Shown here one piece after another: positions 1 through 64,000 of a stretch of DNA of 64,000 nt (positions are counted from its first letter, which is position 1; every line of letters starts with the position of its first letter). The stretch lies in the NCBI GenBank assembly GCA_965368975.1, contig CBDUPA010000011.1, forward strand, positions 1 to 64,000, written 5' to 3'. The stretch is from an uncultured bacterium. GTDB lineage: Bacteria; Acidobacteriota; Thermoanaerobaculia; Multivoradales; JAHZIX01. Made by a program: the position numbers and the translations under genes. The notes beneath the pieces are model-generated. The model had not been told where the DNA came from. It searched no databases and worked only from the letters and a program-made list of their open reading frames with translations.

Positions 1-52
1 CATGGTGGCTGTTTTGACACTCCGTGGTTATGCTGTCCGTGGGGGGGCTCTG

Positions 53-1354
53 ATGAACTGGAAAGACGAATGGAAACTACTGGCAGCGTTGGTCGCCGGG
101 TTCTTGCTCGTCTACTTCCTGCCCGTCGGCAGTCCTCGCTTCGAGAAGGCAGTGCTCGAAGGCCTGCACCTGGCTCGCTGGTACGCTCGCGAGCACGTCT
201 TGTTCTGCTTGATCCCTGCCTTCTTCATCGCTGGAGCCATTGCGGTCTTCATCGCCGAGGGTGCTGTGATGAAGTACCTGGGTGCGAAGGCGAACAAGTT
301 GATTGCCTACGCGGTCGCCTCGGTCAGTGGCACCATCTTGGCGGTGTGCTCGTGCACCGTCCTGCCACTCTTCGCCGGCATCTACCGCATGGGTGCCGGA
401 CTGGGACCTGCGACCGCCTTCCTCTACTCGGGACCGGCGATCAACGTTCTGGCCATCGTTTTGACTACCCGGGTCCTGGGCGTCCAGCTAGGTATAGCGC
501 GCGCGATCGGGGCGGTGTTCTTCGCGATCGTGATCGGCATTGCGATGGACCTCTTGTTCCAGCGCGAGGAGCAGGAGCGGCGTGCGGCCCAGTGGACCCT
601 GCCGAGCGCCTCGACCTCTCGGCCCGTGTGGCAGACCCTGCTCTACTTCGGCTCGTTGGTGGCTGTTCTCATCTTCGCGACCTGGGGCCCACCGACGGGT
701 GGCTCGGGACTGTGGAATCTGATCGCCACGCTCAAGTGGCCAGCGACCACCGCGGCCGCCATCGCTTTGCTGGCGATCCTGGTGGCCTGGTTCGGTTTGA
801 GCTGGCGCAAGGCTGTCGTGGCTGGACTCGTCGTTGCTGGCGCAGGCGTCCTGCGCCCGGACACGCCGGTCCTGGCCTTCACACTGGGCATCCTGGCTCT
901 GTCGTGGCTCACCAGCACCGGTGGTGGTGAGCTGGAGCGCTGGTTCGAGTCCAGCTGGAGCTTCGCCAAGCAGATCCTGCCGCTCCTGCTAGCAGGCGTC
1001 CTGGTGGCTGGCTCCCTGCTCGGCCGTCCTGGCGGCGAGGGCCTGGTGCCGTCGGCCTGGGTGCAGGCCGCGGTGGGGGGCAACTCCCTGGCCGCGAATC
1101 TCTTCGCCGCCGTGGCTGGCTCGCTGATGTACTTCGCGACCCTGACGGAAATCCCCATCTTGCAAGGGCTGCTGGCCAACGGCATGGGCCAGGGTCCCGC
1201 CCTCGCCCTACTGCTCGCCGGCCCAGCGTTGTCCCTGCCGAATATGCTGGTGATCGCCAGCGTCCTGGGATGGAAAAAAACCTGGGCCTATGTCGCCCTC
1301 ACCGTTGTCTTTGCAACCCTCAGCGGGCTGCTCTACGGCTTCGTGATCGGATAG
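53..1354 (+). CDS. DUF318/ArsP-family permease
   Basis: Multi-TM protein with AVCSCTVLPLF, FLYSGPAIN, YFATLTEIPI and LLAGPALSLPNM motifs; followed by a small thioredoxin-like gene as in ars-type clusters. ATG 53 preferred to the ORF-track start at 2. Confidence 0.85.
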   Translation: MNWKDEWKLLAALVAGFLLVYFLPVGSPRFEKAVLEGLHLARWYAREHVLFCLIPAFFIAGAIAVFIAEGAVMKYLGAKANKLIAYAVASVSGTILAVCSCTVLPLFAGIYRMGAGLGPATAFLYSGPAINVLAIVLTTRVLGVQLGIARAIGAVFFAIVIGIAMDLLFQREEQERRAAQWTLPSASTSRPVWQTLLYFGSLVAVLIFATWGPPTGGSGLWNLIATLKWPATTAAAIALLAILVAWFGLSWRKAVVAGLVVAGAGVLRPDTPVLAFTLGILALSWLTSTGGGELERWFESSWSFAKQILPLLLAGVLVAGSLLGRPGGEGLVPSAWVQAAVGGNSLAANLFAAVAGSLMYFATLTEIPILQGLLANGMGQGPALALLLAGPALSLPNMLVIASVLGWKKTWAYVALTVVFATLSGLLYGFVIG

Positions 1355-1365
1355 GAGATCTCCAG

Positions 1366-1602
1366 ATGAAAACACTGCAAATCCTCGGCCCGGGCTGCGC
1401 CAACTGTCAGCGCCTGCAGAAGCACGTCGGGACGGCCATTGAGGAACTCGGGTTGGACTGGAGGATCGAGAAGGTCGAAGACCTCGACACGATCCTCTCC
1501 CTCGGTGTCGTGCGCACTCCCGCTCTGGTCCGCGATGGTCAGGTCCTGGTCACTGGCCAAGTACCGACAGTGGTCGAACTCAAGGAGCTGCTATCGAAGT
1601 GA
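1366..1602 (+). CDS. small thioredoxin-family redox-active disulfide protein
   Basis: MKTLQILGPGCANC...GVVRTPALVRDG; CxxC motif; AGGAG RBS just before ATG 1366. Confidence 0.88.
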   Translation: MKTLQILGPGCANCQRLQKHVGTAIEELGLDWRIEKVEDLDTILSLGVVRTPALVRDGQVLVTGQVPTVVELKELLSK

Positions 1603-1700
1603 TCAGCTCGAGAGGTGGTCGGGTCCGAGCCCGAGGAGAAACACTGGCACGGCGCTTCTCCAACTACGGCGATGACGCATATCGCCTTCCAACAGGCGCT

Positions 1701-2222
1701 CTAGGACTCACCCATATAGGCTACCTGGCAGTGACCGACAAATCGTCGGAGCAGTGTGTCCGCCTCCTCCTTTTGCTTTCTAGTGCTGCTGATCATCCGA
1801 GCAAAGGAGCTAGGATAGAAAATATCGAGGCAAAGCCTGATTCTAGTCTTTTGATCCCGAGGACCCGCTAGGCTCAGCCCCGTCGAGCTGATTCTGCGGA
1901 CTTCGATGACGAGCAATCGCTCGCCGTAATAAAGTTCTAAGCTGAATTCGCTGCTGAACTCCCCAACGACTGCGGTTGTTCCACGACCGGCTAGTTTCGT
2001 GCCACGCGAAAAAGTGCGTGGGAGGGGAGGGAGTTGCAGGCCAAGCCATTGAGAGTAGTCTTCAGTCCGCAGTACTTGCTTCCACACGAACTCTTTCGGC
2101 ACATAGGTCGTAGACTGAGCGTAGACATGGGATCGCCAGCGATTCGTGGTGGGCTTGAGATCTTCGTAAGTCAGATCTCGACCAGGTCGATGGTCGTACT
2201 CGGGTAACGGACGATCGGTCAT
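1701..2222 (-). CDS. hypothetical protein, possibly SRPBCC/START fold
   Basis: [27 protein letters not shown] resembles the SRPBCC N-terminal pattern; locally lower GC. Confidence 0.4.
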
Positions 2223-2343
2223 CCCTGAATCCTTTCGAGTTCCATTCTGTTGTCCTGCCAGGAGCCAAGCCGATCACTGACCAGCCAGCGCAACCCCACG
2301 CTCAACCGATTCGAGATCAGCAAGTCCTCGACATAACCACCCT

Positions 2344-4386
2344 CTACTCGATCCGCACCGCCTCCTGACGCAAATACTTCTGCAGATTCTGCTCCAGATG
2401 GTTCGCCATCTGTTCTTGACGCTGGAGCCGCATCTGGTTCACGAGCCCTTGTTGCCACTGCGCGGCCTGTTGATAGTTGCCGAGTTCGGCGTAGGCCATG
2501 GCGATGGTTTCGGCGTGGGGGATGGAGCTTTCTTTGGCGAAGGCGCGCTGGGCCAGCAGTAGAGCGCGTTGACCGTCGCGAACACTCTCGTCCGGAGCGG
2601 TGGCCAGCAAGCGGGCGAGGGTGTGGTTGACCTTGGGGTCGTCGGGGACGGTCTGGACGCCGGCTTCCAGGCGGTCGCGGGCATCGGCGTAGCGGCCGAG
2701 CAGGATCAGGGCGGTGGCTTCGCGGTCGCGCAGGTCGCCGTTCTCGGGGTCGAGTTCGACGGCTTGACGGTAGTAGCTGACGGCTTCCTCGGTGCGCTTG
2801 AGTTGTACCAGCAAGTTGGCCAGGTTGAGCGGAGCTTCTTTGACCGTCGGGTCGGTCTCGATGGCTTGCCGCAGATGGTTCATGGCGCCGTCGACGTCGT
2901 TGCGGACGGCGACGAGGGTGGCGAGCTGGACGTGGGCCTCGGCGCGGTCGCGGGGTTCTTCGGCGCGGCGGAGGAGTGCTTCGTACTCACGCTGGGCGCC
3001 ACTCGGGTCTTGGCGCTGCAGCAGCAGGGAGGCGAGGGTCTTGCGCGCGGGGATGTGGTCGGGTTCGTCGCGCAAGAGTTGGCGCAGACGGTCGACGGCG
3101 GAGGCGCTGCGGCCTTCTTGCAGATCGGCGACGGCTTGCAGGTAGCGGGCGCGGCTGTTGCTGGGGTCGAGCTGCAGCACCTGGTCGAGGTGGCCGCGGG
3201 CTTCGGCGAAGCGCTCCTGGCCGAGCAGCAGGTTGGCCAGGTTGAAGTGGCCGTCGTTGAAGTCAGGCGCGACGTCGACCGCTTTACGGAAGGCGTCTTC
3301 GGCCTGGTTGGGATGCTCGGTGGCGAGCAGGGCGTTGCCGAGGTCGAAGTGGACCCAAGGATCCTGTGGCGCCAGCGGCACGGCGCGCCGTAGCTCGGCC
3401 AGGGCGCCGTCGTGGTTGCCTCGTTGGGTCAGGGCGAGGGCCAGGTTGCGGCGTGCCTCGGCGTTGTTCGGCTCGGCAGCGACCGCCTTGCGGTACAGGG
3501 CTTCAGCTTCGTCGAGACGGCCGCCCAGCATCGCTTCACCGGCGCGTTTCATGAAGGCGGCGGCGCTGGTGGCGAGGTCGGCGAGGCTGGTGACCAATGG
3601 ATCGGGCACGCGGACGGCACCGCTGGCCGGCACGGGGGCGGCGGCCAGCAAGGCTTCGGCTTCGCCGCGGCGGTCGAGCCGGCGCAGAGCCTGAGCCAGG
3701 GCGTAGCGCGCGTCGGCGGCATCGGGCTGTGCTGCCAGGACCGCCTGGAAGTGCTCGACAGCGCCCGTGTCGTTGCCGCGCGCGGCGGCGATCTCGCCCA
3801 GGCTGAGAGCAACGGCAGCAGCGAGTGCTGGTGTGTTGGCCGCAATTTCGAGGTGTTCGGCGGCTTCGTCCAAGCGTCCCAGCTCGACCTGGACCTGTGC
3901 CAGTCGCAGGTGCGTCAGCGGGTCGTCGGGACGGACCTTGTGCGCTTGCTCGAAGGCGTCCGCCGCGGCGCTCAGGTTGGCGGCGTCGCGGTGGAGCAGG
4001 CCCGTGTAGTAGTGCAGGTGAAAGTCGCGCGGCTGCAGCTCGAGCGCATTCTGGTAGCAGGCCAGGGCGGCGCTGTGCAATTGGTAGGCGTGGTAGAAGT
4101 TGCCGAGACGGCCGTAGGCGGCGGCCACCTGTGGCGGGGTCGACGACGTCTTCAACAGGGCTTCGAGGTCCTGGCGCTGTTGCTGCAGCGACGCTCGTAC
4201 CCCCTCGGGGACCTGGTCGAGGTCGGGGTGTGGGATGTCGACCGCCGGCGTCAGGGATGGTGGTGGTGCTTCGTCCGGGGCGCCGCAGGCGGTCAGCCCG
4301 AGCAGGAGCGAGGTGAGGAGCACCGCGGCCAGTAGCCGAGGAGCGGACAGAGGAGTGGGCAGAGAGGTGGAGGGGGTGGGTGTCAC
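2344..4386 (-). CDS. TPR-repeat lipoprotein (partner of the CRTAC1-family gene)
   Basis: Lipobox LLLGLTAC; many TPR units; C-terminal LARLLATAPD...RDGQRAL motif. GTG 4386 with GGAG upstream preferred to 4542. Confidence 0.85.
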   Translation of the reverse strand: MTPTPSTSLPTPLSAPRLLAAVLLTSLLLGLTACGAPDEAPPPSLTPAVDIPHPDLDQVPEGVRASLQQQRQDLEALLKTSSTPPQVAAAYGRLGNFYHAYQLHSAALACYQNALELQPRDFHLHYYTGLLHRDAANLSAAADAFEQAHKVRPDDPLTHLRLAQVQVELGRLDEAAEHLEIAANTPALAAAVALSLGEIAAARGNDTGAVEHFQAVLAAQPDAADARYALAQALRRLDRRGEAEALLAAAPVPASGAVRVPDPLVTSLADLATSAAAFMKRAGEAMLGGRLDEAEALYRKAVAAEPNNAEARRNLALALTQRGNHDGALAELRRAVPLAPQDPWVHFDLGNALLATEHPNQAEDAFRKAVDVAPDFNDGHFNLANLLLGQERFAEARGHLDQVLQLDPSNSRARYLQAVADLQEGRSASAVDRLRQLLRDEPDHIPARKTLASLLLQRQDPSGAQREYEALLRRAEEPRDRAEAHVQLATLVAVRNDVDGAMNHLRQAIETDPTVKEAPLNLANLLVQLKRTEEAVSYYRQAVELDPENGDLRDREATALILLGRYADARDRLEAGVQTVPDDPKVNHTLARLLATAPDESVRDGQRALLLAQRAFAKESSIPHAETIAMAYAELGNYQQAAQWQQGLVNQMRLQRQEQMANHLEQNLQKYLRQEAVRIE

Positions 4387-4435
4387 GGCAGCGTCTCCAC
4401 AGGAGGTCGGGTCTCGAGCCCTGCTGGGATCGAAT

Positions 4436-6316
4436 TCAAGGTGTACCTTGACCGCGTCGCAGCTCGATGTAGGTGTTGACCGGCACGTCGTCCCAGGTCT
4501 CGACGGCCGGGCCTGTGAGGTCCGGCCAGTGGACGCGCACATGTGCTGTCAGCAGGGCGGCTGCATCCAGTGGCAGCCCCAGACCGACCAGGATACGCGG
4601 GTCGTTGGCGGAGGCATAGCTGGCGGCGGTGCGCACACGCCGGAAGTAGGTCGTGTCGCCGACGGTGATTTCGACCCAGGCACCGAGCGCGTCTCGGGGT
4701 TCTGCACGGAGGGCGTCACGTCCGGCGGGGCTGGTCAGCAGGCGCAGGCCAATCCAGCCCTGGTCCTGGCCAACCCGATTCTGCAGCAGGCGCACCGGAC
4801 CGCTGTTCTGGCTCACCACGACATCGGTGTCACCATCGTTGTCGAGGTCACCGAAGGCGGCGCCGCGGCTGACCTCGGAACGGCGGAAGACCGCACCGGC
4901 TTCGGCCGTGATCTCGCGAAAGGTACCGTCGCCTTGGTTGCGGAACAGCTGATTCTTCTGGTGCAGGGGTAGCTTGTCGCCCGCCAGCGCCAACTCTTCG
5001 AGGATCTTGACCGCGCCAGTGACGGTCAGCAGGTCGAGCCAGCCGTCGTTGTCGACGTCGATCCAGGCGGTGCCGAAGCCGGTGGCTTCGAAGGTCGGGG
5101 CGGCTAGCCCCGCCCGCATGGTGACGTCGTCGAATTGACCGCTACCGTCGTTGGCGTACAGGGTGTGCGTCTCGCGCGTCAGGTGGGTGATGAAGAGGTC
5201 TTCGTCGCCGTCATTGTCGAAGTCGGCGGCATCCATGCCCATGCTGGCTTCTGGCTGCCCCTTGCTGTTGACGGCCACGCCACCGAGCAGAGCTTCGTTG
5301 CGGAAACTGCCGTCCGGCTGTTGCATCCACAGGTGGTTGGGCAGTCCGTCGTTGCCGACGTAGAGATCGGGACGGCCATCGAGGTTGAAGTCGGCAGTCA
5401 CGGCGCCCAGCGCACCCCCGCCCTCGGCGTTGAGCAAACCGCTACGACCGGTGACATCTTCGAACGTACCGTCGCCACGGCCGCGCCACAGGGCGTCACT
5501 CACCGGTTGGTAGGACAGCGGTCCGCAGTAGTTGGGGCGCCCCAGCTCGGTGGTGCACAGCTTGTGGGTGGCGATCGAGTAGTCGACGTAGTTGCCGGCG
5601 AAGAGATCCAGGTTACCGTCGCGGTCGTAGTCGAAAAGCGCCGCCGGCACGCTCCAGCGCGGATCACCGACATTACTGGCCGAGCTGCGCGTCGCGTCTT
5701 CGAAGGTGCCGTCGCCCCGATTGCGCCACAGTCGGTTCGGGCCGCCGAAGACGGTGATGTAGACGTCGACATGACCATCATTGTCGATGTCGCCAGTGGC
5801 CAGGCCCATCGAGTAGTGGTCACCGTTCTGAGCGTCCTTGGCACCGAGGCCGGATTGTGCTGTGACGTCGGTGAAGCGCAGCTCGCCGGTTTCCATCAGT
5901 TCGTTGCGGTACAGCCGGTCGCCGAGCGGTTGGCTGGCGCGTGATGGTGTTGGGGGAAAGGTGGCTTGCTGGAGGGTCGCTCCGGGGTCGAGCAGCTGGC
6001 CTTGCAGCAGCAACACGTCCAGATCACCGTCGCTGTCGTAGTCCAAGACGGCGCAGCCGCCGCTCATCATCTCGGAGAAGTAGTACTGCCCCGACATGCC
6101 ATTGAAGTGCACGAATTCGAGACCCACCTCGGCGGCGACATCGACGAACAGGTCGTCCGGCCCCGGCTGGAAGGACGCGTCCGCGGTTTCGGAACTGCCG
6201 GGGGTCTCGGGCTTCGCCGCTGGCTCGGTTGGCGAGCAGGCCCACAAGCAGCTGCAGCAGAGCAGCCAGAGGCCGCTATGGATGGAAAACAGTCGACGAG
6301 GGTGATGAGTCAGCAT
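4436..6316 (-). CDS. CRTAC1-family FG-GAP/ASPIC-UnbV lipoprotein
   Basis: Repeated DxDxDGxxD FG-GAP motifs, RGAAFGDLDNDGDTD, C-terminal ASPIC/UnbV-like region (ASYASANDPRILVGLG...VHWP); lipobox-like CLWAC. Confidence 0.9.
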   Translation of the reverse strand: MLTHHPRRLFSIHSGLWLLCCSCLWACSPTEPAAKPETPGSSETADASFQPGPDDLFVDVAAEVGLEFVHFNGMSGQYYFSEMMSGGCAVLDYDSDGDLDVLLLQGQLLDPGATLQQATFPPTPSRASQPLGDRLYRNELMETGELRFTDVTAQSGLGAKDAQNGDHYSMGLATGDIDNDGHVDVYITVFGGPNRLWRNRGDGTFEDATRSSASNVGDPRWSVPAALFDYDRDGNLDLFAGNYVDYSIATHKLCTTELGRPNYCGPLSYQPVSDALWRGRGDGTFEDVTGRSGLLNAEGGGALGAVTADFNLDGRPDLYVGNDGLPNHLWMQQPDGSFRNEALLGGVAVNSKGQPEASMGMDAADFDNDGDEDLFITHLTRETHTLYANDGSGQFDDVTMRAGLAAPTFEATGFGTAWIDVDNDGWLDLLTVTGAVKILEELALAGDKLPLHQKNQLFRNQGDGTFREITAEAGAVFRRSEVSRGAAFGDLDNDGDTDVVVSQNSGPVRLLQNRVGQDQGWIGLRLLTSPAGRDALRAEPRDALGAWVEITVGDTTYFRRVRTAASYASANDPRILVGLGLPLDAAALLTAHVRVHWPDLTGPAVETWDDVPVNTYIELRRGQGTP

Positions 6317-6422
6317 GAGTAGGTCGAGCCAAAGTGCGGTCCGGCGGCCGGAATGCAGCGAAATGCTAGCATGACCTCACCTTCCAATCCTTCGAAACTG
6401 TCGCGCAATAGGAGGCCTCAAG

Positions 6423-7355
6423 ATGACTTGGACTCGCCGTCGTTTCCTCGCTACCACCTCGCTTGTCACGGCCGCGGCCGCGTTGCCCTGGAATCCCCGC
6501 TCATCCTGGATGTCCAGCGCGCTGGCGCAGGAGGCCAGCGGCTCTTTTGAGACGCTGCGCCGTAACATCGGCATCTTCAACGGCCAGGGCGGCACCATCG
6601 GCTGGCTGGTGGCCGACGATGCCCTGGTGGTCGTCGATACCCAGTTCCCCGCGACCGCCGCGACCTGCTGGCAGGGGCTCGACGAGCGTTCCGAGCGTCA
6701 GATCGACCTGCTGATCAACAGCCACCACCACGGGGATCACACCGCCGGCAATGCGGTGTTCCAGCCGCACGCCAAGACCTTCGTGGCGCACGCCAATGTA
6801 CCCGTCTGGCAGAAGAAGGCGACTGAGGCGCGCGGCAACACCGAGGGGCAGGCCTACGCCAGCACCACCTATGAGGACCACTGGCAGTCGGACCTGGGTT
6901 CCGAGAAGGTGCGCCTCGACTATTACGGCCGTGCCCATACCAGTGGAGACTCGGTGATCCATTTCGAGAAAGCGGATGTGGTGCACATGGGCGACCTGGT
7001 GTTCAACCGCTATCCGGCTTTCATCGACCGCCCTGCCGGCGCCACGATCGAGGGCTGGATGCAGCTGCTGGAGAAGGTTCACGCCCGCTTCAGCGACGAC
7101 ACTCTGTTCATCCACGGGCACGGCAATCCCGAGTTCGGTGTCACCGGCGGCCGTGCCGACCTGCTGCACATGCGTGACTTTCTGGGTGCGCTGCTGGAGT
7201 ACGCTCAGAAGGGTATCCAGGCCGGTAAGTCCGAAGATGAGGTGGCGAGTGCCCTGAAGTTGCCGGGCTTCGAGGAGCACTACGCGGAGAGCTGGAAGGT
7301 GGCGATTCCCAACTGCCTGCGCGTCGCGCACCAGGAGGTACGGGAGGGCGCTTGA
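6423..7355 (+). CDS. Tat-exported MBL-fold metallo-hydrolase (cyclase-like)
   Basis: Tat motif TRRRFL; HHHGDH, HTSGD, MGD and HGHG metal ligands. Confidence 0.9.
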   Translation: MTWTRRRFLATTSLVTAAAALPWNPRSSWMSSALAQEASGSFETLRRNIGIFNGQGGTIGWLVADDALVVVDTQFPATAATCWQGLDERSERQIDLLINSHHHGDHTAGNAVFQPHAKTFVAHANVPVWQKKATEARGNTEGQAYASTTYEDHWQSDLGSEKVRLDYYGRAHTSGDSVIHFEKADVVHMGDLVFNRYPAFIDRPAGATIEGWMQLLEKVHARFSDDTLFIHGHGNPEFGVTGGRADLLHMRDFLGALLEYAQKGIQAGKSEDEVASALKLPGFEEHYAESWKVAIPNCLRVAHQEVREGA

Positions 7356-7401
7356 GGACTCTGCTTCTGGCATGGTGTTTGCCTACTGCGAGCGCTGACA
7401 G

Positions 7402-7620
7402 AGATCCACAGTCGGTGTCGAAAAGCCTGTGGAAAACCCTCTGGAAAACTGCCGGAAACTCCGATCTTTCGGGCGTTTCCGGCGTTTTGCACCGATTCCA
7501 GTGCAGCCGGGCTAAGTGTCTGCGAATAGGTGATTTGCCAGGAGTGTTCGAATTCGGGAAAGGTCCGTGAATCGGGAACCGGCGGCTGAGTTTTCCACAG
7601 AAAAAACGACGTCCGGATAA
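7402..7620. promoter_or_regulatory. cluster of DnaA-box-like 9-mers in a convergent intergenic region
   Basis: TGTGGAAAA (7428) and TTTTCCACA (7591) match TTWTNCACA; one-mismatch boxes at 7440 and 7485; two-mismatch boxes at 7402 and 7612. Confidence 0.4.
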
Positions 7621-7704
7621 AACCCCTGCCAAGTAACTGTCGTCACAGGAGTTACAGCCGCGTGACAGCGATGGTCGAGTGCCTCCGCACACCGGCAAGG
7701 GGTA

Positions 7705-10700
7705 TCAATTCTGGAAAGATGGATCGTCGGATCGCTCTTCCAGGAAAGCGAAGCGGTCGCTGCGTAGCTGCCGGCCGGCGTCGGTATCGGCACGGTCGAT
7801 TTCGGTCAGGTAGGCCTCTTCGAGATTCGGCTCGACGGCGTCGCCGGCCAGAGCTTCGCCGGGGCGGGCGACGGCACGCAGGCGCAGCCCCTGCAGGGTG
7901 CGCACGCGCGCCGTGACCCGGTAGCGGTGACCGAAGTCGCGCAGCTCTTGGTCGTCCACCAGGGCGCTGAACACCCGCCCACGCGCCCGCTCGACCAGGG
8001 CGGCGGGTGGACCGTCGAAGCGCAGGCGGCCGCGGTGCAGCAGCAGGATGCGCGAGGCGGCGGCGTCGACATCACTGGCGATGTGGGTGGAAAAGAGAAT
8101 GATGCGCTCGCCGGCAATGGCCAGCAGGGCCTGACGGAAGGCGTCGCGCGACTCGATGTCGAGGCCGGTGGTCGGTTCGTCGACGATCAGGATCGGCGGA
8201 TCACCGAGCAGGGCACGCGCGATACCGGCGCGCTGGCGCATGCCGCCCGAGTAGTCGCGCACCCGTCGGCCGGCGTGCTCTTCCAGGCCGACCTGGCGCA
8301 GCAGGCGCTCGATCTGGCGCTGTCGCTCGGCGCGCTCGAAGATGCCTTTCTCGAGCGCCCAGTAGTCGAGGAATTGCTCGGCGGTGAAGTCGGGGTAGGC
8401 GTTGAATTCTTGCGGCAGGAAGCCGATACGGCGTCGGTAGTGCGCCCGGTTCTCGGGTTCGACCTCGACGCCGTGGAAGGACAGGCCGCCACGGCTCGGT
8501 TCGAGCAGGCCGGTGAGTAGGCGCAGTAGGGTTGTCTTGCCGGCCCCGTTGGGGCCGAGCAGGCCGATGATGCCGGGCCGGAGGTCGAAGCTGACGCCGC
8601 GCAGTGCCTGGAAGCCGCTGCCCCGAGAGGCCAGCAGGCCCCGCGGTCCGGGCTGCCGGTAGATCTTGGTCAGGCGTCGTACGCTGAGCCTCGGCGGCGC
8701 GTCGGCCTGGTGCCAGGCGGGAGGGTCGCGACGCTGCTGGCGGGCCACCGTGTCGCGCTGGCGCCAGGCGATGCCCAGCAGCAGCAGCGCGGGTAAGACG
8801 GTCGCGGTGGTGGCCAGGGAGGTGCCCGCGGCGAGGGCGGCTACCGCCAGCGGCAGACGCCAGGCTTGACCGGGTGCCGCTGCGGAGAAGGTGGCTTCGA
8901 GACCCGGAATCAACGCCGGGCCGGCGAGCACGAGGACGACGGTCAGAACGCTCCACCACCACCAGCCGGCGCTCGCCGCCAGAGGTCGGTAGACCTGGAC
9001 GCCCACCCCATGAGGGCCCCCGTATCTACCACTGTCAGCGCCGTCGGCCGCAGGCCGCCCCAGGATCGCCGCCGCCATCTCCAGCGCCGCCGGCTGCATG
9101 GCGCACAGGGCCGCGGCCAGCGACAGCAGCAGGAACTCGTCGACCTGCCCGGCGCCGCGCGCGATCCAGGGCGTCGCGACCGCCAGGCCGAGAGTGGCCG
9201 GCGCCAGGGCCGCCAGCCCGGCGGGTAGCGAGTTGAGCCGCAGGACGGCGGTGGCGAGCCACAAGAGCGGCAGCGCCAGGGCCAGGCCGAGCAAGCGTAG
9301 GCGTTCTTGCTGCCAGTGCAGTGGCGACAGGTTGGGACGTTCGAGGTCGCTGCCTGCGGGAAGCTCGACGGTCGCCAGCGCGGCATGGACCTTGTCGCGG
9401 CTTTCGCGTCGCATGTCTTCACCGCTGAAGGGGAAGCGCACGTCGACGGTGAGTTCGAAGCGGCCAGAGCGCCGCGGCAGGGCGGGCGGCACCAGTCGTT
9501 CGCGGGTCTGGAACTGGGCCGCCACGACCACCGGCTCCCCATTTGCATCGTCTCCTGGCTGCAACGGAGTTTCCAGCAGCTGTGCGCGTGCCGGCACGTC
9601 GTCGGCGCGCAGCGGATATCCGGGCAGCTGCAGCGTCAGCCAACGCTCGAAGGTCCCCGGCAGTCGCCAGCGCCGCGGCGGTGAGCTGCGCCGGCGCAAC
9701 TCGGCGGCCAGCGTGCTGCCCCGGTCCGCCAGGTATGGGTGTGGCTGCAGTTCCAGGTACTGGCTGGGCACGCCCCAGTCCGTCCGGATGTGGCTGAGCC
9801 GTGTGTCGTGCCGCAGCAGCTGGTCGCGCGTGCGCAGCCAGGCGGTGCGCAGGGCTTCGCCGTCGGTACTGCGCAGCAGGAAGCGGTAGCCGAAGGCGTC
9901 CTCGTCGGCTTCCGGTCGCTGTTCCAGGCTGTCGTCGAAGCGCAGTGCCCCACCCTCGCGGCCTGCGAAGCCGCTGTCGACGGTGACGGCCTGGCCACTC
10001 TGCGCCAGCTCGTAGCTCAGCCGTGTCAACATGCGCCGTCGCCGATCGGGGCGGCGGTGGCGCGGCTGCAGCTCGACGTAGAGGGTCGCTCGCGTCGGCC
10101 CGATCAGGCTCCAGTGGCCGGCGATTGCGGAGGCCTCGCCGAACAGCTGGCTGCGGTCGGCCAGCCCATCGAGCCGCGCTTCGAGTTCACGCACACGCGC
10201 TTCCATCTCGGCCAGGGTCGAGCCCTCGGGCATCGTCACCTCGACGATCAGCTCCCCCGTGTCGGGGCTCAGCGTGCCGGCTCGCGGGTCGAGGGCGTCT
10301 CCGAACACGATCAGCAGCGAGGCGGCGACCGTGACGGCGAACAGCACGACGGTGGCGCTTTGTCGCACCAGGGTCTGCAGTAGGCGACGGCTGAGCGGCA
10401 GGGCTGGCTGCTCCCGCGTGTCGTGCCTGCCAGAGCCTCTGCGAGTGTGGGTTGCCGGCGAGAGTAGCGGCAGGATCGCCAGACCGCCAGCGACGCCGAG
10501 CAGGAAGGTGAGGGCCGCGTCGCGCAGCATGGGGCCGAGGCCGCCGGAGGCCAGGGCCACGGCGATCGGCAGTGCGGCGGCGCTGAGCAGGCAGCTGAGC
10601 GCGCTGCCGGCCCAGGAATACTCGCGTTGCCGAGCCAAGCGCCAGGCGGCCATCGGCAGCACCGTGCACACCCCCAGGATCAGGGCCGGCAGCGACAGGA

Positions 10701-11898
10701 TGTCGAGCGCCAGGTTTCCGGCGGTCTGTCCCTCGGAGAAAAGGATGAGGCGAGCCAACCACAGGAGATTGAGTGCCGCGGCGAGCGCCAGTGGGCCCGC
10801 GAACAGCATGTCCAGTCCGCTGCGCAGCACCCGTGCTCGGCGCGTGCCGCCGGAAGCCCGCGTCTTCCACGTCGAAACCATGGCCAGCAGCGCTCCCAGG
10901 CAGCTGGCCAGGAGCAGACCCAGCCCGAGCCGGCTGAGCAGCGCGCGCAGCGGTTCGGCTTCGCTGTACACCAGGTCGTTGTCGGGACCGAGTTGGGCAC
11001 GCAGCCGGTGTTCGAGCAGCAGCGGTGAGACGTCGGCTTCCCGCCACACCTGCAGGGCCATGCCCTCCTGCCCCTGGTAGTGCACCCGCCAACCTGGTGG
11101 TTGTCGCCGCCCCTGGATGTCTGCCAGAGCACCGAGCGGCACCGTCTGACCGGGACCGGCGACGATCGGCAAGCGCGCCAGGGAGCTGGGTGTCAGGGAC
11201 CCGTCTGCTGTCTGCCGGGGTGCGGCCTGCACGGGTGCGGCCCGCAGAGGCGCGGCCTGCAGAGGCCGGTGACGACCTTCGACAACCGGGTCTCCCAGCG
11301 GCCGGCGTTCGAGTGTCCGGCTCAGCGCATCGCGCACCGGCGTGGCCAGGGCCAGGGCGCGGGGGCGCAGCTGCACGCGTATTTCCTCAGGCCAGCGACC
11401 GAGGATCTGCACGCGCCGCACGCCGTGGACCGCGCGCAAGCGCTCGGCCAGCTCGACCGCCGCGCTGTCGTCGACCTGGCCGAGCCACACGACCACGGCC
11501 AGATCGCCCTCAGCCGAAGACGCGGGAGCCACCTGCAGCACTGCGCCCCGGGGCAACTGCCGGCGCAGACTGGTCAGCTCGGATTCGAGCCTCGAGGCCT
11601 TGCGCTCCGGATCGGTTCCAGCCGCGAAGCGGACGCGCAGAAAGCCACCGCTGGCCGACACCTGGCCGGCGATACCGCGCACATCGCCGAGGGAGCGGAT
11701 CGCCGATTCCAGCGGCACGATCCACTGGCGGGAAACCTCCAGCGGGTCGCTGGAGTCGGGCAGCCGCAGGGACACCGAGAGTTCGGGAAAACGTGTTTCC
11801 GGCAGGAAGCTCAGGGGCAGCCGCCAAGCTGCCAGGCCGCCGAGCAGCAAGATGGCCGCGGCTACGACCGCGCGCGCGAGAGGGCGCCCTTCCGTCAC
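7705..11898 (-). CDS. RND (AcrB-like) permease fused to a C-terminal ABC ATPase domain
   Basis: AcrB-like N-terminus (RLPLSFLPETRFPELSV...IVPLESAIRSLGDV...LRRQLP); from about aa 1071, Walker A GPNGAGKTT, Q-loop, YSGGM, IVDEPT and STH; one uninterrupted 1397-aa frame. Confidence 0.85.
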   Translation of the reverse strand: MTEGRPLARAVVAAAILLLGGLAAWRLPLSFLPETRFPELSVSLRLPDSSDPLEVSRQWIVPLESAIRSLGDVRGIAGQVSASGGFLRVRFAAGTDPERKASRLESELTSLRRQLPRGAVLQVAPASSAEGDLAVVVWLGQVDDSAAVELAERLRAVHGVRRVQILGRWPEEIRVQLRPRALALATPVRDALSRTLERRPLGDPVVEGRHRPLQAAPLRAAPVQAAPRQTADGSLTPSSLARLPIVAGPGQTVPLGALADIQGRRQPPGWRVHYQGQEGMALQVWREADVSPLLLEHRLRAQLGPDNDLVYSEAEPLRALLSRLGLGLLLASCLGALLAMVSTWKTRASGGTRRARVLRSGLDMLFAGPLALAAALNLLWLARLILFSEGQTAGNLALDILSLPALILGVCTVLPMAAWRLARQREYSWAGSALSCLLSAAALPIAVALASGGLGPMLRDAALTFLLGVAGGLAILPLLSPATHTRRGSGRHDTREQPALPLSRRLLQTLVRQSATVVLFAVTVAASLLIVFGDALDPRAGTLSPDTGELIVEVTMPEGSTLAEMEARVRELEARLDGLADRSQLFGEASAIAGHWSLIGPTRATLYVELQPRHRRPDRRRRMLTRLSYELAQSGQAVTVDSGFAGREGGALRFDDSLEQRPEADEDAFGYRFLLRSTDGEALRTAWLRTRDQLLRHDTRLSHIRTDWGVPSQYLELQPHPYLADRGSTLAAELRRRSSPPRRWRLPGTFERWLTLQLPGYPLRADDVPARAQLLETPLQPGDDANGEPVVVAAQFQTRERLVPPALPRRSGRFELTVDVRFPFSGEDMRRESRDKVHAALATVELPAGSDLERPNLSPLHWQQERLRLLGLALALPLLWLATAVLRLNSLPAGLAALAPATLGLAVATPWIARGAGQVDEFLLLSLAAALCAMQPAALEMAAAILGRPAADGADSGRYGGPHGVGVQVYRPLAASAGWWWWSVLTVVLVLAGPALIPGLEATFSAAAPGQAWRLPLAVAALAAGTSLATTATVLPALLLLGIAWRQRDTVARQQRRDPPAWHQADAPPRLSVRRLTKIYRQPGPRGLLASRGSGFQALRGVSFDLRPGIIGLLGPNGAGKTTLLRLLTGLLEPSRGGLSFHGVEVEPENRAHYRRRIGFLPQEFNAYPDFTAEQFLDYWALEKGIFERAERQRQIERLLRQVGLEEHAGRRVRDYSGGMRQRAGIARALLGDPPILIVDEPTTGLDIESRDAFRQALLAIAGERIILFSTHIASDVDAAASRILLLHRGRLRFDGPPAALVERARGRVFSALVDDQELRDFGHRYRVTARVRTLQGLRLRAVARPGEALAGDAVEPNLEEAYLTEIDRADTDAGRQLRSDRFAFLEERSDDPSFQN

Positions 11899-14800
11899 GC
11901 TGAATCCTCGTCGCCGCGCTCTGGAAGTCGGAAAGTCTGCTCCTTCTCGGGGTGGGTCGCTAGCCGGTAGAGAGCCGGTACCAGCAGCAGTGACGCGAAG
12001 GTCGAGGTCACGAGGCCGCCGAGTACCGCCAGGCTGAGTGCGCGTCGCAGCTCGACGCCTTCACCGCCTAGCAGGGCGAGCGGCAGCATGCCGAGCAGGG
12101 TCGTGATGGTGGTCATCAGGATCGGTCGATAGCGTTCCGCCGCGGCACCGCTGAGGGCGTCGAGGGCGGCGGCTCCCGCGCGCCGCAACTGCTCGACACG
12201 GTGCACCAGCACGATGGCGTTGTTGACCACGATGCCGGTGAGCAGGATGAGTCCCAGGAAGGACATGACGTTGAGCGTCTGGCCGGCCACGGTGAGCAAT
12301 GCGACGGCACCCGCGGCCGCCACGGGCACCGTGCTCATCACCACCGCCGGCAGGCGCAGACTCTCGTAGGTGGCGGCGAGGGTGAGAAAGACCAGCACCA
12401 CGGACAGCGCCAACGCCAGAAGAAGCTGTCCGAACGAGCGCTGTAGTTCCAGTGCCGCGCCGCCAGGCCGCACGGCTTCATCCGCGGCCAGGGGCAGCTC
12501 GTCGAGCACGGCTTGTAGCCGGCGAGCCGCCAGGCCGCGCGGGTCGACATCGAGCACCAACCGCACCGACGGACGACCGTCGAAGCGCTGCTCGCGCGGC
12601 GGCCGCAAATCGTCGTGCAGTTGCGCCAGCGCGGCCAGGGGGAGCACGCGGGCGTCGTTGTCTCCCGGGGTGCGCACCGGACCGATGGGCAGGGTCGCCA
12701 GGTCGGCCGGCTGACTGCGCTCAACCCGGATTTCGGGCTCCACGCCGGGCATGTCCACGCGGCCGGCGAGCTGCGGGCCAAGTGCGGCGCGCACCTGGCT
12801 CTCGAGCGCCGCTCGGTCGAGTTGCAATTCGCTCAGCCGTGCCTCGTCCCAGCTCAGGCGCAGCGCCGGTCGTGGTCGGCTGAGTTGTTCGCGATAAGGA
12901 GAGATTCCCAGCCGCTCGGCGACATGTGCGCGGACTCGCTCGGCCAGGGCTTCGGCGCGTGCCGGTTCCGCCGCCGAGACTTCGATCTCGACCCGTCTGC
13001 GCGCCCGCTCCAGCACCTCGACGAAGGCACTCTGGCGCAGGTCGACCTGGGCGCGAATACCGGCGACGCCGCGCACGGCAGCTTCCAGTGCTGACAATCG
13101 CTCTGCAGTATCGGCGGTCTCGGCGCCGAAGGTCAGCTCCAGGTGGCCGATGCCGGTCTCCGTACCGGCGCTATCGCGACGACCGAGATCGTTGCCAGGC
13201 AATGTGCGGCTGCGTTCTTCGTCGGCACCGCGCGCCGAGACGAGCTGCACCAATCCAGGTCCGGCCGCGCGCCGCACTGCCGCCTCTACCGCGCCGCCGC
13301 GCGCCTCGAGGTCGTCGAGTGTCAAGCCTGGGGGTGCCTGCCAGGTCACCAGCACTGTGCGGGCCGCCGCATCCGGCATCAACTCGCGCGGTAGCTGCCT
13401 GCCGAGCTGCGCTGCCGCGGCGAGCAGGATCAGGGTCGGCAACAGCACGAGCCAGGGATGGCGCAGGCACGGTCGCAGCAGGCGCAGGTAGGCTCGCCGG
13501 CCAGGGTGAGAGCCACCCGTCGTAGCAGCGCTGACTTCCTGCCGTGGGCCACGCTGGCGTCCGCCGCTGAGCACGGGCGTCACGGTCAAGGAGAAGAGCA
13601 GCGAGACAGCGAGTGAGCTGACGATGGCGAACGCCTGGGTGCCGAAGAAGGCGCGCGCCAGGCCGTGCAGGTAGAGCAAGGGCAGGAAGACGACGGCGGT
13701 GGTGACGAAGCCGGCGACGACCGCTCCGGCGATCTGCCGGCCACCGGCCAACGCCGGAGACATGTTGCGGTCGCCGCCCTGGCGTTGCCGTTCGCGCGCG
13801 CTCTCGATCGCTTCCAGTACGACGATCGAGTTGTCGACCAGCATGCCCGCGGCCAGAGCCAGTCCGGCCAGCGACACGACATCGAGAGAGATGTTCCACA
13901 GGTAGAAGGCGGCGAAAGCGGTGATGATCGAAGCCGGGATGACGACGGCGAGTGCTAGCGTCGGCGCCCAACGACCGAGCAGGGCGCGCAGCACCAGCGT
14001 GCCCAGGAACAGGCCCACCAGCGCCGCGAGACCGAGCTGCCGCAGCGCATCGACGACTTCGCCGCTGCTGTCGCTGACCAGCCGCAGGGTTAGTGTTCCG
14101 TCTCCGGTAGTGTTCCCTGTCATTTCACTGGTACCGCGCCGGCTCAGTTCCGCCACCCGCTCGCGTATTCGTTCGGCCAAGGCGACGGCGTTGGCGCCGG
14201 GCGCTCGGAAGATGCGCACCAGCGCACCGTCTTCGCCATCGAGTCGGAACCAGGAGCCGTCGTGCAGGGTCTCCAGGCTGACGTCCGCGACATCGCGCAG
14301 CAGTGCGCGCGGGGGGCCGCTGATGCTGCCCTTTGAGGTGCTGCCCTTGGTTGGGATGGTCAAGGAGCGCAGCTGTTCCAGCGAGTAGACGGCCTCCCGC
14401 ACGACCAAGGGCCGCACGGTGCCGCCCGCCCGGGCGCGGCCGGCGCTCTCGGGCAGGCCGATACGGCTCAGCCGGGCCACCAAGTCGGCGGCGGTCAGGT
14501 CACGGGCGGCGAGAGCCGCCGAGCGCGGCGTGACTACCACGTGCCGTGGTGCCAGGCCTAGCAATTCCAGGCGCCCAGCGCCTTGCAGCCGGGCCAGCTC
14601 CGGCGCCAGTACCTTGCGCACGAAGGCGGTGCGCGCCCCTGGTGAAGAACCACCGAGCACCGCCACTTCGACGATCGGCGCCTTGTCTCCGACCGCCAGC
14701 TCGACGGTCAGGTCGCGCGGCGCGTCTTCGAGCGCCGCCAGCCGCCGCTCGGTCTCGATGCGCAGGCGGTCCGGGTCGGTCTGCCATTCGCTCTCGACTA

Positions 14801-15068
14801 CCACCCGGCTGATGCCGTCTCCCGTCTCGCTACGGATCGAGGTGACGCCCGCCAGCGAGGCCAAGCGCCGCTCCAGCGGTTCGGTCACCCCGAGCAGCAA
14901 CTCTTCGCGCGAGCGGTCGTCGGCGCGGGCGGTGATCACCAGCTGCGGCCGTTCGACATTCGGCAGCAGCGACACCGGCAGGCGCAGCAGCGAGAACAAG
15001 CCCAGTACCATCAGCGTCAGGGCACCGATCAGCGTCGAGACAGGCCGCTCGACGGCGAGACGGATCAC
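11895..15068 (-). CDS. RND efflux permease (AcrB/AcrD/AcrF family)
   Basis: RPVST start, GMLVDNSIVVLE (TM4), GIVVNNAIVL (TM10), RYRPILMTT (TM11); 1057 aa. Confidence 0.93.
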   Translation of the reverse strand: MIRLAVERPVSTLIGALTLMVLGLFSLLRLPVSLLPNVERPQLVITARADDRSREELLLGVTEPLERRLASLAGVTSIRSETGDGISRVVVESEWQTDPDRLRIETERRLAALEDAPRDLTVELAVGDKAPIVEVAVLGGSSPGARTAFVRKVLAPELARLQGAGRLELLGLAPRHVVVTPRSAALAARDLTAADLVARLSRIGLPESAGRARAGGTVRPLVVREAVYSLEQLRSLTIPTKGSTSKGSISGPPRALLRDVADVSLETLHDGSWFRLDGEDGALVRIFRAPGANAVALAERIRERVAELSRRGTSEMTGNTTGDGTLTLRLVSDSSGEVVDALRQLGLAALVGLFLGTLVLRALLGRWAPTLALAVVIPASIITAFAAFYLWNISLDVVSLAGLALAAGMLVDNSIVVLEAIESARERQRQGGDRNMSPALAGGRQIAGAVVAGFVTTAVVFLPLLYLHGLARAFFGTQAFAIVSSLAVSLLFSLTVTPVLSGGRQRGPRQEVSAATTGGSHPGRRAYLRLLRPCLRHPWLVLLPTLILLAAAAQLGRQLPRELMPDAAARTVLVTWQAPPGLTLDDLEARGGAVEAAVRRAAGPGLVQLVSARGADEERSRTLPGNDLGRRDSAGTETGIGHLELTFGAETADTAERLSALEAAVRGVAGIRAQVDLRQSAFVEVLERARRRVEIEVSAAEPARAEALAERVRAHVAERLGISPYREQLSRPRPALRLSWDEARLSELQLDRAALESQVRAALGPQLAGRVDMPGVEPEIRVERSQPADLATLPIGPVRTPGDNDARVLPLAALAQLHDDLRPPREQRFDGRPSVRLVLDVDPRGLAARRLQAVLDELPLAADEAVRPGGAALELQRSFGQLLLALALSVVLVFLTLAATYESLRLPAVVMSTVPVAAAGAVALLTVAGQTLNVMSFLGLILLTGIVVNNAIVLVHRVEQLRRAGAAALDALSGAAAERYRPILMTTITTLLGMLPLALLGGEGVELRRALSLAVLGGLVTSTFASLLLVPALYRLATHPEKEQTFRLPERGDEDSA

Positions 15069-16315
15069 GGCTGGCCCTCGTTCGCTTCACTACCGTCCGT
15101 GCCATTCTCGGAGTCGCCATTCTCGGAGTTGTCGCCTTGCTCGCTGCTGCGGCCGGGGTCGCTATCGGCACTGCGCGCCAAAGCTCCGTCGCTGAGGAAC
15201 GACACACCGTCGACGGCGACGCGATCGCCGGCCACCACGCCCGAGAGGATCTCGATACGACCCTCGCCACGGCCGCCCAGCTCGACGCCACGCCGCTCGG
15301 CGCGGTAGCCGCCGCCGGTCGACTGCAGCACATAGACCGAGGCGTTGCCCTCGTCCACCAGCACGGCCTGCTCGGGCAGCGTGAGCACGTTCCGCCGCTC
15401 GCTCATCTCGACCTTCACCTGCACGCCCTCGCCGGGTGCCGGCAGGTTGGTGACATCCAAGACTTCCATCACCACCCGCACCGTACCGCCCGCGTCGACC
15501 ACCGGTGCCACTTCGCGGATCGTTCCCTCGCCGCCATAGGTGGTGCCGCCGGGCGGCGCGAAGCGTACCGTCAAGCCGGGCTTCAAGTTGTCGCGCTCGG
15601 CAGCGGCGGCCCAACCCTCGACCCTCGGCGCGCCCTGGCTGGCGATCTCGGCCAGCACGCCGCCGGCCAGGATCTCCGAGCCGGGCGGCAGCAGCCGCTG
15701 CACGATCAGGTGCCCCGAGGCCGATGCCCGCACATCCAGCCGTCGTGCTCGTTGACGGGCGTCGTCGAGTCGCTTGCCTGCCAGTTCGGCTTGTAGCTGG
15801 GCGCGCTCCAGCTCGGCCTCGGCGACCAAGCCTTCGTCGAAGCTGCGTTGCATGCGCTCCAGCTCCGCCGTCGCCGAGCGTGCCTCCAGCTCGGCCTCGG
15901 TCAGGCGCAGCTGCAGATCCTGGTTCTCGACCACCGCCAAGATCTCACCGTCGCGGACCGCCTCGCCGGTGCGCAGACCGGCACGGAAGCGCCGCGGGTA
16001 GCTGACGATGCCGCTGGCCGGGCTCACCACCGCCACCGTGGCCGCTGGCTGTACCGAGCCCAGCAGGGTCAGGGTAGCCCGATGCGGTGCGCGCGTCAGC
16101 ACCTCGGTGGTGACAGTGACCGCGGGTTCCTGCGGCTGGAAGGGCTCTGGCTGCTGGCAGGCCGTCAGGCTCAGGATGAGACCGGGAAACAGCACCGCGC
16201 GCAGCAGGATGGAGGCAACGCGGGCAGTCGAGCGGCGGGCGGTCGAGCGGCGGGCGGTCGAGCGGCGGGCGGTCGAGCGGCGGGCAGTCGAGCGGTGGGC
16301 AGAAAGTCGAGGCAT
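15065..16315 (-). CDS. RND periplasmic adaptor (membrane fusion protein), lipoprotein
   Basis: Lipobox LSLTAC, lipoyl halves flanking a coiled hairpin, C-terminal VELGGRGEGRIEILSGVVAGDRV. ATG 16315 has GGAG upstream; alternative GTG at 16351. Confidence 0.9.
   Translation of the reverse strand: MPRLSAHRSTARRSTARRSTARRSTARRSTARVASILLRAVLFPGLILSLTACQQPEPFQPQEPAVTVTTEVLTRAPHRATLTLLGSVQPAATVAVVSPASGIVSYPRRFRAGLRTGEAVRDGEILAVVENQDLQLRLTEAELEARSATAELERMQRSFDEGLVAEAELERAQLQAELAGKRLDDARQRARRLDVRASASGHLIVQRLLPPGSEILAGGVLAEIASQGAPRVEGWAAAAERDNLKPGLTVRFAPPGGTTYGGEGTIREVAPVVDAGGTVRVVMEVLDVTNLPAPGEGVQVKVEMSERRNVLTLPEQAVLVDEGNASVYVLQSTGGGYRAERRGVELGGRGEGRIEILSGVVAGDRVAVDGVSFLSDGALARSADSDPGRSSEQGDNSENGDSENGTDGSEANEGQP
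16221..16302. repeat. 15-bp tandem repeat (5 copies plus a partial) encoding RSTAR units in the MFP signal n-region
   Basis: cgggcrgtcgagcgg units start at 16221, 16236, 16251, 16266 and 16281. Confidence 0.95.
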
Positions 16316-16347
16316 GGTCGTCTCCGGTGGGCTCAATTCAGGGGGAC

Positions 16348-17079
16348 TCACTTCAGCAGGGTTTCCGGGCGCAGCAGTCGGCGCCGGGCATAGAGAAAGA
16401 ACAGCACGATGGCCGCGATCAGCACGGCCAAGTGGGTCGACCACTCGAGTGCCTCCTCGGCGCTGGGCAAGAAGATGCCGCTCTTGGAGTGATAGCGGTT
16501 GGGCATCGGATCGAAAAAGAACCAGCGTTGCAACAGCAGGATGGTGATCACGGAGGCGCTCCACACGGCTCCGGCCGAGTGCACGTGCACCGCCCAGAAG
16601 AGCACCACGCTGCCGAGCAGCGCGTTGGCGGCCAGCACCTGCAACACCACGGACACCAGCGGGAACGGGTCGGTACCGAAGAACCAGAAGCCGAGTAGCA
16701 CCAGCAGCGCCTGGGCGCCGGTAATCGTCAGCACGGCGCCGATGCGCCGCAAGAAGTACGCCTCTACGCTGGCCGTGGTCAGCGCCAGGTCGAGACTGCC
16801 AGCTTGCCGCTCCAGCGCCACCAGGTTGGCCATGGCGGGTACCCCGAGGAGCAGCAACGGGTGCAGCGTGACGCTACGGTAGACCTGGCTCAGGCCACCC
16901 CCGGCAATCCACATCAGCAGCAGCTGGCCGATCACCAGGACGGCGTCGAGGATCAGGAACAGGACTTCTCGACGTCCCAACAACAAGCCCAGCGACAGCC
17001 GCAGGCGCCGCAGTTCGGCGCCTGGACGTCCTTCCAGGAGGCGCTGGCGCCAGGAGGGCCTGGGCTCGGGCCGATTCAC
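16348..17079 (-). CDS. small ABC-2-type permease subunit
   Basis: About 6 TM segments with ANLVALERQAGSLDLALT (ER-x-x-G coupling motif); GTGA overlap with the upstream gene. Confidence 0.7.
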   Translation of the reverse strand: MNRPEPRPSWRQRLLEGRPGAELRRLRLSLGLLLGRREVLFLILDAVLVIGQLLLMWIAGGGLSQVYRSVTLHPLLLLGVPAMANLVALERQAGSLDLALTTASVEAYFLRRIGAVLTITGAQALLVLLGFWFFGTDPFPLVSVVLQVLAANALLGSVVLFWAVHVHSAGAVWSASVITILLLQRWFFFDPMPNRYHSKSGIFLPSAEEALEWSTHLAVLIAAIVLFFLYARRRLLRPETLLK

Positions 17080-19919
17080 AGCTGGTACTCCACGCGGGTC
17101 AGACCGTCGCGGGCGAAGCGGAAGCACTTGCCGCCGGGGTCGAGGGCCAGCGCCTGGGGCGGATAGCTGGTGCTGAGCTGGAAGGAGACGCTGCCACCGC
17201 TGCTGCCACCACTGCCGACCTCGATCACCGTCTCGGCCGGGGCCAGGTCGGTGAACAGCACCAGCGGGCAGCGGACCGCGCCATCGCCCTCGTTCACCAC
17301 GCGGCCGCTCGCCAGCCAGCGATTTCCCTGGCGTTGAAAGCGGACGTCGCGCAGCACCGGCTCGGGCAGCGCGGAGCCGGTGAGGAGCTGTTGATGGAAG
17401 TCTTGCAGGTCGACGCCGGAGATCTCTTCGAGCAGGTCCATCAGTTCGGAGAGGTGACCGGCCTGGTCGATCGGATGGTCCTCCGATGGGACCAGGAAGC
17501 GATCGACGGCCTCGTAGAGGTTAGGGGTGCCGACCAGGTACTGCAGGTAGTGCAGCAGCGCTGGCAGGCGGCTGCTCAGGGAAGAACTCCACGGCGACCT
17601 GGCGTCGAGGATCGACGCGCGTAGACCGTCCTTGAGCCAGGCTTTGGCGTGCACCACGGCGCTCGGCTCCTCGAGTTCCCCCAGCCGCTGGCGTACCAGC
17701 TGATCGAGCAGCGCGGCCATCAGGATCTCCTGGTCGCTGGCGATCGTCCGTGTGTGGCGAATCTGCGCGCGCGCCAGCTCGGACACCAGCGCACTCGTGC
17801 GCAGAGCCTTGGTGCGCACCAGCTCCGCTTCGTTGACCAGGACCACCTTGCCGAAGGTAGCTCGTTCCTGCCGCGGAAAGAACGACAGCCACCAGCCTGA
17901 AAAGCCGCGAGCCGACATGGGCTGCTCGAGGAAGATCAGGCCCTGACCAGAAGTGACGCCCGGCCACGCCTCATCCAATTTCTTGCGCGCGTTGTCCAGT
18001 GCTGGTCGGTGAAGAGCGGCCTGGTGCCGGTGTTGCGGCAGGACGGCCAGCTGCAGCCTTTCGCCGGTCGTAGCGCCGGCTGTATCGCTGGCCGTCAAGC
18101 TGGTAGAGGCTCGGCTGGGCTGATCGTCGGCAACCAGCACCAAGGGGCCTCCGAGCACGCCGATGCGATCAAGGGGCAGACGGCACGAGCTGCGCAGCGC
18201 CCGCGCGTCCGCCCGGTCGCCCGTTCGTGCACCCGTCTCGGCAGGCACGACCTCACCGCAAGCACTGGCCAGCAGCCATCGTGCCGGCACGCCCAAGTCC
18301 AGCTCGAAGGTGGCCAGCGGAAAGATCTGCTCCTCGGGCACCTCGTTCCCGGGGCCACCGGGCGATGTCGGTGGAGGGGTCAGCTGCCAGGTCGTGTAGC
18401 GAGGCAGCGGCAGCAGGGACGCACCGGTCAGGAAGACACTCCGTGTCTGTGCGTTGCGGTGGCGGCTGCTGTGTCCCAGCTCGGAGAGATCCTGCGGCTG
18501 GGTCCCACTCAGGAAGTTCTGGTAGCGGATGTTGAAGGGCATGCTGCCGACTCCGCGCAAGCGGAAAGCCACCGTCTCGGAGTACCCTTCGAGCTGCAGG
18601 CGTAGCGTGCGTGACTCGCCGGCCTCCAGAGGCGGTTGCAGGTCGAGCCGCAGTCGATCCCACTGCCGGTGCACCGAGACGCCCTCGTCGACGGGTTGCG
18701 CGTCGAGACCAGCGTTGAGCTGCAGCATCAGGGCTGGCAGCGCTTCGGCGCCCGTGTTACGGAAGGTGAGGTCGACGTCTGCCTGCAGCTGTCCGTCTGG
18801 CACCAGGCGTCCGCGCAGCGCGTAGCGCTCGGGAACCAGCGTGCGTGGATTGACCAGAGCCTCCTGATCCATCTCGGCGGCGAAGCGCTCGGCCGCCAAC
18901 TGCTGGAAGTGCTCGCTGCGCGCTAGCCGATAGCCGGACACCGCCAGCAGGAGTAGCGCTGCCAGGCTCAGCATGGCCAGATCTGCCGCCAGCGGCTTGG
19001 GGTCTGGCCAGTAGCGCATGCGCAGGTTGCTCAGCCAGTTGAGATAGGTGCGCAGAGGATGCTTGGGCGAGATGCGCCAGGGGCGAACATCCGGAGCCGT
19101 GCGGCGTAGGAAGAGGGTCGCGGGACCGAGCAGGCAGACGGCCAGTGTCAGTACGAAGAGGCTGTGCGCGAGCAGCGTGTCGAGGATGAGCTGCAGGTCC
19201 ATCGGTGCCTCGCTGAAGCTGATCTGACCCAAGCCGAAGCGCTGCGACTCCGGGGCGTTGGTTTGCAGCACCAGGCTCAACCACACGGCGAAGGTTGTCG
19301 AATGCGGCCATTCGGCGGATTCCCAGGTGGTGTGGAAACGGGCTAACAGTTGCAGCAGCAGCGGTGAGGCGACCAGGGTCAGGCCGAGGTAGAAGAGTAA
19401 GAAGCCGATCCAGCTACCGGTGATGGTGCCGATGGCCAGGGCGCCACCGGAAGCCGCGAGAAGAGACGGCAGCACCCATAGCAGCCAGGGCAAGAAGTAA
19501 TGACCGACTTCGGCCGCGGGTAGCCCCAGAGTCACGGGAAGCAAGGAGGTGAGGAGCGGCGGCAGCAGGGTCCAGGGCAGCAGGGTGGAGACCACTCCAC
19601 ACCAGCGTGCCAGCAGGTAGCTGGCGTTGCTCACCCCGGTCAGGCCGACCACCGCCCACGCGCCCTCGGAGCGCTCGCGCTCGATGGCGTCCATGGCGAC
19701 CAGTGCCGACAGCACGGCAACCAGGAACACCTGCAGCTCGAAAGTCGGCTGCAGGTAGCTGACGGTGCCCACCAACACGTCGCTACGGTCGCGCAGCAGC
19801 AGCTGGTAGAGCACCGGCAGCATGCTGCCCGCCAGGTACAGGGCGACCAGCAGCCGGTAGCGCGTACTGCGCAGCTGTGTCCGCCATTCGTGCGCGATGA
19901 AGGCGCGCAACAGCGTCAT
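17076..19919 (-). CDS. ABC-2 permease fused to an M1-aminopeptidase-like extracytoplasmic domain (catalytically degenerate)
   Basis: N-terminal TMs with ERERSEGAW; C-terminal M1-like beta domains; SELAR where HExxH is expected. ATG 19919 overlaps the upstream stop (ATGA). Confidence 0.75.
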   Translation of the reverse strand: MTLLRAFIAHEWRTQLRSTRYRLLVALYLAGSMLPVLYQLLLRDRSDVLVGTVSYLQPTFELQVFLVAVLSALVAMDAIERERSEGAWAVVGLTGVSNASYLLARWCGVVSTLLPWTLLPPLLTSLLPVTLGLPAAEVGHYFLPWLLWVLPSLLAASGGALAIGTITGSWIGFLLFYLGLTLVASPLLLQLLARFHTTWESAEWPHSTTFAVWLSLVLQTNAPESQRFGLGQISFSEAPMDLQLILDTLLAHSLFVLTLAVCLLGPATLFLRRTAPDVRPWRISPKHPLRTYLNWLSNLRMRYWPDPKPLAADLAMLSLAALLLLAVSGYRLARSEHFQQLAAERFAAEMDQEALVNPRTLVPERYALRGRLVPDGQLQADVDLTFRNTGAEALPALMLQLNAGLDAQPVDEGVSVHRQWDRLRLDLQPPLEAGESRTLRLQLEGYSETVAFRLRGVGSMPFNIRYQNFLSGTQPQDLSELGHSSRHRNAQTRSVFLTGASLLPLPRYTTWQLTPPPTSPGGPGNEVPEEQIFPLATFELDLGVPARWLLASACGEVVPAETGARTGDRADARALRSSCRLPLDRIGVLGGPLVLVADDQPSRASTSLTASDTAGATTGERLQLAVLPQHRHQAALHRPALDNARKKLDEAWPGVTSGQGLIFLEQPMSARGFSGWWLSFFPRQERATFGKVVLVNEAELVRTKALRTSALVSELARAQIRHTRTIASDQEILMAALLDQLVRQRLGELEEPSAVVHAKAWLKDGLRASILDARSPWSSSLSSRLPALLHYLQYLVGTPNLYEAVDRFLVPSEDHPIDQAGHLSELMDLLEEISGVDLQDFHQQLLTGSALPEPVLRDVRFQRQGNRWLASGRVVNEGDGAVRCPLVLFTDLAPAETVIEVGSGGSSGGSVSFQLSTSYPPQALALDPGGKCFRFARDGLTRVEYQL

Positions 19920-20815
19920 GCACTGTCCTCGAGCGGCTGTGCCGGGGCCTGGGTCTGGCGGGCCAGGAAGGCGGCGTAGGCTTCTTCGAGCATGGTCTCG
20001 CGCGGCCTTGCCGCGGCCGGCCGTTCGACAGCGTGCACCACCTGCACGGTCTCGCCGTCCACCAGGCGCCGGGTGACGAGCGTTGCGTCCGCCGGCAACT
20101 CGGCGTCTGCCGCCAGCTGCCACAGCTGACCGTCGAAACGGCGCATCAGGGTACCGGGCTCGCCATCGAACAGGACGCGCCCGCGAGCAATGACGGCGAT
20201 GCGCGCACAGGTCGCTTCGATGTCTTCCACGATGTGGGTCGACAGCAGTACCGCCGTGTACTCGGCGACCTCGGTGATCAGATTGCGGAAGCGGATGCGT
20301 TCTTCTGGATCGAGCCCGGCGGTTGGCTCGTCGACCACCAGCAGGCGGGGGCGGTGGATCAGGGCCTGCGCAATTCCCAGCCGCCGCTTCATGCCGCCCG
20401 AGTAGCTACCCGCGCGGCGGCCGGCCGCGGTCTGCAGGTCGACGGCGTCGAGCAGCTGCTCCACGCGCTCCTCCAGCCGCCGAGGGCTGAGCGGCACGCG
20501 GCGTAGCTGTCCGCAGTGGCGCAGGTACTCGCGTCCGCTGAGCTGACCGATCGGCGCGAAATCCTGCGGTAGGTAGCCGATGCACTGTCGAATCTGCGGC
20601 CGGTCGCGTCGGCGGCCGGCATCGAGATCCTGGTACACGCGCTCGCCGGTGGTCGGTTCCAGCCGCAACACCAGGATCGACAACAGTGTCGTCTTGCCGG
20701 CTCCGTTGGGACCCAGCAGGCCGATCATTCCATCGCCGATCTCCAGATCGACGCCCCGCAGGGCAGGGGTGCCGTCCGGATAAACCTTCCGGATGTCGTT
20801 CAGTCGGATGTTCAT
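19916..20815 (-). CDS. ABC transporter ATP-binding protein
   Basis: GPNGAGKTT, YLPQ, YSGGM, VVDEPTAGLDP, STH. Confidence 0.95.
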   Translation of the reverse strand: MNIRLNDIRKVYPDGTPALRGVDLEIGDGMIGLLGPNGAGKTTLLSILVLRLEPTTGERVYQDLDAGRRRDRPQIRQCIGYLPQDFAPIGQLSGREYLRHCGQLRRVPLSPRRLEERVEQLLDAVDLQTAAGRRAGSYSGGMKRRLGIAQALIHRPRLLVVDEPTAGLDPEERIRFRNLITEVAEYTAVLLSTHIVEDIEATCARIAVIARGRVLFDGEPGTLMRRFDGQLWQLAADAELPADATLVTRRLVDGETVQVVHAVERPAAARPRETMLEEAYAAFLARQTQAPAQPLEDSA

Positions 20816-20955
20816 GAGTGCCGGTCCTGCTCGTGGAAGGGAAGCCTGATTGTATCTACGTACGTTCGGCTTCAGCGTTGTAGTCCACCTCTGTCGTCCT
20901 CTTCAGCGTGTACATGTCAAGAGTCTCGAGGGGCGTGGTCTACAATGTTGCCGTC

Positions 20956-21822
20956 ATGAAGCCCTTTCAGCATCCCGACCTGCCGGATCAGCGGCCGGAA
21001 GCCTCCGCCGCGCACTGGCGGGTGCGCTTGCATGAAGTGATCTTCGAGGCCGACACGCCGGCCGGCAAGGCCTTCGATGTCGCGCTCCTGATCGCGATTC
21101 TGCTGAGCGTCTTCGCGGTTCTGCTAGAGAGCGTAGCGGGAATTCGCTTGCACTACGGTCGCGAGCTGCGGCTGCTGGAGTGGGTGTTCACCATCCTGTT
21201 CACCCTAGAGTACTTGCTGCGCTTGCTCTGCGTCGGTCGTCCGGCCGCCTATGCCCGTAGCTTCTTCGGTGTCGTCGACCTGCTCGCTATCCTGCCCAGT
21301 TACCTGAGCCTGGTAGTAGCTGGTACGCAGTCGCTGATCGTCATCCGCGCCATCCGCCTGCTACGCGTCTTCCGTGTGCTCAAGCTGGCACATTTCGTCG
21401 GCGAGTCTCAGATGCTCGGCTCCGCTCTGCGCGCCAGCAGCCGCAAGATCATCGTCTTCTTGGGAACGGTGCTCACGTTGGTCGTCATCATTGGTTCGGT
21501 GATGTACCTGATCGAGGGTGAAGAGAACGGCTTCACGAGCATTCCGCAATCCATGTACTGGGCCATCGTCACCATGACCACCGTCGGCTATGGAGATATC
21601 GCTCCTGGCACGCTGGTGGGAAAGTTGCTGGCCTCGTTCGTGATGGTCATCGGCTACGGCATCATCGCTGTTCCGACCGGCATCGTCACGGTCGAGATGA
21701 GTCGGCGTCCGCAGCCCGTATCCACTCGCTGCTGCCGTCAGTGCGGGGTCGAGGGTCACGATGCCGACGCCAAGTTCTGCAAGGCCTGCGGCGAGTTGCT
21801 GGACCAGCCTCTGGTATCCTGA
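20956..21822 (+). CDS. voltage-gated-type potassium channel (ion transporter) with C-terminal zinc ribbon
   Basis: S4 segment RAIRLLRVFRVLK, filter TVGYGD, CRQC...CKAC. Confidence 0.93.
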   Translation: MKPFQHPDLPDQRPEASAAHWRVRLHEVIFEADTPAGKAFDVALLIAILLSVFAVLLESVAGIRLHYGRELRLLEWVFTILFTLEYLLRLLCVGRPAAYARSFFGVVDLLAILPSYLSLVVAGTQSLIVIRAIRLLRVFRVLKLAHFVGESQMLGSALRASSRKIIVFLGTVLTLVVIIGSVMYLIEGEENGFTSIPQSMYWAIVTMTTVGYGDIAPGTLVGKLLASFVMVIGYGIIAVPTGIVTVEMSRRPQPVSTRCCRQCGVEGHDADAKFCKACGELLDQPLVS

Positions 21823-21854
21823 ACGCAGTTGGATCGGAGGTCGAGTTCACCAAG

Positions 21855-22547
21855 ATGAAAGAGCAGTACTTAGGCATCGGCGTCTACTCGTTGTCCGACG
21901 CCCGACGGTTGACGCGCATTCCCGGCCAGCGTCTCAGTCGCTGGATCCGTGGGTACCACTACGACCTCGAGGGTCGCCAGCACGCACAACCACCCGTGAT
22001 CCAGGGCCAACTTCCCGAGATCGATGGCCGTATCGCGCTCGGCTTTCTGGATCTGATGGAAGCTCGATTCATCGATGCCTTTCGCGACTACGGCCTAAGC
22101 CTACAGGCGATTCGCCGAGCTGCGGAAGCCGCAAGAGGGTTGCTGCAGGCCCGGCACCCCTTCTCCCGGCACCGCTTCCGTACCGATGGCCAGAGCATCT
22201 TTGCGGAAATCGCCCAGGAGAACGACGAGCCCAAGCTACTCGATCTGGTGCACAACCAATACGCTCTCAAAGAAGTCTTGGAGGACTATCTCTATGAGGG
22301 CCTGGAGTTCGAAGAGGAAGTACCCATCCGGTGGCGACCGATGCCAGGCAACCGGCGCATTGTGTTGGACCCAGAACGCCAGTTTGGTCAACCCATCGTG
22401 GAGGAGGAGGGTGTCCCCACCGCGGTGTTGTCAGCGGCCTTCAAGGCCGAGCAGAACCTGGAACGCGTCGCCAGATGGTATGAAGTCGGAGCCGCTGCGG
22501 TACGGGCGGCTATCGATTTCGAATCGTTCTTGGAGCGGGCAGCGTGA
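21855..22547 (+). CDS. putative antitoxin (HTH + DUF433)
   Basis: GVYSLSDARRLT HTH; C-terminal IVLDPERQFGQPIV...VRAAIDFE; overlaps the PIN gene (GTGA). Confidence 0.8.
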   Translation: MKEQYLGIGVYSLSDARRLTRIPGQRLSRWIRGYHYDLEGRQHAQPPVIQGQLPEIDGRIALGFLDLMEARFIDAFRDYGLSLQAIRRAAEAARGLLQARHPFSRHRFRTDGQSIFAEIAQENDEPKLLDLVHNQYALKEVLEDYLYEGLEFEEEVPIRWRPMPGNRRIVLDPERQFGQPIVEEEGVPTAVLSAAFKAEQNLERVARWYEVGAAAVRAAIDFESFLERAA

Positions 22548-22942
22548 GGTTCTTTGTCGACAACAACCTTGCCCCAGCACTTGCGAGGGTATTGAATGCC
22601 TTGGCTGTCTACGAGGGCTATCAGGTCTTCCACCTCAAGGATAGATTCGATCGGGCGACGCCGGATGAGATCTGGCTCCGAAAACTCGGCACTTCCGGCG
22701 ATTGGGTCATCTTGTCCGGAGATCTCCGGATCACTCGCAATCCACACGAGAAGAGAATCTGGAGGCAGTCCGGCCTCACGGCCTTCTTCTTGGCCAAGGG
22801 CTGGATCAACGAGGGCTTCTATGAGCAAGCGTGGAAGCTTGTCAGATGGTGGCCACGGATTATCGAGCAGGTCAAGAACAACGAGCCAGGCATCGGCTTC
22901 GTCATTCCGCATCGCGCGACGGGACGATTCAAGCTGATCTGA
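22544..22942 (+). CDS. PIN-like toxin (VapC45/DUF5615-type)
   Basis: MRFFVDNNL...TPDEIW...WVILSGDLRI acidic PIN residues. Confidence 0.8.
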   Translation: MRFFVDNNLAPALARVLNALAVYEGYQVFHLKDRFDRATPDEIWLRKLGTSGDWVILSGDLRITRNPHEKRIWRQSGLTAFFLAKGWINEGFYEQAWKLVRWWPRIIEQVKNNEPGIGFVIPHRATGRFKLI

Positions 22943-22966
22943 GCCTTCCCACATTTCTCCGCGATC

Positions 22967-23704
22967 GTGTACTCTGTTTCGACCCCCTCGACGCCGCTTC
23001 CCGTGGTGATCACCCTGCCGTCGCACGCAGCGAGAAACAAGATGTTGGCCCAAAAAGCGTCCCCCGCGCCCCTGACTCAGGTTCCCAATTCACGCACGGC
23101 TGCCCAAGGACGACCCAAAGATCCAGGGCGCGCCAGCGATCTGGTGCTGATCGTCGAGACACTGGCCGAAGAGATCGGCCGGCTGCGCAAGAACCTGGCC
23201 GATCAGCAGCGGCAGCAGGCGCAGCAGCACAAGCGCCTGGAGCAGGGGATGGCCGAGGTGCGACACCAGCTGCGTGGGGATGCCGCGGACGATGCAGAGC
23301 CGCCGCGCAGCGAGATCACGCAGACGGTCACGGAAGCGCAGCTCGGTCCCAACCAACTGCGCGCGTTGCTGACCTTCGACCAGTCGCTGGCCCAACTCTT
23401 GACCCTGGCCGGGGACGACGACAGCGTGTCACCAGACACCGCCGTCGACGATGCTCCGATCTCGATCCGCGAGGGTCTCGACATGCTGCAGATCCGGGTG
23501 CGCAACCTGCAGCGCTCGATGGGGCTCGAACCCGTGCCGTCCATTGGACAGCCGTATGACCCCGAGGTCCACCGCATCGAACGCACCGAGCAGCGGCCGG
23601 ACATACCGGTGGGGCAGGTGCTGGCCGAGGTGCTGCCGGGCTATCGCTACCAGGGGGAGCTGGTGCGGCCAGCGCGGGTGGTGGTCAACGGCGAGGGCGA
23701 TTAG
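22967..23704 (+). CDS. GrpE-domain protein
   Basis: Coiled coil followed by GQPYDPEVH...EVLPGYRYQGELVRPARVVV; true start uncertain (may be 23042). Confidence 0.8.
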   Translation: MYSVSTPSTPLPVVITLPSHAARNKMLAQKASPAPLTQVPNSRTAAQGRPKDPGRASDLVLIVETLAEEIGRLRKNLADQQRQQAQQHKRLEQGMAEVRHQLRGDAADDAEPPRSEITQTVTEAQLGPNQLRALLTFDQSLAQLLTLAGDDDSVSPDTAVDDAPISIREGLDMLQIRVRNLQRSMGLEPVPSIGQPYDPEVHRIERTEQRPDIPVGQVLAEVLPGYRYQGELVRPARVVVNGEGD

Positions 23705-24540
23705 CTCTCAGGAGTGGCCTGGTCCAGGAACGCGAGTACCAACCGGTTGAAGACATCCGGCCGCTCAATATGGCCAGCATGTCCGGCGTTGCTCATGACC
23801 TCTAGCCGGCCGTGTGGGAACCGGCAGATCAGAGCTTCTTGCTGCGCAGGAGTCCAGTAGTCGTGATCGCCGCAGATCCCGAGAACGGGACCGGTGACGT
23901 GGCGCAAGTTCGCCGGCGGTTGCCAGCCCATCAGGGCGCGCACGCAGCGCAGATAACTCCACCGGTCGTTGCCCTGCCAGCGCTGCCGGAACTGGCGCCG
24001 CAGGTCGGCTTGCTCAGCGCCCGGAAACAGGCGTCGCGCGAGCACCCAGGCGACGGCGGGCATGCCGAGCACTGTAATCAGGAGGCGCCGCTGCAGGTAG
24101 ATGCGGCGGGTCCGGAAGTCGTGCAGCGTCAGGGTGGGCGGGCAACTGACCAGCACCAGCGAACGCACCAGGTCAGGACGCCGCGCCGCCAATTCGACCG
24201 TGACGATGGCCCCCATCGAGATCCCGAGCAGGTGTACACGCTCGAGATCTAGATGTCCCAAGAGTGCCTCGAGGTCGGCCACGAAATCGTCCAGGCGGTA
24301 GCGTCGCTTCGGACGCGGTGAGCGTCCATGGCCGCGCAGGTCGCAGGTGACGATGCGCAAGGGGCGCTTCGACGCGGCGGTGAAGGCGTCGAGTTGGTGT
24401 TGCCAGTCGCGGCAGCTCGACCCCAGGCCGTGGACGAGCAGCAGTGGTTCTCCGTCTTCGGCGCCATGGACCTCGTGGTAGAGCGGCACCGGATCTGCCG
24501 CTGGTGCTTGTGCCACAGGCGCTCGCGGAGGCCGTTTCAC
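23701..24540 (-). CDS. alpha/beta-fold hydrolase
   Basis: HGLG, DLRGHGRS, GISMG nucleophile elbow, GDHD and GH. Confidence 0.92.
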   Translation of the reverse strand: MKRPPRAPVAQAPAADPVPLYHEVHGAEDGEPLLLVHGLGSSCRDWQHQLDAFTAASKRPLRIVTCDLRGHGRSPRPKRRYRLDDFVADLEALLGHLDLERVHLLGISMGAIVTVELAARRPDLVRSLVLVSCPPTLTLHDFRTRRIYLQRRLLITVLGMPAVAWVLARRLFPGAEQADLRRQFRQRWQGNDRWSYLRCVRALMGWQPPANLRHVTGPVLGICGDHDYWTPAQQEALICRFPHGRLEVMSNAGHAGHIERPDVFNRLVLAFLDQATPES

Positions 24541-25073
24541 AGCTCCCGCACCAGCTCGTCGACGCTGGCCACGACGTGTACCAGCTTGCGCGCCGACGGT
24601 TTCGCGAAGCCGCGGTGGACAATGTGCTCGATCAGGCTGACCAGGGGTTGCCAGTAGCCCTCGACGTTGATCAAGTAGATCGGCTTGGCGTGCAGGCCGA
24701 TCTGCCGCCAGGTGAGCATCTCGAAGGTCTCTTCCAGCGTGCCGAGACCGCCGGGGAGCGACGCGAAGGCGTCGGACATCTCGTACATGCGGCGCTTGCG
24801 CTCGTGCATGTCGCGCACCATGATCAGCTCGGTGACCCCCTGGTGCGCCACCTCGCGATCATGCAGAAACTCGGGGATGATGCCGACCACCTCGCCGCCG
24901 GCTTCCAGCGTCGCGTCGGCCAGCAGGCCCATCATGCCGATGCGGCCGCCGCCGTAGATCAGGCGCACGCCGCGCCGCGCCAGGCTCGTACCGAGCCGCT
25001 GTGCCGCTTCCGGATAGACCGGCTGCTGCCCGGCGCTGGCGCCGCAATACACGCAAAGAGACTGAATGCCCAT
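24537..25073 (-). CDS. LOG-family (TIGR00730) phosphoribohydrolase
   Basis: YGGGRIGMMG, MHERK, PGGLGTLEE. Confidence 0.95.
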   Translation of the reverse strand: MGIQSLCVYCGASAGQQPVYPEAAQRLGTSLARRGVRLIYGGGRIGMMGLLADATLEAGGEVVGIIPEFLHDREVAHQGVTELIMVRDMHERKRRMYEMSDAFASLPGGLGTLEETFEMLTWRQIGLHAKPIYLINVEGYWQPLVSLIEHIVHRGFAKPSARKLVHVVASVDELVREL

Positions 25074-25137
25074 CGCTGCTCCCCAGGGTTACGCTAGACT
25101 CGGCGGACGAGTCTGGCCAGGAATCGAGATCGATCTC

Positions 25138-25201
25138 ATGAACCGAACTGCATCTCTATGAACCGAACTGCATCTCTATGAACCGGACGGCATTTCTATG
25201 A
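25138..25201 (+). repeat. 20-bp tandem repeat x3 forming chained 7-codon micro-ORFs upstream of srkA
   Basis: atgaaccgaactgcatctct at 25138 and 25158, variant at 25178; each TGA overlaps the next ATG. Confidence 0.9.
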
Positions 25202-26274
25202 GCCAGATCGGCGCCGCGCCGACCGACCTCTTTCTCTCCCTGACCCCCGAGAAGGTCCTGGAGGCGGTCGAGGCTGCTGGTCTGCAGTGCAACCCGGTCT
25301 GCTATCCGCTCAATTCCTTCGAGAACCGCGTCTACGAAGTCGAGTTGCAGGATCGCAGCCGGATCATCGCGAAATTCTACCGTCCCGGCCGTTGGAGCGA
25401 GCGGCAGATCCTGGAAGAGCATACCTTCCTGGCGGACCTCGAAGCCGACGAGATTCCGGTGTGCCCGGTGCGACCCTTTCCCGACGGCTCGACGCTGAAG
25501 CGTCAGGACGAGATCTTCTACAGCCTGGCCGAACGGCGCGGCGGCCGTGCGCCGGACGAAATGAGCGATGAGCTGGCCGTGCGCCTAGGACGCCTGGTCG
25601 CGCGTCTGCACAATGTGGCGGTGCGGCGACCGGTAGAACACCGCGTCCACCTCTGCGGCGACACCTACGTGCGCGACAACGTCGATTTCCTGGTGCAGCA
25701 CAGCGTACTTCCGAGTCACCTGCAGCGTCGCTATCTCGATGCCGCAGAGGACCTCGCCAGCCTGGCCGACGAGCTGATGACGGACGTGCCGATGCACCGA
25801 CTGCACGGCGATTTGCACCTCGGCAACTTGCTGGTCCGCGACGACCTGCTGCACGTGCTCGACTTCGACGATTCGGTGCAGGGACCGGCCGTGCAGGACG
25901 TCTGGCTGGCCTTTCCGGGACGCGATGCGGAGACCGTGCGCCAGCGCCAACTGTTCCTGGATGCCTACGAAGAGTTCCGTCTCTTCGACCACCAGACGCT
26001 GCGCCTGGTCGAAGTGCTGCGTGGCTTGCGCCTCGTGCACTACGCGACCTGGCTGGCGCGTCGCTGGCACGATCCCGTCTTCCCGGCTACCTGGCCGCAC
26101 TTCGGCACCGAGGACTACTGGCTGCGCGAAACCGAAGACCTCGAAGAGTGCCTGCGCTTGGTGCACGAGCAGGTCCCCGCCGCGGGAGCTGCCGCCGGCG
26201 TCGTCCAGCGCCGCGCCGAGACCGAGGAAGAGTTGACCAACAAGGACTACTTCTGGGATTGGGAAGGAGATTGA
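25198..26274 (+). CDS. srkA: stress response Ser/Thr kinase SrkA/RdoA
   Basis: LNSFENRVY, AKFYRPGRWS, LHGDLHLGN, DFDD, GPAVQD, WLARRWHDPVFP. Confidence 0.92.
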   Translation: MSQIGAAPTDLFLSLTPEKVLEAVEAAGLQCNPVCYPLNSFENRVYEVELQDRSRIIAKFYRPGRWSERQILEEHTFLADLEADEIPVCPVRPFPDGSTLKRQDEIFYSLAERRGGRAPDEMSDELAVRLGRLVARLHNVAVRRPVEHRVHLCGDTYVRDNVDFLVQHSVLPSHLQRRYLDAAEDLASLADELMTDVPMHRLHGDLHLGNLLVRDDLLHVLDFDDSVQGPAVQDVWLAFPGRDAETVRQRQLFLDAYEEFRLFDHQTLRLVEVLRGLRLVHYATWLARRWHDPVFPATWPHFGTEDYWLRETEDLEECLRLVHEQVPAAGAAAGVVQRRAETEEELTNKDYFWDWEGD

Positions 26275-26278
26275 CCCG

Positions 26279-29200
26279 ATGCAGGAGCTACGCTCTTTTC
26301 TGATCGACTGGCTGGCCGACACGCTCGAGGTCGCCGCTGCCGACATCGACCCGGAGCAGCCCTTCCAGCGTCAAGGACTGGACTCGTTGCAGGCGACACG
26401 CATGGTCGAGGTGCTGGCCGAGCGTCTGGGGCGTGACATCTCACCGGTGGTGGTCTGGGGGCACCCGACGGTCGCGGCACTCAGTCGTCACCTGGCCGGG
26501 ATCGCCGCGGCACCGGCCGCCGCTGTGACGGCCGACCCGTGGGCGCCGTCTGCCGCGGCCGGTGATGCCGGTGGTGCCGGCGGTACGCGTCCCGACCCGA
26601 TCGCCATCGTCGGCATGGCGTGCAGGATGCCGGGCGGCGCAGCCAACCTCGACGCCTTCTGGCAGCTGCTGTGCGACGGCGTCGACGCCGTGCGCAAGGT
26701 ACCGGCGGATCGCTGGGACGCCGACGCCGTCTACCACCCCGACCCCTTGCACCACGGTGGCGTCAACACGCGCGAGGGCGGCTTCCTCGATCGCATCGAC
26801 CTGTTCGATCCGCTGTTCTTCGGCATCTCGCCACGCGAGGCCGAGCAGATGGACCCGCAGCAGCGGCTGCTGCTGGAAGTGGTGTGGGAGGCCCTGGAGG
26901 ACGCCGGCCAGCCGGCGCCGGAGCTGGCCGGCAGCAAGACGGGCGTGTTCATCGGCGGCTCCTGGCAGGAGTACGCGCTCGAGCACCGGCGCCTGAACGC
27001 GGAGTACACCTCGCACACTGGCGTCGGCCAGTCGCTCAACATCATGGCCAACCGCATCTCCTACCTGTTCGGCCTGCAGGGTCCCAGCCTGGTGGTCGAC
27101 ACCGCCTGCTCGTCGTCCCTGGTGTCCGTGCACCTGGCCTGCCAGAGCCTGCGCGACGGAGAGGCCGAGATGGCGCTGGCGGGCGGCGTCAACCTGATTC
27201 TCTCGCTGCACTCGGCGCGCTTGCTGACCAAGTTCGGTGGTCTCTCTGGCGACGGCCGCTGCAAGTCTTTCGACCATCGCGCTGACGGCTTCGGACGCGG
27301 CGAAGGCGCCGGCATGGTGCTGCTCAAGCCGCTGTCGCGCGCGCTCGAGGACGGCGACCGCATCTACTGCTTGATCCGCGGCAGCGCGACCAACAACGAC
27401 GGCCCCAGCAACGGGCTCACGGCGCCGAATCCGGAAGCCCAGATCGAAGTCTTGCGAGCGGCTTACCGGCGAGCCGGCGTCGATCCGTCGAGCGTCGGCT
27501 ACGTCGAGACGCACGGCACCGGCACGTCCCTGGGCGATCCGATCGAAGCCCAAGCGCTGTCCACCGTGCTGTGTGCCGAGCGTGAGCCCGAGCGCCCGCT
27601 ACGCTTGGGCGCGGTCAAGAGCAACCTGGGTCACCTGGAGACCGCCGCCGGCATCGCCGGCCTGATCAAGGCGGCCCTGGTGGTGCACCATCGCGCCATG
27701 CCGGGCAACCTGCACTTCCAACGGCCGAATCCGCACATTCCGTTCGACGACTGGAAGCTGCGCGTGCAGACGTCGCTCGAACCGTGGCCGACGCCAGACT
27801 TGGCCCGCGTTGGGGTCAGCTCCTTTGGCTGGGGCGGTAGCAACTGCCACATGGTGCTCGACGAAGTCCCTTCCAGTCGTACCTGCCTGCTGGCGCTGGC
27901 GGCCTCTGGTCCGGCCGACTTGCGGCGCCAAGCGCAGAACTGGCGCGACTTCCTGGACACCCCGGCGAGCCATGGCTCGTTGCCGCAGCTGTGCCGGGCG
28001 GCCGGTGAGAAGACACCGGCAAGCGGCGAGCGCTTGGCCATCGTGGGCTCGACACGCGCTGAGTTGCAAACTCAACTCGATGCCTGGCTCCAGGCCGAGA
28101 CGCCGGCTCCAGTGCTGTCCAGGTCGGACGGAACGGGCCTGGTATTCGTCCTGTCGCCTGGCGGTTCCGCCTTCGGCGGCCTGGGTGATCAGCTGCTGCG
28201 TGAGGAGCCGGTGTTCCGCGCTACCTTCCGGCGCTGCGCCCGCATCTACCAGGAGATCAGCGGCGGTCGCGACCTGCTGCGCACCATGACTACCACCCCG
28301 GACGACGAACGCTGGGACAGCGCCTCGTTCGCCGGTCCAATTCTCACCTGCTTCCAGATCTCGCTCATCGAGTTGTGGCGTAGCTGGGGCGTCGAACCGG
28401 ATGCCCTCATCGGCCACAGCATCGGCGAAATCGCTGCCGCCCACGCTGCCGGTGCTCTCGATCTGCGCCAGGCGATGACCGTGCTCTACGCCTACCAGGT
28501 CTCGCTCCACGCCTGCGCGCCGGGGACCATGAGCGTCGTGCAACTGGCAGCGGCCCAGCTGGAACCGATGCTCGAAGGGCGCGAGGTGTGGCTCAGTGGC
28601 GAGCTGAGCCCGAACTCCTGCGTCGTCAGCGGACCGGATGGGCCGTTGGCGGCATTCCTCGCCGAGTTGCCGACCGAGGTGTTCCGCGCCCGCGTCAAGG
28701 TCAACGTCCTGGTGCACACGCCGCCGATGCGCGACGCCCTGGACACAGCCCGCGAGGTGCTGCAGGGTCTGCAACCGCGCCGTGCCCGCATTCCGCTGTA
28801 CTCGACCTACCGCAGCGACGTGCTCAAGGGCAGTGAGCTGACCGCTGAGCACTGGTTGGGCCAGCTCGGCTCGCCGCCACGCCTGGCACCCATTCTGGCC
28901 AAGTTGCTGCACGAGGGCTACCGCACCTGGCTGCAGATCGACCCGCATCCGGTGCTGGGTCCGGTCCTGCGGCAGAACTTCGCCGCCGCTGGTATCACCG
29001 ACGCACGAGCCCTGGTGTCCATGCGCCGCGGCGATGACGTGCGCACTACGATGCTCGAGTCGCTGGCACGGCTCTACGAGGCCGGCCTGGCGCACCCTCA
29101 CTGGCAGCGCATCTTCCCGGCCGCCGCGGGCGGCGTCTTGCCGTCGTTGCTGGTCGCAAGCCAGCCGGATGCGGCCAGAGGGCAAGCTCGAACCGAGCTG

Positions 29201-30856
29201 CTGGTGCTATCGGCACGATCGCCGGAAGCGCTGCGCCAGAATGCCGTGGACATCGCCGGGCAGCTGCGCCGCCGGTCCGACGAGTTGGCAGACGTCTGCT
29301 ACAGCGCGGCGGTCCGCCGGACGCACCACGAACACCGCCTGGCGCTAACCGGCACGTCGCACGCGGCCCTGGCACACGAGCTGGACGCCTGGGCCGCGGG
29401 TACGCCGTTGCCGGGCATCGCAGTGGGGCGCATCAACAAACCGCGCTTGGTCTTCCTCTTCTCTGGCCAGGGGGCTCGCTGGAGCGGTCTGGACCCACGG
29501 CTCCTGCAGCAGCCGGTGCTGCGTGAAACCCTGGTCGACGTCGATCGGCGCTTGCGAGCATTGGGCGTGCCGGTCCTCGACGCGCTGTTGGCGGACGATG
29601 CCGAAGACGTTCTGCGCAGCACGGCGCTGGCGCAGCCGGCGATCTTCGCCTTGCAGGTTGCCTTGGTCGAGCAATGGCGTGCCTGGGGTATCGAGCCCGC
29701 CGCCGTCCTGGGCCACTCCGTTGGCGAGATCGCGGCCGCTTGGGCGGCCGGCGCGCTCAGTCTCGACTCCGCGGCACGCCTGGTCGTCGCCCGCGGCGCG
29801 GCGATGGACGCGGAGCGCGGCCGGGGTGCCATGGCGGCCGTAGAGGTGGACGAAGCGGCGGCACTGGAAGTCTGCGCCCCCTACGGCGAGCGACTGAGCG
29901 TCGCGGCGATCAACGCGCCGCGCTCGGTGGTGCTGTCAGGAGAGCCGGAGGCACTCACCGAGGCCCTGCTGAAATTGGAAAGCCAGCGCGTGCGCGTGCG
30001 CCGCCTGGCGGTCGACTACGCCTTCCACGCCGCCGGCATGGAGGCCGCCGCGGCGCGTGTCGGCGTCGAGATGCAGGCCCTGCTGCGTCCTGAGAGCGGT
30101 GACGCCGGCGCGCAGCAACTCGGCGGCTGCACCTTCGTCTCTTCGGTCAGCGGCCGAGCGCTGGCCGGGGAAGAGCTAACCGCCGACTACTGGAGCCGCA
30201 ACGTGCGGCAGTCCGTGCGCTTCGCGGCGGCGGTAGAGACGCTGGCAGAGGAGGTCGACGCATTCGTCGAGATCGGGCCGCATCCAGTGCTCGCCGTGCC
30301 CACCGGCGAAGTCCTGGCAGCTCGATCGGCGGCGCAGTCAGCGGACGCGGGTGACGACAAGGCGTCGATGCCGGCCATATTGCCCTCGCTGCGCCGTGGC
30401 CGGGACGGTCGAGAAGTGCTGCTGCAGGCCCTGGCGCAGCTCTACGCCCGTGGCTGCGAGGTGCACTGGCCGGGGGTCTTCCCGAACGAGGGGCGGTTGG
30501 TGAAGTTGCCGGGCTACGCCTTCCAGCGACGCAGGTACTGGTTGACACCGGAAGACGCGCCGACTGACGGGGTGGTGCCGACCCCCCAAGACCGAGCCGC
30601 CGCATTGCCGGAACAGGCCACTGTGCCAGGACAGGCCACGTTGCCAGGACAGGCCACGTTGCCAGAACAGCAGGGCTCCGGCGTCCAGCCACCCAGCCAC
30701 CTCCCGAGCGCCCCGGTGCCCGCCTCGCCCGAAGCCCCAGCCGCGCAGACGAGCGTGCCGGACGCCGAGGCGGAAGCTGTGCTCGCCCGTCAGCTCCAGG
30801 CGTTCCAGCGCATGGTGCACGAGCAGTTGCAGGCGCTGGAAGCCGAAGCGCTCTGA
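26279..30856 (+). CDS. type I PKS, ACP-KS-AT-AT
   Basis: ACP GLDSL; KS DTACSSS, HGTGT, KSNLGH; AT1 GHSIG...VLVH; AT2 GHSVG...YAFH; no reductive domains and no C-terminal ACP or TE. Confidence 0.93.
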   Translation: MQELRSFLIDWLADTLEVAAADIDPEQPFQRQGLDSLQATRMVEVLAERLGRDISPVVVWGHPTVAALSRHLAGIAAAPAAAVTADPWAPSAAAGDAGGAGGTRPDPIAIVGMACRMPGGAANLDAFWQLLCDGVDAVRKVPADRWDADAVYHPDPLHHGGVNTREGGFLDRIDLFDPLFFGISPREAEQMDPQQRLLLEVVWEALEDAGQPAPELAGSKTGVFIGGSWQEYALEHRRLNAEYTSHTGVGQSLNIMANRISYLFGLQGPSLVVDTACSSSLVSVHLACQSLRDGEAEMALAGGVNLILSLHSARLLTKFGGLSGDGRCKSFDHRADGFGRGEGAGMVLLKPLSRALEDGDRIYCLIRGSATNNDGPSNGLTAPNPEAQIEVLRAAYRRAGVDPSSVGYVETHGTGTSLGDPIEAQALSTVLCAEREPERPLRLGAVKSNLGHLETAAGIAGLIKAALVVHHRAMPGNLHFQRPNPHIPFDDWKLRVQTSLEPWPTPDLARVGVSSFGWGGSNCHMVLDEVPSSRTCLLALAASGPADLRRQAQNWRDFLDTPASHGSLPQLCRAAGEKTPASGERLAIVGSTRAELQTQLDAWLQAETPAPVLSRSDGTGLVFVLSPGGSAFGGLGDQLLREEPVFRATFRRCARIYQEISGGRDLLRTMTTTPDDERWDSASFAGPILTCFQISLIELWRSWGVEPDALIGHSIGEIAAAHAAGALDLRQAMTVLYAYQVSLHACAPGTMSVVQLAAAQLEPMLEGREVWLSGELSPNSCVVSGPDGPLAAFLAELPTEVFRARVKVNVLVHTPPMRDALDTAREVLQGLQPRRARIPLYSTYRSDVLKGSELTAEHWLGQLGSPPRLAPILAKLLHEGYRTWLQIDPHPVLGPVLRQNFAAAGITDARALVSMRRGDDVRTTMLESLARLYEAGLAHPHWQRIFPAAAGGVLPSLLVASQPDAARGQARTELLVLSARSPEALRQNAVDIAGQLRRRSDELADVCYSAAVRRTHHEHRLALTGTSHAALAHELDAWAAGTPLPGIAVGRINKPRLVFLFSGQGARWSGLDPRLLQQPVLRETLVDVDRRLRALGVPVLDALLADDAEDVLRSTALAQPAIFALQVALVEQWRAWGIEPAAVLGHSVGEIAAAWAAGALSLDSAARLVVARGAAMDAERGRGAMAAVEVDEAAALEVCAPYGERLSVAAINAPRSVVLSGEPEALTEALLKLESQRVRVRRLAVDYAFHAAGMEAAAARVGVEMQALLRPESGDAGAQQLGGCTFVSSVSGRALAGEELTADYWSRNVRQSVRFAAAVETLAEEVDAFVEIGPHPVLAVPTGEVLAARSAAQSADAGDDKASMPAILPSLRRGRDGREVLLQALAQLYARGCEVHWPGVFPNEGRLVKLPGYAFQRRRYWLTPEDAPTDGVVPTPQDRAAALPEQATVPGQATLPGQATLPEQQGSGVQPPSHLPSAPVPASPEAPAAQTSVPDAEAEAVLARQLQAFQRMVHEQLQALEAEAL
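30599..30670 (+). repeat. 18-bp tandem repeat (about 4 copies, ATLPGQ-like) in the PKS C-terminal linker
   Basis: gccacgttgccaggacag-like units. Confidence 0.8.
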
Positions 30857-30942
30857 TAGCTCGACAGGTACTGCGATAGGCTTGGCACCATCTGTTTGTC
30901 GTTTCGTTGATATAGCCTCGAAGTCCGAGGAGGAGATCTACC

Positions 30943-33078
30943 ATGTCGAACGTTGTTGCCCAACCTACTTTGGGGCGGGCCGAGATCGCCGCACGCTTGC
31001 GCGACATCGTCGGGCGCGTGCTGCGCATCGAGCCGGCCGCTCTCGAAGACGAAGCTCCGTTCCTATCGCTGGGAGCGGACTCGCTGGCCCTCGTCGAAGT
31101 CCTGCGAGCCTTGCACGAAGGCTTCGGTGTCACGCTGGCGGTGCGCCAGCTCTTCGAGGACTACCCGACTATCGGAGCCCTGGCGCAATACGTCGAGGCC
31201 AACATGCCCGACGAGCTGCCGGCCCCGCCGGCCGCCGCTGCGCCCCCTGCACCCGCGATGGCCCCCACGCCCGCTGCGCCGACGATGAGTGCGCCCGCGC
31301 CAGCACCTCTGCCAGCAGCTGCCCCGTCCGCGGCCGTCGAGTCGCCGCTCGCCGCCTTGGCCGCCGCGCCGGTCGCCCAGCCGTCTGCCACGGCGGCGGC
31401 TCCCGCGACAGCTGGAATGCCCGCCGGGCCCGTCAACCTCGGGGGCAGCCTGGCAGGTAGCTCCTTGGAGTTGGTGATGCAGGCGCAACTGGTTGCCTTC
31501 AACCATATGATTCTGCAGCAGATGAACTGGCTGCGTCCCGGGGCGCTCCCGGCCCTCGCTGCTCCTGTAGCTACGACTCCCGCCGCGCCGCCGGTTCAGG
31601 CAGCTGCGCAGCCAGCAGCTTCCCAGCCCGCGGCTGCACCCGCGACGAAGAAGGAGTTCAGGGCTGGTCTGAGCATGGTTACCGCCGCACCTCGGCAAGG
31701 TACCGCCGCGATACCCAAGCCGCCGACCGAGGAAGAGAAGCGCCGGCGCCAGGCGCACCTCGACGCACTGATCGAGGGCTACACGCGCAAGACGGCCAAG
31801 TCCAAGCAGCTGGCCGAGGCGTCGCGGCGCTACCTGGCGGACAGCCGTGCAATCGTCGGCTTCCGACCGGCGCTCAAGGAGATGCTCTACCCGCTGGCGC
31901 GCGAGCGCGCCGAGGGTTCGCGGCTGTGGGACATCGACGGCCACGAGTACATCGACATCACCATGGGCATGGGGGTGCACCTGCTCGGTCACAAACCCGA
32001 GTTCCTGCAGCCGGTGCTCGAGCAGCAGGTGGAGGCCGGCTTCGAGCTCGGCCCGCGCTCCGAGCTGGCCGGCGAGGTGGCCGAGTTGTTGTGCGGCCTC
32101 ACCGGTATGGAGCGCGCTGCCTTCACCAACTCCGGCACCGAAGCGGTGATGACCGCCTTGCGTCTGGCGCGCGCCGCCACCGGTCGCGAGAAAATCGCCC
32201 TCTTTGCCGGCTCCTACCACGGCCACTCGGACGGCACCCTCATCCGCAGCCAGCGGATCGACGGCCAGTTGCGCTCCTTCCCGGTGGCTCCGGGCGTCCC
32301 GGCCCACGTCGCTGAGGACGTCTTGGTACTCGACTACGGGGAGCCACAGGCCCTGGAGGATATCCGCCAGCACGCGGGCGAACTGGCGGCGGTGCTGGTC
32401 GAGCCGGTGCAGAGCCGGCGGCCGGACCTGCAACCGCGCGAGTTCCTGCAGCAACTGCGCGACCTGACGCGCGAGAACGGCATCGCCCTGATCTTCGACG
32501 AGATGATCACCGGCTTTCGCTATCACCTGGGCGGGGCCCAGGCGTGGTTCGGCATCGACGCCGACCTGGCCACCTACGGCAAGGTGATCGGCGGCGGTCT
32601 GCCGCTCGGCGCGGTCGCCGGCAAGGCCGACTTCATGGACGGTATCGACGGTGGCATGTGGCACTACGGCGACGACTCGGTGCCCGAGCGCGACACCACC
32701 TTTTTCGGCGGCACCTACTGCCAGCACCCCCTGGCCATGGCCAGCGGCCGCGCGACCTTGCTCTACCTGCGCGAGCAGGGGCCGCAGCTGCAAGCACGAC
32801 TCAACGAGCGCACCGGCCGCTTTGCCGCTGACCTCAACGAGTTCTTCCAGCAAGAGGGCTACCCGATCCACATCGCACAGTGCAGCTCGCTGTTCCGCTT
32901 CACCTACACGGCGGACGCTGAGTTGCTCTTCTACCACCTGGTGGAAAAGGGCATCTACGTCTGGGAGTGGCGCAACTGCTTCTTCTCGACCGCCCACACC
33001 AAGGAGGACTTCCAGCGCGTTGACGCGGCGATCCGTGAGAGCGTCGCCGAGCTGCGCAAGGCGGCGTACTTGCCCTAG
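30943..33078 (+). CDS. ACP plus class III aminotransferase didomain protein
   Basis: GADSL ACP, Ala/Pro linker, NSGTEAV, YHG, FDEMITGFR, TYGKVIGGG (PLP lysine); GGAGGAG RBS. Confidence 0.92.
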   Translation: MSNVVAQPTLGRAEIAARLRDIVGRVLRIEPAALEDEAPFLSLGADSLALVEVLRALHEGFGVTLAVRQLFEDYPTIGALAQYVEANMPDELPAPPAAAAPPAPAMAPTPAAPTMSAPAPAPLPAAAPSAAVESPLAALAAAPVAQPSATAAAPATAGMPAGPVNLGGSLAGSSLELVMQAQLVAFNHMILQQMNWLRPGALPALAAPVATTPAAPPVQAAAQPAASQPAAAPATKKEFRAGLSMVTAAPRQGTAAIPKPPTEEEKRRRQAHLDALIEGYTRKTAKSKQLAEASRRYLADSRAIVGFRPALKEMLYPLARERAEGSRLWDIDGHEYIDITMGMGVHLLGHKPEFLQPVLEQQVEAGFELGPRSELAGEVAELLCGLTGMERAAFTNSGTEAVMTALRLARAATGREKIALFAGSYHGHSDGTLIRSQRIDGQLRSFPVAPGVPAHVAEDVLVLDYGEPQALEDIRQHAGELAAVLVEPVQSRRPDLQPREFLQQLRDLTRENGIALIFDEMITGFRYHLGGAQAWFGIDADLATYGKVIGGGLPLGAVAGKADFMDGIDGGMWHYGDDSVPERDTTFFGGTYCQHPLAMASGRATLLYLREQGPQLQARLNERTGRFAADLNEFFQQEGYPIHIAQCSSLFRFTYTADAELLFYHLVEKGIYVWEWRNCFFSTAHTKEDFQRVDAAIRESVAELRKAAYLP

Positions 33079-33131
33079 CCGACCTGCCAGAGGCAGCGGA
33101 CGGCAAGGCGCCAGACAAGCGGAGACTCGAC

Positions 33132-35366
33132 ATGTCCCAGTGGTATAGCCTGCGCGGCCTCGCGATCGCCGTCGTTCTGCTCGTGACGATAAGCGCCGTC
33201 GGGCTCCGCGCTCAATCTGCGGAACCCAGCCGCGAATTTGGAGAGCCTCGGCCTCGGATCGCGTTGGCGCTTTCGGGCGGTGGCGCCCTGGGCATGGCTC
33301 ACGTCGGTGTTCTCTCGGTACTGGAAGAGCTGCGGATACCGCTGGACTGCATTGCCGGTACCAGCATGGGTGCCCTGGTCGGCGGACTGTATGCGACGGG
33401 CATCCCCGCGGCTGGTCTGGAAGGCCTGATCGGAGCCCAGGATTGGGCGGATATGTTCAGCGATCGCAGTGAGTATCGGGATCTGCCCTTCCGCCGCAAA
33501 GAAGACGAGAACCGGTACCTGGTAGATCTACAACTCGGCCTGAGTCGCGAAGGCGTGACCCTGCCCAGCGGTCTGATCACGGGCCAAGATCTGACCTTCC
33601 TGCTGCAGCGCTACAGCCTGCCGGTGGTCGAGGTGGACGACTTCTCACGCCTGCCGATCCCGTTTGTGGCCGTTGCCACCGACCTGGAAACCGGCGAAGC
33701 CGTGCTGTTGACCGGCGGTGATCTAGCAACCGCGGTGCGTGCCAGCATGTCGATCCCCGGTCTTCTCTCGCCGGTGGAATGGAAAGGTCGTCTGCTGGTG
33801 GATGGCGGCGTGGCCAACAATCTGCCGGTGCGAGAGGCGCGGCGACTGTGCGACGCCGACGTGGTGATCGCCGTCGACGTCACGCAACCACTGGCCGACC
33901 GCGAGCATCTGACCACGCAGATGGAGATCTCGTCCCAGACGCTCGCCTTCCTCACCCGGAGCGAGGTAGACCGCCAACTGCAGCACGCGGATATCGTGAT
34001 CGCTCCGCAGGTCGAAGCCTATGGCCTCTTCAGCTTTCCCGACGCGCCTGCGATTGTCGCCGCGGGCGTCGCAGCGGCGCAGGCACAGCTACCGGAGTTG
34101 GCCCAGCTGAGCCTGTCGGAACCGGACTTCGCCGCTCACCGCCTCGGGCAGCGCCGTCCGCCTCCTCCGCGTATCGTTCCGTCCTACATCCGTTTTGCAG
34201 GTAGTCGTCGCGTCGACGAACGCACCCTGCGAAGGCAGATCCGCAGTCGCGTCGCGGAGCCGCTGGACCTGGAGGTTTTGCGTGATGACCTGGGACGCCT
34301 CTACAACCTGAACGAATTCCAGCGCGTCACGTTCCGTGTGGAAGAAGATGCCGGCGAGGTGGGGTTGGTCTTCGAGCTGCAGGACAAGGAACTGGGTACC
34401 GCCTACTTGCAGTTTGGTGTCGCGATGTACAGTGACCTGCATGGAGAGACCGGCGTCACCGCGACGTTCAACGTCACGCGCACACGGGTGAACCGGTACG
34501 ACGCCGAGTGGCGCACGGATCTGCAAGTCGGCGACACCCACGGCCTGTTCAGCGAGTTGCACCAGCCTCTGGGCTACGGCAGCCCGTTCTTCGTCGCTCC
34601 CTGGGTCGAGGTTTCGCAGCAGCTAGTGCCGATCTTCGAGGGCGATCAGCGCATCGCCGAGTACGACCTGGAGCGCTACTTCACGGGCTTCGACGCCGGC
34701 CTGAGCCTGGGCCCGATCGGCGAAGTGCGGGGCGGCCTGGTGCGTGGCAGAGCCAAGGCCAAGGCGGCCACCGGCGCCGTCGATCTACCTGCCTTCGACG
34801 TCCAGGTCGGCGGCCTTCGGCTCGGGCTGAGCATCGACGACCTGGATCGTCCCACCTTCGCGGGGGAAGGCTGGGCGCTGTCGGGACGCTTTTTCAGCTC
34901 GCGCTCGGAGTTGGGCGCCGACGACGAGTACGAGACCCTGGAGGTCGCAGTTGCGAGCTTTGCCAGCAGGGGGGATCACACCCTCAGCCTGATCCTCGGT
35001 GGCGGCAGTGACTTCGACAGCGGCACGCCGTTCTACGACTGGTTCTCGGGCGGTGGCGCTGGCGACTTCGCCGGCTTCGCCCAGGGCCAGTTACTCGGTC
35101 GGGTCTATGCCAAGGCGAGGCTGCTCTACTACTACCGGCTGTTCTCTCTGTCTCCCACTTTCGGGCGCGGTGTCTACACGGGTCTGTTGCTGGACATCGG
35201 CGACTACTGGTCGGATCACGACGCCGTCGACTTCAACGACCTGCGTACCGGCACCGGTGTTTTCATCGGCGCCGATACCGTCATGGGGCCGTTGTTGCTG
35301 GGCTATGGCCGCACGAACAGCGGTGAGGACGAGTTCTACTTCACCATCGGTCAGCCGCTCGGCTGA
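33132..35366 (+). CDS. patatin-like phospholipase with POTRA and Omp85-type barrel (PlpD-like, type Vd)
   Basis: Signal peptide, GGGALG, GTSMG, DGG, POTRA region, beta-barrel ending FYFTIGQPLG. Confidence 0.88.
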   Translation: MSQWYSLRGLAIAVVLLVTISAVGLRAQSAEPSREFGEPRPRIALALSGGGALGMAHVGVLSVLEELRIPLDCIAGTSMGALVGGLYATGIPAAGLEGLIGAQDWADMFSDRSEYRDLPFRRKEDENRYLVDLQLGLSREGVTLPSGLITGQDLTFLLQRYSLPVVEVDDFSRLPIPFVAVATDLETGEAVLLTGGDLATAVRASMSIPGLLSPVEWKGRLLVDGGVANNLPVREARRLCDADVVIAVDVTQPLADREHLTTQMEISSQTLAFLTRSEVDRQLQHADIVIAPQVEAYGLFSFPDAPAIVAAGVAAAQAQLPELAQLSLSEPDFAAHRLGQRRPPPPRIVPSYIRFAGSRRVDERTLRRQIRSRVAEPLDLEVLRDDLGRLYNLNEFQRVTFRVEEDAGEVGLVFELQDKELGTAYLQFGVAMYSDLHGETGVTATFNVTRTRVNRYDAEWRTDLQVGDTHGLFSELHQPLGYGSPFFVAPWVEVSQQLVPIFEGDQRIAEYDLERYFTGFDAGLSLGPIGEVRGGLVRGRAKAKAATGAVDLPAFDVQVGGLRLGLSIDDLDRPTFAGEGWALSGRFFSSRSELGADDEYETLEVAVASFASRGDHTLSLILGGGSDFDSGTPFYDWFSGGGAGDFAGFAQGQLLGRVYAKARLLYYYRLFSLSPTFGRGVYTGLLLDIGDYWSDHDAVDFNDLRTGTGVFIGADTVMGPLLLGYGRTNSGEDEFYFTIGQPLG

Positions 35367-35373
35367 GCGAGAG

Positions 35374-36411
35374 TTACTTCTGGCGGTCCCCGTACCGCAT
35401 CTCGAAGCTGACCCCGAACTGCAACGACTCGCGCCGCACCTCGTCTGGATCGCGCGGCCAGGTCATGCCGGCGTAGCCTTCGACGAAAAACCACTCCCGC
35501 AACCAACGCTGGCGGTAAATTGCCCGCACCGTGTAGCGCCCCACGTTCACCGGCACATCCGTCTCGCCGCGGATCGAAGCCTGGTATGCCATCGCCCTTT
35601 CGCCGCCAAGGTTCTGGTAGAGCGTGAAGGCGGTCAACCAGTCGACACCGCGCGTCGATTCGGACCAGGTGCCATAGTTGGCCCAGCGCAGCAGCAGGTT
35701 CGGCGTCAAGACCTGCTCGACATCCGTGTTGTGCGTCAGGCCGTACCCTTTCTGGTTGCGCCAGAACAGCGTGTTGCGCATGCGCACCAGGCGATAGTCC
35801 GTGAGAAACCACTGCCGCCGCCCGCGTACGCGCACGAAGGGATCGAGCGGCAGATCCAGCTTCACGCCGGCATCCACGTCCAGCGTCCGATTCTTGCGCT
35901 TGGCCGGACTGTAGCCGAGACCCACCAGCCATTCCTCTTCGCGGCTCGCGTCGAAGAAGTCGGGCAGCTGCTCCAGCTCTTCGCGCCCACGGTTGGCGGC
36001 AAAGTCGTCCTCGTCGTCGCGATTGATGAACGCGCGCCATCGCTTCTCGGCCCGTGGTAGGTAGAGCTGCGCGTCGAGATCGATGTCCAGGTCGACGTTG
36101 TCGTCCTCGTCCCAGGCGACTCCGGCGGTCAAGCGGCCGTAGTTTTGCTCCAGCTCGGAGTCGTAGCGCTCGTCACCGAAGAAACCGTCGAACCAGCGGC
36201 CGGTACGGCAGGCGGAGCGGTGCAGGCCGGTGCGGAAGGTATCGAGCCACACGTCGCGGCTAGGTGGTTTTGCCGTGCACGGCTCCAGCTCGGCCTCTTC
36301 CGGGGCTGGCGCCTCTGGCGAAGGGGTGGGCTCCTCGCCGGGTTGATCGTTGGCGGCGAGGCAGAGCGGCAGGAGTAGGGCGCAGGTGAGTAGGAACGAT
36401 GCGCGGTCCAT
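35374..36411 (-). CDS. predicted outer-membrane beta-barrel protein of unknown function
   Basis: Signal peptide, WFDGFFGD motif, alternating beta strands, C-terminal FGVSFEMRYG. Confidence 0.65.
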   Translation of the reverse strand: MDRASFLLTCALLLPLCLAANDQPGEEPTPSPEAPAPEEAELEPCTAKPPSRDVWLDTFRTGLHRSACRTGRWFDGFFGDERYDSELEQNYGRLTAGVAWDEDDNVDLDIDLDAQLYLPRAEKRWRAFINRDDEDDFAANRGREELEQLPDFFDASREEEWLVGLGYSPAKRKNRTLDVDAGVKLDLPLDPFVRVRGRRQWFLTDYRLVRMRNTLFWRNQKGYGLTHNTDVEQVLTPNLLLRWANYGTWSESTRGVDWLTAFTLYQNLGGERAMAYQASIRGETDVPVNVGRYTVRAIYRQRWLREWFFVEGYAGMTWPRDPDEVRRESLQFGVSFEMRYGDRQK

Positions 36412-36463
36412 GAGCACAGCATAGCGTAGCAGGGGGGCCCGGCCTCCATCTCACGCCCCAGGA

Positions 36464-39400
36464 TCACGGAGCGTTCAGCCACCAGTAGTAGCTCACCGAG
36501 ATGCCGAACGAGTACTTGCTCTCCGGCCGGCCGATGGTACCTACGAACCTTGGAGTGTAGGCGCGCAGCCCATGACTGACGTGCGGTTCGGCCCCCCTGC
36601 ACGGAGGAGGAATACTTCGCTCCGGCCTGCCCGTACTCGGATCAGCACAGTAAGTGATCGTCGGTGACCAGGCCGCGGTGACTTGGGTTTCTGCCTGGGA
36701 GGAGCCTGACGCCGAGCTCCGCCCCTTCCGCCCATAGCCCTTTGGTCCAGGGGCAATGAGACGGTAGAAACCTCCGATTCCGCGTCTGCCAACCAAGGCG
36801 GCCGTCTTGTTGATGCCTGAGGTCAAAGCCTGGTTGATCTTCGTACCGAGCCAGCTAGGGCCGTTGAAGTTGACACCGAAGAAATAGCCAGAGTAGTCGT
36901 CGGGTGAAGGCGTGTCCCACACCAGGCCCAACGCTGTGCCGCCGGTCAGGTTGAAATTGCTGACCCCACTGTTCAGGGAAGACGAGAAATAGCCGTAGGT
37001 GGCAGTGCCAGCCCCGCCTCTGAACTTGAGACTCTCGACCCCGATACCGAGTCCCACCGCTCCCGCTCCGAAGCCGGTCTCCCCTGCGAAGCCCGAGTAG
37101 AATGCATCGAGCCGCTGATGCTCCTGGAAGGCCACGGTCAAACCAAACCCGGTGTGCAGCGCGGCAGAGAAGCTGCCGAAGCTCTTGGCGCTGGCTCTGA
37201 CCGCCAGCGCGACGTGAATGGTGCCCACGATCGCGAAGGCGACGGTGATCTTCTGGATCGTGGTGAGCCGACCGTCACGGTCGACTCGATTGATGGGGTC
37301 ACCGTAGGTATATACGTACCGGTTGAGCGATCGCGAGTCCTGCAGGTCGGCCTCCGCTCCGTCGGGTTGTGTGAAGCGTGCAATCTCCGGCGAGTACCAG
37401 CGGTGGTGTAGGAACACCAGGCCGGTGGCCGCGTCCCGATACGCACCGAGGAAGTCGAGGTCCGTGCCGAGCTCTCCGTCGCGCACGCCGAAGGCACCAG
37501 CAGGGGTGTCGTCGACGACCGCGCCCGTGCTCGCCAGAGCTTGGACCGTGCCCAGGTGATCGGCCATGAGAGTACGGGTACCCAACCCTGCTTCAAACAT
37601 TTGCAGAGGACCGTCGTCACCGTAGTCGTAGTGGCGCAGGAGAGCGCCAGCGGCGTCGCGCGTTTCGATCAGGCGTGGGAACTGGCTGCTGACGCGGTCC
37701 CAGACGAAGTCGACTCGAACACCGTCCTGCTCTCGGCTGAGCAACAGCCCGTCGATGGCGTAGCGATAGTCGACGACGGTCGGCGATGGGCCGGACCGTT
37801 CGAAGCGCGTCAGGCGTTTCTGGCTGTCGTAGATGAACGACTCGGTGGATGTGCCATCGCTCCGAGACGTCAGGCTGCCGTTGTCGTCCCAACCGTAGGT
37901 CCAAGTGCCATCCTGGAGCAGCCGGTCGTTGGCGTCGTAGGCGAGGGCGTGAGTACCGGAGGGAGCAGTGAGCGAGATCAGGTTGCCTCCGGCGTCGTAC
38001 GCGTAGCGCTTCACGCTCGTCGAACCGCCGTTGGATGTGGTTTCCTCCTGCAGCCGCCCCATGGCGTCGTAGACGTAGGAAACGGCTCGGCCCGGGGATT
38101 CTTGAAAGCCCGAAATCTGCCCGTTGGTGTCGTAGCTGTAGGTGATCCGGCGGATAGAGCTTCCCGAAGGCGACTGGTAGTCGAGACTGAGGACTCTGTC
38201 CGCGATGTCGTAACTGCGCAGGACGCTGCTGCTGTCGGGCATGTCCACTTGCAGAGGGCGGCCGCCGTCGTCGCGCGTCCAGGTCGTGGTGCCTTCTGGG
38301 CCGGTCTTCGATGCCAAGAAGCCACGCGCGTCGTAGAGGTAGGTCGTCGTGCCGCGCGGCGTGGTCATGGATGCCAAGCGTCCGGCGGCATCGAAGCCGT
38401 AACTGGTGACCGGTCCCCCGGCCGGCTCTCTCCAGCTGACCAACCGGCCCGCTGCGTCGTAGGTCATCTCGGTCGTGCCGTTGACGTCTGTCTTGGTGAG
38501 CAGGCGACCCATGTCGTCGAAGGTCGAGACTTCGGAACCGTCCGGGGCGCTGCGGGTGCTGGTGCGGTTGACGTCGTCGTAGTTCCATGTCGTCGTCGTG
38601 CCGTTGAAGTCGGTACAACTCGCCGGGCGCCCGTCACTGTCGTAGGTGCACTGCTCGGTTTGCCCCCCGGGCAGGGTGCGGCCGATCTCGCGTCCACGGG
38701 CGTCATGCAGGACGAGCGTAGTGTTGCCCCGCGGGTCGGTGACCCGGTCGAGGGAGCCGTCCGAGTCGTGGCTGTAGTGAGCGACGGAACCATCCGGTGC
38801 ATGGATCGTCGAGATTCTGCCCCCCGGCGAGTACTCGAGGCTCCATGGCAGACCGAAGAAGTCGGTGAAGGTCTCGAGTCGGCCGTTGGCGTCGTAGGTT
38901 CGGGATCGGGTAGCGCCGTCGGGGAAGGTGACGCGGGTCACCTGGCCGTTGCGGTCATGGTCGAAAGCGTAGGTGGTGCCGATGGGTCCTGTTGCCGAGG
39001 TGATCCGCCCTGCCGCGTCGTAGTTGGTCGTGATCCTGGCTCCGCCGGGCAGCTCGGTGGCGATGACACTGCCGTTGGCGTCGTAGGTGTAGGTCCGGGT
39101 ATTGCCGGCGCCGTTGCTCACCGATTGCAGCCGGCCGGCAGCGTCCCAGGTCTGGGACTTGGTCCCGCCTCCCAACACGGTGCTGGTGACCGAGCGGCCC
39201 AGTGCATCGTAGGCGCGGGTTACGATAAGTCCCTCCGGCAGGGTGGCCTCGAGGGCCCGGCCCTCGGCGTCATAATCGACCTGCGTGGCTGTTCGACCGG
39301 CGACGACGGCGCTCGCGGGCCGGCCCTGGGCGTCGCGTTGGAGGGACCACGCTCGCACCGGGTTGACCGCCCCGATCAGCTGGTTGTTGGCGTCGAAGGA

Positions 39401-42400
39401 CGTGGTGGCGATCTCGCCCAGCGGTGAGTCGAATTGCCGCAGATTGCCTTCCTCGTCGTAGTTGTAAGCCCAATCCACGGGCACCACACCGGCATCCGTG
39501 ACCAGTGTGCGGTGCTCGCCGATCAGCTGACCCCGGGCGTCGTTGTCGAGGGTGACGGTCACCCCTTCAGGGCCGGTCCAGGAGAGGGGGCGACCTTGGC
39601 CGTCGTAGGTGTAGGCGTCCACGGCGCCACTGGCATCGCGCATCTCGGTTACGTTTCCGGCCCCGTCGTAGCCCCACCGAGTGACGTTACCCTCGGGGTC
39701 GCGCGATGTCAGGCGATTGCCGCGCGAGTCGTAGGTGTTCACGATCTGCTCGCCCAGAGGGTTGGTGACCGTCAGCGGATTGCCGAGGTCGTCGTAGGTC
39801 GTCGAGCTCACCCTACCCATGGGGTCGGTGACCGTGAGTGGACGCCCCTGTGCATCGTAGGTCCAGCTGGTGACGTTGCCCAGCGGATCGGTGCGGGAGA
39901 GCTGATTGCCGAAGGTGTCGTACGACCGCAGCCACCGGTGGCCCAGTGCGTCGACGACGGCGGTGACATTGCCCAAGGCGTCGTACTCGAACACCGTGGT
40001 GTTCCCCAGCCGGTCCGTGACCTCCTCGCGCTGGCCCGCGATGTCGTGGGTGAAGACGACTTCCTTGCCATCCGCGTCCAACTGGCGGATCAACCGGCCG
40101 TCGGCGTCGTACTCGTTGCGCAGCGCGCGGTTGCCCAGGGGATCCTCGACGCGGAGCAAGTCATGCCGGGCTCCGTAGAAGAACCGCGTCGTATTGCCAC
40201 GGAAATCCGTCGCTGTGCTCAGGTCACCCACAGCCGAGTACGTGTAAGTGCGCTCGTTGCCCAGCGGGTCGGTCACCTTCACGATACGGTCCCGCGCGTC
40301 GCGCTCGAAGGCCACGCTGCTGCCGGAAGAATGGGTCAAGCCGCCGGCATCGAAGGCCAAGCTGTTGCCATTGCGATCCTCGATCAGGGTGACACCCGAC
40401 GGCCCGAACTCGATCCGCACATCGGTTTCCGTGGTGTAGCGGAACTGTTCCGGCACGAACAGCGAAAAGTCGCTGTCGTCGAGCAGCGATACGGCGCCCG
40501 GCTGCGCGTCCGCGATCCTCAGGAAGATACCGTCAGGTACCTCCAGGCGACCGCGGGTTCCCGGCAGGGGTTGGAAGCTGCCCGAGACGAAGGAGAACGG
40601 CACCAGTGGCGACACGGTCACGCTGGGCACGAAGTCGAACCTCTCGGCACGCTGTCCGGGAATCTGCACGGCACACCGATGCAGTCGAGTCGGCACCAGG
40701 CTGAAAGCGAGCCCGGATCGACCGACGAACCAGCCCTCGCCGAGGGGGTTGGTGCAGGTGAGCTCGACCGTCTGGAGTCCGAGGCGCCAACCAACGCCGA
40801 AGTCGCCTTGACGCTTGTCGCGGCTGTCGTAGGTGCGCGACACCGTGATCGGGATGCCAGAGAGCGGTACCTCGAGATCGGTGAAGTCCAGGGTGAAGTG
40901 GCCGATCTTCCGCTCACCGTCGACCTGGACGGTGACCTGGTCGATGGTCTGGTTGCCACCGGCGTCGAGAACGGTGAGCCGGAGTGCGTAGAGACCATTG
41001 AGCAGCAGCGTCGGATCGAGATCCCCCAGCTTGCCGCCGACGATCGGTGCCGTACCACCGCCGATGCCGGTGAACGTTTCCTCGCCCGCCGGCGAGATCG
41101 CCAGCTCGTAGCGCACCAGATTGGGATCGTTGGCCGTACCGAGAACCTCGATCGGACCGAAGACGCTTTCCCCATCCTGCGGCGAGGCGATCTCCACCGT
41201 CGGTGCGTCGTCGTCCGAGCCGTCGAAGTCGGTCACATTGACCATGGCTGTACCGACGACGGCATCCACGGTGGCCGTGATCTGCGCGGGTCCGGTGTTC
41301 GCAATGGCGATCAAGCGGCCACCGGGTGAGACTGTCGCCGTGGTGCTGTTGAGGCTCTGCCAGGTTGCAAGTGAGGTGGCTATCTGGCTGGTGCCATCGG
41401 CGAAGATGGCGTAGGCCTGGAGCTGAAAGGTCTCCCCGGCCAGCAAGTCGAGCATGTCGGGTCGAATGACGACCTGGGCGACCGGCTCGCTTCCGTCGAA
41501 ACCGTCACAGTCCTGGTCGATCCCGTCGCCCGCCGGATCAGGAGCACCGGGGAAGATGGTGTTGTCGCCGTCGTTGCAGTCGCCGCCGTTCTCGGTGAAG
41601 GTGTCGCCATCGTTGTCGACATCCTCCGGCGCGGGACCAAGAGAGATCACGAGATCGACCGCGTTGCCGAACTCGGTGACCGAACCACCGATCGGGGTCT
41701 GGGCGCTGACCGCACCCGCCGGAACCGTCGGGTGGAGGGTCTCCGACACCTTGCCCACCAGGAGATTCGCCGCCAGGATGTCCGCCTCGGCGGCCGCCTT
41801 CGGTAGGCCCACGACGTCGGGGGTGGTGACGGGATCACCGACTTCGAGATCCCACGACTGGTCGACGGCGAAACCAATGGTGTCGGTCGCCAGGAGGCTC
41901 ACCGGGAAGATGCCGTTGGTGTCCGGCAACCACCGCACCTCGCCGGTGACTGGATCGACGGTCATGCCGTCGGGTCCGGCGGTGAGGTGGAAGGTGACGG
42001 TGTCGCCGAGGTCCGGGTCGACCACGATCGGCGCGTAGGTGTACTGGAAACCGCGGGTGGTGAGCGCGTCCGGCTCGGTGAGGAAACGGGGCGGATTGCC
42101 GGCGGGCAGAATGTCGAGGGTCACGGTGGCGCCGCCCGAATCGAGCACGCCGTCGTTGGCGCGATAGGTGAACGTCTGCATCGTCCCGATCAGCGGATCC
42201 GGCTCCTGTTCGAGCAGGAAATAGCCGTTGCGGCCCGGCTGCAGCCAATGGGGCACGGGATTCGTCGGAATGGTCAGGTCCGGGTTGACCATCGCCTCGT
42301 TGAAGTTCCACTGGTTGCGATAAGGCGGCGCCGCCGGCAGCGGATTGGCCGCGCTTCCGGTCCAGACCCTCAGGTAGTCCGTTCCGAGCACGCTCCACGA

Positions 42401-45307
42401 GATGATGATCTCGGCATCCCCATCCTGGTCGACGTCGGCGACTGCGGTGAGATTGTGCTCGCCAGTCTTGCGGTTCGGTGCCTCGGCCATCGCCAGCACG
42501 CTTCCGTCGGTGCCATCGATGACGTACACCTGGCCGTCAGTAGCGGTGCTCGGAGTGTGACGGAAGACCAGGTCGTGTGCGCCGTCTCGGTTCGCGTCGA
42601 AGGCGATGGCGCCCTCGTCGTCCCGAAACAGGTTCGCCACGTCCAGGGACGCGTTGCCCTCGTGGCTCCAGAGCAGGGACGTACCGGCGGCTCCGATGTC
42701 GAGAACCTGGAGGAAGCAGCGGTTCTCACCGGCGTCACAGGGCATGTCGCTCATCTCGAGCTCTTCATCGCCATCGAAATCGGCGACGACGATCTGACTC
42801 TCGACGACGTTGGGAATCGCCTCCTGCCACTTGACCGTGCCGTCGTGCTCGAAGAGATAGCGGTTCCTTCGGTCGCGGCCCAGAAGCTCTGGAAAAGCAT
42901 CGTCGTCGAAGTTGGCCACGGCCAGGACGAGGTGACCTGCCGTCACCGTGCCGACGGAGACGGGTGTCGGCAGGCGAAACTCGACCTCTCCCGTCTGAGC
43001 TGGTCCACCGACCGGCCCCGGCATGCCGTCATGGTCGAGCACGGTGTTGTGGACGATCACCTCCATCGTGCCATCGAGGTCGAGATCGGCAACGGTGGCC
43101 ATCTTCTGGTCGTTACTGCCCCCCTGCCGGAAATCGGACATGTACTCCCACTGGATGGTGCCGTCCTCGGCGTTGTAGACGATGACGCCGGAGTAGACGT
43201 TGTGGTTGAAGCCCATGTCGATGCCGACGACGATCTCGACCGTTCCGTCGGCATCAATGTCCACGAGCTCGAGACCGGCGCTGTGCAGCTTGCCGCTGCC
43301 ACCGTTGGTGGTCGAGAGGTAGTGCGAGGTCCCCGTGACCCAGGCGAGGCTGCCGTCGTGGTGGACGGCGATCAGATGCTCGCCGTCGATACTGGCCGCT
43401 GGATCGTAGTTTCGAGCGCCGATCAGCTCGAGGTCGCCATCGCCGTCGATGTCCAGGAGAGCGACCTTGGACGAGGTGTACACTCCGCCGTGGCTCGCCA
43501 CCAGGCTGTAGTCCATGACCGGGTTCCCAACGGCGTCCCGCTCCTCGATGCAGGTATCGGCATCGACGATCCAGAACTCACCGTTGCAGGTGCATCCCGC
43601 CATGTGATCCACGCCGACGATCTCGAGGTCGCCGTCGCCGTCGACGTCACCCACCGCCAGCGTTCCCCGGGTCGAGAAGCCGCGTTCAGGGGTAGACGGT
43701 CCGGTCTGGCACAGCAGCTCGAGCTCGACCGGCGTCGTCCGATCCGGAGGCTCGAGCAGGAACTCGAACGAGCCATCGGCGGCAAGGGAGAGATCGCCCT
43801 GGGCCACGTCGGTAGCGAGCACCGCGGTCAAGGCGTCTCCGTTCGGGTCCGAGTCGTTGGTCAGCACGCCCGGCGCGGCGACCTGGAGCCTGTCGCCAAG
43901 ACGCGCCTCGAAGACATCGTTCCGAGCCTGCGGCGCGACGTTGATCTCCAGCACCTCGACCGCGAAGTGGGTGAAGTCGAGGTGGCCGTCGGCATCGTCC
44001 ACTTGTACGGTGACATCGTGCATGCCGACCTGGTGAGTGCCGGGCGTCCAGGAGACCGCGCCGCTCGCCGGGTCGATCGTCATGCCTGGCGGCGACAAGG
44101 GCAGGGAGAACGTCAGCGTGTCGTTGGGCAGGTCGGGGTCGGTGGCGGTTGTGTTGAGATTCAGGGTCGCGAGTTCGACGACCTGCCGCCCGGCGATGGC
44201 ATCCAGGGTGGGAGGCCCGCCTAGATCCCGCACGTCGACCGTGAAGGTTCGCTCGTCGCTTGCGCCCGCCCGGTCGGTGACCCGGACCCGGAAGGTGTGA
44301 GCACCGATCTGGGCACTGCTGGGCACCCAAAGGAGTGAACCATTCGCCAGATCGATACTGGCGCCGGCCGGACGCTCCACCAAGCTCCAGCTGAGCGTGT
44401 CAGCGGGCAGGTCGAGATCGTTGGCTGCAGCCACCAGCGCGACGATCTCGCGCTCGCGTACCTGCAGGTCGGCTAGCGGCTCCAACACCGGCGCGCTGTT
44501 GGGCGCGGTCTGCGCGATGCAGATCGTGTCGCGAACGTCGACCAGCGTGTCACCGTTGCAGTCTGGATCACCCGGCGCGACACCGCGCTCCAGAATCTGG
44601 TCGACGATGACCGCAATGTCGGCGGCATTGACGGATCCGTCACCGTTGGCGTCACCGGGTTGGACGGCAGCGTACGCCAGGGGTGCGAGAGCAAGACCGA
44701 GCCCGAGCACGACGAGGGCCACGGTGCCGCGACGCAGCCTGTGCAGCGCGAATCCGAGCAGCACGCAGATCAACAATACAAGGCTCCAACCCCCGAGCGT
44801 CGGGATCTCCAGGGGGGACTGGGCCAGCGCAACCACCACCTGGCCGTCTACGACTTCGGTAGGCGACACTGCCAGCGCGGATGTGGACGCGACCAGCAAC
44901 GACTCCACCATCACCGGCCAGGTACCGACCGGGGCGTCGGCGGCGATCTGGAAGGGAACGACGATCAAGCCGCCATCGGCCAGAGCGGAGGGCGTGCCGG
45001 TCACCACGGTGACGCGGAGGCGGCCTGGACTGATCTCGGTCCAGTCCAGGCTGTGGTCTACGAGGGCGCTGCCGGCGGTAGGTGTCCCCGCGTCAAGAAC
45101 CGCATCGTCCCAGGTCAGATCGAACTGCACCGCCGCGCCATCTGCGCCCGACGTCCAGTCGAAGGCGACCAACACATCGCTTCCCGGGGCACCCTCGGCG
45201 GAGAGCCCGATCAGGTTCGGCTGCGCCACCGCCGCTGGCGTCACCAGGATGCCGAGTAGCAAGAGTACGAAGGGAGCGGAAGAGAGTCTCCGTGCAACAT
45301 CAGACAT
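36464..45307 (-). CDS. giant RHS/YD-repeat protein: SP-cohesin-IPTL-CTERM-second SP-dockerin-Ig repeats-FG-GAP propeller-PASTA-MopE-like repeat-Ig-RHS core-C-terminal cargo
   Basis: VQFDLTWD cohesin; IPTLGGW-TM-HRLRR; GDANGDGSVNAAD/DCNGDTLVDVRD dockerin; He_PIG-type Ig (PPGMTIDPASG); PDVVGL PASTA; DCND...DGIDQDCDG; many YD repeats; core end RWYSPEIARFTQPD...NRYVY...DPINRVDRDG. Confidence 0.92.
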   Translation of the reverse strand: MSDVARRLSSAPFVLLLLGILVTPAAVAQPNLIGLSAEGAPGSDVLVAFDWTSGADGAAVQFDLTWDDAVLDAGTPTAGSALVDHSLDWTEISPGRLRVTVVTGTPSALADGGLIVVPFQIAADAPVGTWPVMVESLLVASTSALAVSPTEVVDGQVVVALAQSPLEIPTLGGWSLVLLICVLLGFALHRLRRGTVALVVLGLGLALAPLAYAAVQPGDANGDGSVNAADIAVIVDQILERGVAPGDPDCNGDTLVDVRDTICIAQTAPNSAPVLEPLADLQVREREIVALVAAANDLDLPADTLSWSLVERPAGASIDLANGSLLWVPSSAQIGAHTFRVRVTDRAGASDERTFTVDVRDLGGPPTLDAIAGRQVVELATLNLNTTATDPDLPNDTLTFSLPLSPPGMTIDPASGAVSWTPGTHQVGMHDVTVQVDDADGHLDFTHFAVEVLEINVAPQARNDVFEARLGDRLQVAAPGVLTNDSDPNGDALTAVLATDVAQGDLSLAADGSFEFLLEPPDRTTPVELELLCQTGPSTPERGFSTRGTLAVGDVDGDGDLEIVGVDHMAGCTCNGEFWIVDADTCIEERDAVGNPVMDYSLVASHGGVYTSSKVALLDIDGDGDLELIGARNYDPAASIDGEHLIAVHHDGSLAWVTGTSHYLSTTNGGSGKLHSAGLELVDIDADGTVEIVVGIDMGFNHNVYSGVIVYNAEDGTIQWEYMSDFRQGGSNDQKMATVADLDLDGTMEVIVHNTVLDHDGMPGPVGGPAQTGEVEFRLPTPVSVGTVTAGHLVLAVANFDDDAFPELLGRDRRNRYLFEHDGTVKWQEAIPNVVESQIVVADFDGDEELEMSDMPCDAGENRCFLQVLDIGAAGTSLLWSHEGNASLDVANLFRDDEGAIAFDANRDGAHDLVFRHTPSTATDGQVYVIDGTDGSVLAMAEAPNRKTGEHNLTAVADVDQDGDAEIIISWSVLGTDYLRVWTGSAANPLPAAPPYRNQWNFNEAMVNPDLTIPTNPVPHWLQPGRNGYFLLEQEPDPLIGTMQTFTYRANDGVLDSGGATVTLDILPAGNPPRFLTEPDALTTRGFQYTYAPIVVDPDLGDTVTFHLTAGPDGMTVDPVTGEVRWLPDTNGIFPVSLLATDTIGFAVDQSWDLEVGDPVTTPDVVGLPKAAAEADILAANLLVGKVSETLHPTVPAGAVSAQTPIGGSVTEFGNAVDLVISLGPAPEDVDNDGDTFTENGGDCNDGDNTIFPGAPDPAGDGIDQDCDGFDGSEPVAQVVIRPDMLDLLAGETFQLQAYAIFADGTSQIATSLATWQSLNSTTATVSPGGRLIAIANTGPAQITATVDAVVGTAMVNVTDFDGSDDDAPTVEIASPQDGESVFGPIEVLGTANDPNLVRYELAISPAGEETFTGIGGGTAPIVGGKLGDLDPTLLLNGLYALRLTVLDAGGNQTIDQVTVQVDGERKIGHFTLDFTDLEVPLSGIPITVSRTYDSRDKRQGDFGVGWRLGLQTVELTCTNPLGEGWFVGRSGLAFSLVPTRLHRCAVQIPGQRAERFDFVPSVTVSPLVPFSFVSGSFQPLPGTRGRLEVPDGIFLRIADAQPGAVSLLDDSDFSLFVPEQFRYTTETDVRIEFGPSGVTLIEDRNGNSLAFDAGGLTHSSGSSVAFERDARDRIVKVTDPLGNERTYTYSAVGDLSTATDFRGNTTRFFYGARHDLLRVEDPLGNRALRNEYDADGRLIRQLDADGKEVVFTHDIAGQREEVTDRLGNTTVFEYDALGNVTAVVDALGHRWLRSYDTFGNQLSRTDPLGNVTSWTYDAQGRPLTVTDPMGRVSSTTYDDLGNPLTVTNPLGEQIVNTYDSRGNRLTSRDPEGNVTRWGYDGAGNVTEMRDASGAVDAYTYDGQGRPLSWTGPEGVTVTLDNDARGQLIGEHRTLVTDAGVVPVDWAYNYDEEGNLRQFDSPLGEIATTSFDANNQLIGAVNPVRAWSLQRDAQGRPASAVVAGRTATQVDYDAEGRALEATLPEGLIVTRAYDALGRSVTSTVLGGGTKSQTWDAAGRLQSVSNGAGNTRTYTYDANGSVIATELPGGARITTNYDAAGRITSATGPIGTTYAFDHDRNGQVTRVTFPDGATRSRTYDANGRLETFTDFFGLPWSLEYSPGGRISTIHAPDGSVAHYSHDSDGSLDRVTDPRGNTTLVLHDARGREIGRTLPGGQTEQCTYDSDGRPASCTDFNGTTTTWNYDDVNRTSTRSAPDGSEVSTFDDMGRLLTKTDVNGTTEMTYDAAGRLVSWREPAGGPVTSYGFDAAGRLASMTTPRGTTTYLYDARGFLASKTGPEGTTTWTRDDGGRPLQVDMPDSSSVLRSYDIADRVLSLDYQSPSGSSIRRITYSYDTNGQISGFQESPGRAVSYVYDAMGRLQEETTSNGGSTSVKRYAYDAGGNLISLTAPSGTHALAYDANDRLLQDGTWTYGWDDNGSLTSRSDGTSTESFIYDSQKRLTRFERSGPSPTVVDYRYAIDGLLLSREQDGVRVDFVWDRVSSQFPRLIETRDAAGALLRHYDYGDDGPLQMFEAGLGTRTLMADHLGTVQALASTGAVVDDTPAGAFGVRDGELGTDLDFLGAYRDAATGLVFLHHRWYSPEIARFTQPDGAEADLQDSRSLNRYVYTYGDPINRVDRDGRLTTIQKITVAFAIVGTIHVALAVRASAKSFGSFSAALHTGFGLTVAFQEHQRLDAFYSGFAGETGFGAGAVGLGIGVESLKFRGGAGTATYGYFSSSLNSGVSNFNLTGGTALGLVWDTPSPDDYSGYFFGVNFNGPSWLGTKINQALTSGINKTAALVGRRGIGGFYRLIAPGPKGYGRKGRSSASGSSQAETQVTAAWSPTITYCADPSTGRPERSIPPPCRGAEPHVSHGLRAYTPRFVGTIGRPESKYSFGISVSYYWWLNAP

Positions 45308-45494
45308 GAATCGAATCCCTCGTGCGAATGAGCTTTGTGCGGTGTCGCGTGTGTGGTGTCGTCGTCTGGGTTGAGGCTGTGAACCAAGCCCCTCATCTCC
45401 TTCTGCGTAGAATCGCGAAACAGAGGACAGACTTTCGTGGGAAATGCTTTGGTCCGTGTCAGACTTGGATGATCACCCCCGGAGGGAGCTTCCC

Positions 45495-47963
45495 TTGACG
45501 TCACCCGAGCAGTCCCGAAACGCCCTGGAATGGTTTGAACGCCTGGTCGAGGCGCGGACGGAGGAGCGCTCTCGCCAGCTGGTCGAGCTGCAGCGCGAAG
45601 ATCCGGACCTCGCGACCGCGGTGTCTGCTCTGCTTGCGGCCGATAGCGAGCCGGGCCTCGATGCTCCTTTCGAGCCGGCCAACGGCCTTCCAGGGGTTCT
45701 CGGTCCGAGCGCCGGAGATCGGTTGGGCCCCTACGAATTGACCCACCTTCTCGGTGAGGGCGGCATGGGGACCGTGTGGGAGGCACGGCGTGTCGAGGGC
45801 GGCTTCGAGCAGCGTGTCGCCGTCAAGTTCCTGCGCTACGTGGTAGCCGACTCGAGAGGAGAACGGCGCTTCCGCTTCGAGTGTGAGGTACTCGGAAGGC
45901 TCCAGCACCCCACGATTGCCCACATCCTCGATACCGGTCAGACGGCGGCGGGAATCCCCTACCTGGTCATGGAGCACGTCGAGGGGCTCCGTATCGACGA
46001 GTACTGCGATCAGCGGATCCTGTCGATCCGGGAGCGTGTCCGGCTCGTGGTCAAGATCTGCGCCGCCGTTGCCCACGCGCACCGCAACCTGGTGGTTCAT
46101 CGGGATCTCAAGCCCGCGAACATCCTGGTCACGGACGAGGGAGAGCCCCGACTCCTCGACTTTGGCATTGCCAAGTTGTTGGACAGCGACCGAGAGCAGG
46201 CCGCCCTGACGGTCGAGGGCCCGGGACCCATGACGCTGGAGTACGCCAGCCCGGAGCAGGTCCAGGGAATGCCGGTGACGACCGCAAGCGATGTCTACTC
46301 CTTGGGGGCCTTGCTGTATCAGCTGCTCACCGGACAGACACCGTTCGGCAACTCGGCGAACTCACCCCTGGACCTTGGACGCTCGGTCGTCGAACAGGAC
46401 GCATCTCCTCCCAGCTCAGTACTGACGCGCAGCGCCTCCCGAGACGCAGCCGATGTGCAAGCTACTCTCGAAGCCCGTGGCGCTGCGACGTCGGAGCAGC
46501 TGCGCCGCGAACTCCGCGGCGACCTCGACAACATCGCGCTCAGGGCCTTACAGCGCGAGCCGGAGCGCCGGTACCCGAGCGTCGATGCGTTTGCAGCGGA
46601 TATCCAGAACTGGTTGACCGGGTTTCCGGTCGAGGCGCGAGGGGATTCGCTGGCTTACCGCGGCGCCAAGTTCGTCCGCCGCAATTGGCTCATCTTGACG
46701 GCGGCGACTCTCGTGTTCGCGGCCCTGGCGATTGGAATGGGCGTCGCCACGTGGAAGGCCAATGAAGCCCGCAAGCAGCGCTTCCGGGCCGACGATCACG
46801 CTCAACGCACCGAGATGGTCAACGCCTTCCTGGTGGATCTATTTGCCGCCCCCGGTGGACGTTGGTGGCGAGATCTGGAGCACAGAGGACCGGAGACCCG
46901 CGTCATCGACGTGATCGACGAGGCAGCGGCTCGACTCGAGCACGAGTTGGACGGAGCACCCCTCCAGCGGGCAACCCTGCACCAGACCCTGAACGACACG
47001 TATCTCGCACTCGGGCTGCCGGACCGCGCGGAGCATCAGGTACGGCGAGCTCTGGAGATTCGACAGCGTGAACTCGGAGAGATCGCCCCGGCCGTCGCGG
47101 AGTCGACGTACTACCTGGCCGCGACGCTCAAGAGCCAGGAGCGCTACGACGAAGCACTAGAGATCTACCGGGCCGCCCTCGAGATCGAGCAGCGCTTGCC
47201 CACGCCGAGCAGGAATCTCCCCTACGCTCTGAGTGAAGCAGCCACAACCGCTGCCCGGGTCGGCCTCCATTCCGAGTTCGAGATCTTGGTCCGGGAGGCC
47301 CTGCTCCGGGTGGAAGAGTCCGAACCGCACCTCGAGGGGTACCTTCTTTCTTTGCGCGCTTGGCACCGTGCGGAACGCGGCGAGTCGAGACTTGCCGAGC
47401 AAGATTTGGTAGAAGCTCGGAGGTGGTTCGAATCAGCCAGCCCGGAGGCCGAGTCTCTGCGTAGCAATGCGCGGATTAGCTGGGCTACCGTTGCCTGGCT
47501 TGGAGATGATCCTCAAGAAGCGTTGGAGATGACGGCCGAGCCATCCTCCGGCCGCAGCTCTCGTTTGCGAGTTCAGGTTCTCTTCGACTTGGGGCGCTTC
47601 GAGGAGTCCCGGCACTGGCTCGAGGGTTTGGAGAACACTGCTGCCCAGTTCCTCGAAGGTCAGGTCCTCAGTGGTCGACTGGCCTTGGTTCTCGACGGAG
47701 ATTCGGAGCTGTGCATAGCTCGAGTCGAGCCGGCGCTGGAAGCGGAAGAGCGCTGGTCAAGAGGGCCTACTTGGTACCTGGCCGAGGCACGCTCCGCCAT
47801 GGCAGCCTGTCTACAGGCTCGGGGGCTGCCCGGAGATCGGGGCAGAGCCAATGAACTGGCGGAGTCGGCGCGAGCGATGCTCAACGTCCTGTTCGAACAG
47901 GGAACGCCTTTGCATCGGCGGATAATCCTAGAAGCGACGAATCGTTTAGAGCCAGGCTCATGA
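45495..47963 (+). CDS. membrane Ser/Thr protein kinase with C-terminal TPRs
   Basis: GEGGMG, VAVK, HRDLKPAN, DFG, YASPEQ; TM segment then TPRs. TTG 45495 after GGAGG preferred to 45444. Confidence 0.92.
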   Translation: MTSPEQSRNALEWFERLVEARTEERSRQLVELQREDPDLATAVSALLAADSEPGLDAPFEPANGLPGVLGPSAGDRLGPYELTHLLGEGGMGTVWEARRVEGGFEQRVAVKFLRYVVADSRGERRFRFECEVLGRLQHPTIAHILDTGQTAAGIPYLVMEHVEGLRIDEYCDQRILSIRERVRLVVKICAAVAHAHRNLVVHRDLKPANILVTDEGEPRLLDFGIAKLLDSDREQAALTVEGPGPMTLEYASPEQVQGMPVTTASDVYSLGALLYQLLTGQTPFGNSANSPLDLGRSVVEQDASPPSSVLTRSASRDAADVQATLEARGAATSEQLRRELRGDLDNIALRALQREPERRYPSVDAFAADIQNWLTGFPVEARGDSLAYRGAKFVRRNWLILTAATLVFAALAIGMGVATWKANEARKQRFRADDHAQRTEMVNAFLVDLFAAPGGRWWRDLEHRGPETRVIDVIDEAAARLEHELDGAPLQRATLHQTLNDTYLALGLPDRAEHQVRRALEIRQRELGEIAPAVAESTYYLAATLKSQERYDEALEIYRAALEIEQRLPTPSRNLPYALSEAATTAARVGLHSEFEILVREALLRVEESEPHLEGYLLSLRAWHRAERGESRLAEQDLVEARRWFESASPEAESLRSNARISWATVAWLGDDPQEALEMTAEPSSGRSSRLRVQVLFDLGRFEESRHWLEGLENTAAQFLEGQVLSGRLALVLDGDSELCIARVEPALEAEERWSRGPTWYLAEARSAMAACLQARGLPGDRGRANELAESARAMLNVLFEQGTPLHRRIILEATNRLEPGS

Positions 47964-48478
47964 GCACACATCCCCCCGACAACAACGTGAGTGATCGCTA
48001 CTTCGCCGAGGTCTATTCCCACCTCCGAGCCCTCGCCGGATCGTATCTCCGCCGCGAACGAGCAGGGCATACGCTGCAGCCTACGGCACTGGTCAACGAG
48101 GCGTACCTCCGGCTCCAGAATGCCTCGGCGGACGACATCCCAGATCGGGGCAAGTTCCTGGCGCTGGCCGCGCGCGCCATGCGTCAAGTCTTGATCGATA
48201 GCGCGCGCAGGCAGCAGGCGGACAAGCGGCAAGGGCAAGCGGTGACGCTCGAAGAGGGCCTACTCGGAACAGCGCCGCAGACGCTGGACCTGCTCGCTCT
48301 GGACAGGGCTCTTGAAGAGCTGTCTGCTCTCGACGAGCAACGAGCCCGAATCGTCGAGCTTCGCTTCTTCGCTGGGTTGTCCTGCGAGGAGACGGCTGAA
48401 GTGCTGGGTATCAGTGCGCGTACCGTGGTCCGGCAGTGGCGGTCGTCGCGTGCGTTCCTGCTGCACCGGCTGGGCTGA
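47960..48478 (+). CDS. ECF sigma factor, TIGR02999/ECF43 type
   Basis: HTLQPTALVNEAYLRL, ARAMRQVLID, VELRFFAGL; ATGA-coupled to the kinase. Confidence 0.92.
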   Translation: MSTHPPDNNVSDRYFAEVYSHLRALAGSYLRRERAGHTLQPTALVNEAYLRLQNASADDIPDRGKFLALAARAMRQVLIDSARRQQADKRQGQAVTLEEGLLGTAPQTLDLLALDRALEELSALDEQRARIVELRFFAGLSCEETAEVLGISARTVVRQWRSSRAFLLHRLG

Positions 48479-48503
48479 GGTTGCCTGCGCATGCGGCCAC
48501 GGC

Positions 48504-48694
48504 TCAACTCAACAACACTTCCAAATCCTCCCGCGTCAACTCCTGCAACGGCCCACTATCCGTCCGAAAAATCGCATCCGCCAGATCCCGCTTTTGCTGC
48601 TGCAACTCGATGATCTTCTCTTCCGCCGTTCCCTTGCAAATCAGGCGATGCGCAAAGACATGATGCGTCTGCCCGATCCGATGCGCACGATCGA
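48504..48694 (-). pseudogene. duplicated 3' end of the SNF2 helicase gene (direct repeat of 57800-57990)
   Basis: 191-bp ungapped alignment with about 18 mismatches by hand count; encodes DRAHRIGQT...LEVLLS*. Confidence 0.92.
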
Positions 48695-48733
48695 CCACGT
48701 TGCCCGAATCACCCTAGTGAATGCTTTCTGGGT

Positions 48734-48881
48734 TGTTTGATTTTCGAACACGCTGTCTGGAAATCCAACACTTGTTGCTGCCGCGTTCATTCCCGAGTTG
48801 CCGCGAGCGTCTGTAACTTACTGAAAATAAGTTCTTTTTCCGCGGCGTAACGCTGCTTCCATGCCTGGCACGGACTTGGCA
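48734..48881 (+). promoter_or_regulatory. sigma-54 promoter with tandem upstream activator sites and an AT-rich IHF-like site
   Basis: TGGCACGGACTTGGCA (48866-48881, GG-N10-GC); 17-bp dyads at 48734 and 48754; AACTTA-N7-TAAGTT at 48815. Confidence 0.7.
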
Positions 48882-48990
48882 ATAGGAGCAAGAGAAGTTC
48901 GAAAGAACCTTGCCCGCAGTTCTGGGTTTCTCAGCTCTGGACGGCAAATGGCACAACTCTCACAACGGTTTCCCAAACGAGGAGTACGAA

Positions 48991-49899
48991 ATGCAGAAGT
49001 CGATCCGCTTGCTTTGCCTGGCCGCTCTCGCGGCGTTCACCACTCTTACTCTGGCTCCGGCTGTTTCGGCAGACGTCTACGATGAAATGAAACTGGAAGC
49101 TGCTGCACTGCGGGTGGAGCTCATGGCGGACGCTACCGAATCCCTCCCGGGCAATGACGAGTGCGCGAATCCGTTCGGTGATCTCGCTGTCGGCACCGTC
49201 ACCTCCGGTTCGAGTACCGGTGCGACTCTAGATGCACCTCCCGCGCCGGATTTCTGTGGCACCTCTATCAACGGACCCGGGGTCTGGTACACGGTGACTG
49301 GCACCGGCAACACGATGTCGGCTTCGACCTGCCTTGGTGGTGGTAACGCCGGCTTCGATTCCAAGATCAGTGTTTTCTGTGACGACTGTGAAGACTTGAA
49401 GTGTGTCGCTGGCAACGATGATGACAGTGCTTGTGGCTTTGCTTTCACCTCGACCGCCTCCTGGACCTCGCAGCCGGGGGCCAAGTACCGGATCCTGGTG
49501 CATGGTTTTGCCGGCAGTCAGGGCGACTTCGATCTGGCGATTCTCGACGACGGCGTGCCGGCGACGGCGGATGTGGAATGTCCGCCCGGCGACAGCGATG
49601 GTGACGGTGTGGCGGATCCGGTCGACTTCTGCCCCGACACCGTGATTCCGGAGTCGGTGCCGACCTCTCGGCTGGGCGTCAACCGCTTTGCGCTGGTCGA
49701 CGACAACGGTATCTTCGACACCACGTCGCCACAGGGCAGGGGCCCCCGTCTGACTTTCAGCATCGAGGACACCGCAGGTTGCTCTTGCGAGCAGATCATC
49801 GCTGAGTTGGGACTCGGCAAGGGGCACGAGAAGTTCGGCTGCAGCATCAGTGCGATGGAAGACTGGGTAGAGGTGGTTGCACCTCTGACTAGTCCGTAG
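48991..49899 (+). CDS. secreted Cys-rich protein (PPC-like beta domain, thrombospondin-3-like repeat, unknown C-terminal module)
   Basis: GAGGAG RBS, signal peptide MQKSIRLLCL...VSA, GNDECANP...GVWY...NDDD, DSDGDGVADPVDFCP. Confidence 0.75.
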   Translation: MQKSIRLLCLAALAAFTTLTLAPAVSADVYDEMKLEAAALRVELMADATESLPGNDECANPFGDLAVGTVTSGSSTGATLDAPPAPDFCGTSINGPGVWYTVTGTGNTMSASTCLGGGNAGFDSKISVFCDDCEDLKCVAGNDDDSACGFAFTSTASWTSQPGAKYRILVHGFAGSQGDFDLAILDDGVPATADVECPPGDSDGDGVADPVDFCPDTVIPESVPTSRLGVNRFALVDDNGIFDTTSPQGRGPRLTFSIEDTAGCSCEQIIAELGLGKGHEKFGCSISAMEDWVEVVAPLTSP

Positions 49900-50002
49900 G
49901 TTCTCGCCGGACGACGATGCCGTGGGCACGGCTCGTCCAGTGAGACACAACCACCGGGGTCGCCGCTACGTCTGGCGACCCCGGTTCTTGAGATGTGGCA
50001 AC

Positions 50003-51775
50003 ATGACACTTGCGATGATGCAAAGAACACGCGTATTTCGAACTCTGGTCAACATTGTGGCGTTGGCGCTGAGCGCTGGTTGCAGTGACGAAGGATCGGT
50101 GTCGCCACCTGGCGAAAGCCCCGAAAAGGTCGCCAACCTCACGGGGGTACCTCAGTGGTTTACGGACATTACCCGTGAAACCGGGCTCGACTTTGTGCAC
50201 GAATCAAGTCCCTTGGATGAGTTTCATACCCCGGCTGTGATGGCCGGTGGTGCTGCCTTCTTCGATTTCGACAACGACGGTGATTTGGATATCTACTTCA
50301 CCAACGGCAACCATATTCTGCCTGCAGCGAGGACCGAGGACGGACCGCGCAACCATCTCTACCGGAACGATGCGGGCCGCTTTGTGGACGTCACCGAAGT
50401 GTCCGGCCTTGGCGATGCCGGCTATGGCATGGGCGTGGCGACGGGTGACATCGACAACGATGGTGACGTGGATGTCTACGTCACCAACTACGGCCGGGAT
50501 CGCCTCTTCCGTAATGAGGGCGACGGGACGTTCAGCGATATCACCGAGGTTGCTGGATTGACTGTGGAGGGCTGGTCGAGCTCGGCCGCCTTCTTCGACT
50601 TCGACCGTGACGGTTTCCTGGACCTCTACGTGACGCGCTACGTCGACTATCGTGCGAGCATGACATGCGTCGGCCAAGATGGTGCGCCGGACTTCTGTGG
50701 TCCCCTGTCCTTTCAACCCGTTCACGACATCCTGCTGCACAACCAGGGTGCTGGCAAGAACGGCGAATCGGTCGCATTCACCGATGTCAGCGAACAAGCT
50801 GGCATCACGTCTGTTGCCGCCGCTGGTCTCGGCGTTGCTTGCCTCGACCTCGACGGTGACGGTTGGCAGGATGTGTACGTCGCCAACGATGCGTATCCGA
50901 ACCAGTTGTGGATCAACCAGGGTGACGCCACTTTCCGAGATGACTCGCTAGTCTTGGGAGCCGCCTACAATCTTCATGGCCAGGCGCAGGCAGGGATGGG
51001 AGTTCTCGCCGAGGACTTCGATGGAAGCGGTACCTTCGACCTCTTCCTGACCCACCTGATGAACGAGGCCAACACCCTATACGGCAATCTCGGTGGCATG
51101 TCTGGCTTCCAGGATGTGAGTGGTAGCAGCGGTCTCGGTCCCTCGAGCATGCCGTATACCGGCTTCGGTGTTGCTGCATTCGACGCCGAGCTCGACGGCG
51201 ATCTCGACCTTTTCATCGCCAACGGCAGGGTCAACATCGCCGGCCCGGTTCCAGGGTCGAGCTACCCGCCGCCCTGGGATACCCTGCCCGAATCGAATCT
51301 TCTTTACCTGAACGATGGCCGCGCCAGCTTCACTCGGCTTGTTGAACCGGCTCAATCCCTCAGCTCGTCGCGTGAGATCAGCCGTGCCGTTGCCAGCGGA
51401 GACATTGATGGCGACGGAGACGTCGACCTGCTAGTCGCGAATCTGCTGGACGGAGCCCGGCTGTACCGGAACGACGCTCCGCACCAGGGGCATTGGCTGT
51501 CCATCCGGGCCGTTGACCCTCGGCTGCGCCGTGACGCGTTGGGGGCGCGGGTGACTTTGGTGCTGGGAGAGTTGCGCGTGGTACGCCATGTCTCGCGATC
51601 TTTCGGCTATCTCGCGAGTCATTCGCCATGGGTTCATTTTGGTTTGGGCGAGGTCGCGGAGTTCGATCACATCGAAGTACGGTGGCCGGACGGCAGCCAA
51701 GAGGTCTTTCCCGGAGGTGCAGCTGATCGCAAGATCTTGCTGCGGCGAGGTGAGGGAGAAGCCGCGAATGGGTAA
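50003..51775 (+). CDS. CRTAC1-family FG-GAP/ASPIC-UnbV lipoprotein (second copy)
   Basis: LSAGC lipobox, DFDNDGDLD repeats, HFGLG...EVRWPDG. Confidence 0.9.
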   Translation: MTLAMMQRTRVFRTLVNIVALALSAGCSDEGSVSPPGESPEKVANLTGVPQWFTDITRETGLDFVHESSPLDEFHTPAVMAGGAAFFDFDNDGDLDIYFTNGNHILPAARTEDGPRNHLYRNDAGRFVDVTEVSGLGDAGYGMGVATGDIDNDGDVDVYVTNYGRDRLFRNEGDGTFSDITEVAGLTVEGWSSSAAFFDFDRDGFLDLYVTRYVDYRASMTCVGQDGAPDFCGPLSFQPVHDILLHNQGAGKNGESVAFTDVSEQAGITSVAAAGLGVACLDLDGDGWQDVYVANDAYPNQLWINQGDATFRDDSLVLGAAYNLHGQAQAGMGVLAEDFDGSGTFDLFLTHLMNEANTLYGNLGGMSGFQDVSGSSGLGPSSMPYTGFGVAAFDAELDGDLDLFIANGRVNIAGPVPGSSYPPPWDTLPESNLLYLNDGRASFTRLVEPAQSLSSSREISRAVASGDIDGDGDVDLLVANLLDGARLYRNDAPHQGHWLSIRAVDPRLRRDALGARVTLVLGELRVVRHVSRSFGYLASHSPWVHFGLGEVAEFDHIEVRWPDGSQEVFPGGAADRKILLRRGEGEAANG

Positions 51776-53072
51776 GGCCAGCTCACGCAAGCGAGATCGT
51801 GAGACCCGCAGCAAGGATCTCAACCCTTCGCCTCCACAAGTGGCCCGCCTGCGCCGCACATCGATGGTCCTGGGAATCGGTGCGGTGATCGTGCTTGTTG
51901 CGGTGTTGTCGCTCTGGTTCCTGCAGCGTGGGACCGTAGAGCCTTCGATTCTGCTGCCCGACCCGGATACGTCCAACATGACGGCGCCGGTCCAGCGGGC
52001 GATCCACGATGCTCGGGAAGCGGCGCTGAGTCAGCCGGAGTCCGCCGATGCGCTGGGGCGGTTGGCCCAGATATTCCATGCCCATTGGCTCTACGACGAG
52101 GCCGCCGCCTGTTATGAACGCGCTCGCGAGCTTGCACCGCGGGACGTTCGCTGGGTCTACCTACTCGCTGGTGTCGAAGAGATCCGGGGTGCCGACGGTG
52201 AGCAGGTCCGGCCGTTGTTTCGCACCGCGATTCGCTTGGCTCCGCGTTACCCACCGGTCTACGTGCGCTACGGTGACGCCTTGATGCGGCTCGGCCAGTG
52301 GGACGAGGCAAGGAAGGTATATGCACAGGCGGTCGAGCGTGATTCCGAACTGGCCTTAGCTCACCGGGGACTCGGTCAGGCTGCTCTCCAACTGGTAGAT
52401 GGGCCGGGCGCTGTCGAAGCGCTCGAGCGAGCCGCTGTGCTGGAGCCGGAAGACCGAATCGTGCATGCGGCACTGGCCCGAGCCTATGCTCTGGCTGGCC
52501 GTCGAGAGCAGGCGCAAGATGCGGCCCGCAAGGCCGAGGCATCGGACGAAGAAGCGCAGCTGCCCGACCCGATCTTCTTCGACATGGAGAGCCTTGCGGT
52601 CGATCCGCGCAGTCTGCGTGATCGGGCTGCTCGAGCTATGCAAGGAGGTGACTACCCGCAGGCAATTGAAGCTCTTACGCTCCTCGCCGAGAGTGCCGGT
52701 GCATCTGCCGACGAGCAGCTGGGTGTTGCGCACAAGCTATTGGCCAATCAATATGCCTTCCAGGGCGACTTCGAGTCGGCGCTTCTGGAGTTCGAGCGCG
52801 CTGCCCGCCTGGCACCGCGGGATCCTGAGATCGAGCACAATTGGGGAACGGTACTCTTGCGCCAGGGCGATTCGCCACGAGCCGAGCCTCACTTTCGTAA
52901 AGCGATCGAACTCAACCCGGCATCCGCGGACAGTCTCTACAATCTGGGGGTGACACTCGAGAATCAGAACCGTACCGAGGAAGCTGTCGAGGTGTTTGCC
53001 AGGGCTGCGGCGATCCAACCTCAACACGTGGCCGCACAGCGGCTCGCAGAACTAGAATCTGCTGCTCACTGA
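51768..53072 (+). CDS. membrane-anchored TPR protein (second copy)
   Basis: N-terminal TM then TPRs; starts inside the last codons of the CRTAC1 gene. Confidence 0.85.
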   Translation: MGKASSRKRDRETRSKDLNPSPPQVARLRRTSMVLGIGAVIVLVAVLSLWFLQRGTVEPSILLPDPDTSNMTAPVQRAIHDAREAALSQPESADALGRLAQIFHAHWLYDEAAACYERARELAPRDVRWVYLLAGVEEIRGADGEQVRPLFRTAIRLAPRYPPVYVRYGDALMRLGQWDEARKVYAQAVERDSELALAHRGLGQAALQLVDGPGAVEALERAAVLEPEDRIVHAALARAYALAGRREQAQDAARKAEASDEEAQLPDPIFFDMESLAVDPRSLRDRAARAMQGGDYPQAIEALTLLAESAGASADEQLGVAHKLLANQYAFQGDFESALLEFERAARLAPRDPEIEHNWGTVLLRQGDSPRAEPHFRKAIELNPASADSLYNLGVTLENQNRTEEAVEVFARAAAIQPQHVAAQRLAELESAAH

Positions 53073-54478
53073 GGAGGTCGTTTGATGCCGTACTTCTTGA
53101 TCTTCTCGTAGAGCGTGCTGCGCTGAATTCCGAGGTCCTTGGCTGCCGAGGTCACGGCTCCTTCATGCCGCCATAGGACCCGCTCGATATGCAGGGCTTC
53201 GAGTTCTTCGAGGCTCAGGTCGAGTTGTCCGGAGGCCTCTCCGAAGACACTCTCGAACGAGAAGTCACTCTGCTCGATGATCATGCTGTCACCCAAGAGC
53301 ATGGCATGTTCTAGGACATTGCGCAGCTCGCGGATGTTGCCGGGCCAACGATAGTTGATCAGTGCGTCGATCGCGCCTTGCGAGAGCCTCGTCCTGGAGC
53401 GGCCGAGTTCACGGGCAAGCTGCTCGAAGATGTACGCGGCCAGAATCGGAATGTCTTCCGCGCGGTGCCGGAGCGCGGGAAGCTCGAGTTTGAAGGTGCT
53501 GAGCCGGAAGTAGAGATCCGAGCGAAAAGTGCCACTCTTGACCATCTTGGCCAGCTTCTGGTGGGTGGCTGCGAGCAGGTGCACATTCACGCGGCGTTCG
53601 GTGACATCTCCCAAGCGCCTGAAGGTTTGCTCTTCGAGGGTCTTGAGCAACTTGGCCTGGATACCAAGGTCCATGTCGCCGATCTCGTCGAGGAAGAGGG
53701 TGCCATGATCAGCTACTTCCAGCAGGCCTTTCTTCTCGCTGCTAGCTCCGGTGAAAGCTCCTCTCGCGTGACCGAACAGCTCATTTTCCAGCAGCTCACT
53801 CTTGAGTCCGGCGCAGTTGAGCTGGACAAAGGCCTCGTCGCGCCGGGGACCATGATCGTGTAGCCAGCGAGCCATCAGCCCTTTACCGGTGCCAGTCTCA
53901 CCCAGAAGCAGCACTGGGCGGTGGGTGCTGGTGATCTTTCTGGCCAGGATCTCCAGTTTCTGGATACTCTGGCTCTGGCCGCGAAAGGGGTCGGGCTGGT
54001 GCTGATTGCGATTGGCGTCATAGCCAGCGTTACGGCGGCGTGCTTGTACCTCGGCCAGACAACGCTCGAGTGCTGCAACCAGGGTGGTAGGAGCTATCGG
54101 CTTGGTCAGGAAGTGGTCGGCTCCCTGTTGCATCGCTTCGATGGCGAGCCCGACAGCATCAGGTTCCGTCAGGACGATCACGGATATCTGACGGCCAACA
54201 TTGCGAAACATCGCGAGGATATCGAGTACCGTGCCGTCTTCGAGTCGGGAGGACAGGAGGGCTGCGTGAAGAGGTTGGTCGGCGATGATCCTTTCAACCT
54301 GGGCGCAGTTCCTCGCCTCAATCACACGAATTTCCTTGCGATTCAGGCTCTCGCGGACTAATGCTCGGAGCGTTGGGTCGTGATCGACAAGGAGGAGAAG
54401 GGGTTTGTCGCTTTGGAGTTCCGTAATCGAGTTGCGGAAGGCATCAGAATGGGTCTCTTCAGAAGGCTCTGAGAGCAT
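53066..54478 (-). CDS. sigma-54-dependent enhancer-binding protein (REC-AAA+-HTH) with atypical receiver
   Basis: GETGTGK, GAFTGA, LFLDEIG, WPGNIREL, Fis-type HTH; receiver reads VDHD and LLSSRL. Confidence 0.93.
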   Translation of the reverse strand: MLSEPSEETHSDAFRNSITELQSDKPLLLLVDHDPTLRALVRESLNRKEIRVIEARNCAQVERIIADQPLHAALLSSRLEDGTVLDILAMFRNVGRQISVIVLTEPDAVGLAIEAMQQGADHFLTKPIAPTTLVAALERCLAEVQARRRNAGYDANRNQHQPDPFRGQSQSIQKLEILARKITSTHRPVLLLGETGTGKGLMARWLHDHGPRRDEAFVQLNCAGLKSELLENELFGHARGAFTGASSEKKGLLEVADHGTLFLDEIGDMDLGIQAKLLKTLEEQTFRRLGDVTERRVNVHLLAATHQKLAKMVKSGTFRSDLYFRLSTFKLELPALRHRAEDIPILAAYIFEQLARELGRSRTRLSQGAIDALINYRWPGNIRELRNVLEHAMLLGDSMIIEQSDFSFESVFGEASGQLDLSLEELEALHIERVLWRHEGAVTSAAKDLGIQRSTLYEKIKKYGIKRPPQ

Positions 54479-54734
54479 GGCAGAACTCCCCTTAGGAAAG
54501 AATTCGAAATCACACCAGCAGCTTTAGGGAATCGGAGTCCAACAAGATAACCCATCAACAAGAAAACACTATACCACACAGAACTCCCGATGCGGCGGGC
54601 AGTCCGAAGCGGTTCAAGCCACCGTCGAACCCTGGTGGTAGAGATGGACTCGGTTGGTCAAGTGGAGTCAAGACACTGCAACCTCCGGCACCGAGTGGTG
54701 AGAGCCGTGGTTCATCAGGTTGTGAAGGTACGTC

Positions 54735-54774
54735 TTGACATTAAGGCCTATGGTGCTACAGTCTTGTATAGCAC
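54735..54774 (+). promoter_or_regulatory. sigma-70 promoter overlapped by a YtrA-type operator
   Basis: TTGACA (54735) ... TGcTACAGT; palindrome GTGCTA-N10-TAGCAC at 54753-54774. Confidence 0.8.
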
Positions 54775-54816
54775 TGAGTCTGAGCAGGAAGATAAGCGTA
54801 GGCTAGAGGAAAACCC

Positions 54817-55254
54817 ATGCAGTTCCACATCAACCCCGGTGCCGAACTCCCGATCTACCGCCAGATAATGCGCCAGGTCGGTGACGCCATCGCGGGTGGC
54901 CGCTTGGTTGCGGGTGACCAGATGCCGTCGCAGCGGGAGTTGGCGCAACGACTGGTGATCGCACCCTTGACGGTTAAAAAGGCCTACGACGAGTTGGAAC
55001 ACCAGGGATTGATCGAAACACGCCGTGGCCGTGGCACCTTTGTACGTGCTGCCCCCAGTGCCGCCGACCTGGAAGCTCAGCGCCGGCGTTTACAAAGCAG
55101 CGTGCGGCGGCTCTTGACTGAGGCCTATCTGGGCAACGTGCCGTTGGAAGAAGTCCTCGCTTTGCTTCACCAAACGGACGCCGAGTTGCGTGCTGAACGA
55201 GCTCGCCGCAGCGGAGCGAAAGCGCCAACTCTGGAACAGGAGGTGTCTTCATGA
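54817..55254 (+). CDS. GntR family regulator (YtrA subfamily)
   Basis: PIYRQI...MPSQRELA...TVKKAYDELEHQGLIETRRGRGTFV; short C-terminal domain; ABC genes follow. Confidence 0.93.
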   Translation: MQFHINPGAELPIYRQIMRQVGDAIAGGRLVAGDQMPSQRELAQRLVIAPLTVKKAYDELEHQGLIETRRGRGTFVRAAPSAADLEAQRRRLQSSVRRLLTEAYLGNVPLEEVLALLHQTDAELRAERARRSGAKAPTLEQEVSS

Positions 55255-56141
55255 ATGTACTTGAATTCCAAGATATCCACCGCGCCTATGTGCGTGGGCA
55301 GGATGTCCTGAGCGGCATCGACTTGATACTCGATGAGGGCGAAACGGTGGCACTGTTGGGACGTAACGGTGCGGGCAAGACGACGCTGCTGCGCATCGCC
55401 ATGGGCATGCTCGAAGCACAGCGAGGCACGGTGCGCGTTTTCGGCCTGGATCCGCGGAAGGACGCCGTCGAGGTCAAGCGGCGCATCGGTTACATGGCCG
55501 AGGACCAAGTGCTACCGGGCTTCATGCGCGTGCAGCAGGTGATCGACTTGCACCGCAGCCTGTTCGCAACCTGGGACGACATTCTTGCAGCCGAGTTGGA
55601 GCAGCGCTTCGGGCTCGATTCGCGGGCTCGCATCCGACAGCTATCCAAGGGGCAGGCGCGGCAGGTCGCGCTGCTCTGCGCCGTGGCGCACCGGCCGGAA
55701 CTGCTAATCCTAGACGAACCGGCGGGCGGCCTCGACCCTGCGGCACGGCGCGAGTTTCTAGAGGTTTCGATTCGTATGCTCAGCGACGGTGGCACCACCA
55801 TCCTGTTCTCGTCTCACCACCTATCCGATGTCGAGCGCATGGCTGATCGCGTCGTCATGCTGCGGGATCACGGTGTGCTGCTGGACAGTTCCTTGGAGCA
55901 ACTGCGGGAGGACTGCTCACTGGCCTTGCTGCCGGCAAACAGGGGCACGTACGAACACCTCCGGCAACTCCCCGGTTGCCTGACCGTGCGCCAGCGCGGC
56001 GACACCCTGCAAGCTCTCTTCCAGCGCCAGCCGCAGGCGTTGCAGCAAGAATTGCGCACCGAGTTCGGTGTGACGGACTTCAGCTGTGCTCCAAGCACAC
56101 TGGAAGACATGTTTGTCGAGTTGCTTGGCGACCGGAGCTGA
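55251..56141 (+). CDS. ABC transporter ATP-binding protein (YtrB-like)
   Basis: GRNGAGKTT, LSKGQ, LDEPAGGLDP, SSH. Confidence 0.92.
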   Translation: MNVLEFQDIHRAYVRGQDVLSGIDLILDEGETVALLGRNGAGKTTLLRIAMGMLEAQRGTVRVFGLDPRKDAVEVKRRIGYMAEDQVLPGFMRVQQVIDLHRSLFATWDDILAAELEQRFGLDSRARIRQLSKGQARQVALLCAVAHRPELLILDEPAGGLDPAARREFLEVSIRMLSDGGTTILFSSHHLSDVERMADRVVMLRDHGVLLDSSLEQLREDCSLALLPANRGTYEHLRQLPGCLTVRQRGDTLQALFQRQPQALQQELRTEFGVTDFSCAPSTLEDMFVELLGDRS

Positions 56142-56145
56142 GGTC

Positions 56146-57672
56146 ATGCTGAGACGCATTGTCAACGACGCCTCCCTACGCTCGCTACCCTTGTTGTTAC
56201 CCTTCAGCTTAGTAGCCAGCGTGCCGCTAACCGTCATCCTGTCTTGGCCCTTGACGCTCGCGCTACTTCGGTTCTGTCAGCTTCTGGGATTCAGTCCACC
56301 GCCAGAGCGCGAGATCCTGTGGTTGGTCGGACTGTGGGGACCACCTGTACTCTCTCTGTTGTGGTGCTGCGTACACCGTCGCTGCCTGGCCTTTGAGCTC
56401 GCCTTGCCGCTGTCGGCCCGGAGACTCTGGCTGAGTCGGTTGCTCTCGGTGCTCCTGGCCACAGCTCTGGTTACTGCTACTGCGATTCTGTGTCTCGTTC
56501 TGGTACGTACCCTGTTGGCTCACGGACCGTTCGTGCCCGAGATGGATATCCTGGCTTTTTCTCTCCGCCTCGGTACCGTTGTGATCCTCGCCACTGTGCT
56601 GCTTGCGGCGCGGCACCTTGAACTAGCTTTCCGGTGTCCGGATGGACCGATGAGAACCGCCGAGATGCTGGTCCTCTGGATCGCAGGGCTGGGTGGACTC
56701 CTGTTGCTGCAGGCACTGCCTCTGGCCGCATCTCTTGTACCTTTGGTCCTAGCAGTTACCGTCGGTGTTGCCAGCTATCGCGCTTTGCCAGCCACCTTCT
56801 CGATGCTGCCGTTGGCACCAGCCTCTGAGCCGGCGCTCAGCGTACCCCCGGCTGACGGTGCGTTGCCCGGGGCCGTGCCGGTATTTCCTACAGCTGGGCG
56901 GTTTCACACTCCTGGCCGGGTCGGTACGGGCGGCTTCTGGCTGCTGCTCCTCACCTTCTGGCGTACTCCTTATGTCAAGGGGGCGATGCCTTGCTGGGTT
57001 CTCTTCCTACCAGTCCTGATGTTCTTCGGTGTGCTGCAGTCGGGCACGCAGGGGTTCGGCCTGAGCGAGGCAGACCTACGCCTGAATTACGCCTTGATGG
57101 CCTGGTACCTGCCACTGGTCTTCGTCTGGCCGGTGCTACACAACCTCAAGATTTTCTCTGCTCTGCCGGTGTCCCGGCGGCTGGTGCTGGCGCTGTGGAC
57201 GGTGCCCGTCGTGTTGATGGTTGTAGCCGGCTACGCCCTCGGCCGCCTCGTTTCCTCGGAGACGGCACGGGCAGGGGACGAGCAGAGCTTCCTGCCGTTG
57301 CTCGTGCTGGTCATGTTGGTGCCCTGGCTGCTCGAGGTGGCGATTCTGGCCCGCACCTTCCGCTCCGACGTCAGCAAGCTGCAGCGAACGGTCTGTCTGT
57401 GGTCGCTGCTCGCAGTCTCGTTGCTGGGCTTCGTGGGCATGCCGGTTGCCGACCTGGCCGGCGTCATGGAAATGGAAGAGCCAACCGCCCGCTTGCACAT
57501 GCTGGCGTCGCAACTGACCGCACAGGAGCCTGGCCGCACACTGCTGCTGTGGGGTTTCGTGCTCGCTGCCGTTGCGCTGGCCTATCGGTTCGCTAGCCAG
57601 CAGTTCAACCGCCTCGATGCGGTGTCGCCGGACATCTCGAAGGTGGTGAGTGCGCTTGGCGATCGGGGCTAG
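56146..57672 (+). CDS. multi-pass membrane protein, probable ABC permease (two-repeat)
   Basis: About 12 TM segments; repeated ALPLSARR / ALPVSRR motif; follows the ATPase gene. Confidence 0.7.
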   Translation: MLRRIVNDASLRSLPLLLPFSLVASVPLTVILSWPLTLALLRFCQLLGFSPPPEREILWLVGLWGPPVLSLLWCCVHRRCLAFELALPLSARRLWLSRLLSVLLATALVTATAILCLVLVRTLLAHGPFVPEMDILAFSLRLGTVVILATVLLAARHLELAFRCPDGPMRTAEMLVLWIAGLGGLLLLQALPLAASLVPLVLAVTVGVASYRALPATFSMLPLAPASEPALSVPPADGALPGAVPVFPTAGRFHTPGRVGTGGFWLLLLTFWRTPYVKGAMPCWVLFLPVLMFFGVLQSGTQGFGLSEADLRLNYALMAWYLPLVFVWPVLHNLKIFSALPVSRRLVLALWTVPVVLMVVAGYALGRLVSSETARAGDEQSFLPLLVLVMLVPWLLEVAILARTFRSDVSKLQRTVCLWSLLAVSLLGFVGMPVADLAGVMEMEEPTARLHMLASQLTAQEPGRTLLLWGFVLAAVALAYRFASQQFNRLDAVSPDISKVVSALGDRG

Positions 57673-57799
57673 CAGTAGAAAAGGCCCCCTACTTCCAGTT
57701 CGCTGTTCCTGGCCCAAAGAAGATCGATCCAAGAATCATGGTGAAATCCCGCCTCCCCGGCACGCTCTCGACGAGAGCCAAGAATTCGTATCGATATTC

Positions 57800-60700
57800 T
57801 CAGCTCAACAGAACTTCCAAATCCTCCCGCGTCAACTCCTGCAACGGCCCACTATCCGTCCGAATAATCGCATCCGCCAGATCCCGCTTCTGCTGTTGCA
57901 GCTCGATGATCTTCTCTTCCACCGTTCCCTTGCAGATCAACCTGTACGCAAACACATGACGCGTCTGCCCGATCCGATGGGCACGGTCGATGGCTTGGGC
58001 TTCGATCGCCGGGTTCCACCACGGATCCAGAATAAACACGTAGTCGGCCGCCGTCAGGTTCAACCCCAGCCCACCAGCCTTTAGCGAAATCAGGAAGACC
58101 GGCGGGCCGTCGTCGCTCTGGAAGTTCTCGACGCGCTCTTGACGGTTGCGTGTCTGGCCGTCCAGGTACTCGTACTGCAACCCGGCTTGGTCGAGCGCCT
58201 TGCGCACCAGAGCCAGCAGGCTGGTGAACTGGGAGAACACCAGTGCGCGGTGACCCTGGTCACACACTTCCAGGAGCTGCGGCAGCAGAACTTCGAGCTT
58301 GGCGCTCGCCTCGCTCCGATGGTCCTCGGCGACCAGGGCAGGGTGACAGGCGACTTGACGGAGGCGGAGCAGGGCTTCGAGGACCTGCATCCTGGAGCGG
58401 TTGAGGCCCTGACTGTCGATCTTCTGCAGCAGCGAGCCGCGGTAGTAGTCGCGCATCTCGTCGTACAGCTCGCGCTGGCGCGGCTTCATGTCGCAGTAGA
58501 GGGTCTGCTCGATCTTTTCCGGTAGATCCGGGGCCACCTGTTCCTTGGTGCGGCGCAGGATGAAGGGGCGCACGGCTTTGGCCAGGAGCTCGCGGCTGGC
58601 GGCGTCGGTGCCGTTGCCGTTGCCGAGGACGTCCTTGAAGCGACCATCGCTGCCCAGCATGCCGGGGTTGAGGAATTCGAACAGCGACCACAGCTCGCCC
58701 AGGTGGTTCTCGATCGGCGTGCCGGAGAGGGCTAGGCGGTTGCGGCCGCGCAGCAGGCGGGCGGCCTTGGCGGACTGGCTGGAAGGGTTCTTGATCGCCT
58801 GGGCTTCGTCCAGGATCACGTAGTCGAAGTCGTGTTCCTGGAACACCAAGACGTCGCGGCGCAGGATGCCGTAGGTGGTGATGATCAGGTGGTGTTCGGC
58901 GATCTGCTTGCGCAGGCCCTCGCGGTGGATGCCGGTGTAGTCGAGGGTGGTCAGGCGCGGGGTGAAGCGGGCGGCTTCGCGCAGCCAGTTGAAGACCAGG
59001 GAGCGGGGCACGACGACCAGGCTGGTGCCGGTGGTGTTGCGGGCCCGGCGACGCTCTTCGAGGAGGGCGAGTACTTGCACGGTCTTGCCCAACCCCATGT
59101 CGTCGGCCAGGCAGCCGCCGAAGCCGAAGTCGCGCAGGAACTGGAACCAGCCGAGGGCCTGACGTTGGTATTCGCGCAGCATGCCGCGGAACGTGGTGGG
59201 CTCGCGACGTGCGCGTACGCCTTCGAATTTCTGCAGGCGGCGGCGGAAGCCGTGGAAGCGGCCGTCTTGTTGGACTTCCGGCAGCGTGGCGAGCAGGGAG
59301 TCGAGCAGGGCGCCCTGGGAGGCATTGAAGCGAACGTGACCGTCTTCTTCTTCGCCCAGGGCTGCCAGCAGGCCGCAGCGCTTGAGCCAGTCTTCGGGCA
59401 GCAGGCCGACGGAGCCGTCGCCGAGCTGCACGGTGTTGTGGCCGGCGCGGACGGCGGCCAGCAGGCGCGGCAGCGGTACGGGTTCACCCTCGAACTCGAT
59501 CTCACCGCGCAGTTCGAACCAGTCAGCTCCAGACGACAGGGCGAGCTGGAACTGACCGATCGGTCGGTGGATCTTGCCGTCAGCCTCGACGCGCCAACCT
59601 TCCTCGAGCAGGTCGCGCACCAGCTCCGGGAAGCGGCGCGGGGTCAAGTAGGCGTCGTAGGGGTCTTCCTCGGCGCCCAGCCGGGCGCCCATGTTGGCCA
59701 AGTGTTGCAGTGCTTTGGCCTCGGCCTGCGGCTGACGGGCCAGCAGTTCGCGGCCGTCCTCGCGGCGCACCAGCGGCCGAGGGTCGCGCAGGCGGACTTG
59801 CTGGCCGTCGTAGTTGAAGCACAGCAGGCACCCGACACGGCGCCGCACCGAGCCGTCGCGGGTGTCGACTTCGGCGACCACGTGCGGCTGCGGCTCGACG
59901 TCGTGCTTCAGCCGCCAGTCGTCGGGCAGCTCGAGTAGGGGTTGGCTGGGCAGGTCGAGGATCGCCTCGATCAGTGCTTCTTTCTCTTTCGGGCCGGCCT
60001 CCAGTACTTGCTCCTGCCGCAGCAGCGTGACCCAGGCGAAGGCGCCCCGGTGGTCGAAGGCGGCGACGTGGCCGTCGGCGAACAGCTGACCGTACATCAG
60101 CAGCAACTCTGGTTCGCCGAGGTCCATGTACTCGTCGCTGTCGTTGCCGTTGCTGTTTTCGGGGCCGCGCGGGCGGCGCAGGAAGCCACGAACCTGGCAG
60201 CCCTCGTCGTTGGTGCTGATGCGCAAGCCCAGGACCCACGGCGGGCCGTCGTGCCACTCCAGCGGTGTCTCGCCCAACTCACCGTTGCGCCGCAGGTGGA
60301 AACGGCCGGTGCGGCACAGTAACGGCATCAGGAGGCCAGCGTTGCTGTCGTCGAGTAGGTAGCTAGGGCTGGACGGTTCCTGCGACACGCCGAAGAAGCG
60401 GTCTTCGTCCGAGCGGGCGCCGCGCAGTGCGCTGAGGATCTGACGATCGCGCGGGTCGGGCAGCTGCAGGATCTCTTCCGGCGCTGCTCGGAACGCCTTG
60501 AGTACGCCCCAGTTGCCATTGCTCTTGCGCTGGCGGCTGTGCAGCTCGAGCACGGGTGTGCCCGCGTCGACGGCACCGTCGACATCGAGCACGTAGACGA
60601 TCTCACCGCGATCGAGGGGACGGTAGGCGGGTTGCGACTCTTGCAGCCGGGTGCGCAACCGGCTGAGCTGGGTCTGCCAGCGCGGTACCGTTTCCTCTTC

Positions 60701-61051
60701 GAGGCTGGCGATTTCTTCTTCCAGGAAGTCGGCCAGCTGCAGGGGGCGCAAGAAGCCGCCGGGCTCGATCCGCAGCCACGGCAGGCCCTTGGAGTCCAGC
60801 TCGAGCAAGGTTGCCCACAGGTGGCGGCAGGAGTCGTTGCGCTCGAAACTATTGCAGGTACAGAACGCCCCGTATTCACGTCCGCTGTCGGGGTTGAGGT
60901 AGACGCGGCAGATCTCGTCGCCGGTGACCTCGGCCATGAGTAGCGCAGGACGGGTGACCAATAGCCGCACCTGGCCCGAGCGGAAGTGGTGTTGACCACG
61001 AGCGCGAACCTGCGGCGCGAAGTCTTTATGAAGGGCTTGCGCTAGCGACAT
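57800..61051 (-). CDS. SNF2/SWI2-family helicase with N-terminal SWIM zinc finger
   Basis: CTC...CRH SWIM; LADDMGLGKT, DEAQ, SGTPIEN, DPWWNPAIEAQAIDRAHRIGQ. Confidence 0.95.
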   Translation of the reverse strand: MSLAQALHKDFAPQVRARGQHHFRSGQVRLLVTRPALLMAEVTGDEICRVYLNPDSGREYGAFCTCNSFERNDSCRHLWATLLELDSKGLPWLRIEPGGFLRPLQLADFLEEEIASLEEETVPRWQTQLSRLRTRLQESQPAYRPLDRGEIVYVLDVDGAVDAGTPVLELHSRQRKSNGNWGVLKAFRAAPEEILQLPDPRDRQILSALRGARSDEDRFFGVSQEPSSPSYLLDDSNAGLLMPLLCRTGRFHLRRNGELGETPLEWHDGPPWVLGLRISTNDEGCQVRGFLRRPRGPENSNGNDSDEYMDLGEPELLLMYGQLFADGHVAAFDHRGAFAWVTLLRQEQVLEAGPKEKEALIEAILDLPSQPLLELPDDWRLKHDVEPQPHVVAEVDTRDGSVRRRVGCLLCFNYDGQQVRLRDPRPLVRREDGRELLARQPQAEAKALQHLANMGARLGAEEDPYDAYLTPRRFPELVRDLLEEGWRVEADGKIHRPIGQFQLALSSGADWFELRGEIEFEGEPVPLPRLLAAVRAGHNTVQLGDGSVGLLPEDWLKRCGLLAALGEEEDGHVRFNASQGALLDSLLATLPEVQQDGRFHGFRRRLQKFEGVRARREPTTFRGMLREYQRQALGWFQFLRDFGFGGCLADDMGLGKTVQVLALLEERRRARNTTGTSLVVVPRSLVFNWLREAARFTPRLTTLDYTGIHREGLRKQIAEHHLIITTYGILRRDVLVFQEHDFDYVILDEAQAIKNPSSQSAKAARLLRGRNRLALSGTPIENHLGELWSLFEFLNPGMLGSDGRFKDVLGNGNGTDAASRELLAKAVRPFILRRTKEQVAPDLPEKIEQTLYCDMKPRQRELYDEMRDYYRGSLLQKIDSQGLNRSRMQVLEALLRLRQVACHPALVAEDHRSEASAKLEVLLPQLLEVCDQGHRALVFSQFTSLLALVRKALDQAGLQYEYLDGQTRNRQERVENFQSDDGPPVFLISLKAGGLGLNLTAADYVFILDPWWNPAIEAQAIDRAHRIGQTRHVFAYRLICKGTVEEKIIELQQQKRDLADAIIRTDSGPLQELTREDLEVLLS

Positions 61052-61225
61052 TTAGCGGATGTGTAACAACATTGTTGAGGGCTGGTCTGCAGGGGCCAAG
61101 GCAGAAGTATATCATCTTTACGCAAATTAGACCACCTGGACGAGAAGCCTTGCCGGCACGTGTGCACCGGCAAGGAGGTCATGCGGAGCCTCTGCTGCAA
61201 GAGCTCTCGGAGGTCCGCGAGCTCG

Positions 61226-61888
61226 TCAATTCGGTGGTGTTTCTTCTGCGGACGCACCGTCGGGCTGTGACATCTCGGCTTCGGCAGCTGCGCTGGCGGC
61301 AGCATTGGCTGCCGCCGCGGCTTCGGTCTGGAGTTGCTGCTGGCGCTCGGCCAGGGCTTGTTGCAGCTCGCCGTAGTGTGCCTGCACCCGGCTCATGCCG
61401 ATGCCGTTGGTCTCGGTGATCAGGCCGGGTAGGGCTTCGAGCATCTTCTGGCCGGTGGGGGTGCGGTAGAAGGCGCTGATCTCGCGCATCTCGGCTTCGG
61501 AGAAGGTGCGCGCGTAGAGAGTCACGAACTCGTTCTTCAGCTGCTCCCAGCTGAGATAGGTCTCGAAGAAATCTTCCAGAACGTCGCGCATCGGTGCCAG
61601 TTGCGGGTTGCGCTGCACCTGCACGTCGATCATCTGGCGCATTGACAGGTCGAGGGTGTCGTTCATGCCCATGATCTTGATCATCTCGAGCGCGGCTTCG
61701 CGCTGGCTGTCGCTGACGTCGGTGCTCTGCTCGGCAGCGGCGTCGACGCCGGCGGGCGTGGTGCTCACGGTGGCGCTCAAGCCGCCCTGCGCCTGAGCAG
61801 GCAGAGCGAGGATCAGGGCGACAACGATGAGACCTGGGACGATATGGCGAAGCAGCAGGGGCTGGCTGGGGTAGGTGTTTTGTGGCAT
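61226..61888 (-). CDS. DUF2059-domain exported protein
   Basis: Signal peptide; YARTFSEAEMREISAFYRTPTGQK. Confidence 0.82.
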   Translation of the reverse strand: MPQNTYPSQPLLLRHIVPGLIVVALILALPAQAQGGLSATVSTTPAGVDAAAEQSTDVSDSQREAALEMIKIMGMNDTLDLSMRQMIDVQVQRNPQLAPMRDVLEDFFETYLSWEQLKNEFVTLYARTFSEAEMREISAFYRTPTGQKMLEALPGLITETNGIGMSRVQAHYGELQQALAERQQQLQTEAAAAANAAASAAAEAEMSQPDGASAEETPPN

Positions 61889-62018
61889 GGGGGTTTCCTC
61901 CGGCGAAGCGGGTTCTCGATGTTGAATTCATTAGCTTACCTCAACATGTCCGGAAGCGGTGACAGTCGGGATGCTTGTAGCTGCCGGGGACCAGGGAAAG
62001 TCGCTATACTGCCGCGCC

Positions 62019-63503
62019 ATGAGTTCCTTGCCGACCACTGTCCATACCGCCGAGCGCCGCGCCAAGATCATGGCGACTCTCGGTCCCGCCTCGAACACGC
62101 CGGACGTCCTGCGCAGCCTGATCCAGGCTGGGGTCAACATCGTTCGTCTCAACCTGTCGCACGGCACCCACAAGCAGCATGCCGCGGTGGTGCGCTCGGT
62201 GCGGGCGCTGGCAGAGGAGCTGCGCCGCTACGTGCCAGTGGTCGTGGACCTGATGGGACCGCGCTACCGCCTGGGACAGGTGATCGACGGTCCACGCGTG
62301 CTCGACGTTGGGGACACCGTGCAGCTGGGGCCGCCGGAGACGGGGGTCGACCTGCCGGTTGAGGATGCCGAGATCGTCGGCTATCTGCAGCCTGGGGAGC
62401 GTGTGCTGATCGACAATGGTCTGATCGAGCTGCGGGTCGAGTCCCGGCAGGACGAGCATGTGCTGTGCCGTGTGGTGCACGGCGGCTCGGTCACCACGCG
62501 CAAGGGCATCAATCTGCCGGACACCGACCTGCCGTTCCACATTTCGGAAAAGGATGAGGCCGACATTCGCTTCGCGATCGCGATCGAGGCAGACTTGATC
62601 GCGGCCAGTTACGTCGGTCGCGCGCAGCACGTGCACGACGTGCGGGCACGCATCGTGGCGGCTGGCGGAGACCTGCCGGTGATCGCCAAGCTGGAGCGCG
62701 CGGCGGCGGTGGAGGACAGCAACCTTCGCGCCATTCTGGGAGCCGCCAATGGAGTCATGGTGGCGCGTGGTGATCTCGGGGTCGAGGTGCCGCTGGACCA
62801 AGTACCGGTGCTGCAGAAGAAGATCATCGCCGCCGGTCGCCGCGCGGGGCGGCCGGTGATCGTCGCGACGCAGATGATCGAGTCGATGATGGAGCAGCCG
62901 CGGCCCACGCGTGCCGAAGTGTCGGACATCGCCAACGCCGTTTTCGACGGGGCCGATGTCCTGATGCTGTCCGGGGAGACGGCTGCCGGCCGGTATCCGG
63001 TCGAGGCGGTGCAGACGATGGCGCGCATCATCCAGGAGGCCGAGGCGTACCAGGAGGGTGTCACGGACTACAGCCTGGGCCCGATGGAGGTCGCCAGCGA
63101 CGCGCTGGAAGAGAACCTGGACATTTCCAACGCCGTCTCGGCCGCCGCTGCGCGCGCCGCCGAGATGATCGACGTCAAGTACATCGTCGCCTTCAGCCAG
63201 GGCGGCTTCACGGCGCGTCTGGTGACCCGCTACCGACCGCAGGTGCCCGTCCTCGCCTTCACCGTTTCCGTGCGTCTGGCGCGCCGGCTACAAACGTTGT
63301 GGGGGGTGCAGCCGATCGTGCTGGAGCAGAAGGTGGAGCACCACGACGAGGTTGCGGCGCTGGTGGATCGCTACCTGCGCGAGTCCGGTCTGGCGCAGCC
63401 CGGTGATGCGCTCATCCTGCTGATGGGTGATCCGATTTCCGAGCGTCCGCGCACCAATCTGCTGCGCGTCCATCGCGTCCGCGCTGCCGATCCCGAGTCC
63501 TGA
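62019..63503 (+). CDS. pyk: pyruvate kinase
   Basis: KIMATLGPAS, RLNLSHG, KGINLP, IAKLE, MVARGDLGVE, ATQM, PTRAE, MLSGETA. Confidence 0.96.
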   Translation: MSSLPTTVHTAERRAKIMATLGPASNTPDVLRSLIQAGVNIVRLNLSHGTHKQHAAVVRSVRALAEELRRYVPVVVDLMGPRYRLGQVIDGPRVLDVGDTVQLGPPETGVDLPVEDAEIVGYLQPGERVLIDNGLIELRVESRQDEHVLCRVVHGGSVTTRKGINLPDTDLPFHISEKDEADIRFAIAIEADLIAASYVGRAQHVHDVRARIVAAGGDLPVIAKLERAAAVEDSNLRAILGAANGVMVARGDLGVEVPLDQVPVLQKKIIAAGRRAGRPVIVATQMIESMMEQPRPTRAEVSDIANAVFDGADVLMLSGETAAGRYPVEAVQTMARIIQEAEAYQEGVTDYSLGPMEVASDALEENLDISNAVSAAAARAAEMIDVKYIVAFSQGGFTARLVTRYRPQVPVLAFTVSVRLARRLQTLWGVQPIVLEQKVEHHDEVAALVDRYLRESGLAQPGDALILLMGDPISERPRTNLLRVHRVRAADPES

Positions 63504-63508
63504 AGCTC

Positions 63509-64000
63509 GTGGAGACGAGCGAAGCCAAGGCTGTCGCCGGCCGGCTGACCCGACCTCCGCATCCGCGGCTGTTCGAGCTGCTCTACGCCCCTGCCTTCGA
63601 GGCGGATCGCGAGCGGACGTTGCCGTGGCTGCTCGACATCGATGCCGCGCACCTGGTGATGTTGGGACAGCAGTCGTTGCTGCCGGCGGACACGGTGGCA
63701 GACCTGCTCGGCGTCAACCGCGATCTGGCGCGCCGCTGCGCGCGGCAGGGCGCGGCGGCGGTTCTGCCGGCGCCGCCGGTCCACCGCGGCCTGTACCTGC
63801 TCTATGAGCAGCAGTACATCGACCGCCTGGGTCCCGAGCGCGGAGGTGCGGCGCACCTGGCGCGCAGTCGCAACGACATCAACGCCGCGCTCGTGCGTTT
63901 GCGTCTACGTGAGGGGCTCACCGAGCATCTGGACGCCGCGCTCGACCTGCTCGCTGCCGCCGCGCGTCTGGGGCACGCGCACGTCGAGACGGTGATGAGT
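63509..64000 (+). CDS. argininosuccinate-lyase-like protein (partial, runs off the window; absent from the ORF track)
   Basis: My translation from GTG 63509: METSEAKAVAGRL...IDAAHLVML...RGLYLLYEQ...HLARSRND...HVETVMS. Confidence 0.85.
   Translation, partial: METSEAKAVAGRLTRPPHPRLFELLYAPAFEADRERTLPWLLDIDAAHLVMLGQQSLLPADTVADLLGVNRDLARRCARQGAAAVLPAPPVHRGLYLLYEQQYIDRLGPERGGAAHLARSRNDINAALVRLRLREGLTEHLDAALDLLAAAARLGHAHVETVMS

Follow-up and report, generated by a model that had tools for sequence, protein, structure and literature searches.

The window, that is, the whole 64,000-nucleotide stretch of DNA analysed here, carries six co-directional open reading frames on its minus strand between positions 7705 and 20815, referred to here as g1 to g6 in order of transcription and flanked by an ion-channel gene that diverges from them and an MBL-fold gene in convergent orientation. 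A first-pass annotation had described this locus as an ATPase, a permease, a small permease, a membrane fusion protein (MFP), an RND protein, and an RND protein fused to a nucleotide-binding domain (NBD), joined by four start/stop overlaps, and an ORF check recovered all six frames at the same coordinates together with the four overlaps. Each overlap is 4 nt long, with ATGA at 19916-19919 (the g2/g1 boundary) and GTGA, read on the minus strand, at 17076-17079, 15065-15068, and 11895-11898, so that translational coupling extends along the operon; the one junction without an overlap is the 32-nt gap between g3 and g4. The six genes are best explained as one transcription unit composed of two export modules, with the last gene joining both. 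The features of the operon are as follows.

19916-20815, minus strand: g1 (299 aa), free ABC ATPase, DrrA/GldA-like, with a C-terminal extension ending LEEAY (ABC_tran E 3.2e-26)
17076-19919, minus strand: g2 (947 aa), putative permease with a large C-terminal domain
18930-19919, minus strand: N-terminal membrane domain of g2 (aa 1-330), ABC-2-like (TM segments, hhalign)
17076-18929, minus strand: C-terminal domain of g2 (aa 331-947, 617 aa), predicted periplasmic (ESM Atlas neighbours)
16348-17079, minus strand: g3 (243 aa), small polytopic membrane protein with 5-6 TM segments (TM segments, GTGA overlap with g2)
15065-16315, minus strand: g4 (416 aa, counted from a GGAG-preceded ATG), membrane fusion protein or periplasmic adaptor (TIGR01730 RND_mfp, HlyD_3)
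16220-16300, minus strand: 15-nt tandem repeat of 5.4 copies within g4 (TRF score 141, 95% matches)
11895-15068, minus strand: g5 (1057 aa), canonical HAE-1-type RND permease (ACR_tran, MdtB alignment, 12 TM segments)
7705-11898, minus strand: g6 (1397 aa), fusion of an RND-like body and an ABC ATPase
8767-11898, minus strand: RND-like body of g6 (aa 1-1044; ACR_tran, hhalign, TM topology)
8692-8766, minus strand: Arg-rich linker of g6 (aa 1045-1069), from TM12 to the first NBD strand (sequence)
7705-8691, minus strand: fused ABC ATPase domain of g6 (aa 1070-1397; ABC_tran E 2.3e-33, drrA E 7.1e-48)

The adaptor and the canonical RND permease

The product of g4, whose ATG is preceded by GGAG at a distance of 6 nt, matches TIGR01730 RND_mfp with 132.4 bits (E 1.7e-38), above the cutoff of 94.9 bits, as well as HlyD_3 (E 8.7e-9), and is thereby identified as an MFP; a lipobox, LSLTAC, read by eye, indicates that it is probably a lipoprotein. 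Translated, the tandem repeat gives (RSTAR)n within the N-terminal tail of the adaptor. In g5, an ACR_tran match covers aa 1-1036 (E 4.7e-158), 12 TM segments are found, and aa 3-1036 align with the MdtB chain 9lyq_B (E 6.6e-67), in agreement with the homology and topology of an RND permease. An outer-membrane partner is not evident nearby: the earlier remark that the window holds no TolC gene was borne out, as no OEP/TolC Pfam domain occurs among the 32 larger window ORFs scanned (the six of the operon and 26 others).

The proton relay of AcrB, as given in the review PMC8277102, comprises D407 and D408 in TM4, K940 in TM10, and R971 in TM11, and the same source reports that RND activity is lost when the central acidic residues are substituted. 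The TM4 of g5 retains an Asp (D412) that is invariant among three RND proteins, but reads Asp-Asn rather than Asp-Asp, and its TM10 has Asn-Asn at the position where one compared RND protein (L001) has Lys-His and AcrB-type pumps have Lys; the Arg-Pro of TM11 is retained. The TM4/TM10 variant is common to g5 and an RND protein of Jannaschia (L002). Owing to the Asp-Asn in TM4 and the Asn in place of the TM10 Lys, the energy coupling of g5 itself is not certain.

The RND-like body and ATPase domain of g6

The last gene encodes a protein in which Pfam recognizes both ACR_tran (aa 5-184, E 4e-23) and ABC_tran (aa 1099-1244, E 2.3e-33). It is a single continuous ORF whose codon-position GC phase is constant over 1397 codons, the junction between the two parts included. 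Within the stretch read across this junction (aa 1037-1076) there is no in-frame ATG, the sole GTG of the linker (V1051) is not preceded by GGAG, and V1073, which lies in the first NBD strand, is coded by GTA and is not a start codon; no plausible internal start and no start/stop remnant was found there. The body contains 12 Kyte-Doolittle TM segments and two large periplasmic loops of 298 and 333 aa, arranged in the RND layout of TM1-loop-TM2-6 followed by TM7-loop-TM8-12. Lys and Arg together number 6, 3, 7, 1, and 3 in the cytoplasmic loops versus 0, 1, 1, and 1 in the short periplasmic loops, and because of this positive-inside pattern and the 12 TM segments the ATPase, attached about 25 residues past TM12, is placed in the cytoplasm.

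The relationship of this body to RND proteins is uneven along its length. Over the first 184 aa, g6 is 29% identical to g5, and aa 11-574 match an RND profile by hhalign with a probability of 98.6%; a further ACR_tran match at aa ~503-634 (E 8.4e-5) lies under the cutoff, and the C-terminal half alone gives no detectable RND homology (hhalign probability 0.25%). The fused body is degenerate, with only its N-terminal half detectably RND. Such a pattern could be expected if the fusion were an assembly or sequencing artefact, or the result of a recent accidental loss of a stop codon in a decaying RND gene, and the same explanation might draw on the high G+C content, which favours long open frames by chance, and on a search with six 8-residue patterns that found no close relative in 185,579 species genomes. 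Against it stand the single GC3 phase over the whole gene, the preserved number of TM segments, loop lengths, and positive-inside bias, the absence of any start/stop remnant in the junction stretch read, and the neighbours of g6 in the ESM Atlas, where clusters of 64-143 members carry the same two domains and the best score is 1.00. This explanation is accordingly regarded as highly improbable.

The Atlas comparison also indicates how widely the architecture is distributed. PF00005 and PF00873 occur together in half of the 30 nearest clusters (15, with rows at ranks 1, 2, 3, 7, and 9), which argues for a recurrent family rather than an artefact, and the genuineness of the fusion claimed by the first-pass annotation is thereby upheld. 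The top cluster shares 252 of 256 features with g6, has a representative of 1213 aa, and is drawn most commonly from Acidobacteriota; across the ACR_tran + ABC_tran clusters, which bear automatic names only, representatives range from 661 to 1612 aa, and those of 1561-1612 aa could accommodate another NBD or an additional membrane domain. Few members are of known phylum, with Acidobacteriota the commonest, and the Atlas data suggest that proteins of this architecture occur commonly in uncultured soil phyla. A full-text literature search found no description of an RND-NBD fusion, and modest experimental effort could therefore open an unstudied family.

The residues associated with proton use are largely missing from g6. 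The TM4 motif VDxAIVVLE, invariant across the three canonical RND proteins compared, is absent, its place falling in a gap in both the MAFFT and the hhalign alignments, and a phmmer alignment to the PDB sets D407-D408 of 8yr0_A opposite G394-N395 of g6. TM10 reads ALCAMQ, in which the Lys/Asn position is gone, and the sole relay element retained is the Arg-Pro of TM11 (R971-P972). With the relay motifs of TM4 and TM10 lost, g6 itself has probably lost the ability to use the proton gradient.

The loss of these residues together with the gain of a competent ATPase raises the possibility that the RND fold is energised by ATP, with the fused NBD dimerising under the pseudo-symmetric 12-TM body of g6 and ATP hydrolysis driving an RND-like cycle; the dimer partner would be the NBD of a second g6 or the free g1, and g2/g3 would form a separate exporter or not be needed by g6. 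The linker of about 25 residues, which holds the NBD directly under the RND membrane domain, the retained Arg-Pro of TM11, and the large size of the fusion family, including the Atlas representatives of 1561-1612 aa, are consistent with this possibility. However, to our knowledge no RND fold couples to an NBD, no coupling-helix-like element was found by eye in the short cytoplasmic loops of g6, and the C-terminal half of the body is too diverged for RND-like cycling to be inferred; moreover, ABC-2 permeases are the normal partners of this NBD lineage, and putative permeases of that type are encoded three genes upstream. This explanation is considered unlikely, and slightly less likely still is the wider proposition that the whole family of g6 consists of transporters with an RND fold that no longer use a proton gradient and are instead powered by a dimer of ABC ATPases, in which the fused NBD would pair with g1 or with its counterpart in another g6.

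The two ATPases and their putative permease partners

The free ATPase g1 is matched by the NCBIfam models TIGR01188 drrA (E 1.5e-54) and GldA (E 5e-47), both under curated cutoffs. The Walker A motif, Q-loop, signature (YSGGM), Walker B motif with its catalytic Glu, D-loop, and H-loop are complete (6/6) in g1 as well as in g6, and the C-terminal extension of the g6 NBD is the same as that of g1. The shared motifs pointed out earlier, ALRGV, GLLGPNGAGKTTLL, IGYLPQDF/IGFLPQEF, YSGGM, and LEEAY, are indeed present in both proteins, and by sequence the two ATPases belong to one subfamily. The conclusion previously drawn from these motifs, namely that the two are close paralogs, does not survive comparison: g1 and the fused NBD are 39% identical over 271 aa (163 bits, E 9e-53), whereas each reaches 177-199 bits and 42-46% identity with free plasmid ATPases of haloarchaeal, actinobacterial, and alphaproteobacterial origin, and a tree of 11 rows does not join them. 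As each resembles ATPases from archaea and other phyla at least as closely as it resembles the other, the two do not give the impression of having co-evolved.

Both ATPases find their best matches among the same plasmid ATPases, whose gene neighbourhoods are informative. In all seven plasmid loci examined, the gene for the free subfamily ATPase is immediately followed by one or more genes for an ABC-2-type permease or an ABC-2/M1-fusion permease, and in none of the six annotated loci is there another adjacent ATPase gene of the subfamily. The permease neighbours imply that the fused NBD derives from ATPases that dock on permeases of this type, and the single adjacent ATPase gene implies that a second NBD is not required for two TMDs. 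The earlier proposal of two NBDs serving two different TMDs is thus sustained as regards the presence of the parts, but not as regards the need for a second NBD gene.

The putative permease parts are g2 and g3, neither of which has a MacB/FtsX match in Pfam or NCBIfam. The membrane domain of g2 is read as 7 TM segments with a cytoplasmic N-terminus, six being Kyte-Doolittle segments and the seventh (aa ~101-127) being recognized by eye. Its aa 62-187 align with TMD1 of ABC-2/M1-fusion permeases (hhalign probability 76.5%, E 2.2e-5); a GldF match is weak (5.4e-4, far under the cutoff), and Pfam ABC2_membrane_3 reaches just E 0.49. The motif AIERERSEG, spotted by eye, follows TM2 of g2.

M1 metallopeptidases are characterized by a Peptidase_M1 domain, a HEXXH(+E) zinc site, and a GxMEN motif. 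The top Atlas cluster of g2 is unnamed (914 aa, Acidobacteriota), and in the clusters that follow, with a score of 0.96, 82-100% of the members carry Peptidase_M1 and 12-29% carry ABC2_membrane families. The C-terminal domain has no Pfam match at E<=10 and no PDB match at E<=1, and neither HEXXH nor GxMEN is present in g2. The label "M1-like" is therefore backed by the Atlas neighbours but not by Pfam, the PDB, or either motif, and the predicted periplasmic domain is M1-peptidase-like by its language-model neighbours, with no catalytic motif. The description of g3 as a small permease is likewise compatible with its topology and operon position, but no family match, ABC-2 or other, was obtained in Pfam, NCBIfam, or the PDB or by hhalign; from topology and operon position, g3 is inferred to be the second TMD.

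The two halves of the operon might also encode two independent pumps, with (g1)2-g2-g3 working alone, as such modules would in other organisms, and g4-g5-g6 forming an MdtABC-like assembly driven by g5, in which the fused NBD would be regulatory (for example, gating by ATP level) or nearly functionless. This explanation agrees with the plasmid ABC-2 modules examined, which have just one ATPase gene of this subfamily beside them, with g5 as a complete canonical RND protein in which the TM4 Asp is present, and with the lack of a close relationship between g1 and the fused NBD. Nevertheless, the fused NBD retains all of its catalytic motifs and the fusion recurs in many Atlas clusters, which argues for a selected ATPase function, and translational coupling runs along the operon, so that two independent pumps are judged rather unlikely.

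A proposed coupled exporter and its relation to known systems

The explanation preferred here, tentatively and as a reading somewhat short of probable, is that g6 acts as a coupling subunit between an ABC exporter and an RND/adaptor conduit. The first module (g1-g3) would be an ABC-2 (type V)-like exporter consisting of a DrrA/GldA-class ATPase, a 7-TM permease whose large periplasmic domain would be non-catalytic, and a second 6-TM subunit. The second module (g4-g6), with an mdtABC-like layout, would comprise a lipoprotein adaptor, a canonical RND protein, and a strongly diverged RND paralog. The RND-like body of g6 would sit with g5 and the adaptor, while its ATPase would fill one of two NBD positions, paired with g1, beneath the membrane domains of g2/g3. 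The ATP-driven exporter would thereby be tethered to the RND/adaptor conduit, and cargo taken out of the inner membrane or cytoplasm would be passed across the periplasm to an outer-membrane partner encoded elsewhere. An arrangement in which two different NBDs pair on g2/g3, one of them being tethered to an RND protomer, is compatible with the sequences and plausible; co-assembly, NBD pairing, transport direction, and substrate are matters of inference.

The coupling model is supported by the origin of the fused NBD in an ATPase subfamily serving ABC-2-type permeases and by the absence of an ABC transmembrane domain from g6 itself. A degenerate NBD site is often seen in obligate heterodimers, and the fully canonical state of both NBDs, with no degenerate site, runs counter to the model, as do the consideration that (g1)2-g2-g3 could be complete without g6, the lack of a close relationship between g1 and the fused NBD, and the weakly supported assignment of g2 and g3 to the ABC-2 permeases. 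In addition, the coupling has no obvious stoichiometry, given that trimers are usual for RND pumps and dimers for ABC transporters. The nearest solved relatives of the fused NBD are ABCA3 (E 1.4e-56), followed by ABCA7, ABCA4, and ABCA1, with NosF at 6.9e-34; as the ABCA proteins are lipid exporters, they give a weak hint that the substrate may be a lipid or amphiphile.

RND pumps are the standard example of a proton-driven efflux machine in Gram-negative bacteria, as ABC transporters are of an ATP-driven one. An RND body and an ABC motor in one protein, encoded beside a putative ABC-2-type exporter together with an adaptor and a normal RND protein, present two testable possibilities: a physical relay from an ATP-driven extractor to an RND/adaptor conduit, or an RND fold re-powered by ATP. 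Either, if true, would represent a new energy-coupling or assembly principle for envelope transport. An ATP-driven RND family, if it exists, would contain the first RND superfamily members to be powered by ATP and would exemplify a secondary-transporter fold naturally captured by a primary-transport motor.

Among known systems, the closest in content are the uncharacterised Atlas clusters combining ACR_tran and ABC_tran, which have the same two domains as g6. The solved ATPases closest to the fused NBD, those of the ABCA family and NosF, are of the type V (ABC-2) kind, yet none is attached to an RND fold, ABCA proteins being eukaryotic full transporters and NosF a free bacterial ATPase. Modules of an ATPase with an ABC-2/M1-fusion permease are found in Chondrinema litorale (WP_284688054.1/WP_284688055.1), on Zymomonas pZZM404, and on Gemmatirosa plasmid 1, and their ATPases are 39-46% identical to g1 and the fused NBD. 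The membrane domain of g2 aligns to TMD1 of the M1-fusion permeases, which are also its Atlas neighbours; these permeases are ~1000-1200 aa long, whereas here the membrane part would be split into g2 and g3. In the Chondrinema permease, the ABC-2 membrane matches are N-terminal and Peptidase_M1 lies near the C-terminus, whereas the g2 domain has neither a Pfam M1 match nor HEXXH. Unlike in the present operon, no RND gene is annotated beside the six annotated plasmid loci.

MacAB-TolC is described, in PMC5673888 and PMC8277102, as an ATP-driven pump with an MFP and an outer channel; the NBD of MacB is fused to its own ABC permease, whereas that of g6 is fused to an RND fold. The ybhGFSR operon of E. 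coli, according to part of PMC7190983, combines an MFP, an ABC ATPase, and two permease genes, and an outer-membrane channel is thought to be reached. The present operon resembles it in make-up, in that an ABC exporter with two different putative permeases is encoded together with an MFP, but in YbhGFSR the NBDs come from the free YbhF and there is no RND protein, whereas here a second NBD is carried by an RND-like protein and there are two RND genes. The mdtABC operon and MdtBC-type heterotrimers are described in part of PMC8277102. The order adaptor-RND-RND is the same in g4-g5-g6, and the solved structures that match best include MdtB for g5 (E 6.6e-67, over the full length) as well as for g6 (E 4.5e-7); what distinguishes the present system from MdtABC is a second RND protein that lacks the TM4/TM10 relay motifs and carries a C-terminal ABC ATPase.

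Layout and surroundings of the operon

The operon consists of six consecutive ORFs on the minus strand at 7705-20815, encoding, in 5' to 3' order, a free ABC ATPase (g1), a permease with a large C-terminal domain (g2), a small membrane protein (g3), a membrane fusion protein (MFP) adaptor (g4), an RND permease (g5), and an RND-like protein carrying a C-terminal ABC ATPase domain, or fused NBD (g6).

Junctions and borders of the operon
19916-19919, minus strand, junction 1, GCATGACG
17076-17079, minus strand, junction 2, CTGTGAAT
15065-15068, minus strand, junction 3, CCGTGATC
11895-11898, minus strand, junction 4, GCGTGACG
20908-21822, plus strand, upstream border, divergent ion-channel gene
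6423-7355, plus strand, downstream border, convergent metallo-beta-lactamase-fold gene

Four ATGA/GTGA start/stop overlaps had been claimed in the first-pass annotation, and all are confirmed by the minus-strand sequence at the four junctions; g3 and g4 are separated by 32 nt, with GGAG lying 6 nt ahead of the g4 ATG at 16315. For g3, g5, and g6, a GTG start is a putative assignment; the earliest possible start of g6 is the GTG at 11898, and RND homology begins already at residue 5. A 185-aa ORF at 7141-7698 was considered as a seventh gene 3' of g6, but its Arg/Pro/Ser-rich product without TM segments and its place in the convergent intergenic region led to its rejection. A scan for regulatory signals returned no promoter-like site and seven terminator-like sites against 4.4 expected, all within genes, and neither an Rfam nor a tRNA scan gave a match in the window, which holds no rRNA or tRNA. 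The window was also said to hold no TolC gene, and indeed no OEP domain occurs among the 32 ORFs scanned.

The other genes of the window include PKS, RHS, Ser/Thr kinase, sigma-54 activator, and Omp85-patatin genes, a set in keeping with a diderm bacterium of soil, and the ESM Atlas neighbors of g2 and g6 indicate Acidobacteriota. At 26279-35366 (plus strand), a PKS module (ACP-KS-AT, 1525 aa) is followed by two fusion proteins, ACP-aminotransferase (711 aa) and patatin-Omp85 (744 aa), and the three may constitute a small lipid or amino-lipid biosynthesis cluster. A 2947-aa RHS/YD-repeat protein encoded at 36464-45307 (minus strand) bears cohesin, Ig-like/cadherin-like, FG-GAP, and PASTA domains in its N-terminal part and resembles surface proteins of the polymorphic-toxin type. 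The same gene pair is present twice, at 2344-6316 (minus strand) and 49922-53072 (plus strand), encoding an FG-GAP/ASPIC-UnbV protein (626 and 617 aa) and a multi-TPR protein (732 and 494 aa). The G+C content is 0.70-0.72 over g4-g6 (8001-16000), 0.67-0.68 over g1-g3, and 0.63-0.64 at the operon edges (2-kb windows 6001-8000 and 20001-22000); the PKS region (26-32 kb) also reaches about 0.69-0.70, given which the contrast between the operon and its flanks may be ordinary heterogeneity.

The RND-ATPase fusion and its RND and adaptor neighbors

In the 1397-aa product of g6, residues 5-184 match ACR_tran (4e-23) and residues 1099-1244 match ABC_tran (2.3e-33). Codon-position GC follows a single phase across the whole gene, the junction included. 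Across the junction stretch (aa 1037-1076), ATG does not occur in frame, GTA encodes the Val of the first NBD strand, and the sole GTG, at V1051, is not preceded by a Shine-Dalgarno-like sequence; the stretch holds no relic of a separate ATPase gene. Hydropathy yields 12 TM segments arranged as in RND proteins (TM1, a 298-aa loop, TM2-6, TM7, a 333-aa loop, and TM8-12), and the predicted cytoplasmic loops carry 6, 3, 7, 1, and 3 Lys and Arg residues versus 0, 1, 1, and 1 in the short periplasmic loops; therefore, the C-terminal ATPase is placed in the cytoplasm, approximately 25 residues past TM12. In the ESM Atlas, both ABC_tran and ACR_tran are listed for half of the 30 nearest clusters, 15 in all (ranks 1, 2, 3, 7, and 9, with 1, 6, 6, 1, and 1 clusters, respectively). 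The top cluster (score 1.00, 252/256 features) has 81 members, a 1213-aa representative, ACR_tran in 78% of members, and Acidobacteriota as the commonest phylum, and representatives of 1612, 1561, 963, and 661 aa occur among the other clusters listing both domains.

Relatives of g6 were sought in genomes and plasmids: aa 1-1075, in a screen of 185,579 species genomes with six 8-residue patterns, found no close relative among genome contigs, only two generic RND loci (L001 and L002, 25% and 19% identity); in a tblastn search of plasmids with full g6, none of at least 5000 matching records covered 80% or more of the query, all matches being to the NBD only; and the body alone returned 20 plasmid records, all generic RND N-terminal matches with coverage of at most 26%. 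An artefact or a recent accident is nevertheless a highly improbable origin of g6, as the fusion claimed in the first-pass annotation proves real by its single GC phase, its junction without a relic start, its 12 TM segments, and its recurrence in Atlas clusters. We conclude that it is a recurrent natural architecture.

The RND body has diverged considerably. Its identity to g5 is 29%, over the first 184 aa only; aa 11-574 align to a three-sequence RND profile with 98.6% probability (hhalign), a weak Pfam match lies at aa ~503-634 (8.4e-5, below cutoff), and the C-terminal half of the body, compared alone with the RND profile by hhalign, is unrecognizable. In a four-sequence alignment, the TM4 motif VDxAIVVLE, whose Asp corresponds to D412 of g5 and is invariant in the three canonical RNDs, stands opposite a gap in g6, and in an independent phmmer alignment D407-D408 of the solved pump 8yr0_A face G394-N395 of g6. 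The TM10 position is occupied by Lys in L001, Asn in g5 and L002, and Met-Gln in g6, and the TM11 Arg-Pro is retained in g6. According to passages of PMC8277102, RND pumps lose their activity when the central acidic residues are replaced, and we therefore infer that g6 would itself be unable to couple to protons. An AF2 model of the body from a 4-row alignment reached a mean pLDDT of 41.8, which is too poor for fold comparison. Within the first periplasmic loop, the Ala/Pro-rich run PLQAAPLRAAPVQAAPRQ, inserted with respect to the other three aligned RNDs, is encoded by a 15-nt repeat in three copies at 11222-11266 (minus strand).

The neighboring gene g5 encodes a canonical RND permease of 1057 aa, matched over its full length by ACR_tran (4.7e-158) and aligned over 3-1036 with the solved MdtB chain 9lyq_B (E 6.6e-67). 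Its TM4 carries Asp-Asn and its TM10 lacks Lys, a variant also found in the Jannaschia RND (L002); with this variant in common, proton coupling by g5 is likely but not certain. For g4, a TIGR01730 score of 132.4 bits, above the cutoff of 94.9, identifies a periplasmic adaptor, in which a lipobox, LSLTAC, is recognized by eye. A 15-nt tandem repeat at 16220-16300 (minus strand; 5.4 copies, 95% matches) gives the strongly basic N-terminal tail of g4 about five copies of RSTAR, before the hydrophobic segment and the lipobox; an alternative g4 start, a GTG at about 16219, would place it in the g3-g4 intergenic region.

The ABC module and the relatives of its ATPase

The product of g1 (299 aa) is a DrrA/GldA-class ABC ATPase (ABC_tran 3.2e-26; drrA 1.5e-54, under its curated cutoff). 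Both g1 and the fused NBD possess an intact Walker A, Q-loop, YSGGM signature, Walker B with Glu, D-loop, and H-loop, as well as the same C-terminal extension ending in LEEAY. They share 39% identity (163 bits), and a third ATPase of the window scores lower against them (84 and 67 bits). Each is nearer to free plasmid ATPases from Halobacterium, Haloferax, Rhodococcus, Sphingomonas, and Zymomonas (42-46% identity, 177-199 bits). In a maximum-likelihood tree of 11 ATPases, with one inner branch well supported and two long-branch outgroups flagged, the two are not joined; by path, g1 is nearest to the Sphingomonas row and the fused NBD to the Rhodococcus row. Their earlier description as close paralogs is therefore overstated, although membership of the same subfamily holds. 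Among solved structures, the nearest to the fused NBD are the ABCA lipid exporters and NosF (ABC-2/type V systems). Outside the operon, at 55251-57672 (plus strand), lies an ABC ATPase gene (296 aa, ABC_tran 1.1e-25) whose product is only 32-34% identical to g1 and the fused NBD; the 528-aa ORF that overlaps and follows it has no Pfam match and no similarity to the 529-aa Haloferax permease.

Neither g2 (947 aa) nor g3 (243 aa) matched a Pfam family. Hydropathy gives g2 six TM segments, with a seventh read by eye at aa ~101-127, and with seven segments and the Arg-rich N-terminus inside, the 617-aa C-terminal domain is predicted to be periplasmic. The membrane part aligns with the first membrane domain of ABC-2/M1-fusion permeases (hhalign, 76.5% probability), with no match to that profile outside the membrane domain; BLASTP against the Chondrinema and Gemmatirosa proteins gave a weak membrane-domain match or none, and tblastn against plasmids gave none. 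The top Atlas cluster of g2 is an unnamed 914-aa Acidobacteriota family (score 0.99), and the next clusters (0.96) have Peptidase_M1 in 82-100% and ABC2_membrane families in 12-29% of members. These neighbors are the sole basis for calling g2 M1-like, as had been proposed; its C-terminal domain lacks HEXXH and GxMEN and has no Pfam match at E<=10 and no PDB match; if M1-derived, it would not be a peptidase. A single-sequence AF2 model of g2 was too poor for fold comparison (mean pLDDT 35.6). The label of permease for g3 is presumptive, drawn only from its 5-6 TM segments and translational coupling to g2; g3 has no match in Pfam, NCBIfam, or PDB, nor, by hhalign, to the M1-fusion permease profile or a small ABC-2 permease profile.

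The usual partners of the ATPase subfamily can be read from plasmid loci, where one or more membrane-protein genes directly follow the ATPase gene in all seven loci examined.

Proteins encoded after the ATPase gene in plasmid loci
L003, Haloferax: 529 aa; ABC2_membrane_3
L004, Rhodococcus: 512 and 213 aa; the 512-aa protein matches ABC2_membrane_3
L005, Zymomonas: 1016 aa; two separate ABC-2 membrane matches
L006, Sphingomonas: 609 aa and, after it, an M1 piece of 332 aa; the former matches ABC2_membrane and the latter Peptidase_M1
L007, Halobacterium: 235 and 260 aa; the 235-aa protein matches ABC2_membrane_3
L008, Gemmatirosa: ORF assigned by its 29% identity to the Chondrinema protein
L009, Chondrinema: 1176 aa; ABC2_membrane, and Peptidase_M1 at 850-1050

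In L006 (Sphingomonas sp. R1 plasmid pR1a, 3998-8855), an ABC-2/M1 permease is seemingly split into the 609-aa membrane protein and the 332-aa "M1 family aminopeptidase", the two genes being separated by an unannotated 760-nt stretch; a TolC-family gene adjoins the permease genes on the opposite strand at the locus edge.

Candidate mechanisms and comparison with known systems

It had been proposed that two NBDs and two membrane domains (TMDs) make up one heterodimeric ABC transporter, with one NBD tethered to an RND protomer. Each of the six annotated plasmid loci has one adjacent ATPase gene of the subfamily, and none has an RND gene in the fetched stretch. The g1-g2-g3 module therefore has many stand-alone relatives and would itself need no second NBD, which weakens the counting argument. 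This agrees with a reading of g1-g3 and g4-g6 as two independent, co-transcribed pumps with a regulatory fused NBD, which we regard as rather unlikely; the partners of the fused-NBD lineage are permeases of this type and g6 has no ABC membrane domain of its own, so the idea of docking stays alive. Tentatively, we prefer g6 as a coupling subunit. Its proton-dead RND body would co-assemble with g5 and the adaptor, as in the MdtBC heterotrimers described in PMC8277102, and its ATPase would pair with g1 on g2/g3, a pairing that would tether an ABC-2 extractor to the RND/adaptor conduit. A co-fold of g2 (1-300), g3 (15-243), and g1 (1-220) with the fused NBD (1066-1303) as partner, from single sequences of the protein chains only, scored at best 0.28 against a mark of 0.34 and is evidence neither way. 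Alternatively, g6 may be an ATP-energized RND whose NBD, with its intact motifs, dimerizes with g1 or with another g6, a possibility considered less probable still. The ranking thus runs from the coupling subunit through two independent pumps and an ATP-energized RND to an artefact. The ABCA-like ATPase and the large periplasmic domain give a weak hint that the substrate could be a lipid or other amphiphile.

Full-text searches of main texts outside subscription journals found neither an RND-ABC ATPase fusion nor an ABC-2/M1 permease fusion described, and a search for "fused to", "ATPase domain", and "hybrid" in a 2021 Chem Rev review gave no passage on an RND-ABC ATPase fusion. The RND-NBD architecture, already visible in automatic database clusters, yet appears unstudied. 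Among known systems, mdtABC likewise has two RND genes after the adaptor gene, ybhGFSR, according to passages of PMC7190983, combines an MFP with an ABC exporter that has two permease genes, and MacAB-TolC is an ABC-driven tripartite pump; none of the three links an RND fold to an ABC ATPase, as g6 does.

Follow-up and report, generated by a model that had tools for sequence, protein, structure and literature searches.

RND and ABC pumps are regarded as separate machines with separate energy sources. A gene that joins a permease of the first superfamily to an ATPase of the second lies in the stretch of DNA analysed here, 64,000 nucleotides from an uncultured bacterium, called the window (Table 1). 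A preliminary description proposed that an RND-like permease continues in frame, from about nucleotide 8688, into an ABC nucleotide-binding domain (NBD), and this is borne out: one frame encodes both, the Pfam family ABC_tran (PF00005) matches residues 1099–1244 with 116 bits (cut-off 25), and nucleotide 8688 corresponds to residue 1071, in the first strand of the NBD (LSVRRLTKIY). All the strings quoted in that description are present in the translation: GPNGAGKTT at residues 1115–1123, PQ at 1162–1163, YSGGM at 1216–1220, IVDEP at 1238–1242, and STH at 1270–1272, and, in the RND-like part, LPALILGVCTVLP at 403–415, LSLAAALCAMQP at 925–936, and YRPLAASAG at 970–978. The GTG start codon and the TGA that ends the upstream RND gene overlap in a 4-nucleotide GTGA, with GAGGA 6 nucleotides upstream of the start. 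The last helix of the permease spans residues 1014–1057 in the model, and the linker leading from it to the NBD would, from the topology of RND proteins, be cytoplasmic.

Table 1. Coordinates of the fusion gene, its parts and the other genes of its operon in the window
Feature	Nucleotides	Strand	Residues	Description
Fusion gene (RND-like permease + ABC ATPase)	7705..11898	-	1-1397	single open frame, 1397 aa, GTG start
RND-like moiety	8761..11898	-	1-1046	12 TM helices, two large periplasmic loops; complete but degenerate RND fold
TM4 of the RND-like moiety			402-422	invariant P415 (codon 10654-10656) at the position of AcrB D407
Linker, TM12 to first NBD strand	8689..8760	-	1047-1070	about 24 aa
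ABC nucleotide-binding domain	7705..8688	-	1071-1397	includes the stop codon
Canonical RND permease	11895..15068	-		1057 aa; D412, N949, R979, R981, T986 invariant in 13/13 operon orthologs
RND-type membrane fusion protein (MFP)	15065..16564	-		TIGR01730, 131.6 bits (above cut-off 94.9)
perm259, small 6-TM membrane protein	16348..17127	-		read as ABC-2-type permease
perm948, large permease	17076..19922	-		7 TM and periplasmic domain of about 610 aa with M1-aminopeptidase fold
Free ABC ATPase (NBD299)	19916..20815	-		first gene of the operon; motifs intact; 39% identical to the fused NBD

The fused form recurs wherever the gene is found. There are 30 full-length fused homologs, and 41 of the 67 representatives with E ≤ 1e-30 have at least 1200 residues; seven of the shorter ones were inspected and all are fragments, those ending inside the NBD being contig fragments. 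Within the class the fusion is present in 35 of 401 genomes and in 16 of 133 genera, counts that take in related genomes and so do not represent independent samples. It is always fused, and its frames have no internal stops and at least 1218 codons where no contig end cuts them. Homologous loci encoding the RND and NBD parts separately, which would speak against the fusion, were not encountered. A search of the literature for an RND::NBD fusion of this kind returned no description; the gene belongs to a family of RND-permease::ABC-ATPase fusions that is widespread and undescribed, and that annotation hides because some members go under the name "efflux RND transporter permease subunit" and others under "ABC transporter ATP-binding protein".

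The permease part has a low Pfam score. The Pfam family ACR_tran (PF00873) reaches its cut-off (28) only through residues 5–184 (81.6 bits), while the neighbouring canonical RND is matched over its full length with 527 bits. The hydropathy profile nevertheless has 12 TM segments, with two large periplasmic loops that follow TM1 and TM7, and hhalign against the 13 RND proteins of the homologous operons gives a probability of 99.7% (E 5.9e-27, 904 columns). An AlphaFold2 model of residues 1–1060 (pLDDT 86, pTM 0.88) has matching helices and alpha/beta periplasmic subdomains, and Foldseek aligns it over the full length with AcrB, AcrD, OqxB, and AdeB (E about 1e-37, TM score 0.63–0.69, with 0.68 for AcrB, at 14–16% identity). 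Judged by alignment and model, the homology of the moiety to RND pumps extends from end to end.

The proton relay of HAE1-like RND pumps (in AcrB D407/D408, K940 as Lys or Asn, R971, and T978) is missing from this fold. Motif loss had been suggested for TM4, TM10, and TM11, and it is confirmed with one correction, in TM11. AcrB D407, equivalent to D412 of the neighbouring RND, aligns with P415, which is proline in 30 of the 30 close relatives, and in the wider set D or E occurs in the TM4 core in 0 of 63 rows; an acidic relay residue was not found in the alignment. The N949/N950 pair of the neighbour falls in a gap of the fusion at TM10. For TM11, AcrB T978 aligns with the non-conserved S976. 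The correction concerns the arginine of YRPL: R971 of the fusion, kept in 55 of 63 rows, aligns with AcrB R973, and the relay arginine itself (AcrB R971, R979 of the neighbour) aligns with V969, a position occupied by L, A, or V across the family, in a register uncertain by one residue. In the same 13 genomes the TM segments of the RND-like moiety are 36% identical versus 62% in the partner RND, and TM4, TM10, and TM11 taken singly are 36, 38, and 24% identical versus 79, 68, and 69%; by this comparison the membrane domain appears to evolve as if freed from coupling.

The ATPase, as the preliminary description maintained, is complete: Walker A, the Q-loop, the SGGMR signature, the D-E of Walker B with the catalytic Glu, and the H-loop are invariant in 30 of 30 homologs, and the D-loop is present as well. 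The NBD is the most conserved portion of the protein (66.5% identity across 13 genomes). Its closest families are DrrA, GldA, and NodI, and its closest solved chains are ABCA1/3/4/7 and NosF. The best match, TIGR01188 (drrA), scores 163 bits against a cut-off of 312, and GldA 148 bits against 403; because both scores lie below the curated cut-offs, the domain is no equivalog of DrrA or GldA. Its C-terminal LEEAYL (residues 1359–1364, invariant in 30/30) stands at the place of the LDEVFL motif of DrrA, which contacts the permease DrrB (PMC5947115). By sequence, the fused NBD is of the DrrA/ABCA (ABC-2, type V) kind, with a putative permease-contacting C-terminal motif. DrrAB, GldAFG, NodIJ, ABCA, and YbhFSR share with it related NBDs and an LDEVFL-like C-terminal motif; its candidate 6-TM partner permeases, one with a weak GldF match, are separate proteins. 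For YbhFSR, NBD fusions of an unusual kind and a pair of differing permeases are described (PMC13739795), but in none of these systems is the NBD joined to an RND permease.

Candidate permeases for such an NBD are encoded in the same operon. Its upstream half (16348–20815), where a second NBD stands free and a pair of ABC-2-like permeases is encoded, was not part of the preliminary description. The free NBD ends in LEEAYA. The small protein, perm259, whose start is uncertain (homologs begin near residues 23–41), has a conserved ERRAGxLDLAL stretch between TM2 and TM3 and gave no match to protein families. The large one, perm948, matches GldF weakly (E 5.4e-4); its model has matches in ERAP1, IRAP, and PepN (E about 1e-15), and its nearest language-model clusters carry ABC2_membrane and Peptidase_M1, the same make-up as in uncharacterised database families of ABC-2 permease::M1-peptidase fusions. 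Unlike those, the window's copy has neither HEXXH nor GXMEN in the periplasmic domain, nor a Pfam Peptidase_M1 match, and that domain is read as a dead peptidase. Both proteins are read as ABC-2 permeases from their topology, the language-model look-alike search, and context; the small permease of one homologous locus (L005) matches ABC2_membrane_2 with 30.2 bits (cut-off 27.2). The MFP, read as a lipoprotein, probably begins at the ATG at 16315 (MPRLS...); after this start come five RRSTA repeats and the lipobox LTAC.

The gene order—free NBD, large permease, small permease, MFP, canonical RND, and, as the last gene, the fusion—is the same in all 12 loci, which come from 12 genomes. The large permease occurs in all 35 fusion genomes and in 37 of the 401 genomes of the class overall, and the two genomes that have it without the fusion are 80% and 89% complete. 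Overlaps between the genes suggest translational coupling. The trees of the fusion and of the canonical RND have the same branching order in 13 genomes, and, as far as such comparisons tell, the six-gene operon is inherited as a unit.

RND::NBD fusions are also widespread in other phyla, and there the relay is kept: the residues equivalent to AcrB D407, N at 940, R971, and T978 are retained in 113 of 113 full-length fusions, so ATP is not in general a substitute for the proton relay. Relay loss belongs to this clade and is no general property of RND::NBD fusions, a restriction that the preliminary description did not recognise. One other phylum, with the fusion in 24 of 35 genomes, has in 9 of 10 loci the order MFP, NBD, small permease, RND, large permease, RND::NBD, OMF, in which ABC and RND genes are interleaved. 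Bacteroidales-type operons have no NBD besides the fused one (22/22 loci). In 20 of the 22 the next gene downstream, with the same orientation, encodes a small 6-TM permease-like protein, and in locus L007 it overlaps the fusion; a further locus, L188, has this gene on the opposite strand. Each of the three operon types has as many NBDs as ABC-2-like permeases (2:2, 2:2, and 1:1). A canonical RND is adjacent to the fusion or one gene away in 9 of 10 loci of the interleaved type and in 19 of 22 of the Bacteroidales type, where two more loci begin within or at the fusion gene and so do not show what precedes it. One genome (L136) has a second copy of the fusion gene, the other parts being absent within 9.6 kb upstream of it. 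The trees neither support nor exclude a shared origin of this clade's fusion with the others, and in the AU test a single clade of fused NBDs is not rejected (p 0.235), which does not amount to showing one. Arguments drawn from other phyla therefore assume homology of the whole system.

The explanation to which we give about an even chance is that the fused NBD works for the ABC-2 permeases and that the RND-like moiety ties the resulting ABC exporter to the RND/MFP pump, which protons drive, in an assembly that we infer from these comparisons. The fused and the free NBD would jointly power the two ABC-2-like permeases as a heterodimeric type-V ABC exporter. On this view the RND-like moiety would no longer move protons and would act as a structural protomer docking the exporter onto the canonical pump, probably in an RND heterotrimer of the MdtB2C kind, with two RND subunits and one fusion; this stoichiometry is proposed as a solution to the mismatch in symmetry between a trimeric RND and a dimeric ABC transporter. 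ATP would move the substrate from the cytoplasm or the inner leaflet, direct hand-over to the RND stage would follow, and that stage would expel it across the outer membrane through an outer-membrane factor presumably encoded elsewhere in the genome (which has 21 OEP-domain matches, with 0 on the window's contig). The preliminary description had offered two readings, an ATP-coupled subunit and a scaffold tethering an ABC motor to an RND heterotrimer; the scaffold fits the comparative evidence best, while the ATP-coupled subunit goes unsupported, given the relay retained in the 113 other fusions.

Known systems provide parallels for parts of this arrangement. MdtABC (MdtB2C) and MuxABC likewise have two adjoining paralogous RND genes with one MFP gene, as in the fusion operon (12/12 loci), and the best solved RND match of P0185, a less degenerate fusion, is MdtB. 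The subunits of MdtB2C are described as unequal, a relay mutation in one mattering much less than in the other (PMC4338810, PMC4462101), which is a precedent for a relay-less fusion protomer. However, MdtC keeps the relay residues and has no ATPase, whereas in the fusion paralog the TM4 carboxylate is gone and an ABC NBD is attached at the C terminus; the mdt operon has no ABC permeases and the fusion operon two ABC-2-like ones; and MdtB2C is a mixed trimer, whereas for the fusion such a trimer is a proposal. In MacAB-TolC, too, an MFP and an outer-membrane factor are paired with a component of the inner membrane that an ATPase drives (PMC8277102), as they would be here. In MacB, however, the NBD precedes a 4-TM permease with a periplasmic domain and a fold of its own; in the fusion it follows a 12-TM RND fold, and the fusion operon has a canonical proton-driven RND as well.

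It is possible, though rather unlikely, that the RND-like moiety just anchors the ABC-2 exporter in the membrane or assists it from the periplasm, without joining the canonical RND, which would form its own homotrimer and share with the exporter only the operon, the MFP, and perhaps the substrate. The evidence linking the fused NBD to the ABC-2-like permeases fits this equally, and the model is poor in the region equivalent to the loop by which protomers dock (pLDDT below 50 at residues 218–229). Nevertheless, the canonical RND gene is directly upstream of the fusion in every one of the 12 loci and near it in the other operon types, the two trees branch alike, and a complete RND fold of 1046 residues with both periplasmic loops goes far beyond the needs of an anchor.

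Less probable still, and in our view doubtful, is an ATP-driven RND, in which the NBDs of two fusion protomers would dimerise and, in place of the proton-motive force, drive the conformational cycle of the RND-like moiety. The lost relay carboxylate, the intact and highly conserved ATPase, and the short linker would suit it, and ArsA-ArsB is a conceptual precedent of an ATPase attached to, and energising, a carrier of another superfamily (PMC2963123). ArsA, however, is no ABC ATPase and ArsB no RND protein, and the evidence points away from an ArsAB-like mode of action: because other-phyla fusions retain the relay residues throughout, the fusion did not arise to replace the relay, constraint on the membrane domain is relaxed rather than new, the NBD, which belongs with those of ABC-2 systems, has kept its permease-contacting motif, ABC-2-like permease genes are always in the same operon, and no coupling helix is recognisable in the cytoplasmic RND loops of the model. 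A regulatory role, with the fused NBD sensing or using ATP to gate the RND pump and no transport through ABC permeases, has little to recommend it: an NBD attached to a protomer that does not itself pump could serve as a switch, but its catalytic Glu, H-loop His, and signature are invariant, as in working transport ATPases, and NBD and permease numbers agree in the three operon types. That the gene is a decaying paralog, or a product of frameshift or misassembly, is very unlikely, for although the RND-like part evolves fast and has a low Pfam score, the unbroken frame in 35 genomes of 16 genera, the model confident along its full length, and the short database entries that stop within the NBD as contig fragments speak against it, and conservation excludes an origin by chance or artefact.

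Taken at its full extent, the tethered assembly would be a type-V ABC exporter covalently linked to an RND pump protomer, that is, a hard-wired dual-energy trans-envelope exporter with ATP- and proton-driven steps in one complex, a picture we hold tentatively and judge a little short of even in its chances. The design would occur in at least three operon forms and several phyla, and the Acidobacteriota-class RND protomer would be a pseudo-transporter that kept the fold and lost the relay. In the source consulted, cooperation between inner-membrane and tripartite pumps is described only as a functional network (PMC4338810). If true, the conserved covalent ABC-RND link would be a direct, testable physical coupling of two transport superfamilies, situated in an operon that interleaves ABC and RND parts and recurring in many uncultured lineages. 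The mixing of ABC and RND pump components in that operon suggests an undescribed hybrid export machine, and its degenerate RND moiety would be a natural experiment on the role of an RND protomer beyond proton translocation, the question posed by MdtB2C.

The RND-like moiety (residues 1-1046) and the ABC NBD (1071-1397), separated by a linker, are encoded by one uninterrupted frame, the translation of which contains all the strings quoted in the preliminary description. In Pfam searches ABC_tran is matched at residues 1099-1244 (116 bits) and ACR_tran at residues 5-184 only (81.6 bits), while the neighbouring RND gives a full-length ACR_tran match of 527 bits. Pairwise comparison, by BLAST with the neighbour and by phmmer against solved structures, reaches only the N-terminal part (the first 180 to 470 residues), so that profile and fold methods are needed for the remainder of the AcrB-like architecture of about 1050 residues claimed in the preliminary description. 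That claim is borne out by four lines of evidence. Hydropathy indicates 12 membrane segments and two large loops, and an alignment of 30 fusion homologs matches that of 13 operon RNDs over 904 columns (probability 99.7%), extending to TM12. For residues 1-1060 an AlphaFold2 model based on 63 sequences has a pLDDT of 86 and a pTM of 0.88; in Foldseek it matches AcrB, AcrD, OqxB, AdeB, and their relatives over the full length (E about 1e-37, TM 0.63-0.69, 14-16% identity). On these grounds the RND fold of the fusion is complete. Among solved chains none has the RND and NBD domains together.

Features of the fusion operon and of its surroundings in the window
Feature	Position	Strand	Size	Remarks
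FG-GAP/ASPIC repeat protein	4436-6316	-		downstream of the fusion
Metallo-beta-lactamase-fold protein	6423-7355	+		downstream of the fusion, convergent; twin-arginine-like N terminus
Fusion ORF	7705..11898	-	1397 aa	one open frame
Canonical (partner) RND	11895..15068	-		neighbour of the fusion
MFP	15065..16564	-		RND-type membrane fusion protein
Small permease	16348..17127	-	259 aa	upstream; six membrane segments
Large permease	17076-19922	-	948 aa	seven membrane segments; ~610-aa periplasmic domain
Free ABC ATPase	19916..20815	-	299 aa	first gene of the operon; 39% identity to the fused NBD; all motifs and LEEAYA
Polyketide-synthase-like frame	26279-30856	+	1525 aa	at a distance of 5.5 kb from the start of the operon; features of acyl carrier, ketosynthase, and acyltransferase; family name read from the sequence

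The fused NBD was described at the outset as an intact ABC ATPase, and its Walker A, Q-loop, SGGMR signature, Walker B with the glutamate, D-loop, and H-loop are indeed invariant in 30/30 homologs. Its best-matching families are DrrA, GldA, NodI, and the PQQ-linked ABC ATPase, all below the curated cut-offs, and its best solved chains are ABCA3, ABCA4, ABCA1, ABCA7, and NosF. The C-terminal extension ends in LEEAYL, also invariant (30/30), which occupies the place of the LDEVFL motif of DrrA. The latter motif is reported to contact the permease DrrB and to be required for ATPase activity (PMC5947115), and OtrC is reported to have it as well (PMC3533511). Between the first NBD strand and Walker A there is an insert of 15 residues in the window protein and of 45 residues in another RND::NBD fusion protein, P0185.

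When residues 1-1060 were used as query in a word-indexed search, 30 full-length proteins (1273-1410 aa) were recovered, labelled by their sources as Thermoanaerobaculia or Acidobacteriota MAG proteins; all of them have the combined ACR_tran and ABC_tran architecture, for which the preliminary description proposed a search. Among 1.8 billion representatives searched exhaustively, 67 matched at E <= 1e-30, 41 of them at least 1200 aa long, the next matches after the fusion family being ordinary RNDs (E about 1e-16). Seven of the shorter entries were inspected, and those that seemed unfused, including two of 997 and 1101 aa, stop within the first NBD strand and are hence contig fragments. At the level of the phylum, 4 of the 401 genomes sampled carry the RND-like part, all four from one class, and in a sample of 401 genomes of that class it was found in 35, representing 16 of 133 genera, without internal stops; these counts are not independent, since the genomes carrying the fusion are kin. 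The fusion frames have at least 1218 aa except where cut by a contig end. The finding is solid in architecture and conservation.

Residues of the proton relay were located by carrying the AcrB numbering to the fusion via the neighbouring RND and the profile alignment. AcrB D407 corresponds to D412 of the neighbour and P415 of the fusion, and AcrB D408 to N413 and M416, respectively. P415 is a proline in 30/30 close homologs, and no Asp or Glu is present in the TM4 core in any of the 63 rows of the wider alignment. N949/N950 of the neighbour (AcrB K940/N941) lie opposite an alignment gap, AcrB T978 lies opposite S976, a variable position, and the relay arginine (AcrB R971, neighbour R979) lies opposite V969, a position taken by Leu, Ala, or Val across the family. 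The register of TM11 is uncertain by one residue, since the family consensus has an arginine one residue upstream; either way, the relay is predicted from the alignment to be broken for want of the TM4 carboxylate. The loss of the relay motifs asserted in the preliminary description is thereby upheld and made more precise, the neighbour keeping D412, N949, R979, R981, and T986 in 13/13 orthologs, except that the arginine of the YRPL string matches AcrB R973 and not the relay arginine. An acidic pair at the periplasmic start of TM10, D920-E921 (codons about 9136-9141), is kept in 55/63 and 54/63 relatives, respectively, though the mid-membrane relay is gone.

In the same 13 genomes the identity of the membrane segments is 36% for the fused RND-like moiety versus 62% for the partner RND, and in TM4, TM10, and TM11 it is 36, 38, and 24% versus 79, 68, and 69%; the fused NBD is 66.5% identical. 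Judging from these values, the membrane domain of the fused RND in the window's clade appears to be released from constraint, and despite this divergence the whole fold, including both periplasmic loops, is retained.

The six genes of the operon occur in an identical order in 12/12 loci from 12 genomes; in one of these loci (L123, about 12058-12727) the free NBD matches as two overlapping pieces, as if frame-shifted. The RND stop overlaps the fusion start (GTGA), with GAGGA 6 nt upstream. The large permease matches GldF, an ABC-2 permease, weakly (E 5.4e-4), and its nearest language-model clusters are proteins that combine ABC2_membrane with Peptidase_M1. Its AlphaFold2 model (pLDDT 73) matches ERAP1, IRAP, and PepN in Foldseek at E about 1e-15; HEXXH and GXMEN were searched for in it and neither was found, and C555, C580, and H631 are invariant in the family. 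It looks, on the model, like a catalytically dead M1-peptidase-like cage on an ABC-2-like permease. Of the same 401 genomes, 37 carry the gene, including all 35 with the fusion; the two remaining genomes are 80% and 89% complete. The small permease has no family match. The MFP likely truly starts at MPRLSAH (window about 16200-16315, minus strand), followed by five tandem RRSTA copies and a signal of the lipoprotein type with LTAC at its end; the longer frame, opening with GTG, shares 217 nt with the small permease gene. The operon has no outer-membrane factor gene, the 21 OEP-domain matches of the genome being on other contigs. Downstream of the fusion gene, a scan for promoters and terminators found nothing, and there is no ABC permease there in the window.

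Fusions of the same kind are found in other phyla. A scan of genome contigs with NBD motifs as patterns yielded mostly unrelated ABC ATPases, and 2/80 loci, L005 and L007, hold an RND::NBD frame; six others with long match spans (L021, L042, L044, L068, L054, and L058) were rejected, each having two separate NBD genes. L005, from an uncultured bacterium, encodes a 1437-aa fusion (RND part 561 bits over the full length) in the order MFP, NBD, ABC-2 permease (ABC2_membrane_2, 30.2 bits), RND, 922-aa protein, RND::NBD, and OMF, the 922-aa protein being a homolog of the large permease (800 columns in hhalign, 99.1%). Among the matches listed in a search with this fusion there are 120 clusters of 869-1623 aa, every one with both domains; the source names, where given, refer to Omnitrophota, Sumerlaeia, KSB1, Calditrichaeota, Hinthialibacter, and Acidobacteriota. 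A full-length ortholog is present in 24/35 genomes of L005's phylum, and the seven genes keep the same order in 9/10 loci. The tenth is a lone second copy (L136), a full-length RND::NBD with no other module genes within 9.6 kb upstream, in a genome (G786) with another copy on a different contig.

L007, from a Bacteroidales MAG, has the order OMF, MFP, RND, RND::NBD (1589 aa), and an overlapping 238-aa protein with six segments, whose nearest language-model cluster is named 'putative ABC-2 type transport system permease'. Of 78 related metagenome loci returned, 22 were examined, many of them 75-86% identical to one another and six near 50%. All five genes are in order in 17/22 of them; three are cut upstream, with the small protein directly after the fusion, one has the small protein on the opposite strand, and one has none. 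The fused NBD is the sole NBD found in 22/22. An hhalign comparison of the Bacteroidales small permease with the small-permease alignment gave a probability of 2.6% (E 0.018, end to end), which is not taken to prove homology. The L007 fusion (6146-10915, P0307) and P0240-P0305 form a long subfamily of 1560-1620 aa, with two extra hydrophobic segments past TM12 and about four more inside the NBD, between the first strand and Walker A.

As to a single origin of the fusions, NBD trees and an RND FastTree leave the deep nodes unresolved, and one clade of all fused NBDs is not rejected by the AU test (p 0.235). The RND tree places the degenerate moiety together with its own partner RND (support 99), from which no conclusion is drawn because of long branches and skewed composition. 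Trees of the RND-like moiety and of the canonical RND have the same branching order. The parts of the operon are known families, and the architecture is in databases under generic names, as had been guessed. Neither an RND::NBD fusion nor this hybrid operon was found described in searches of openly available full texts or in the available part of a review on tripartite pumps from 2021.

The best reading of the fused NBD is that it works within an ABC-2 exporter, as one of its subunits, rather than driving the RND-like membrane domain. This reading is based on the kind of NBD, its kept contact motif, the equal numbers of NBDs and ABC-2-like permeases in the three operon forms (2:2, 2:2, and 1:1), and the small permease gene directly following the fusion where the fused NBD is the sole one. 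A complex prediction with parts of the small permease (45-259), large permease (1-280), free NBD (1-235), and fused NBD (1068-1305) gave scores of 0.01 and 0.01 versus a mark of 0.32, which, obtained without controls, count neither for nor against binding. In the window's clade a canonical RND gene always adjoins the fusion, and the simplest account would be that the RND-like moiety is a structural RND protomer tying the ABC exporter to a proton-driven pump; that it only anchors, without touching the canonical RND, is a doubtful but sensible alternative. An ATP-driven RND, close to the ATP-coupled subunit of the preliminary description, is distinctly unlikely. All 113 fusions of at least 1390 aa listed in the search with the L005 fusion have D, N, R, and T at AcrB positions 407, 940, 971, and 978, a set identical to that of the window's canonical RND, which argues against the replacement of proton coupling as the reason why the fusion arose, and the NBD is of the kind serving ABC-2 permeases. 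A regulatory ATPase is quite improbable, and decay or an artefact hardly deserves consideration.

With the RND-like moiety as a structural protomer, a mixed trimer could be formed on the pattern of MdtB2C, in which a relay mutation in one subunit is reported to matter far less than in the other (PMC4338810; PMC4462101). Two canonical RNDs and one fusion would allow one fused NBD to pair with one free NBD, and in the Bacteroidales form two fusions and one RND would provide the NBD pair. The substrate would then be handed over from the ABC exporter to the RND pump, and the dead M1-peptidase-like cage hints, speculatively, that it may be a peptide.

Follow-up and report, generated by a model that had tools for sequence, protein, structure and literature searches.

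The window, i.e. the whole 64,000-nucleotide stretch of DNA that was analysed, carries on its minus strand a single uninterrupted reading frame of 2947 amino acids (36464..45307) from a soil-type bacterium. The encoded protein starts with a signal peptide, followed by a cohesin domain, an internal IPTL-CTERM-type sorting signal, a basic loop, a second signal-peptide-like helix and a dockerin; downstream of the dockerin come Ig-like and FG-GAP-like modules, an RHS cage and a putative C-terminal toxin domain of unknown family (Table 1). Positions 44513-45307 encode aa 1-265, and a Shine-Dalgarno-like run (GAGGGA) precedes the ATG of codon 1 at a distance of 8 nt. The order from signal peptide to dockerin in one frame, at the head of an RHS protein, had been described from the letters alone (the sequence-only reading) and was confirmed by translation, by Pfam and NCBIfam profiles and by a six-frame search of the genome. 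Judged from the sequence, the architecture is beyond chance.

Table 1. Parts of the 2947-aa protein and their positions in the window.
Feature	Residues	Window position (strand)	Basis
First signal peptide	aa 1-28, MSDVARRLSSAPFVLLLLGILVTPAAVA/Q	45224..45307 (-)	by eye from translation
Cohesin domain	aa 37-159	44831..45199 (-)	Pfam PF00963
Internal IPTL-CTERM-type sorting signal	aa 168-193, IPTL + 17-aa helix + HRLRR	44729..44806 (-)	TIGR04174
Second signal-peptide-like segment	aa 194-213, GTVALVVLGLGLALAPLAYA, predicted cut AYA/A	44669..44728 (-)	alignment to unfused relatives
Dockerin	aa 217-263	44519..44659 (-)	PF00404; two Ca-binding loops, C250 and C263
Ig-like / cadherin-like modules	aa about 270-516	43760..44500 (-)	Pfam: He_PIG 85.4, Big_9 56.1, Cadherin_5 45.2, Cadherin_4 45.8 bits
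FG-GAP-like repeats	aa about 550-1010, limits by eye	42278..43660 (-)	Pfam: FG-GAP_3 53.3 bits, 3 stretches, best aa 683-752
He_PIG, PASTA, MopE-like, Big_2 and Big_7 modules	aa about 1075-1400	41108..42085 (-)	Pfam
RHS/YD-repeat cage	DUF6531 (aa 1469) to Rhs-associated core (aa 2606-2679)	37271..40903 (-)	Pfam, NCBIfam
C-terminal polymorphic (toxin) domain	aa 2680-2947	36467..37270 (-)	Gly-rich, hydrophobic stretches

The three modules named in the sequence-only reading scored differently against their profiles. Cohesin clearly exceeds its gathering score (30.6 bits versus 24.1), while the sorting signal and the dockerin fall just below theirs on the protein itself: 19.8 bits versus a cut-off of 20.5 for TIGR04174, and 20.4-21.0 bits versus 22.9 for Dockerin_1 (aa 217-260). 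The sorting signal rises above its cut-off in the six-frame genome search (24.2 bits), and PF00404 gives 26.1 bits when the dockerin is read with its neighbours in frame. Across the family, the cohesin is matched in all eight members (best 9.7e-15) and the dockerin in seven of eight (best 2e-6). A profile of the family N-termini retrieved solved cohesins from the PDB (6kg8_A at E 1.6e-15), and more weakly solved dockerins (E 5e-4 to 4e-3). In the AlphaFold2 model, the region of the first signal peptide forms helices at aa 3-8 and 11-21, and aa 40-140 show block-mean pLDDT values of 70-93, mostly near 90. Every listed Foldseek match in the PDB is a cohesin (5nrm_A, E 5e-9, target TM 0.75; top matches 0.75-0.78). 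By sequence score and by the beta-sandwich fold of the model, aa 37-159 are assigned to the cohesins.

Both dockerin loops span 12 residues with Asp or Asn at positions 1, 3, 5, 9 and 12 (D219/N221/D223/N227/D230 and D249/N251/D253/D257/D260), and most of these columns are invariant (n = 14), as are the two cysteines throughout the family. One modelled helix follows each loop (aa 228-242 and 258-261), as expected for a loop-helix dockerin. Among the modules behind it, PASTA (aa 1160-1222, 31.2 bits) and Big_2 (aa 1276-1355, 29.7 bits) were matched, and Cu-binding_MopE (aa 1243-1270) reached 26.8 bits versus a gathering score of 27. The cage is supported by RHS_repeat (375.4 bits in 20 stretches), DUF6531 (31.1 bits), YD_repeat_2x (315.6 bits) and Rhs_assc_core (56.6 bits, cut-off 32.5). 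YD repeats and an Rhs-associated core followed by a variable C-terminal domain place the protein, by its profile matches, among the RHS/YD-repeat toxins. Pfam returned no match for aa 2680-2947 at E <= 0.01, and the best Atlas score for this domain (0.82) is of lead level only; the same C-terminal tail is found in the relatives P0009 and P0010.

The junction between the two halves, HRLRR-GTVALVVLGLGLALAPLAYA/AVQPGD, is present as first quoted. All 14 aligned relatives show the same succession of motif, 16-22-aa helix, basic loop, second hydrophobic stretch and dockerin; the pattern of IPTL-like motif, hydrophobic helix and basic cluster is likewise found in 14 of 14, although several have just one Lys or Arg between the helices and IPTL_CTERM matches at E <= 0.1 were obtained for only five of eight aligned members. 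The motif proline (P169) is invariant, and [IV]Pxx occurs in every one of the 14. This conservation counts for a sorting signal, since such a motif would be dispensable in a simple membrane anchor. The signal is not C-terminal, being followed in frame by 2754 residues; five of the seven IPTL-CTERM matches over cut-off in the same genome end 0-8 residues from the C-terminus. The structure model contains two helices here, aa 173-193 and 197-207. The second hydrophobic stretch, proposed earlier as a second signal peptide, coincides in alignments with what is a normal N-terminal signal peptide in the unfused dockerin-RHS proteins, whose tblastn matches begin at aa 190-192, and the cut site falls in the same register. 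The AYA/A site was placed by eye from the (-3,-1) rule and this alignment; 12 of 14 fused proteins and all six unfused ones have such a site, each time four residues ahead of the dockerin "GD".

An exosortase was sought in the genome, and one of the right type is present. The gene at contig C3:413893-414552 (-) scores 114.8 bits against TIGR04177 (cut-off 86), is the sole exosortase-family match in this genome and encodes XrtH, which NCBIfam ties to IPTL-CTERM. XrtH is over the cut-off in all six genomes with a fused gene. In addition, the NCBIfam model NF033207, "midcut-by-XrtH protein", matches aa 142-210 over profile positions 9-83 of 175 with 19.9 bits (cut-off 45), and seven of eight aligned relatives (best E 1.8e-6); over cut-off, it matches nothing in this genome or in 201 genomes of the phylum. 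From the name of the model, curators appear to have noticed mid-protein XrtH signals already. The earlier statement that no such RHS display system has been described was in this respect overstated, even if our literature search found no paper on mid-protein XrtH signals.

The same order in one frame recurs in 12 further long proteins (2065-3477 aa; 41-62% identity over 63-100% of aa 1-270), i.e. 12 of the 13 other matches, the one left out being the dockerin-only P0014. Among 150 listed representatives of 50%-identity clusters, 25 match from aa <=40 to >=260 in one stretch, and 14 of these are at least 2800 aa long. In genome G009 the match is 40% identical and lies in a stop-free frame of 1723 aa. 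When 300 genomes of the same order were scanned, other single-frame copies were indeed found (five genomes), and a further arrangement emerged in eight genomes that hold both modules in one gene cluster. Cohesin and dockerin are accordingly encoded together whether fused or split. In all eight genomes with both modules on one contig, the dockerin gene is upstream of a cohesin gene of like orientation, at a distance of 0.06-7.3 kb, and the cohesin protein of these split systems lacks an IPTL-CTERM. Stand-alone proteins consisting of signal peptide and cohesin and ending in an IPTL-type signal (P0069, P0079 and P0098; 191-209 aa) were identified as well, as were separate genes for unfused signal peptide-dockerin-RHS proteins of about 1613-1660 aa.

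Co-folding of the cohesin (aa 29-166) with the dockerin (aa 213-272) and two Ca gave a score of 0.81, against 0.01 for the best of three controls, so that the check proposed earlier was passed. In the calibration, which unlike the present run used neither accompanying small molecules nor a custom alignment, 58 of 80 solved complexes and two of 110 mismatched pairs attained the pass mark. Contacts agreed to 100% between runs, with a partner pLDDT of at least 85, and the predicted interface places a beta-sheet face of the cohesin against both dockerin helices (aa 228-241 and 257-266). Still, many cohesin-dockerin complexes have been solved, and the pass may stem from resemblance to these and not from binding of this particular pair; in such models close cousins of a true partner can pass too. 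The genome encodes three cohesin-like and three dockerin-like modules. Among them, Cohesin is matched at the C-terminus of a secretin with 27.9 bits and in a lipoprotein-like cohesin with 25.5 bits, and a GDSL lipase carries a dockerin that scores 37.2 bits. With two further modules on either side, partners could differ; joint encoding and the co-fold speak for the cognate pairing claimed in the sequence-only reading, but the 1:1 pairing is not exclusive.

Taken together, we regard it as probable that the gene encodes a "midcut" precursor, processed by exosortase H into an anchored cohesin and a dockerin-tipped RHS toxin that pair again. Both cuts, the anchoring, outer-membrane passage and binding in vivo are inferred from topology rules and family knowledge. 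The first signal peptide would carry the cohesin across the inner membrane, and the IPTL-CTERM helix would stop transfer, leaving the basic cluster in the cytoplasm. The same cluster would then serve as the n-region of the second hydrophobic stretch, which would re-start translocation of the remaining ~2730 residues, so that the two helices would form a hairpin. XrtH would cut at the IPTL motif and hand the cohesin to a putative surface acceptor, and signal peptidase I would cut after AYA to release the dockerin-tipped toxin. As both ends would emerge side by side from one hairpin, cohesin and dockerin could pair at once and 1:1, and the RHS cage would be held non-covalently on the anchored cohesin. 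The interpretation originally put forward is in this form partly supported.

Several other explanations were weighed against this precursor model. An assembly artefact, a sequencing error or a recent chance fusion of adjacent genes can practically be dismissed: assemblies made independently and from several sources share the junction at 41-62% identity, and another gene of this genome, on contig C31, repeats the internal signal and second signal peptide. As the split gene order is the reverse of the fused one, loss of one stop codon cannot create the fused gene. The fusion is real, old and conserved in frame, and the earlier suggestion that homologs with a stop after HRLRR might undo the reading therefore fails to explain this gene. 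It is very improbable that the long frame represents two overlapping products, with the dockerin-RHS chain made from an internal start. In-frame GTG codons do occur at 182, 196 and 200, yet none has a Shine-Dalgarno-like run of the kind preceding codon 1, a start at 196 would yield a signal peptide without a charged n-region, and the frame is still open over the junction in a match of 40% identity, which favours read-through translation.

More weight is due to an unlikely but coherent alternative in which the protein stays uncut, or is cut only by XrtH, and a permanent inner-membrane hairpin holds cohesin and dockerin-RHS in the periplasm, their contact being an intramolecular clasp or unused. 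Two helices joined by a short basic loop are the look of any bitopic-to-polytopic anchor, the modelled helix pair agrees with this, and the second segment reaches up to 33 uncharged residues in some relatives, enough for a stable helix. A permanent hairpin is nevertheless at odds with the retention of [IV]Pxx and its invariant Pro, with a (-3,-1) site that is preceded by Pro or polar residues and stands in register with the true signal peptide of the unfused proteins, and with stand-alone cohesins that stop directly after the sorting signal. Alternatively, the split may occur and the modules serve others: the cohesin might recruit the GDSL esterase or a protease-like protein, and the RHS dockerin might use the lipoprotein cohesin or the secretin tail. 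We consider such an exchange rather improbable. The additional modules, secretin, lipoprotein-like cohesin and GDSL lipase included, would allow it, and cousins of the true partner may also satisfy the co-fold; conversely, the cohesin and dockerin types travel together (fused in five and clustered in eight of 300 genomes), whereas the secretin is matched in 41 of 41 genomes across the order, with or without the dockerin-RHS gene, and aa 1-270 in only 15 of the 41.

The precursor model may extend beyond this gene. At least three other N-terminal domains, among them a divergent cohesin-like type, "LDLDDD..TGC" with cadherin-repeat cargo, and "FPVQLVLDDD..WMIRGFG", were likewise seen ahead of an internal IPTL-CTERM with a second signal peptide behind it, and owing to this recurrence the arrangement looks, from the sequences, like a general design. 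It is conceivable, at somewhat less than an even chance, that the XrtH substrates of the order include a class of self-splitting "anchor plus cargo" precursors, with N-terminal anchor domain, internal IPTL-CTERM, second signal peptide and cargo in one chain, which would be cut at the membrane and re-joined outside via a built-in module pair. Cohesin-dockerin-RHS would then be the one case with a recognisable pair, and the other types of N-domain, three or more, may conceal docking pairs that are new and as yet unnamed.

Among the closest known systems is NF033207: by name and profile, that model also describes an XrtH-type signal in mid-protein, and its match spans the signal and the hydrophobic stretch behind it. 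It lacks the cohesin, dockerin and RHS flanks, however, and the present protein scores below its cut-off. With IPTL-CTERM/exosortase H sorting (TIGR04174, PF18203, TIGR04177) the protein shares motif, helix, basic cluster and an XrtH in the genome, but its signal is internal rather than terminal. In Methylomirabilis lanthanidiphila, a diderm, the S-layer is formed by an IPTL-CTERM protein (PMC8671808), which counts in favour of the precursor model. Sec-exported RHS/WapA-type polymorphic toxins and teneurin-like YD shells resemble the present protein in the signal-peptide-led cage, the Rhs-associated core and the variable C-terminal domain, whereas here the toxin begins with a dockerin, in front of which stands a cohesin-exosortase module; the Pfam and NCBIfam matches of the 2947-aa protein include no PAAR/T6SS-type N-terminus. 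Portions of a description of PT-TG polymorphic toxins (PMC13483458) name cohesin and dockerin among their domains, and contain no design of the present kind. Cellulosomal anchoring offers the functional parallel: an anchored cohesin holds a dockerin-bearing protein, and cohesin fold, two-loop dockerin and predicted interface are shared. An example among the Foldseek matches is ScaE of Ruminococcus flavefaciens (PDB 2zf9), which we take to be a sortase-anchored scaffoldin cohesin. Unlike cellulosomes, the present system has no glycoside hydrolases, its anchoring would depend on an exosortase rather than a sortase, and a single precursor supplies both anchor and cargo. The bacterium is apparently diderm, since its genome encodes a secretin and an Omp85-domain protein; if the proposed class of self-splitting precursors exists, it would provide diderm bacteria with a modular display system comparable to sortase-anchored cellulosome scaffolds.

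The RHS gene is one uninterrupted open reading frame of 2947 codons (window 36464..45307, minus strand), of which residues 1–265 occupy window 44513–45307. The succession of signal, cohesin, IPTL-CTERM, second hydrophobic stretch, dockerin and RHS in one frame, as proposed in the sequence-only reading, was recovered in this ORF with Pfam and NCBIfam scores (see the table). Cohesin exceeded its Pfam gathering score, the family profile matched solved cohesins at E 1.6e-15, and every PDB match listed by Foldseek for the cohesin model was a cohesin. The other two profiles fell over or under their cut-offs depending on the search: IPTL-CTERM (TIGR04174) scored 24.2 bits in the genome search and 19.8 bits on the protein (cut-off 20.5), and Dockerin_1 scored 20.4–21 bits on the single protein versus 22.9, and 26.1 bits with in-frame neighbours. 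AlphaFold2 gave block-mean pLDDT values of 70–93, mostly near 90, for aa 40–140; the single chain aa 1–270 reached a mean pLDDT of 64.8 with a poorly resolved dockerin, and is uninformative on contact in cis. For the C-terminal toxin domain, Pfam gave no match and the best Atlas score was 0.82.

Features of the RHS protein, its surroundings and related loci (G000 is the source genome; C, contig; L, locus read out)
Feature	Position	Remarks
Hydrophobic N-terminal signal	aa 1-28	judged by eye
Cohesin	aa 37-159	Pfam 30.6 bits, gathering score 24.1
IPTL-CTERM-type sorting signal	aa 168-193	IPTL, 17-residue helix, HRLRR
Second hydrophobic stretch	aa 194-213	end AYA/A
Dockerin	aa 217-263	two canonical Ca loops
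Ig/cadherin-like modules, FG-GAP repeats, PASTA, Big_2	after dockerin	
RHS cage	DUF6531 to Rhs-associated core (aa 2606-2679)	
C-terminal domain	after Rhs-associated core	268 residues
347-aa protein	window 35374-36417 (-)	directly downstream of RHS gene; signal peptide; no Pfam match; may be an immunity protein, an outer-membrane protein or unrelated
Ser/Thr protein kinase, 839 aa	window 45444-47963 (+)	divergent neighbour; TPR repeats; Pkinase 144 bits
744-aa protein	window 33132-35366 (+)	patatin-like phospholipase (111.9 bits), C-terminal Omp85-superfamily domain (36.1 bits)
Polyketide-type gene pair	window 26279-33078 (+)	
First gene of pair		1525 aa, ACP-KS-AT-AT; ketoacyl-synt 312 bits, Acyl_transf_1 369 bits (two stretches)
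Second gene of pair		711 aa, ACP-class III aminotransferase
TPR-secretin, 887 aa	G000:C4:97825-100485 (L128)	C-terminal cohesin-like; Secretin 141 bits, Cohesin 27.9 bits
Lipoprotein-like cohesin protein	G000:C1:232500-233033 (L129)	
GDSL lipase	G000:C3:91124-92332 (L130)	C-terminal dockerin, 37.2 bits
Large protease-like protein	G000:C1:382562-385021 (L131)	N-terminal dockerin-like stretch, 17.8 bits, under cut-off
Secreted protein, 1180 aa	G000:C3:414609-418151 (L024 1610-5152)	divergent, adjoins xrtH; Lamin Tail Domains, four PLD-like stretches (PLDc_2 254 bits)
Second gene with internal IPTL-CTERM	G000:C31:1-1635 (-) (L025)	outside window; signal at aa 188-214, second signal-peptide-like stretch, cadherin-like repeats; extends past contig end; type in at least 7 other genomes
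Split clusters	L048 (G036:C51) 3924-12997; L049 (G003:C21) 3463-15343	common gene order
'LDLDDD..TGC' type	own C31, G035, G033, G347, G450, G259, G421, G011	Pfam on two

The fused arrangement recurs in related proteins. A word-index search with aa 1–270 against proteins of 1620–5158 aa gave 14 matches. Apart from the query and a protein with the dockerin only, these are 12 proteins (P0002–P0013) that show 41–62% identity across 63–100% of aa 1–270, and their precomputed Pfam lists contain the cohesin family in 11 of 12 and RHS repeats in 11 of 12 (P0013 is a gene call short at its N-terminus, and P0005 stops early). A gene of the same-order genome G009 is 40% identical over a 1723-aa frame without a stop. 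The junction was compared in 14 sequences, comprising proteins of this set and the G009 gene, and each has the same succession: [IV]Pxx motif, 16–22-residue helix, basic loop of 1–13 residues, second uncharged stretch of 16–33 residues, a few further residues and (P)GDAN. The proline of the sorting motif is invariant in the alignment. In an exhaustive phmmer run against 1.84 billion cluster representatives, 628 matched at E <= 0.001; among the 150 listed, 25 ran in a single stretch from aa <=40 to >=260, 14 of them in proteins of at least 2800 aa. Within the order, 44 of 300 genomes were matched at E <= 1e-6 and five carry the fused form, i.e. the source genome, G009, G362, G235 (cohesin spread across two adjacent frames) and G002 (a more divergent form). 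A contig profile search gave at least 65 loci with generic dockerins prominent; one of the five loci inspected, labelled as an uncultured Thermoanaerobaculia MAG (L063), holds the whole arrangement. A Dehalococcoidia locus (L064) encodes a small cohesin–Ig–dockerin protein without the hairpin.

Both parts also exist as separate genes. Eleven proteins were fetched from the exhaustive phmmer search, stand-alone cohesins among them; a word-index search for shorter proteins yielded a single 690-aa fragment and no stand-alone cohesins. P0069, P0079 and P0098 (191–209 aa) are cohesin anchors composed of signal peptide, cohesin and C-terminal IPTL-type signal, with chains ending about a dozen residues or fewer past the helix; P0067 and P0154 have a terminal helix and basic tail with no clear motif. 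Stand-alone dockerin-RHS proteins (about 1613–1660 aa) combine an ordinary N-terminal signal peptide with the same dockerin type and RHS repeats. The two modules share a contig in eight genomes (G036, G003, G475, G462, G244, G025, G019 and G420, the last fragmentary), in all eight on the same strand with the dockerin gene upstream of the cohesin-bearing gene and a gap of 0.06–7.3 kb, and lie on separate contigs in G402. No IPTL-CTERM was found in the split cohesin proteins. Since the dockerin comes before the cohesin in the split clusters and after it in the fused gene, loss of a single stop codon cannot have created the latter. Judged from these sequences, cohesin type and dockerin type are kept together, fused or split, in a Rosetta-stone pattern. 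The split clusters L048 and L049 both run from dockerin-RHS through a small signal-peptide/YD-repeat/TIG/TSP3 protein and a Gly-rich protein of about 430 aa without a family to the cohesin protein, which has a C-terminal part of about 350 aa with the end FADGFESGDTSAW; the small gene and the Gly-rich gene are duplicated in G003.

The source genome (7.1 Mb, 99% complete) contains the exosortase for which the sequence-only reading had proposed to look: its sole exosortase-family gene matches exosortase H (XrtH, TIGR04177) at 114.8 bits versus a cut-off of 86. XrtH is likewise over the cut-off in 32 of 41 relatives and in all six genomes holding a fused gene. Seven IPTL-CTERM signals exceed the cut-off in the source genome, five of them within 0–8 residues of the C-terminus and two internal (the RHS gene and one on contig C31). 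An internal IPTL-type signal with an immediately following second signal-peptide-like stretch recurs in the order with other N-terminal domains: a divergent cohesin-like domain then dockerin (G002, G003:C18); an 'LDLDDD..TGC' domain then a 'DGDPSDW..LFLRxDV' domain and cadherin-like repeats (own C31 and seven genomes); and a 'FPVQLVLDDD..WMIRGFG' domain (G345, G404). The 12 loci behind these types were chosen for stop-free junction-spanning matches and are examples rather than a census. This recurrence hints that internal signal plus second signal peptide is a general design and the anchor-plus-cargo class is wider than this gene.

The likeliest reading, and probably the right one, is a hairpin precursor cut by XrtH and signal peptidase. 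The two helices would form the hairpin, XrtH would cut at IPTL and leave the cohesin anchored, and signal peptidase would free the dockerin-RHS chain, which would then pair 1:1 with the anchored cohesin. The main rival, an uncleaved hairpin anchor, is possible and rather unlikely. Regarding cleavage, tblastn matches to unfused dockerin-RHS genes begin at query aa 190–192, inside the second hydrophobic stretch, so that the N-terminal signal peptides of these genes align with it. A signal peptidase I site search by the permissive (-3,-1) rule, which is loose, placed a candidate site exactly four residues before the dockerin 'GD' in 12 of 14 fused sequences, at three residues in the other two, and at four residues in 6/6 unfused proteins; the sequences are related and these counts not independent. 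By these sequence measures, the second stretch resembles a signal peptide. That the dockerin-RHS chain is made by internal initiation is highly improbable: the in-frame GTG codons 182, 196 and 200 near the junction have no Shine–Dalgarno-like run, whereas GAGGGA lies 8 nt ahead of the annotated ATG. An assembly artefact or chance fusion, for which a stop codon after HRLRR in homologs would speak, has a negligible probability and is rejected, since the fusion is kept in homologs at 40–60% identity across independent assemblies.

A further rival, that cohesin and dockerin use other partners, is doubtful. It draws on the source genome, which besides the RHS gene encodes two cohesin-like and two dockerin-like modules, making other pairings possible. 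The lipoprotein-like cohesin protein, the GDSL lipase and the protease-like protein make up a small non-cellulosomal cohesin–dockerin set. The TPR-secretin, which carries the other cohesin-like module, was matched in 41/41 relatives, roughly two dozen matches continuing through the cohesin-like tail (aa >=856), which could be an outer-membrane docking site for dockerin proteins. Co-folding of the RHS-gene cohesin (aa 29–166) with its dockerin (aa 213–272) and two Ca, using a 14-row alignment per chain, passed with a score of 0.81 versus 0.01 for the best of three controls. Of 80 solved complexes 58 attain the pass mark, as do 2 of 110 mismatched pairs, counts that are rough here given our own alignment and the small molecule present. 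The runs showed 100% contact agreement and a partner pLDDT of at least 85, with cohesin residues 58–61, 88–92, 98–106 and 138–146 against both dockerin helices (228–241, 257–266). The pass may stem from likeness to the family's solved complexes; as modelled, the pair looks competent, binding not being implied by the co-fold.

If true, the hairpin precursor would give diderms a surface display route for RHS toxins without a type VI system and extend cohesin–dockerin pairing to toxin display. Anchor and cargo made as one chain would guarantee the right 1:1 partners despite several cohesins and dockerins in the cell, a principle that could serve engineered surface display. The main interest lies in a tractable substrate for exosortase biology, and in the possibility that anchor-plus-cargo proteins form a wider class. 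To our knowledge, the role of bacterial exosortases and the target to which their substrates are attached are still largely unknown; a substrate with its own partner offers a handle for tracing the cohesin fragment, pulling it down with the dockerin and mapping its C-terminal modification. Other 'midcut' families may contain new protein–protein docking modules.

Literature searches on XrtH, midcut and exosortase H returned nothing relevant by title or abstract, and earlier descriptions are possible. In the text portions available, nothing related joins exosortase, dockerin and cohesin, work on ANME archaea with all three terms being unrelated. IPTL-CTERM was met in one paper, on the protein that forms the S-layer of a diderm (PMC8671808), and another paper names cohesin and dockerin in passing among the domains of polymorphic toxins (PMC13483458). 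The closest curated family is NF033207, 'midcut-by-XrtH protein', whose match to the RHS-gene junction spans the sorting signal and the next hydrophobic stretch at 19.9 bits (cut-off 45). It was matched by 7 of 8 relatives (best E 1.8e-6); neither the source genome nor any of 201 genomes from the phylum gave a match over the cut-off. The earlier view that no such system had been described stands insofar as no paper on the subject was found, and falls insofar as the curators of NF033207 had already met mid-protein XrtH signals. The RHS protein resembles the midcut family in its mid-protein XrtH signal but, lying below the family cut-off, is not a member. The XrtH 'midcut' idea, non-cellulosomal cohesin–dockerin pairs and Sec-exported RHS toxins are all known already, and the RHS gene is a variant of these elements.
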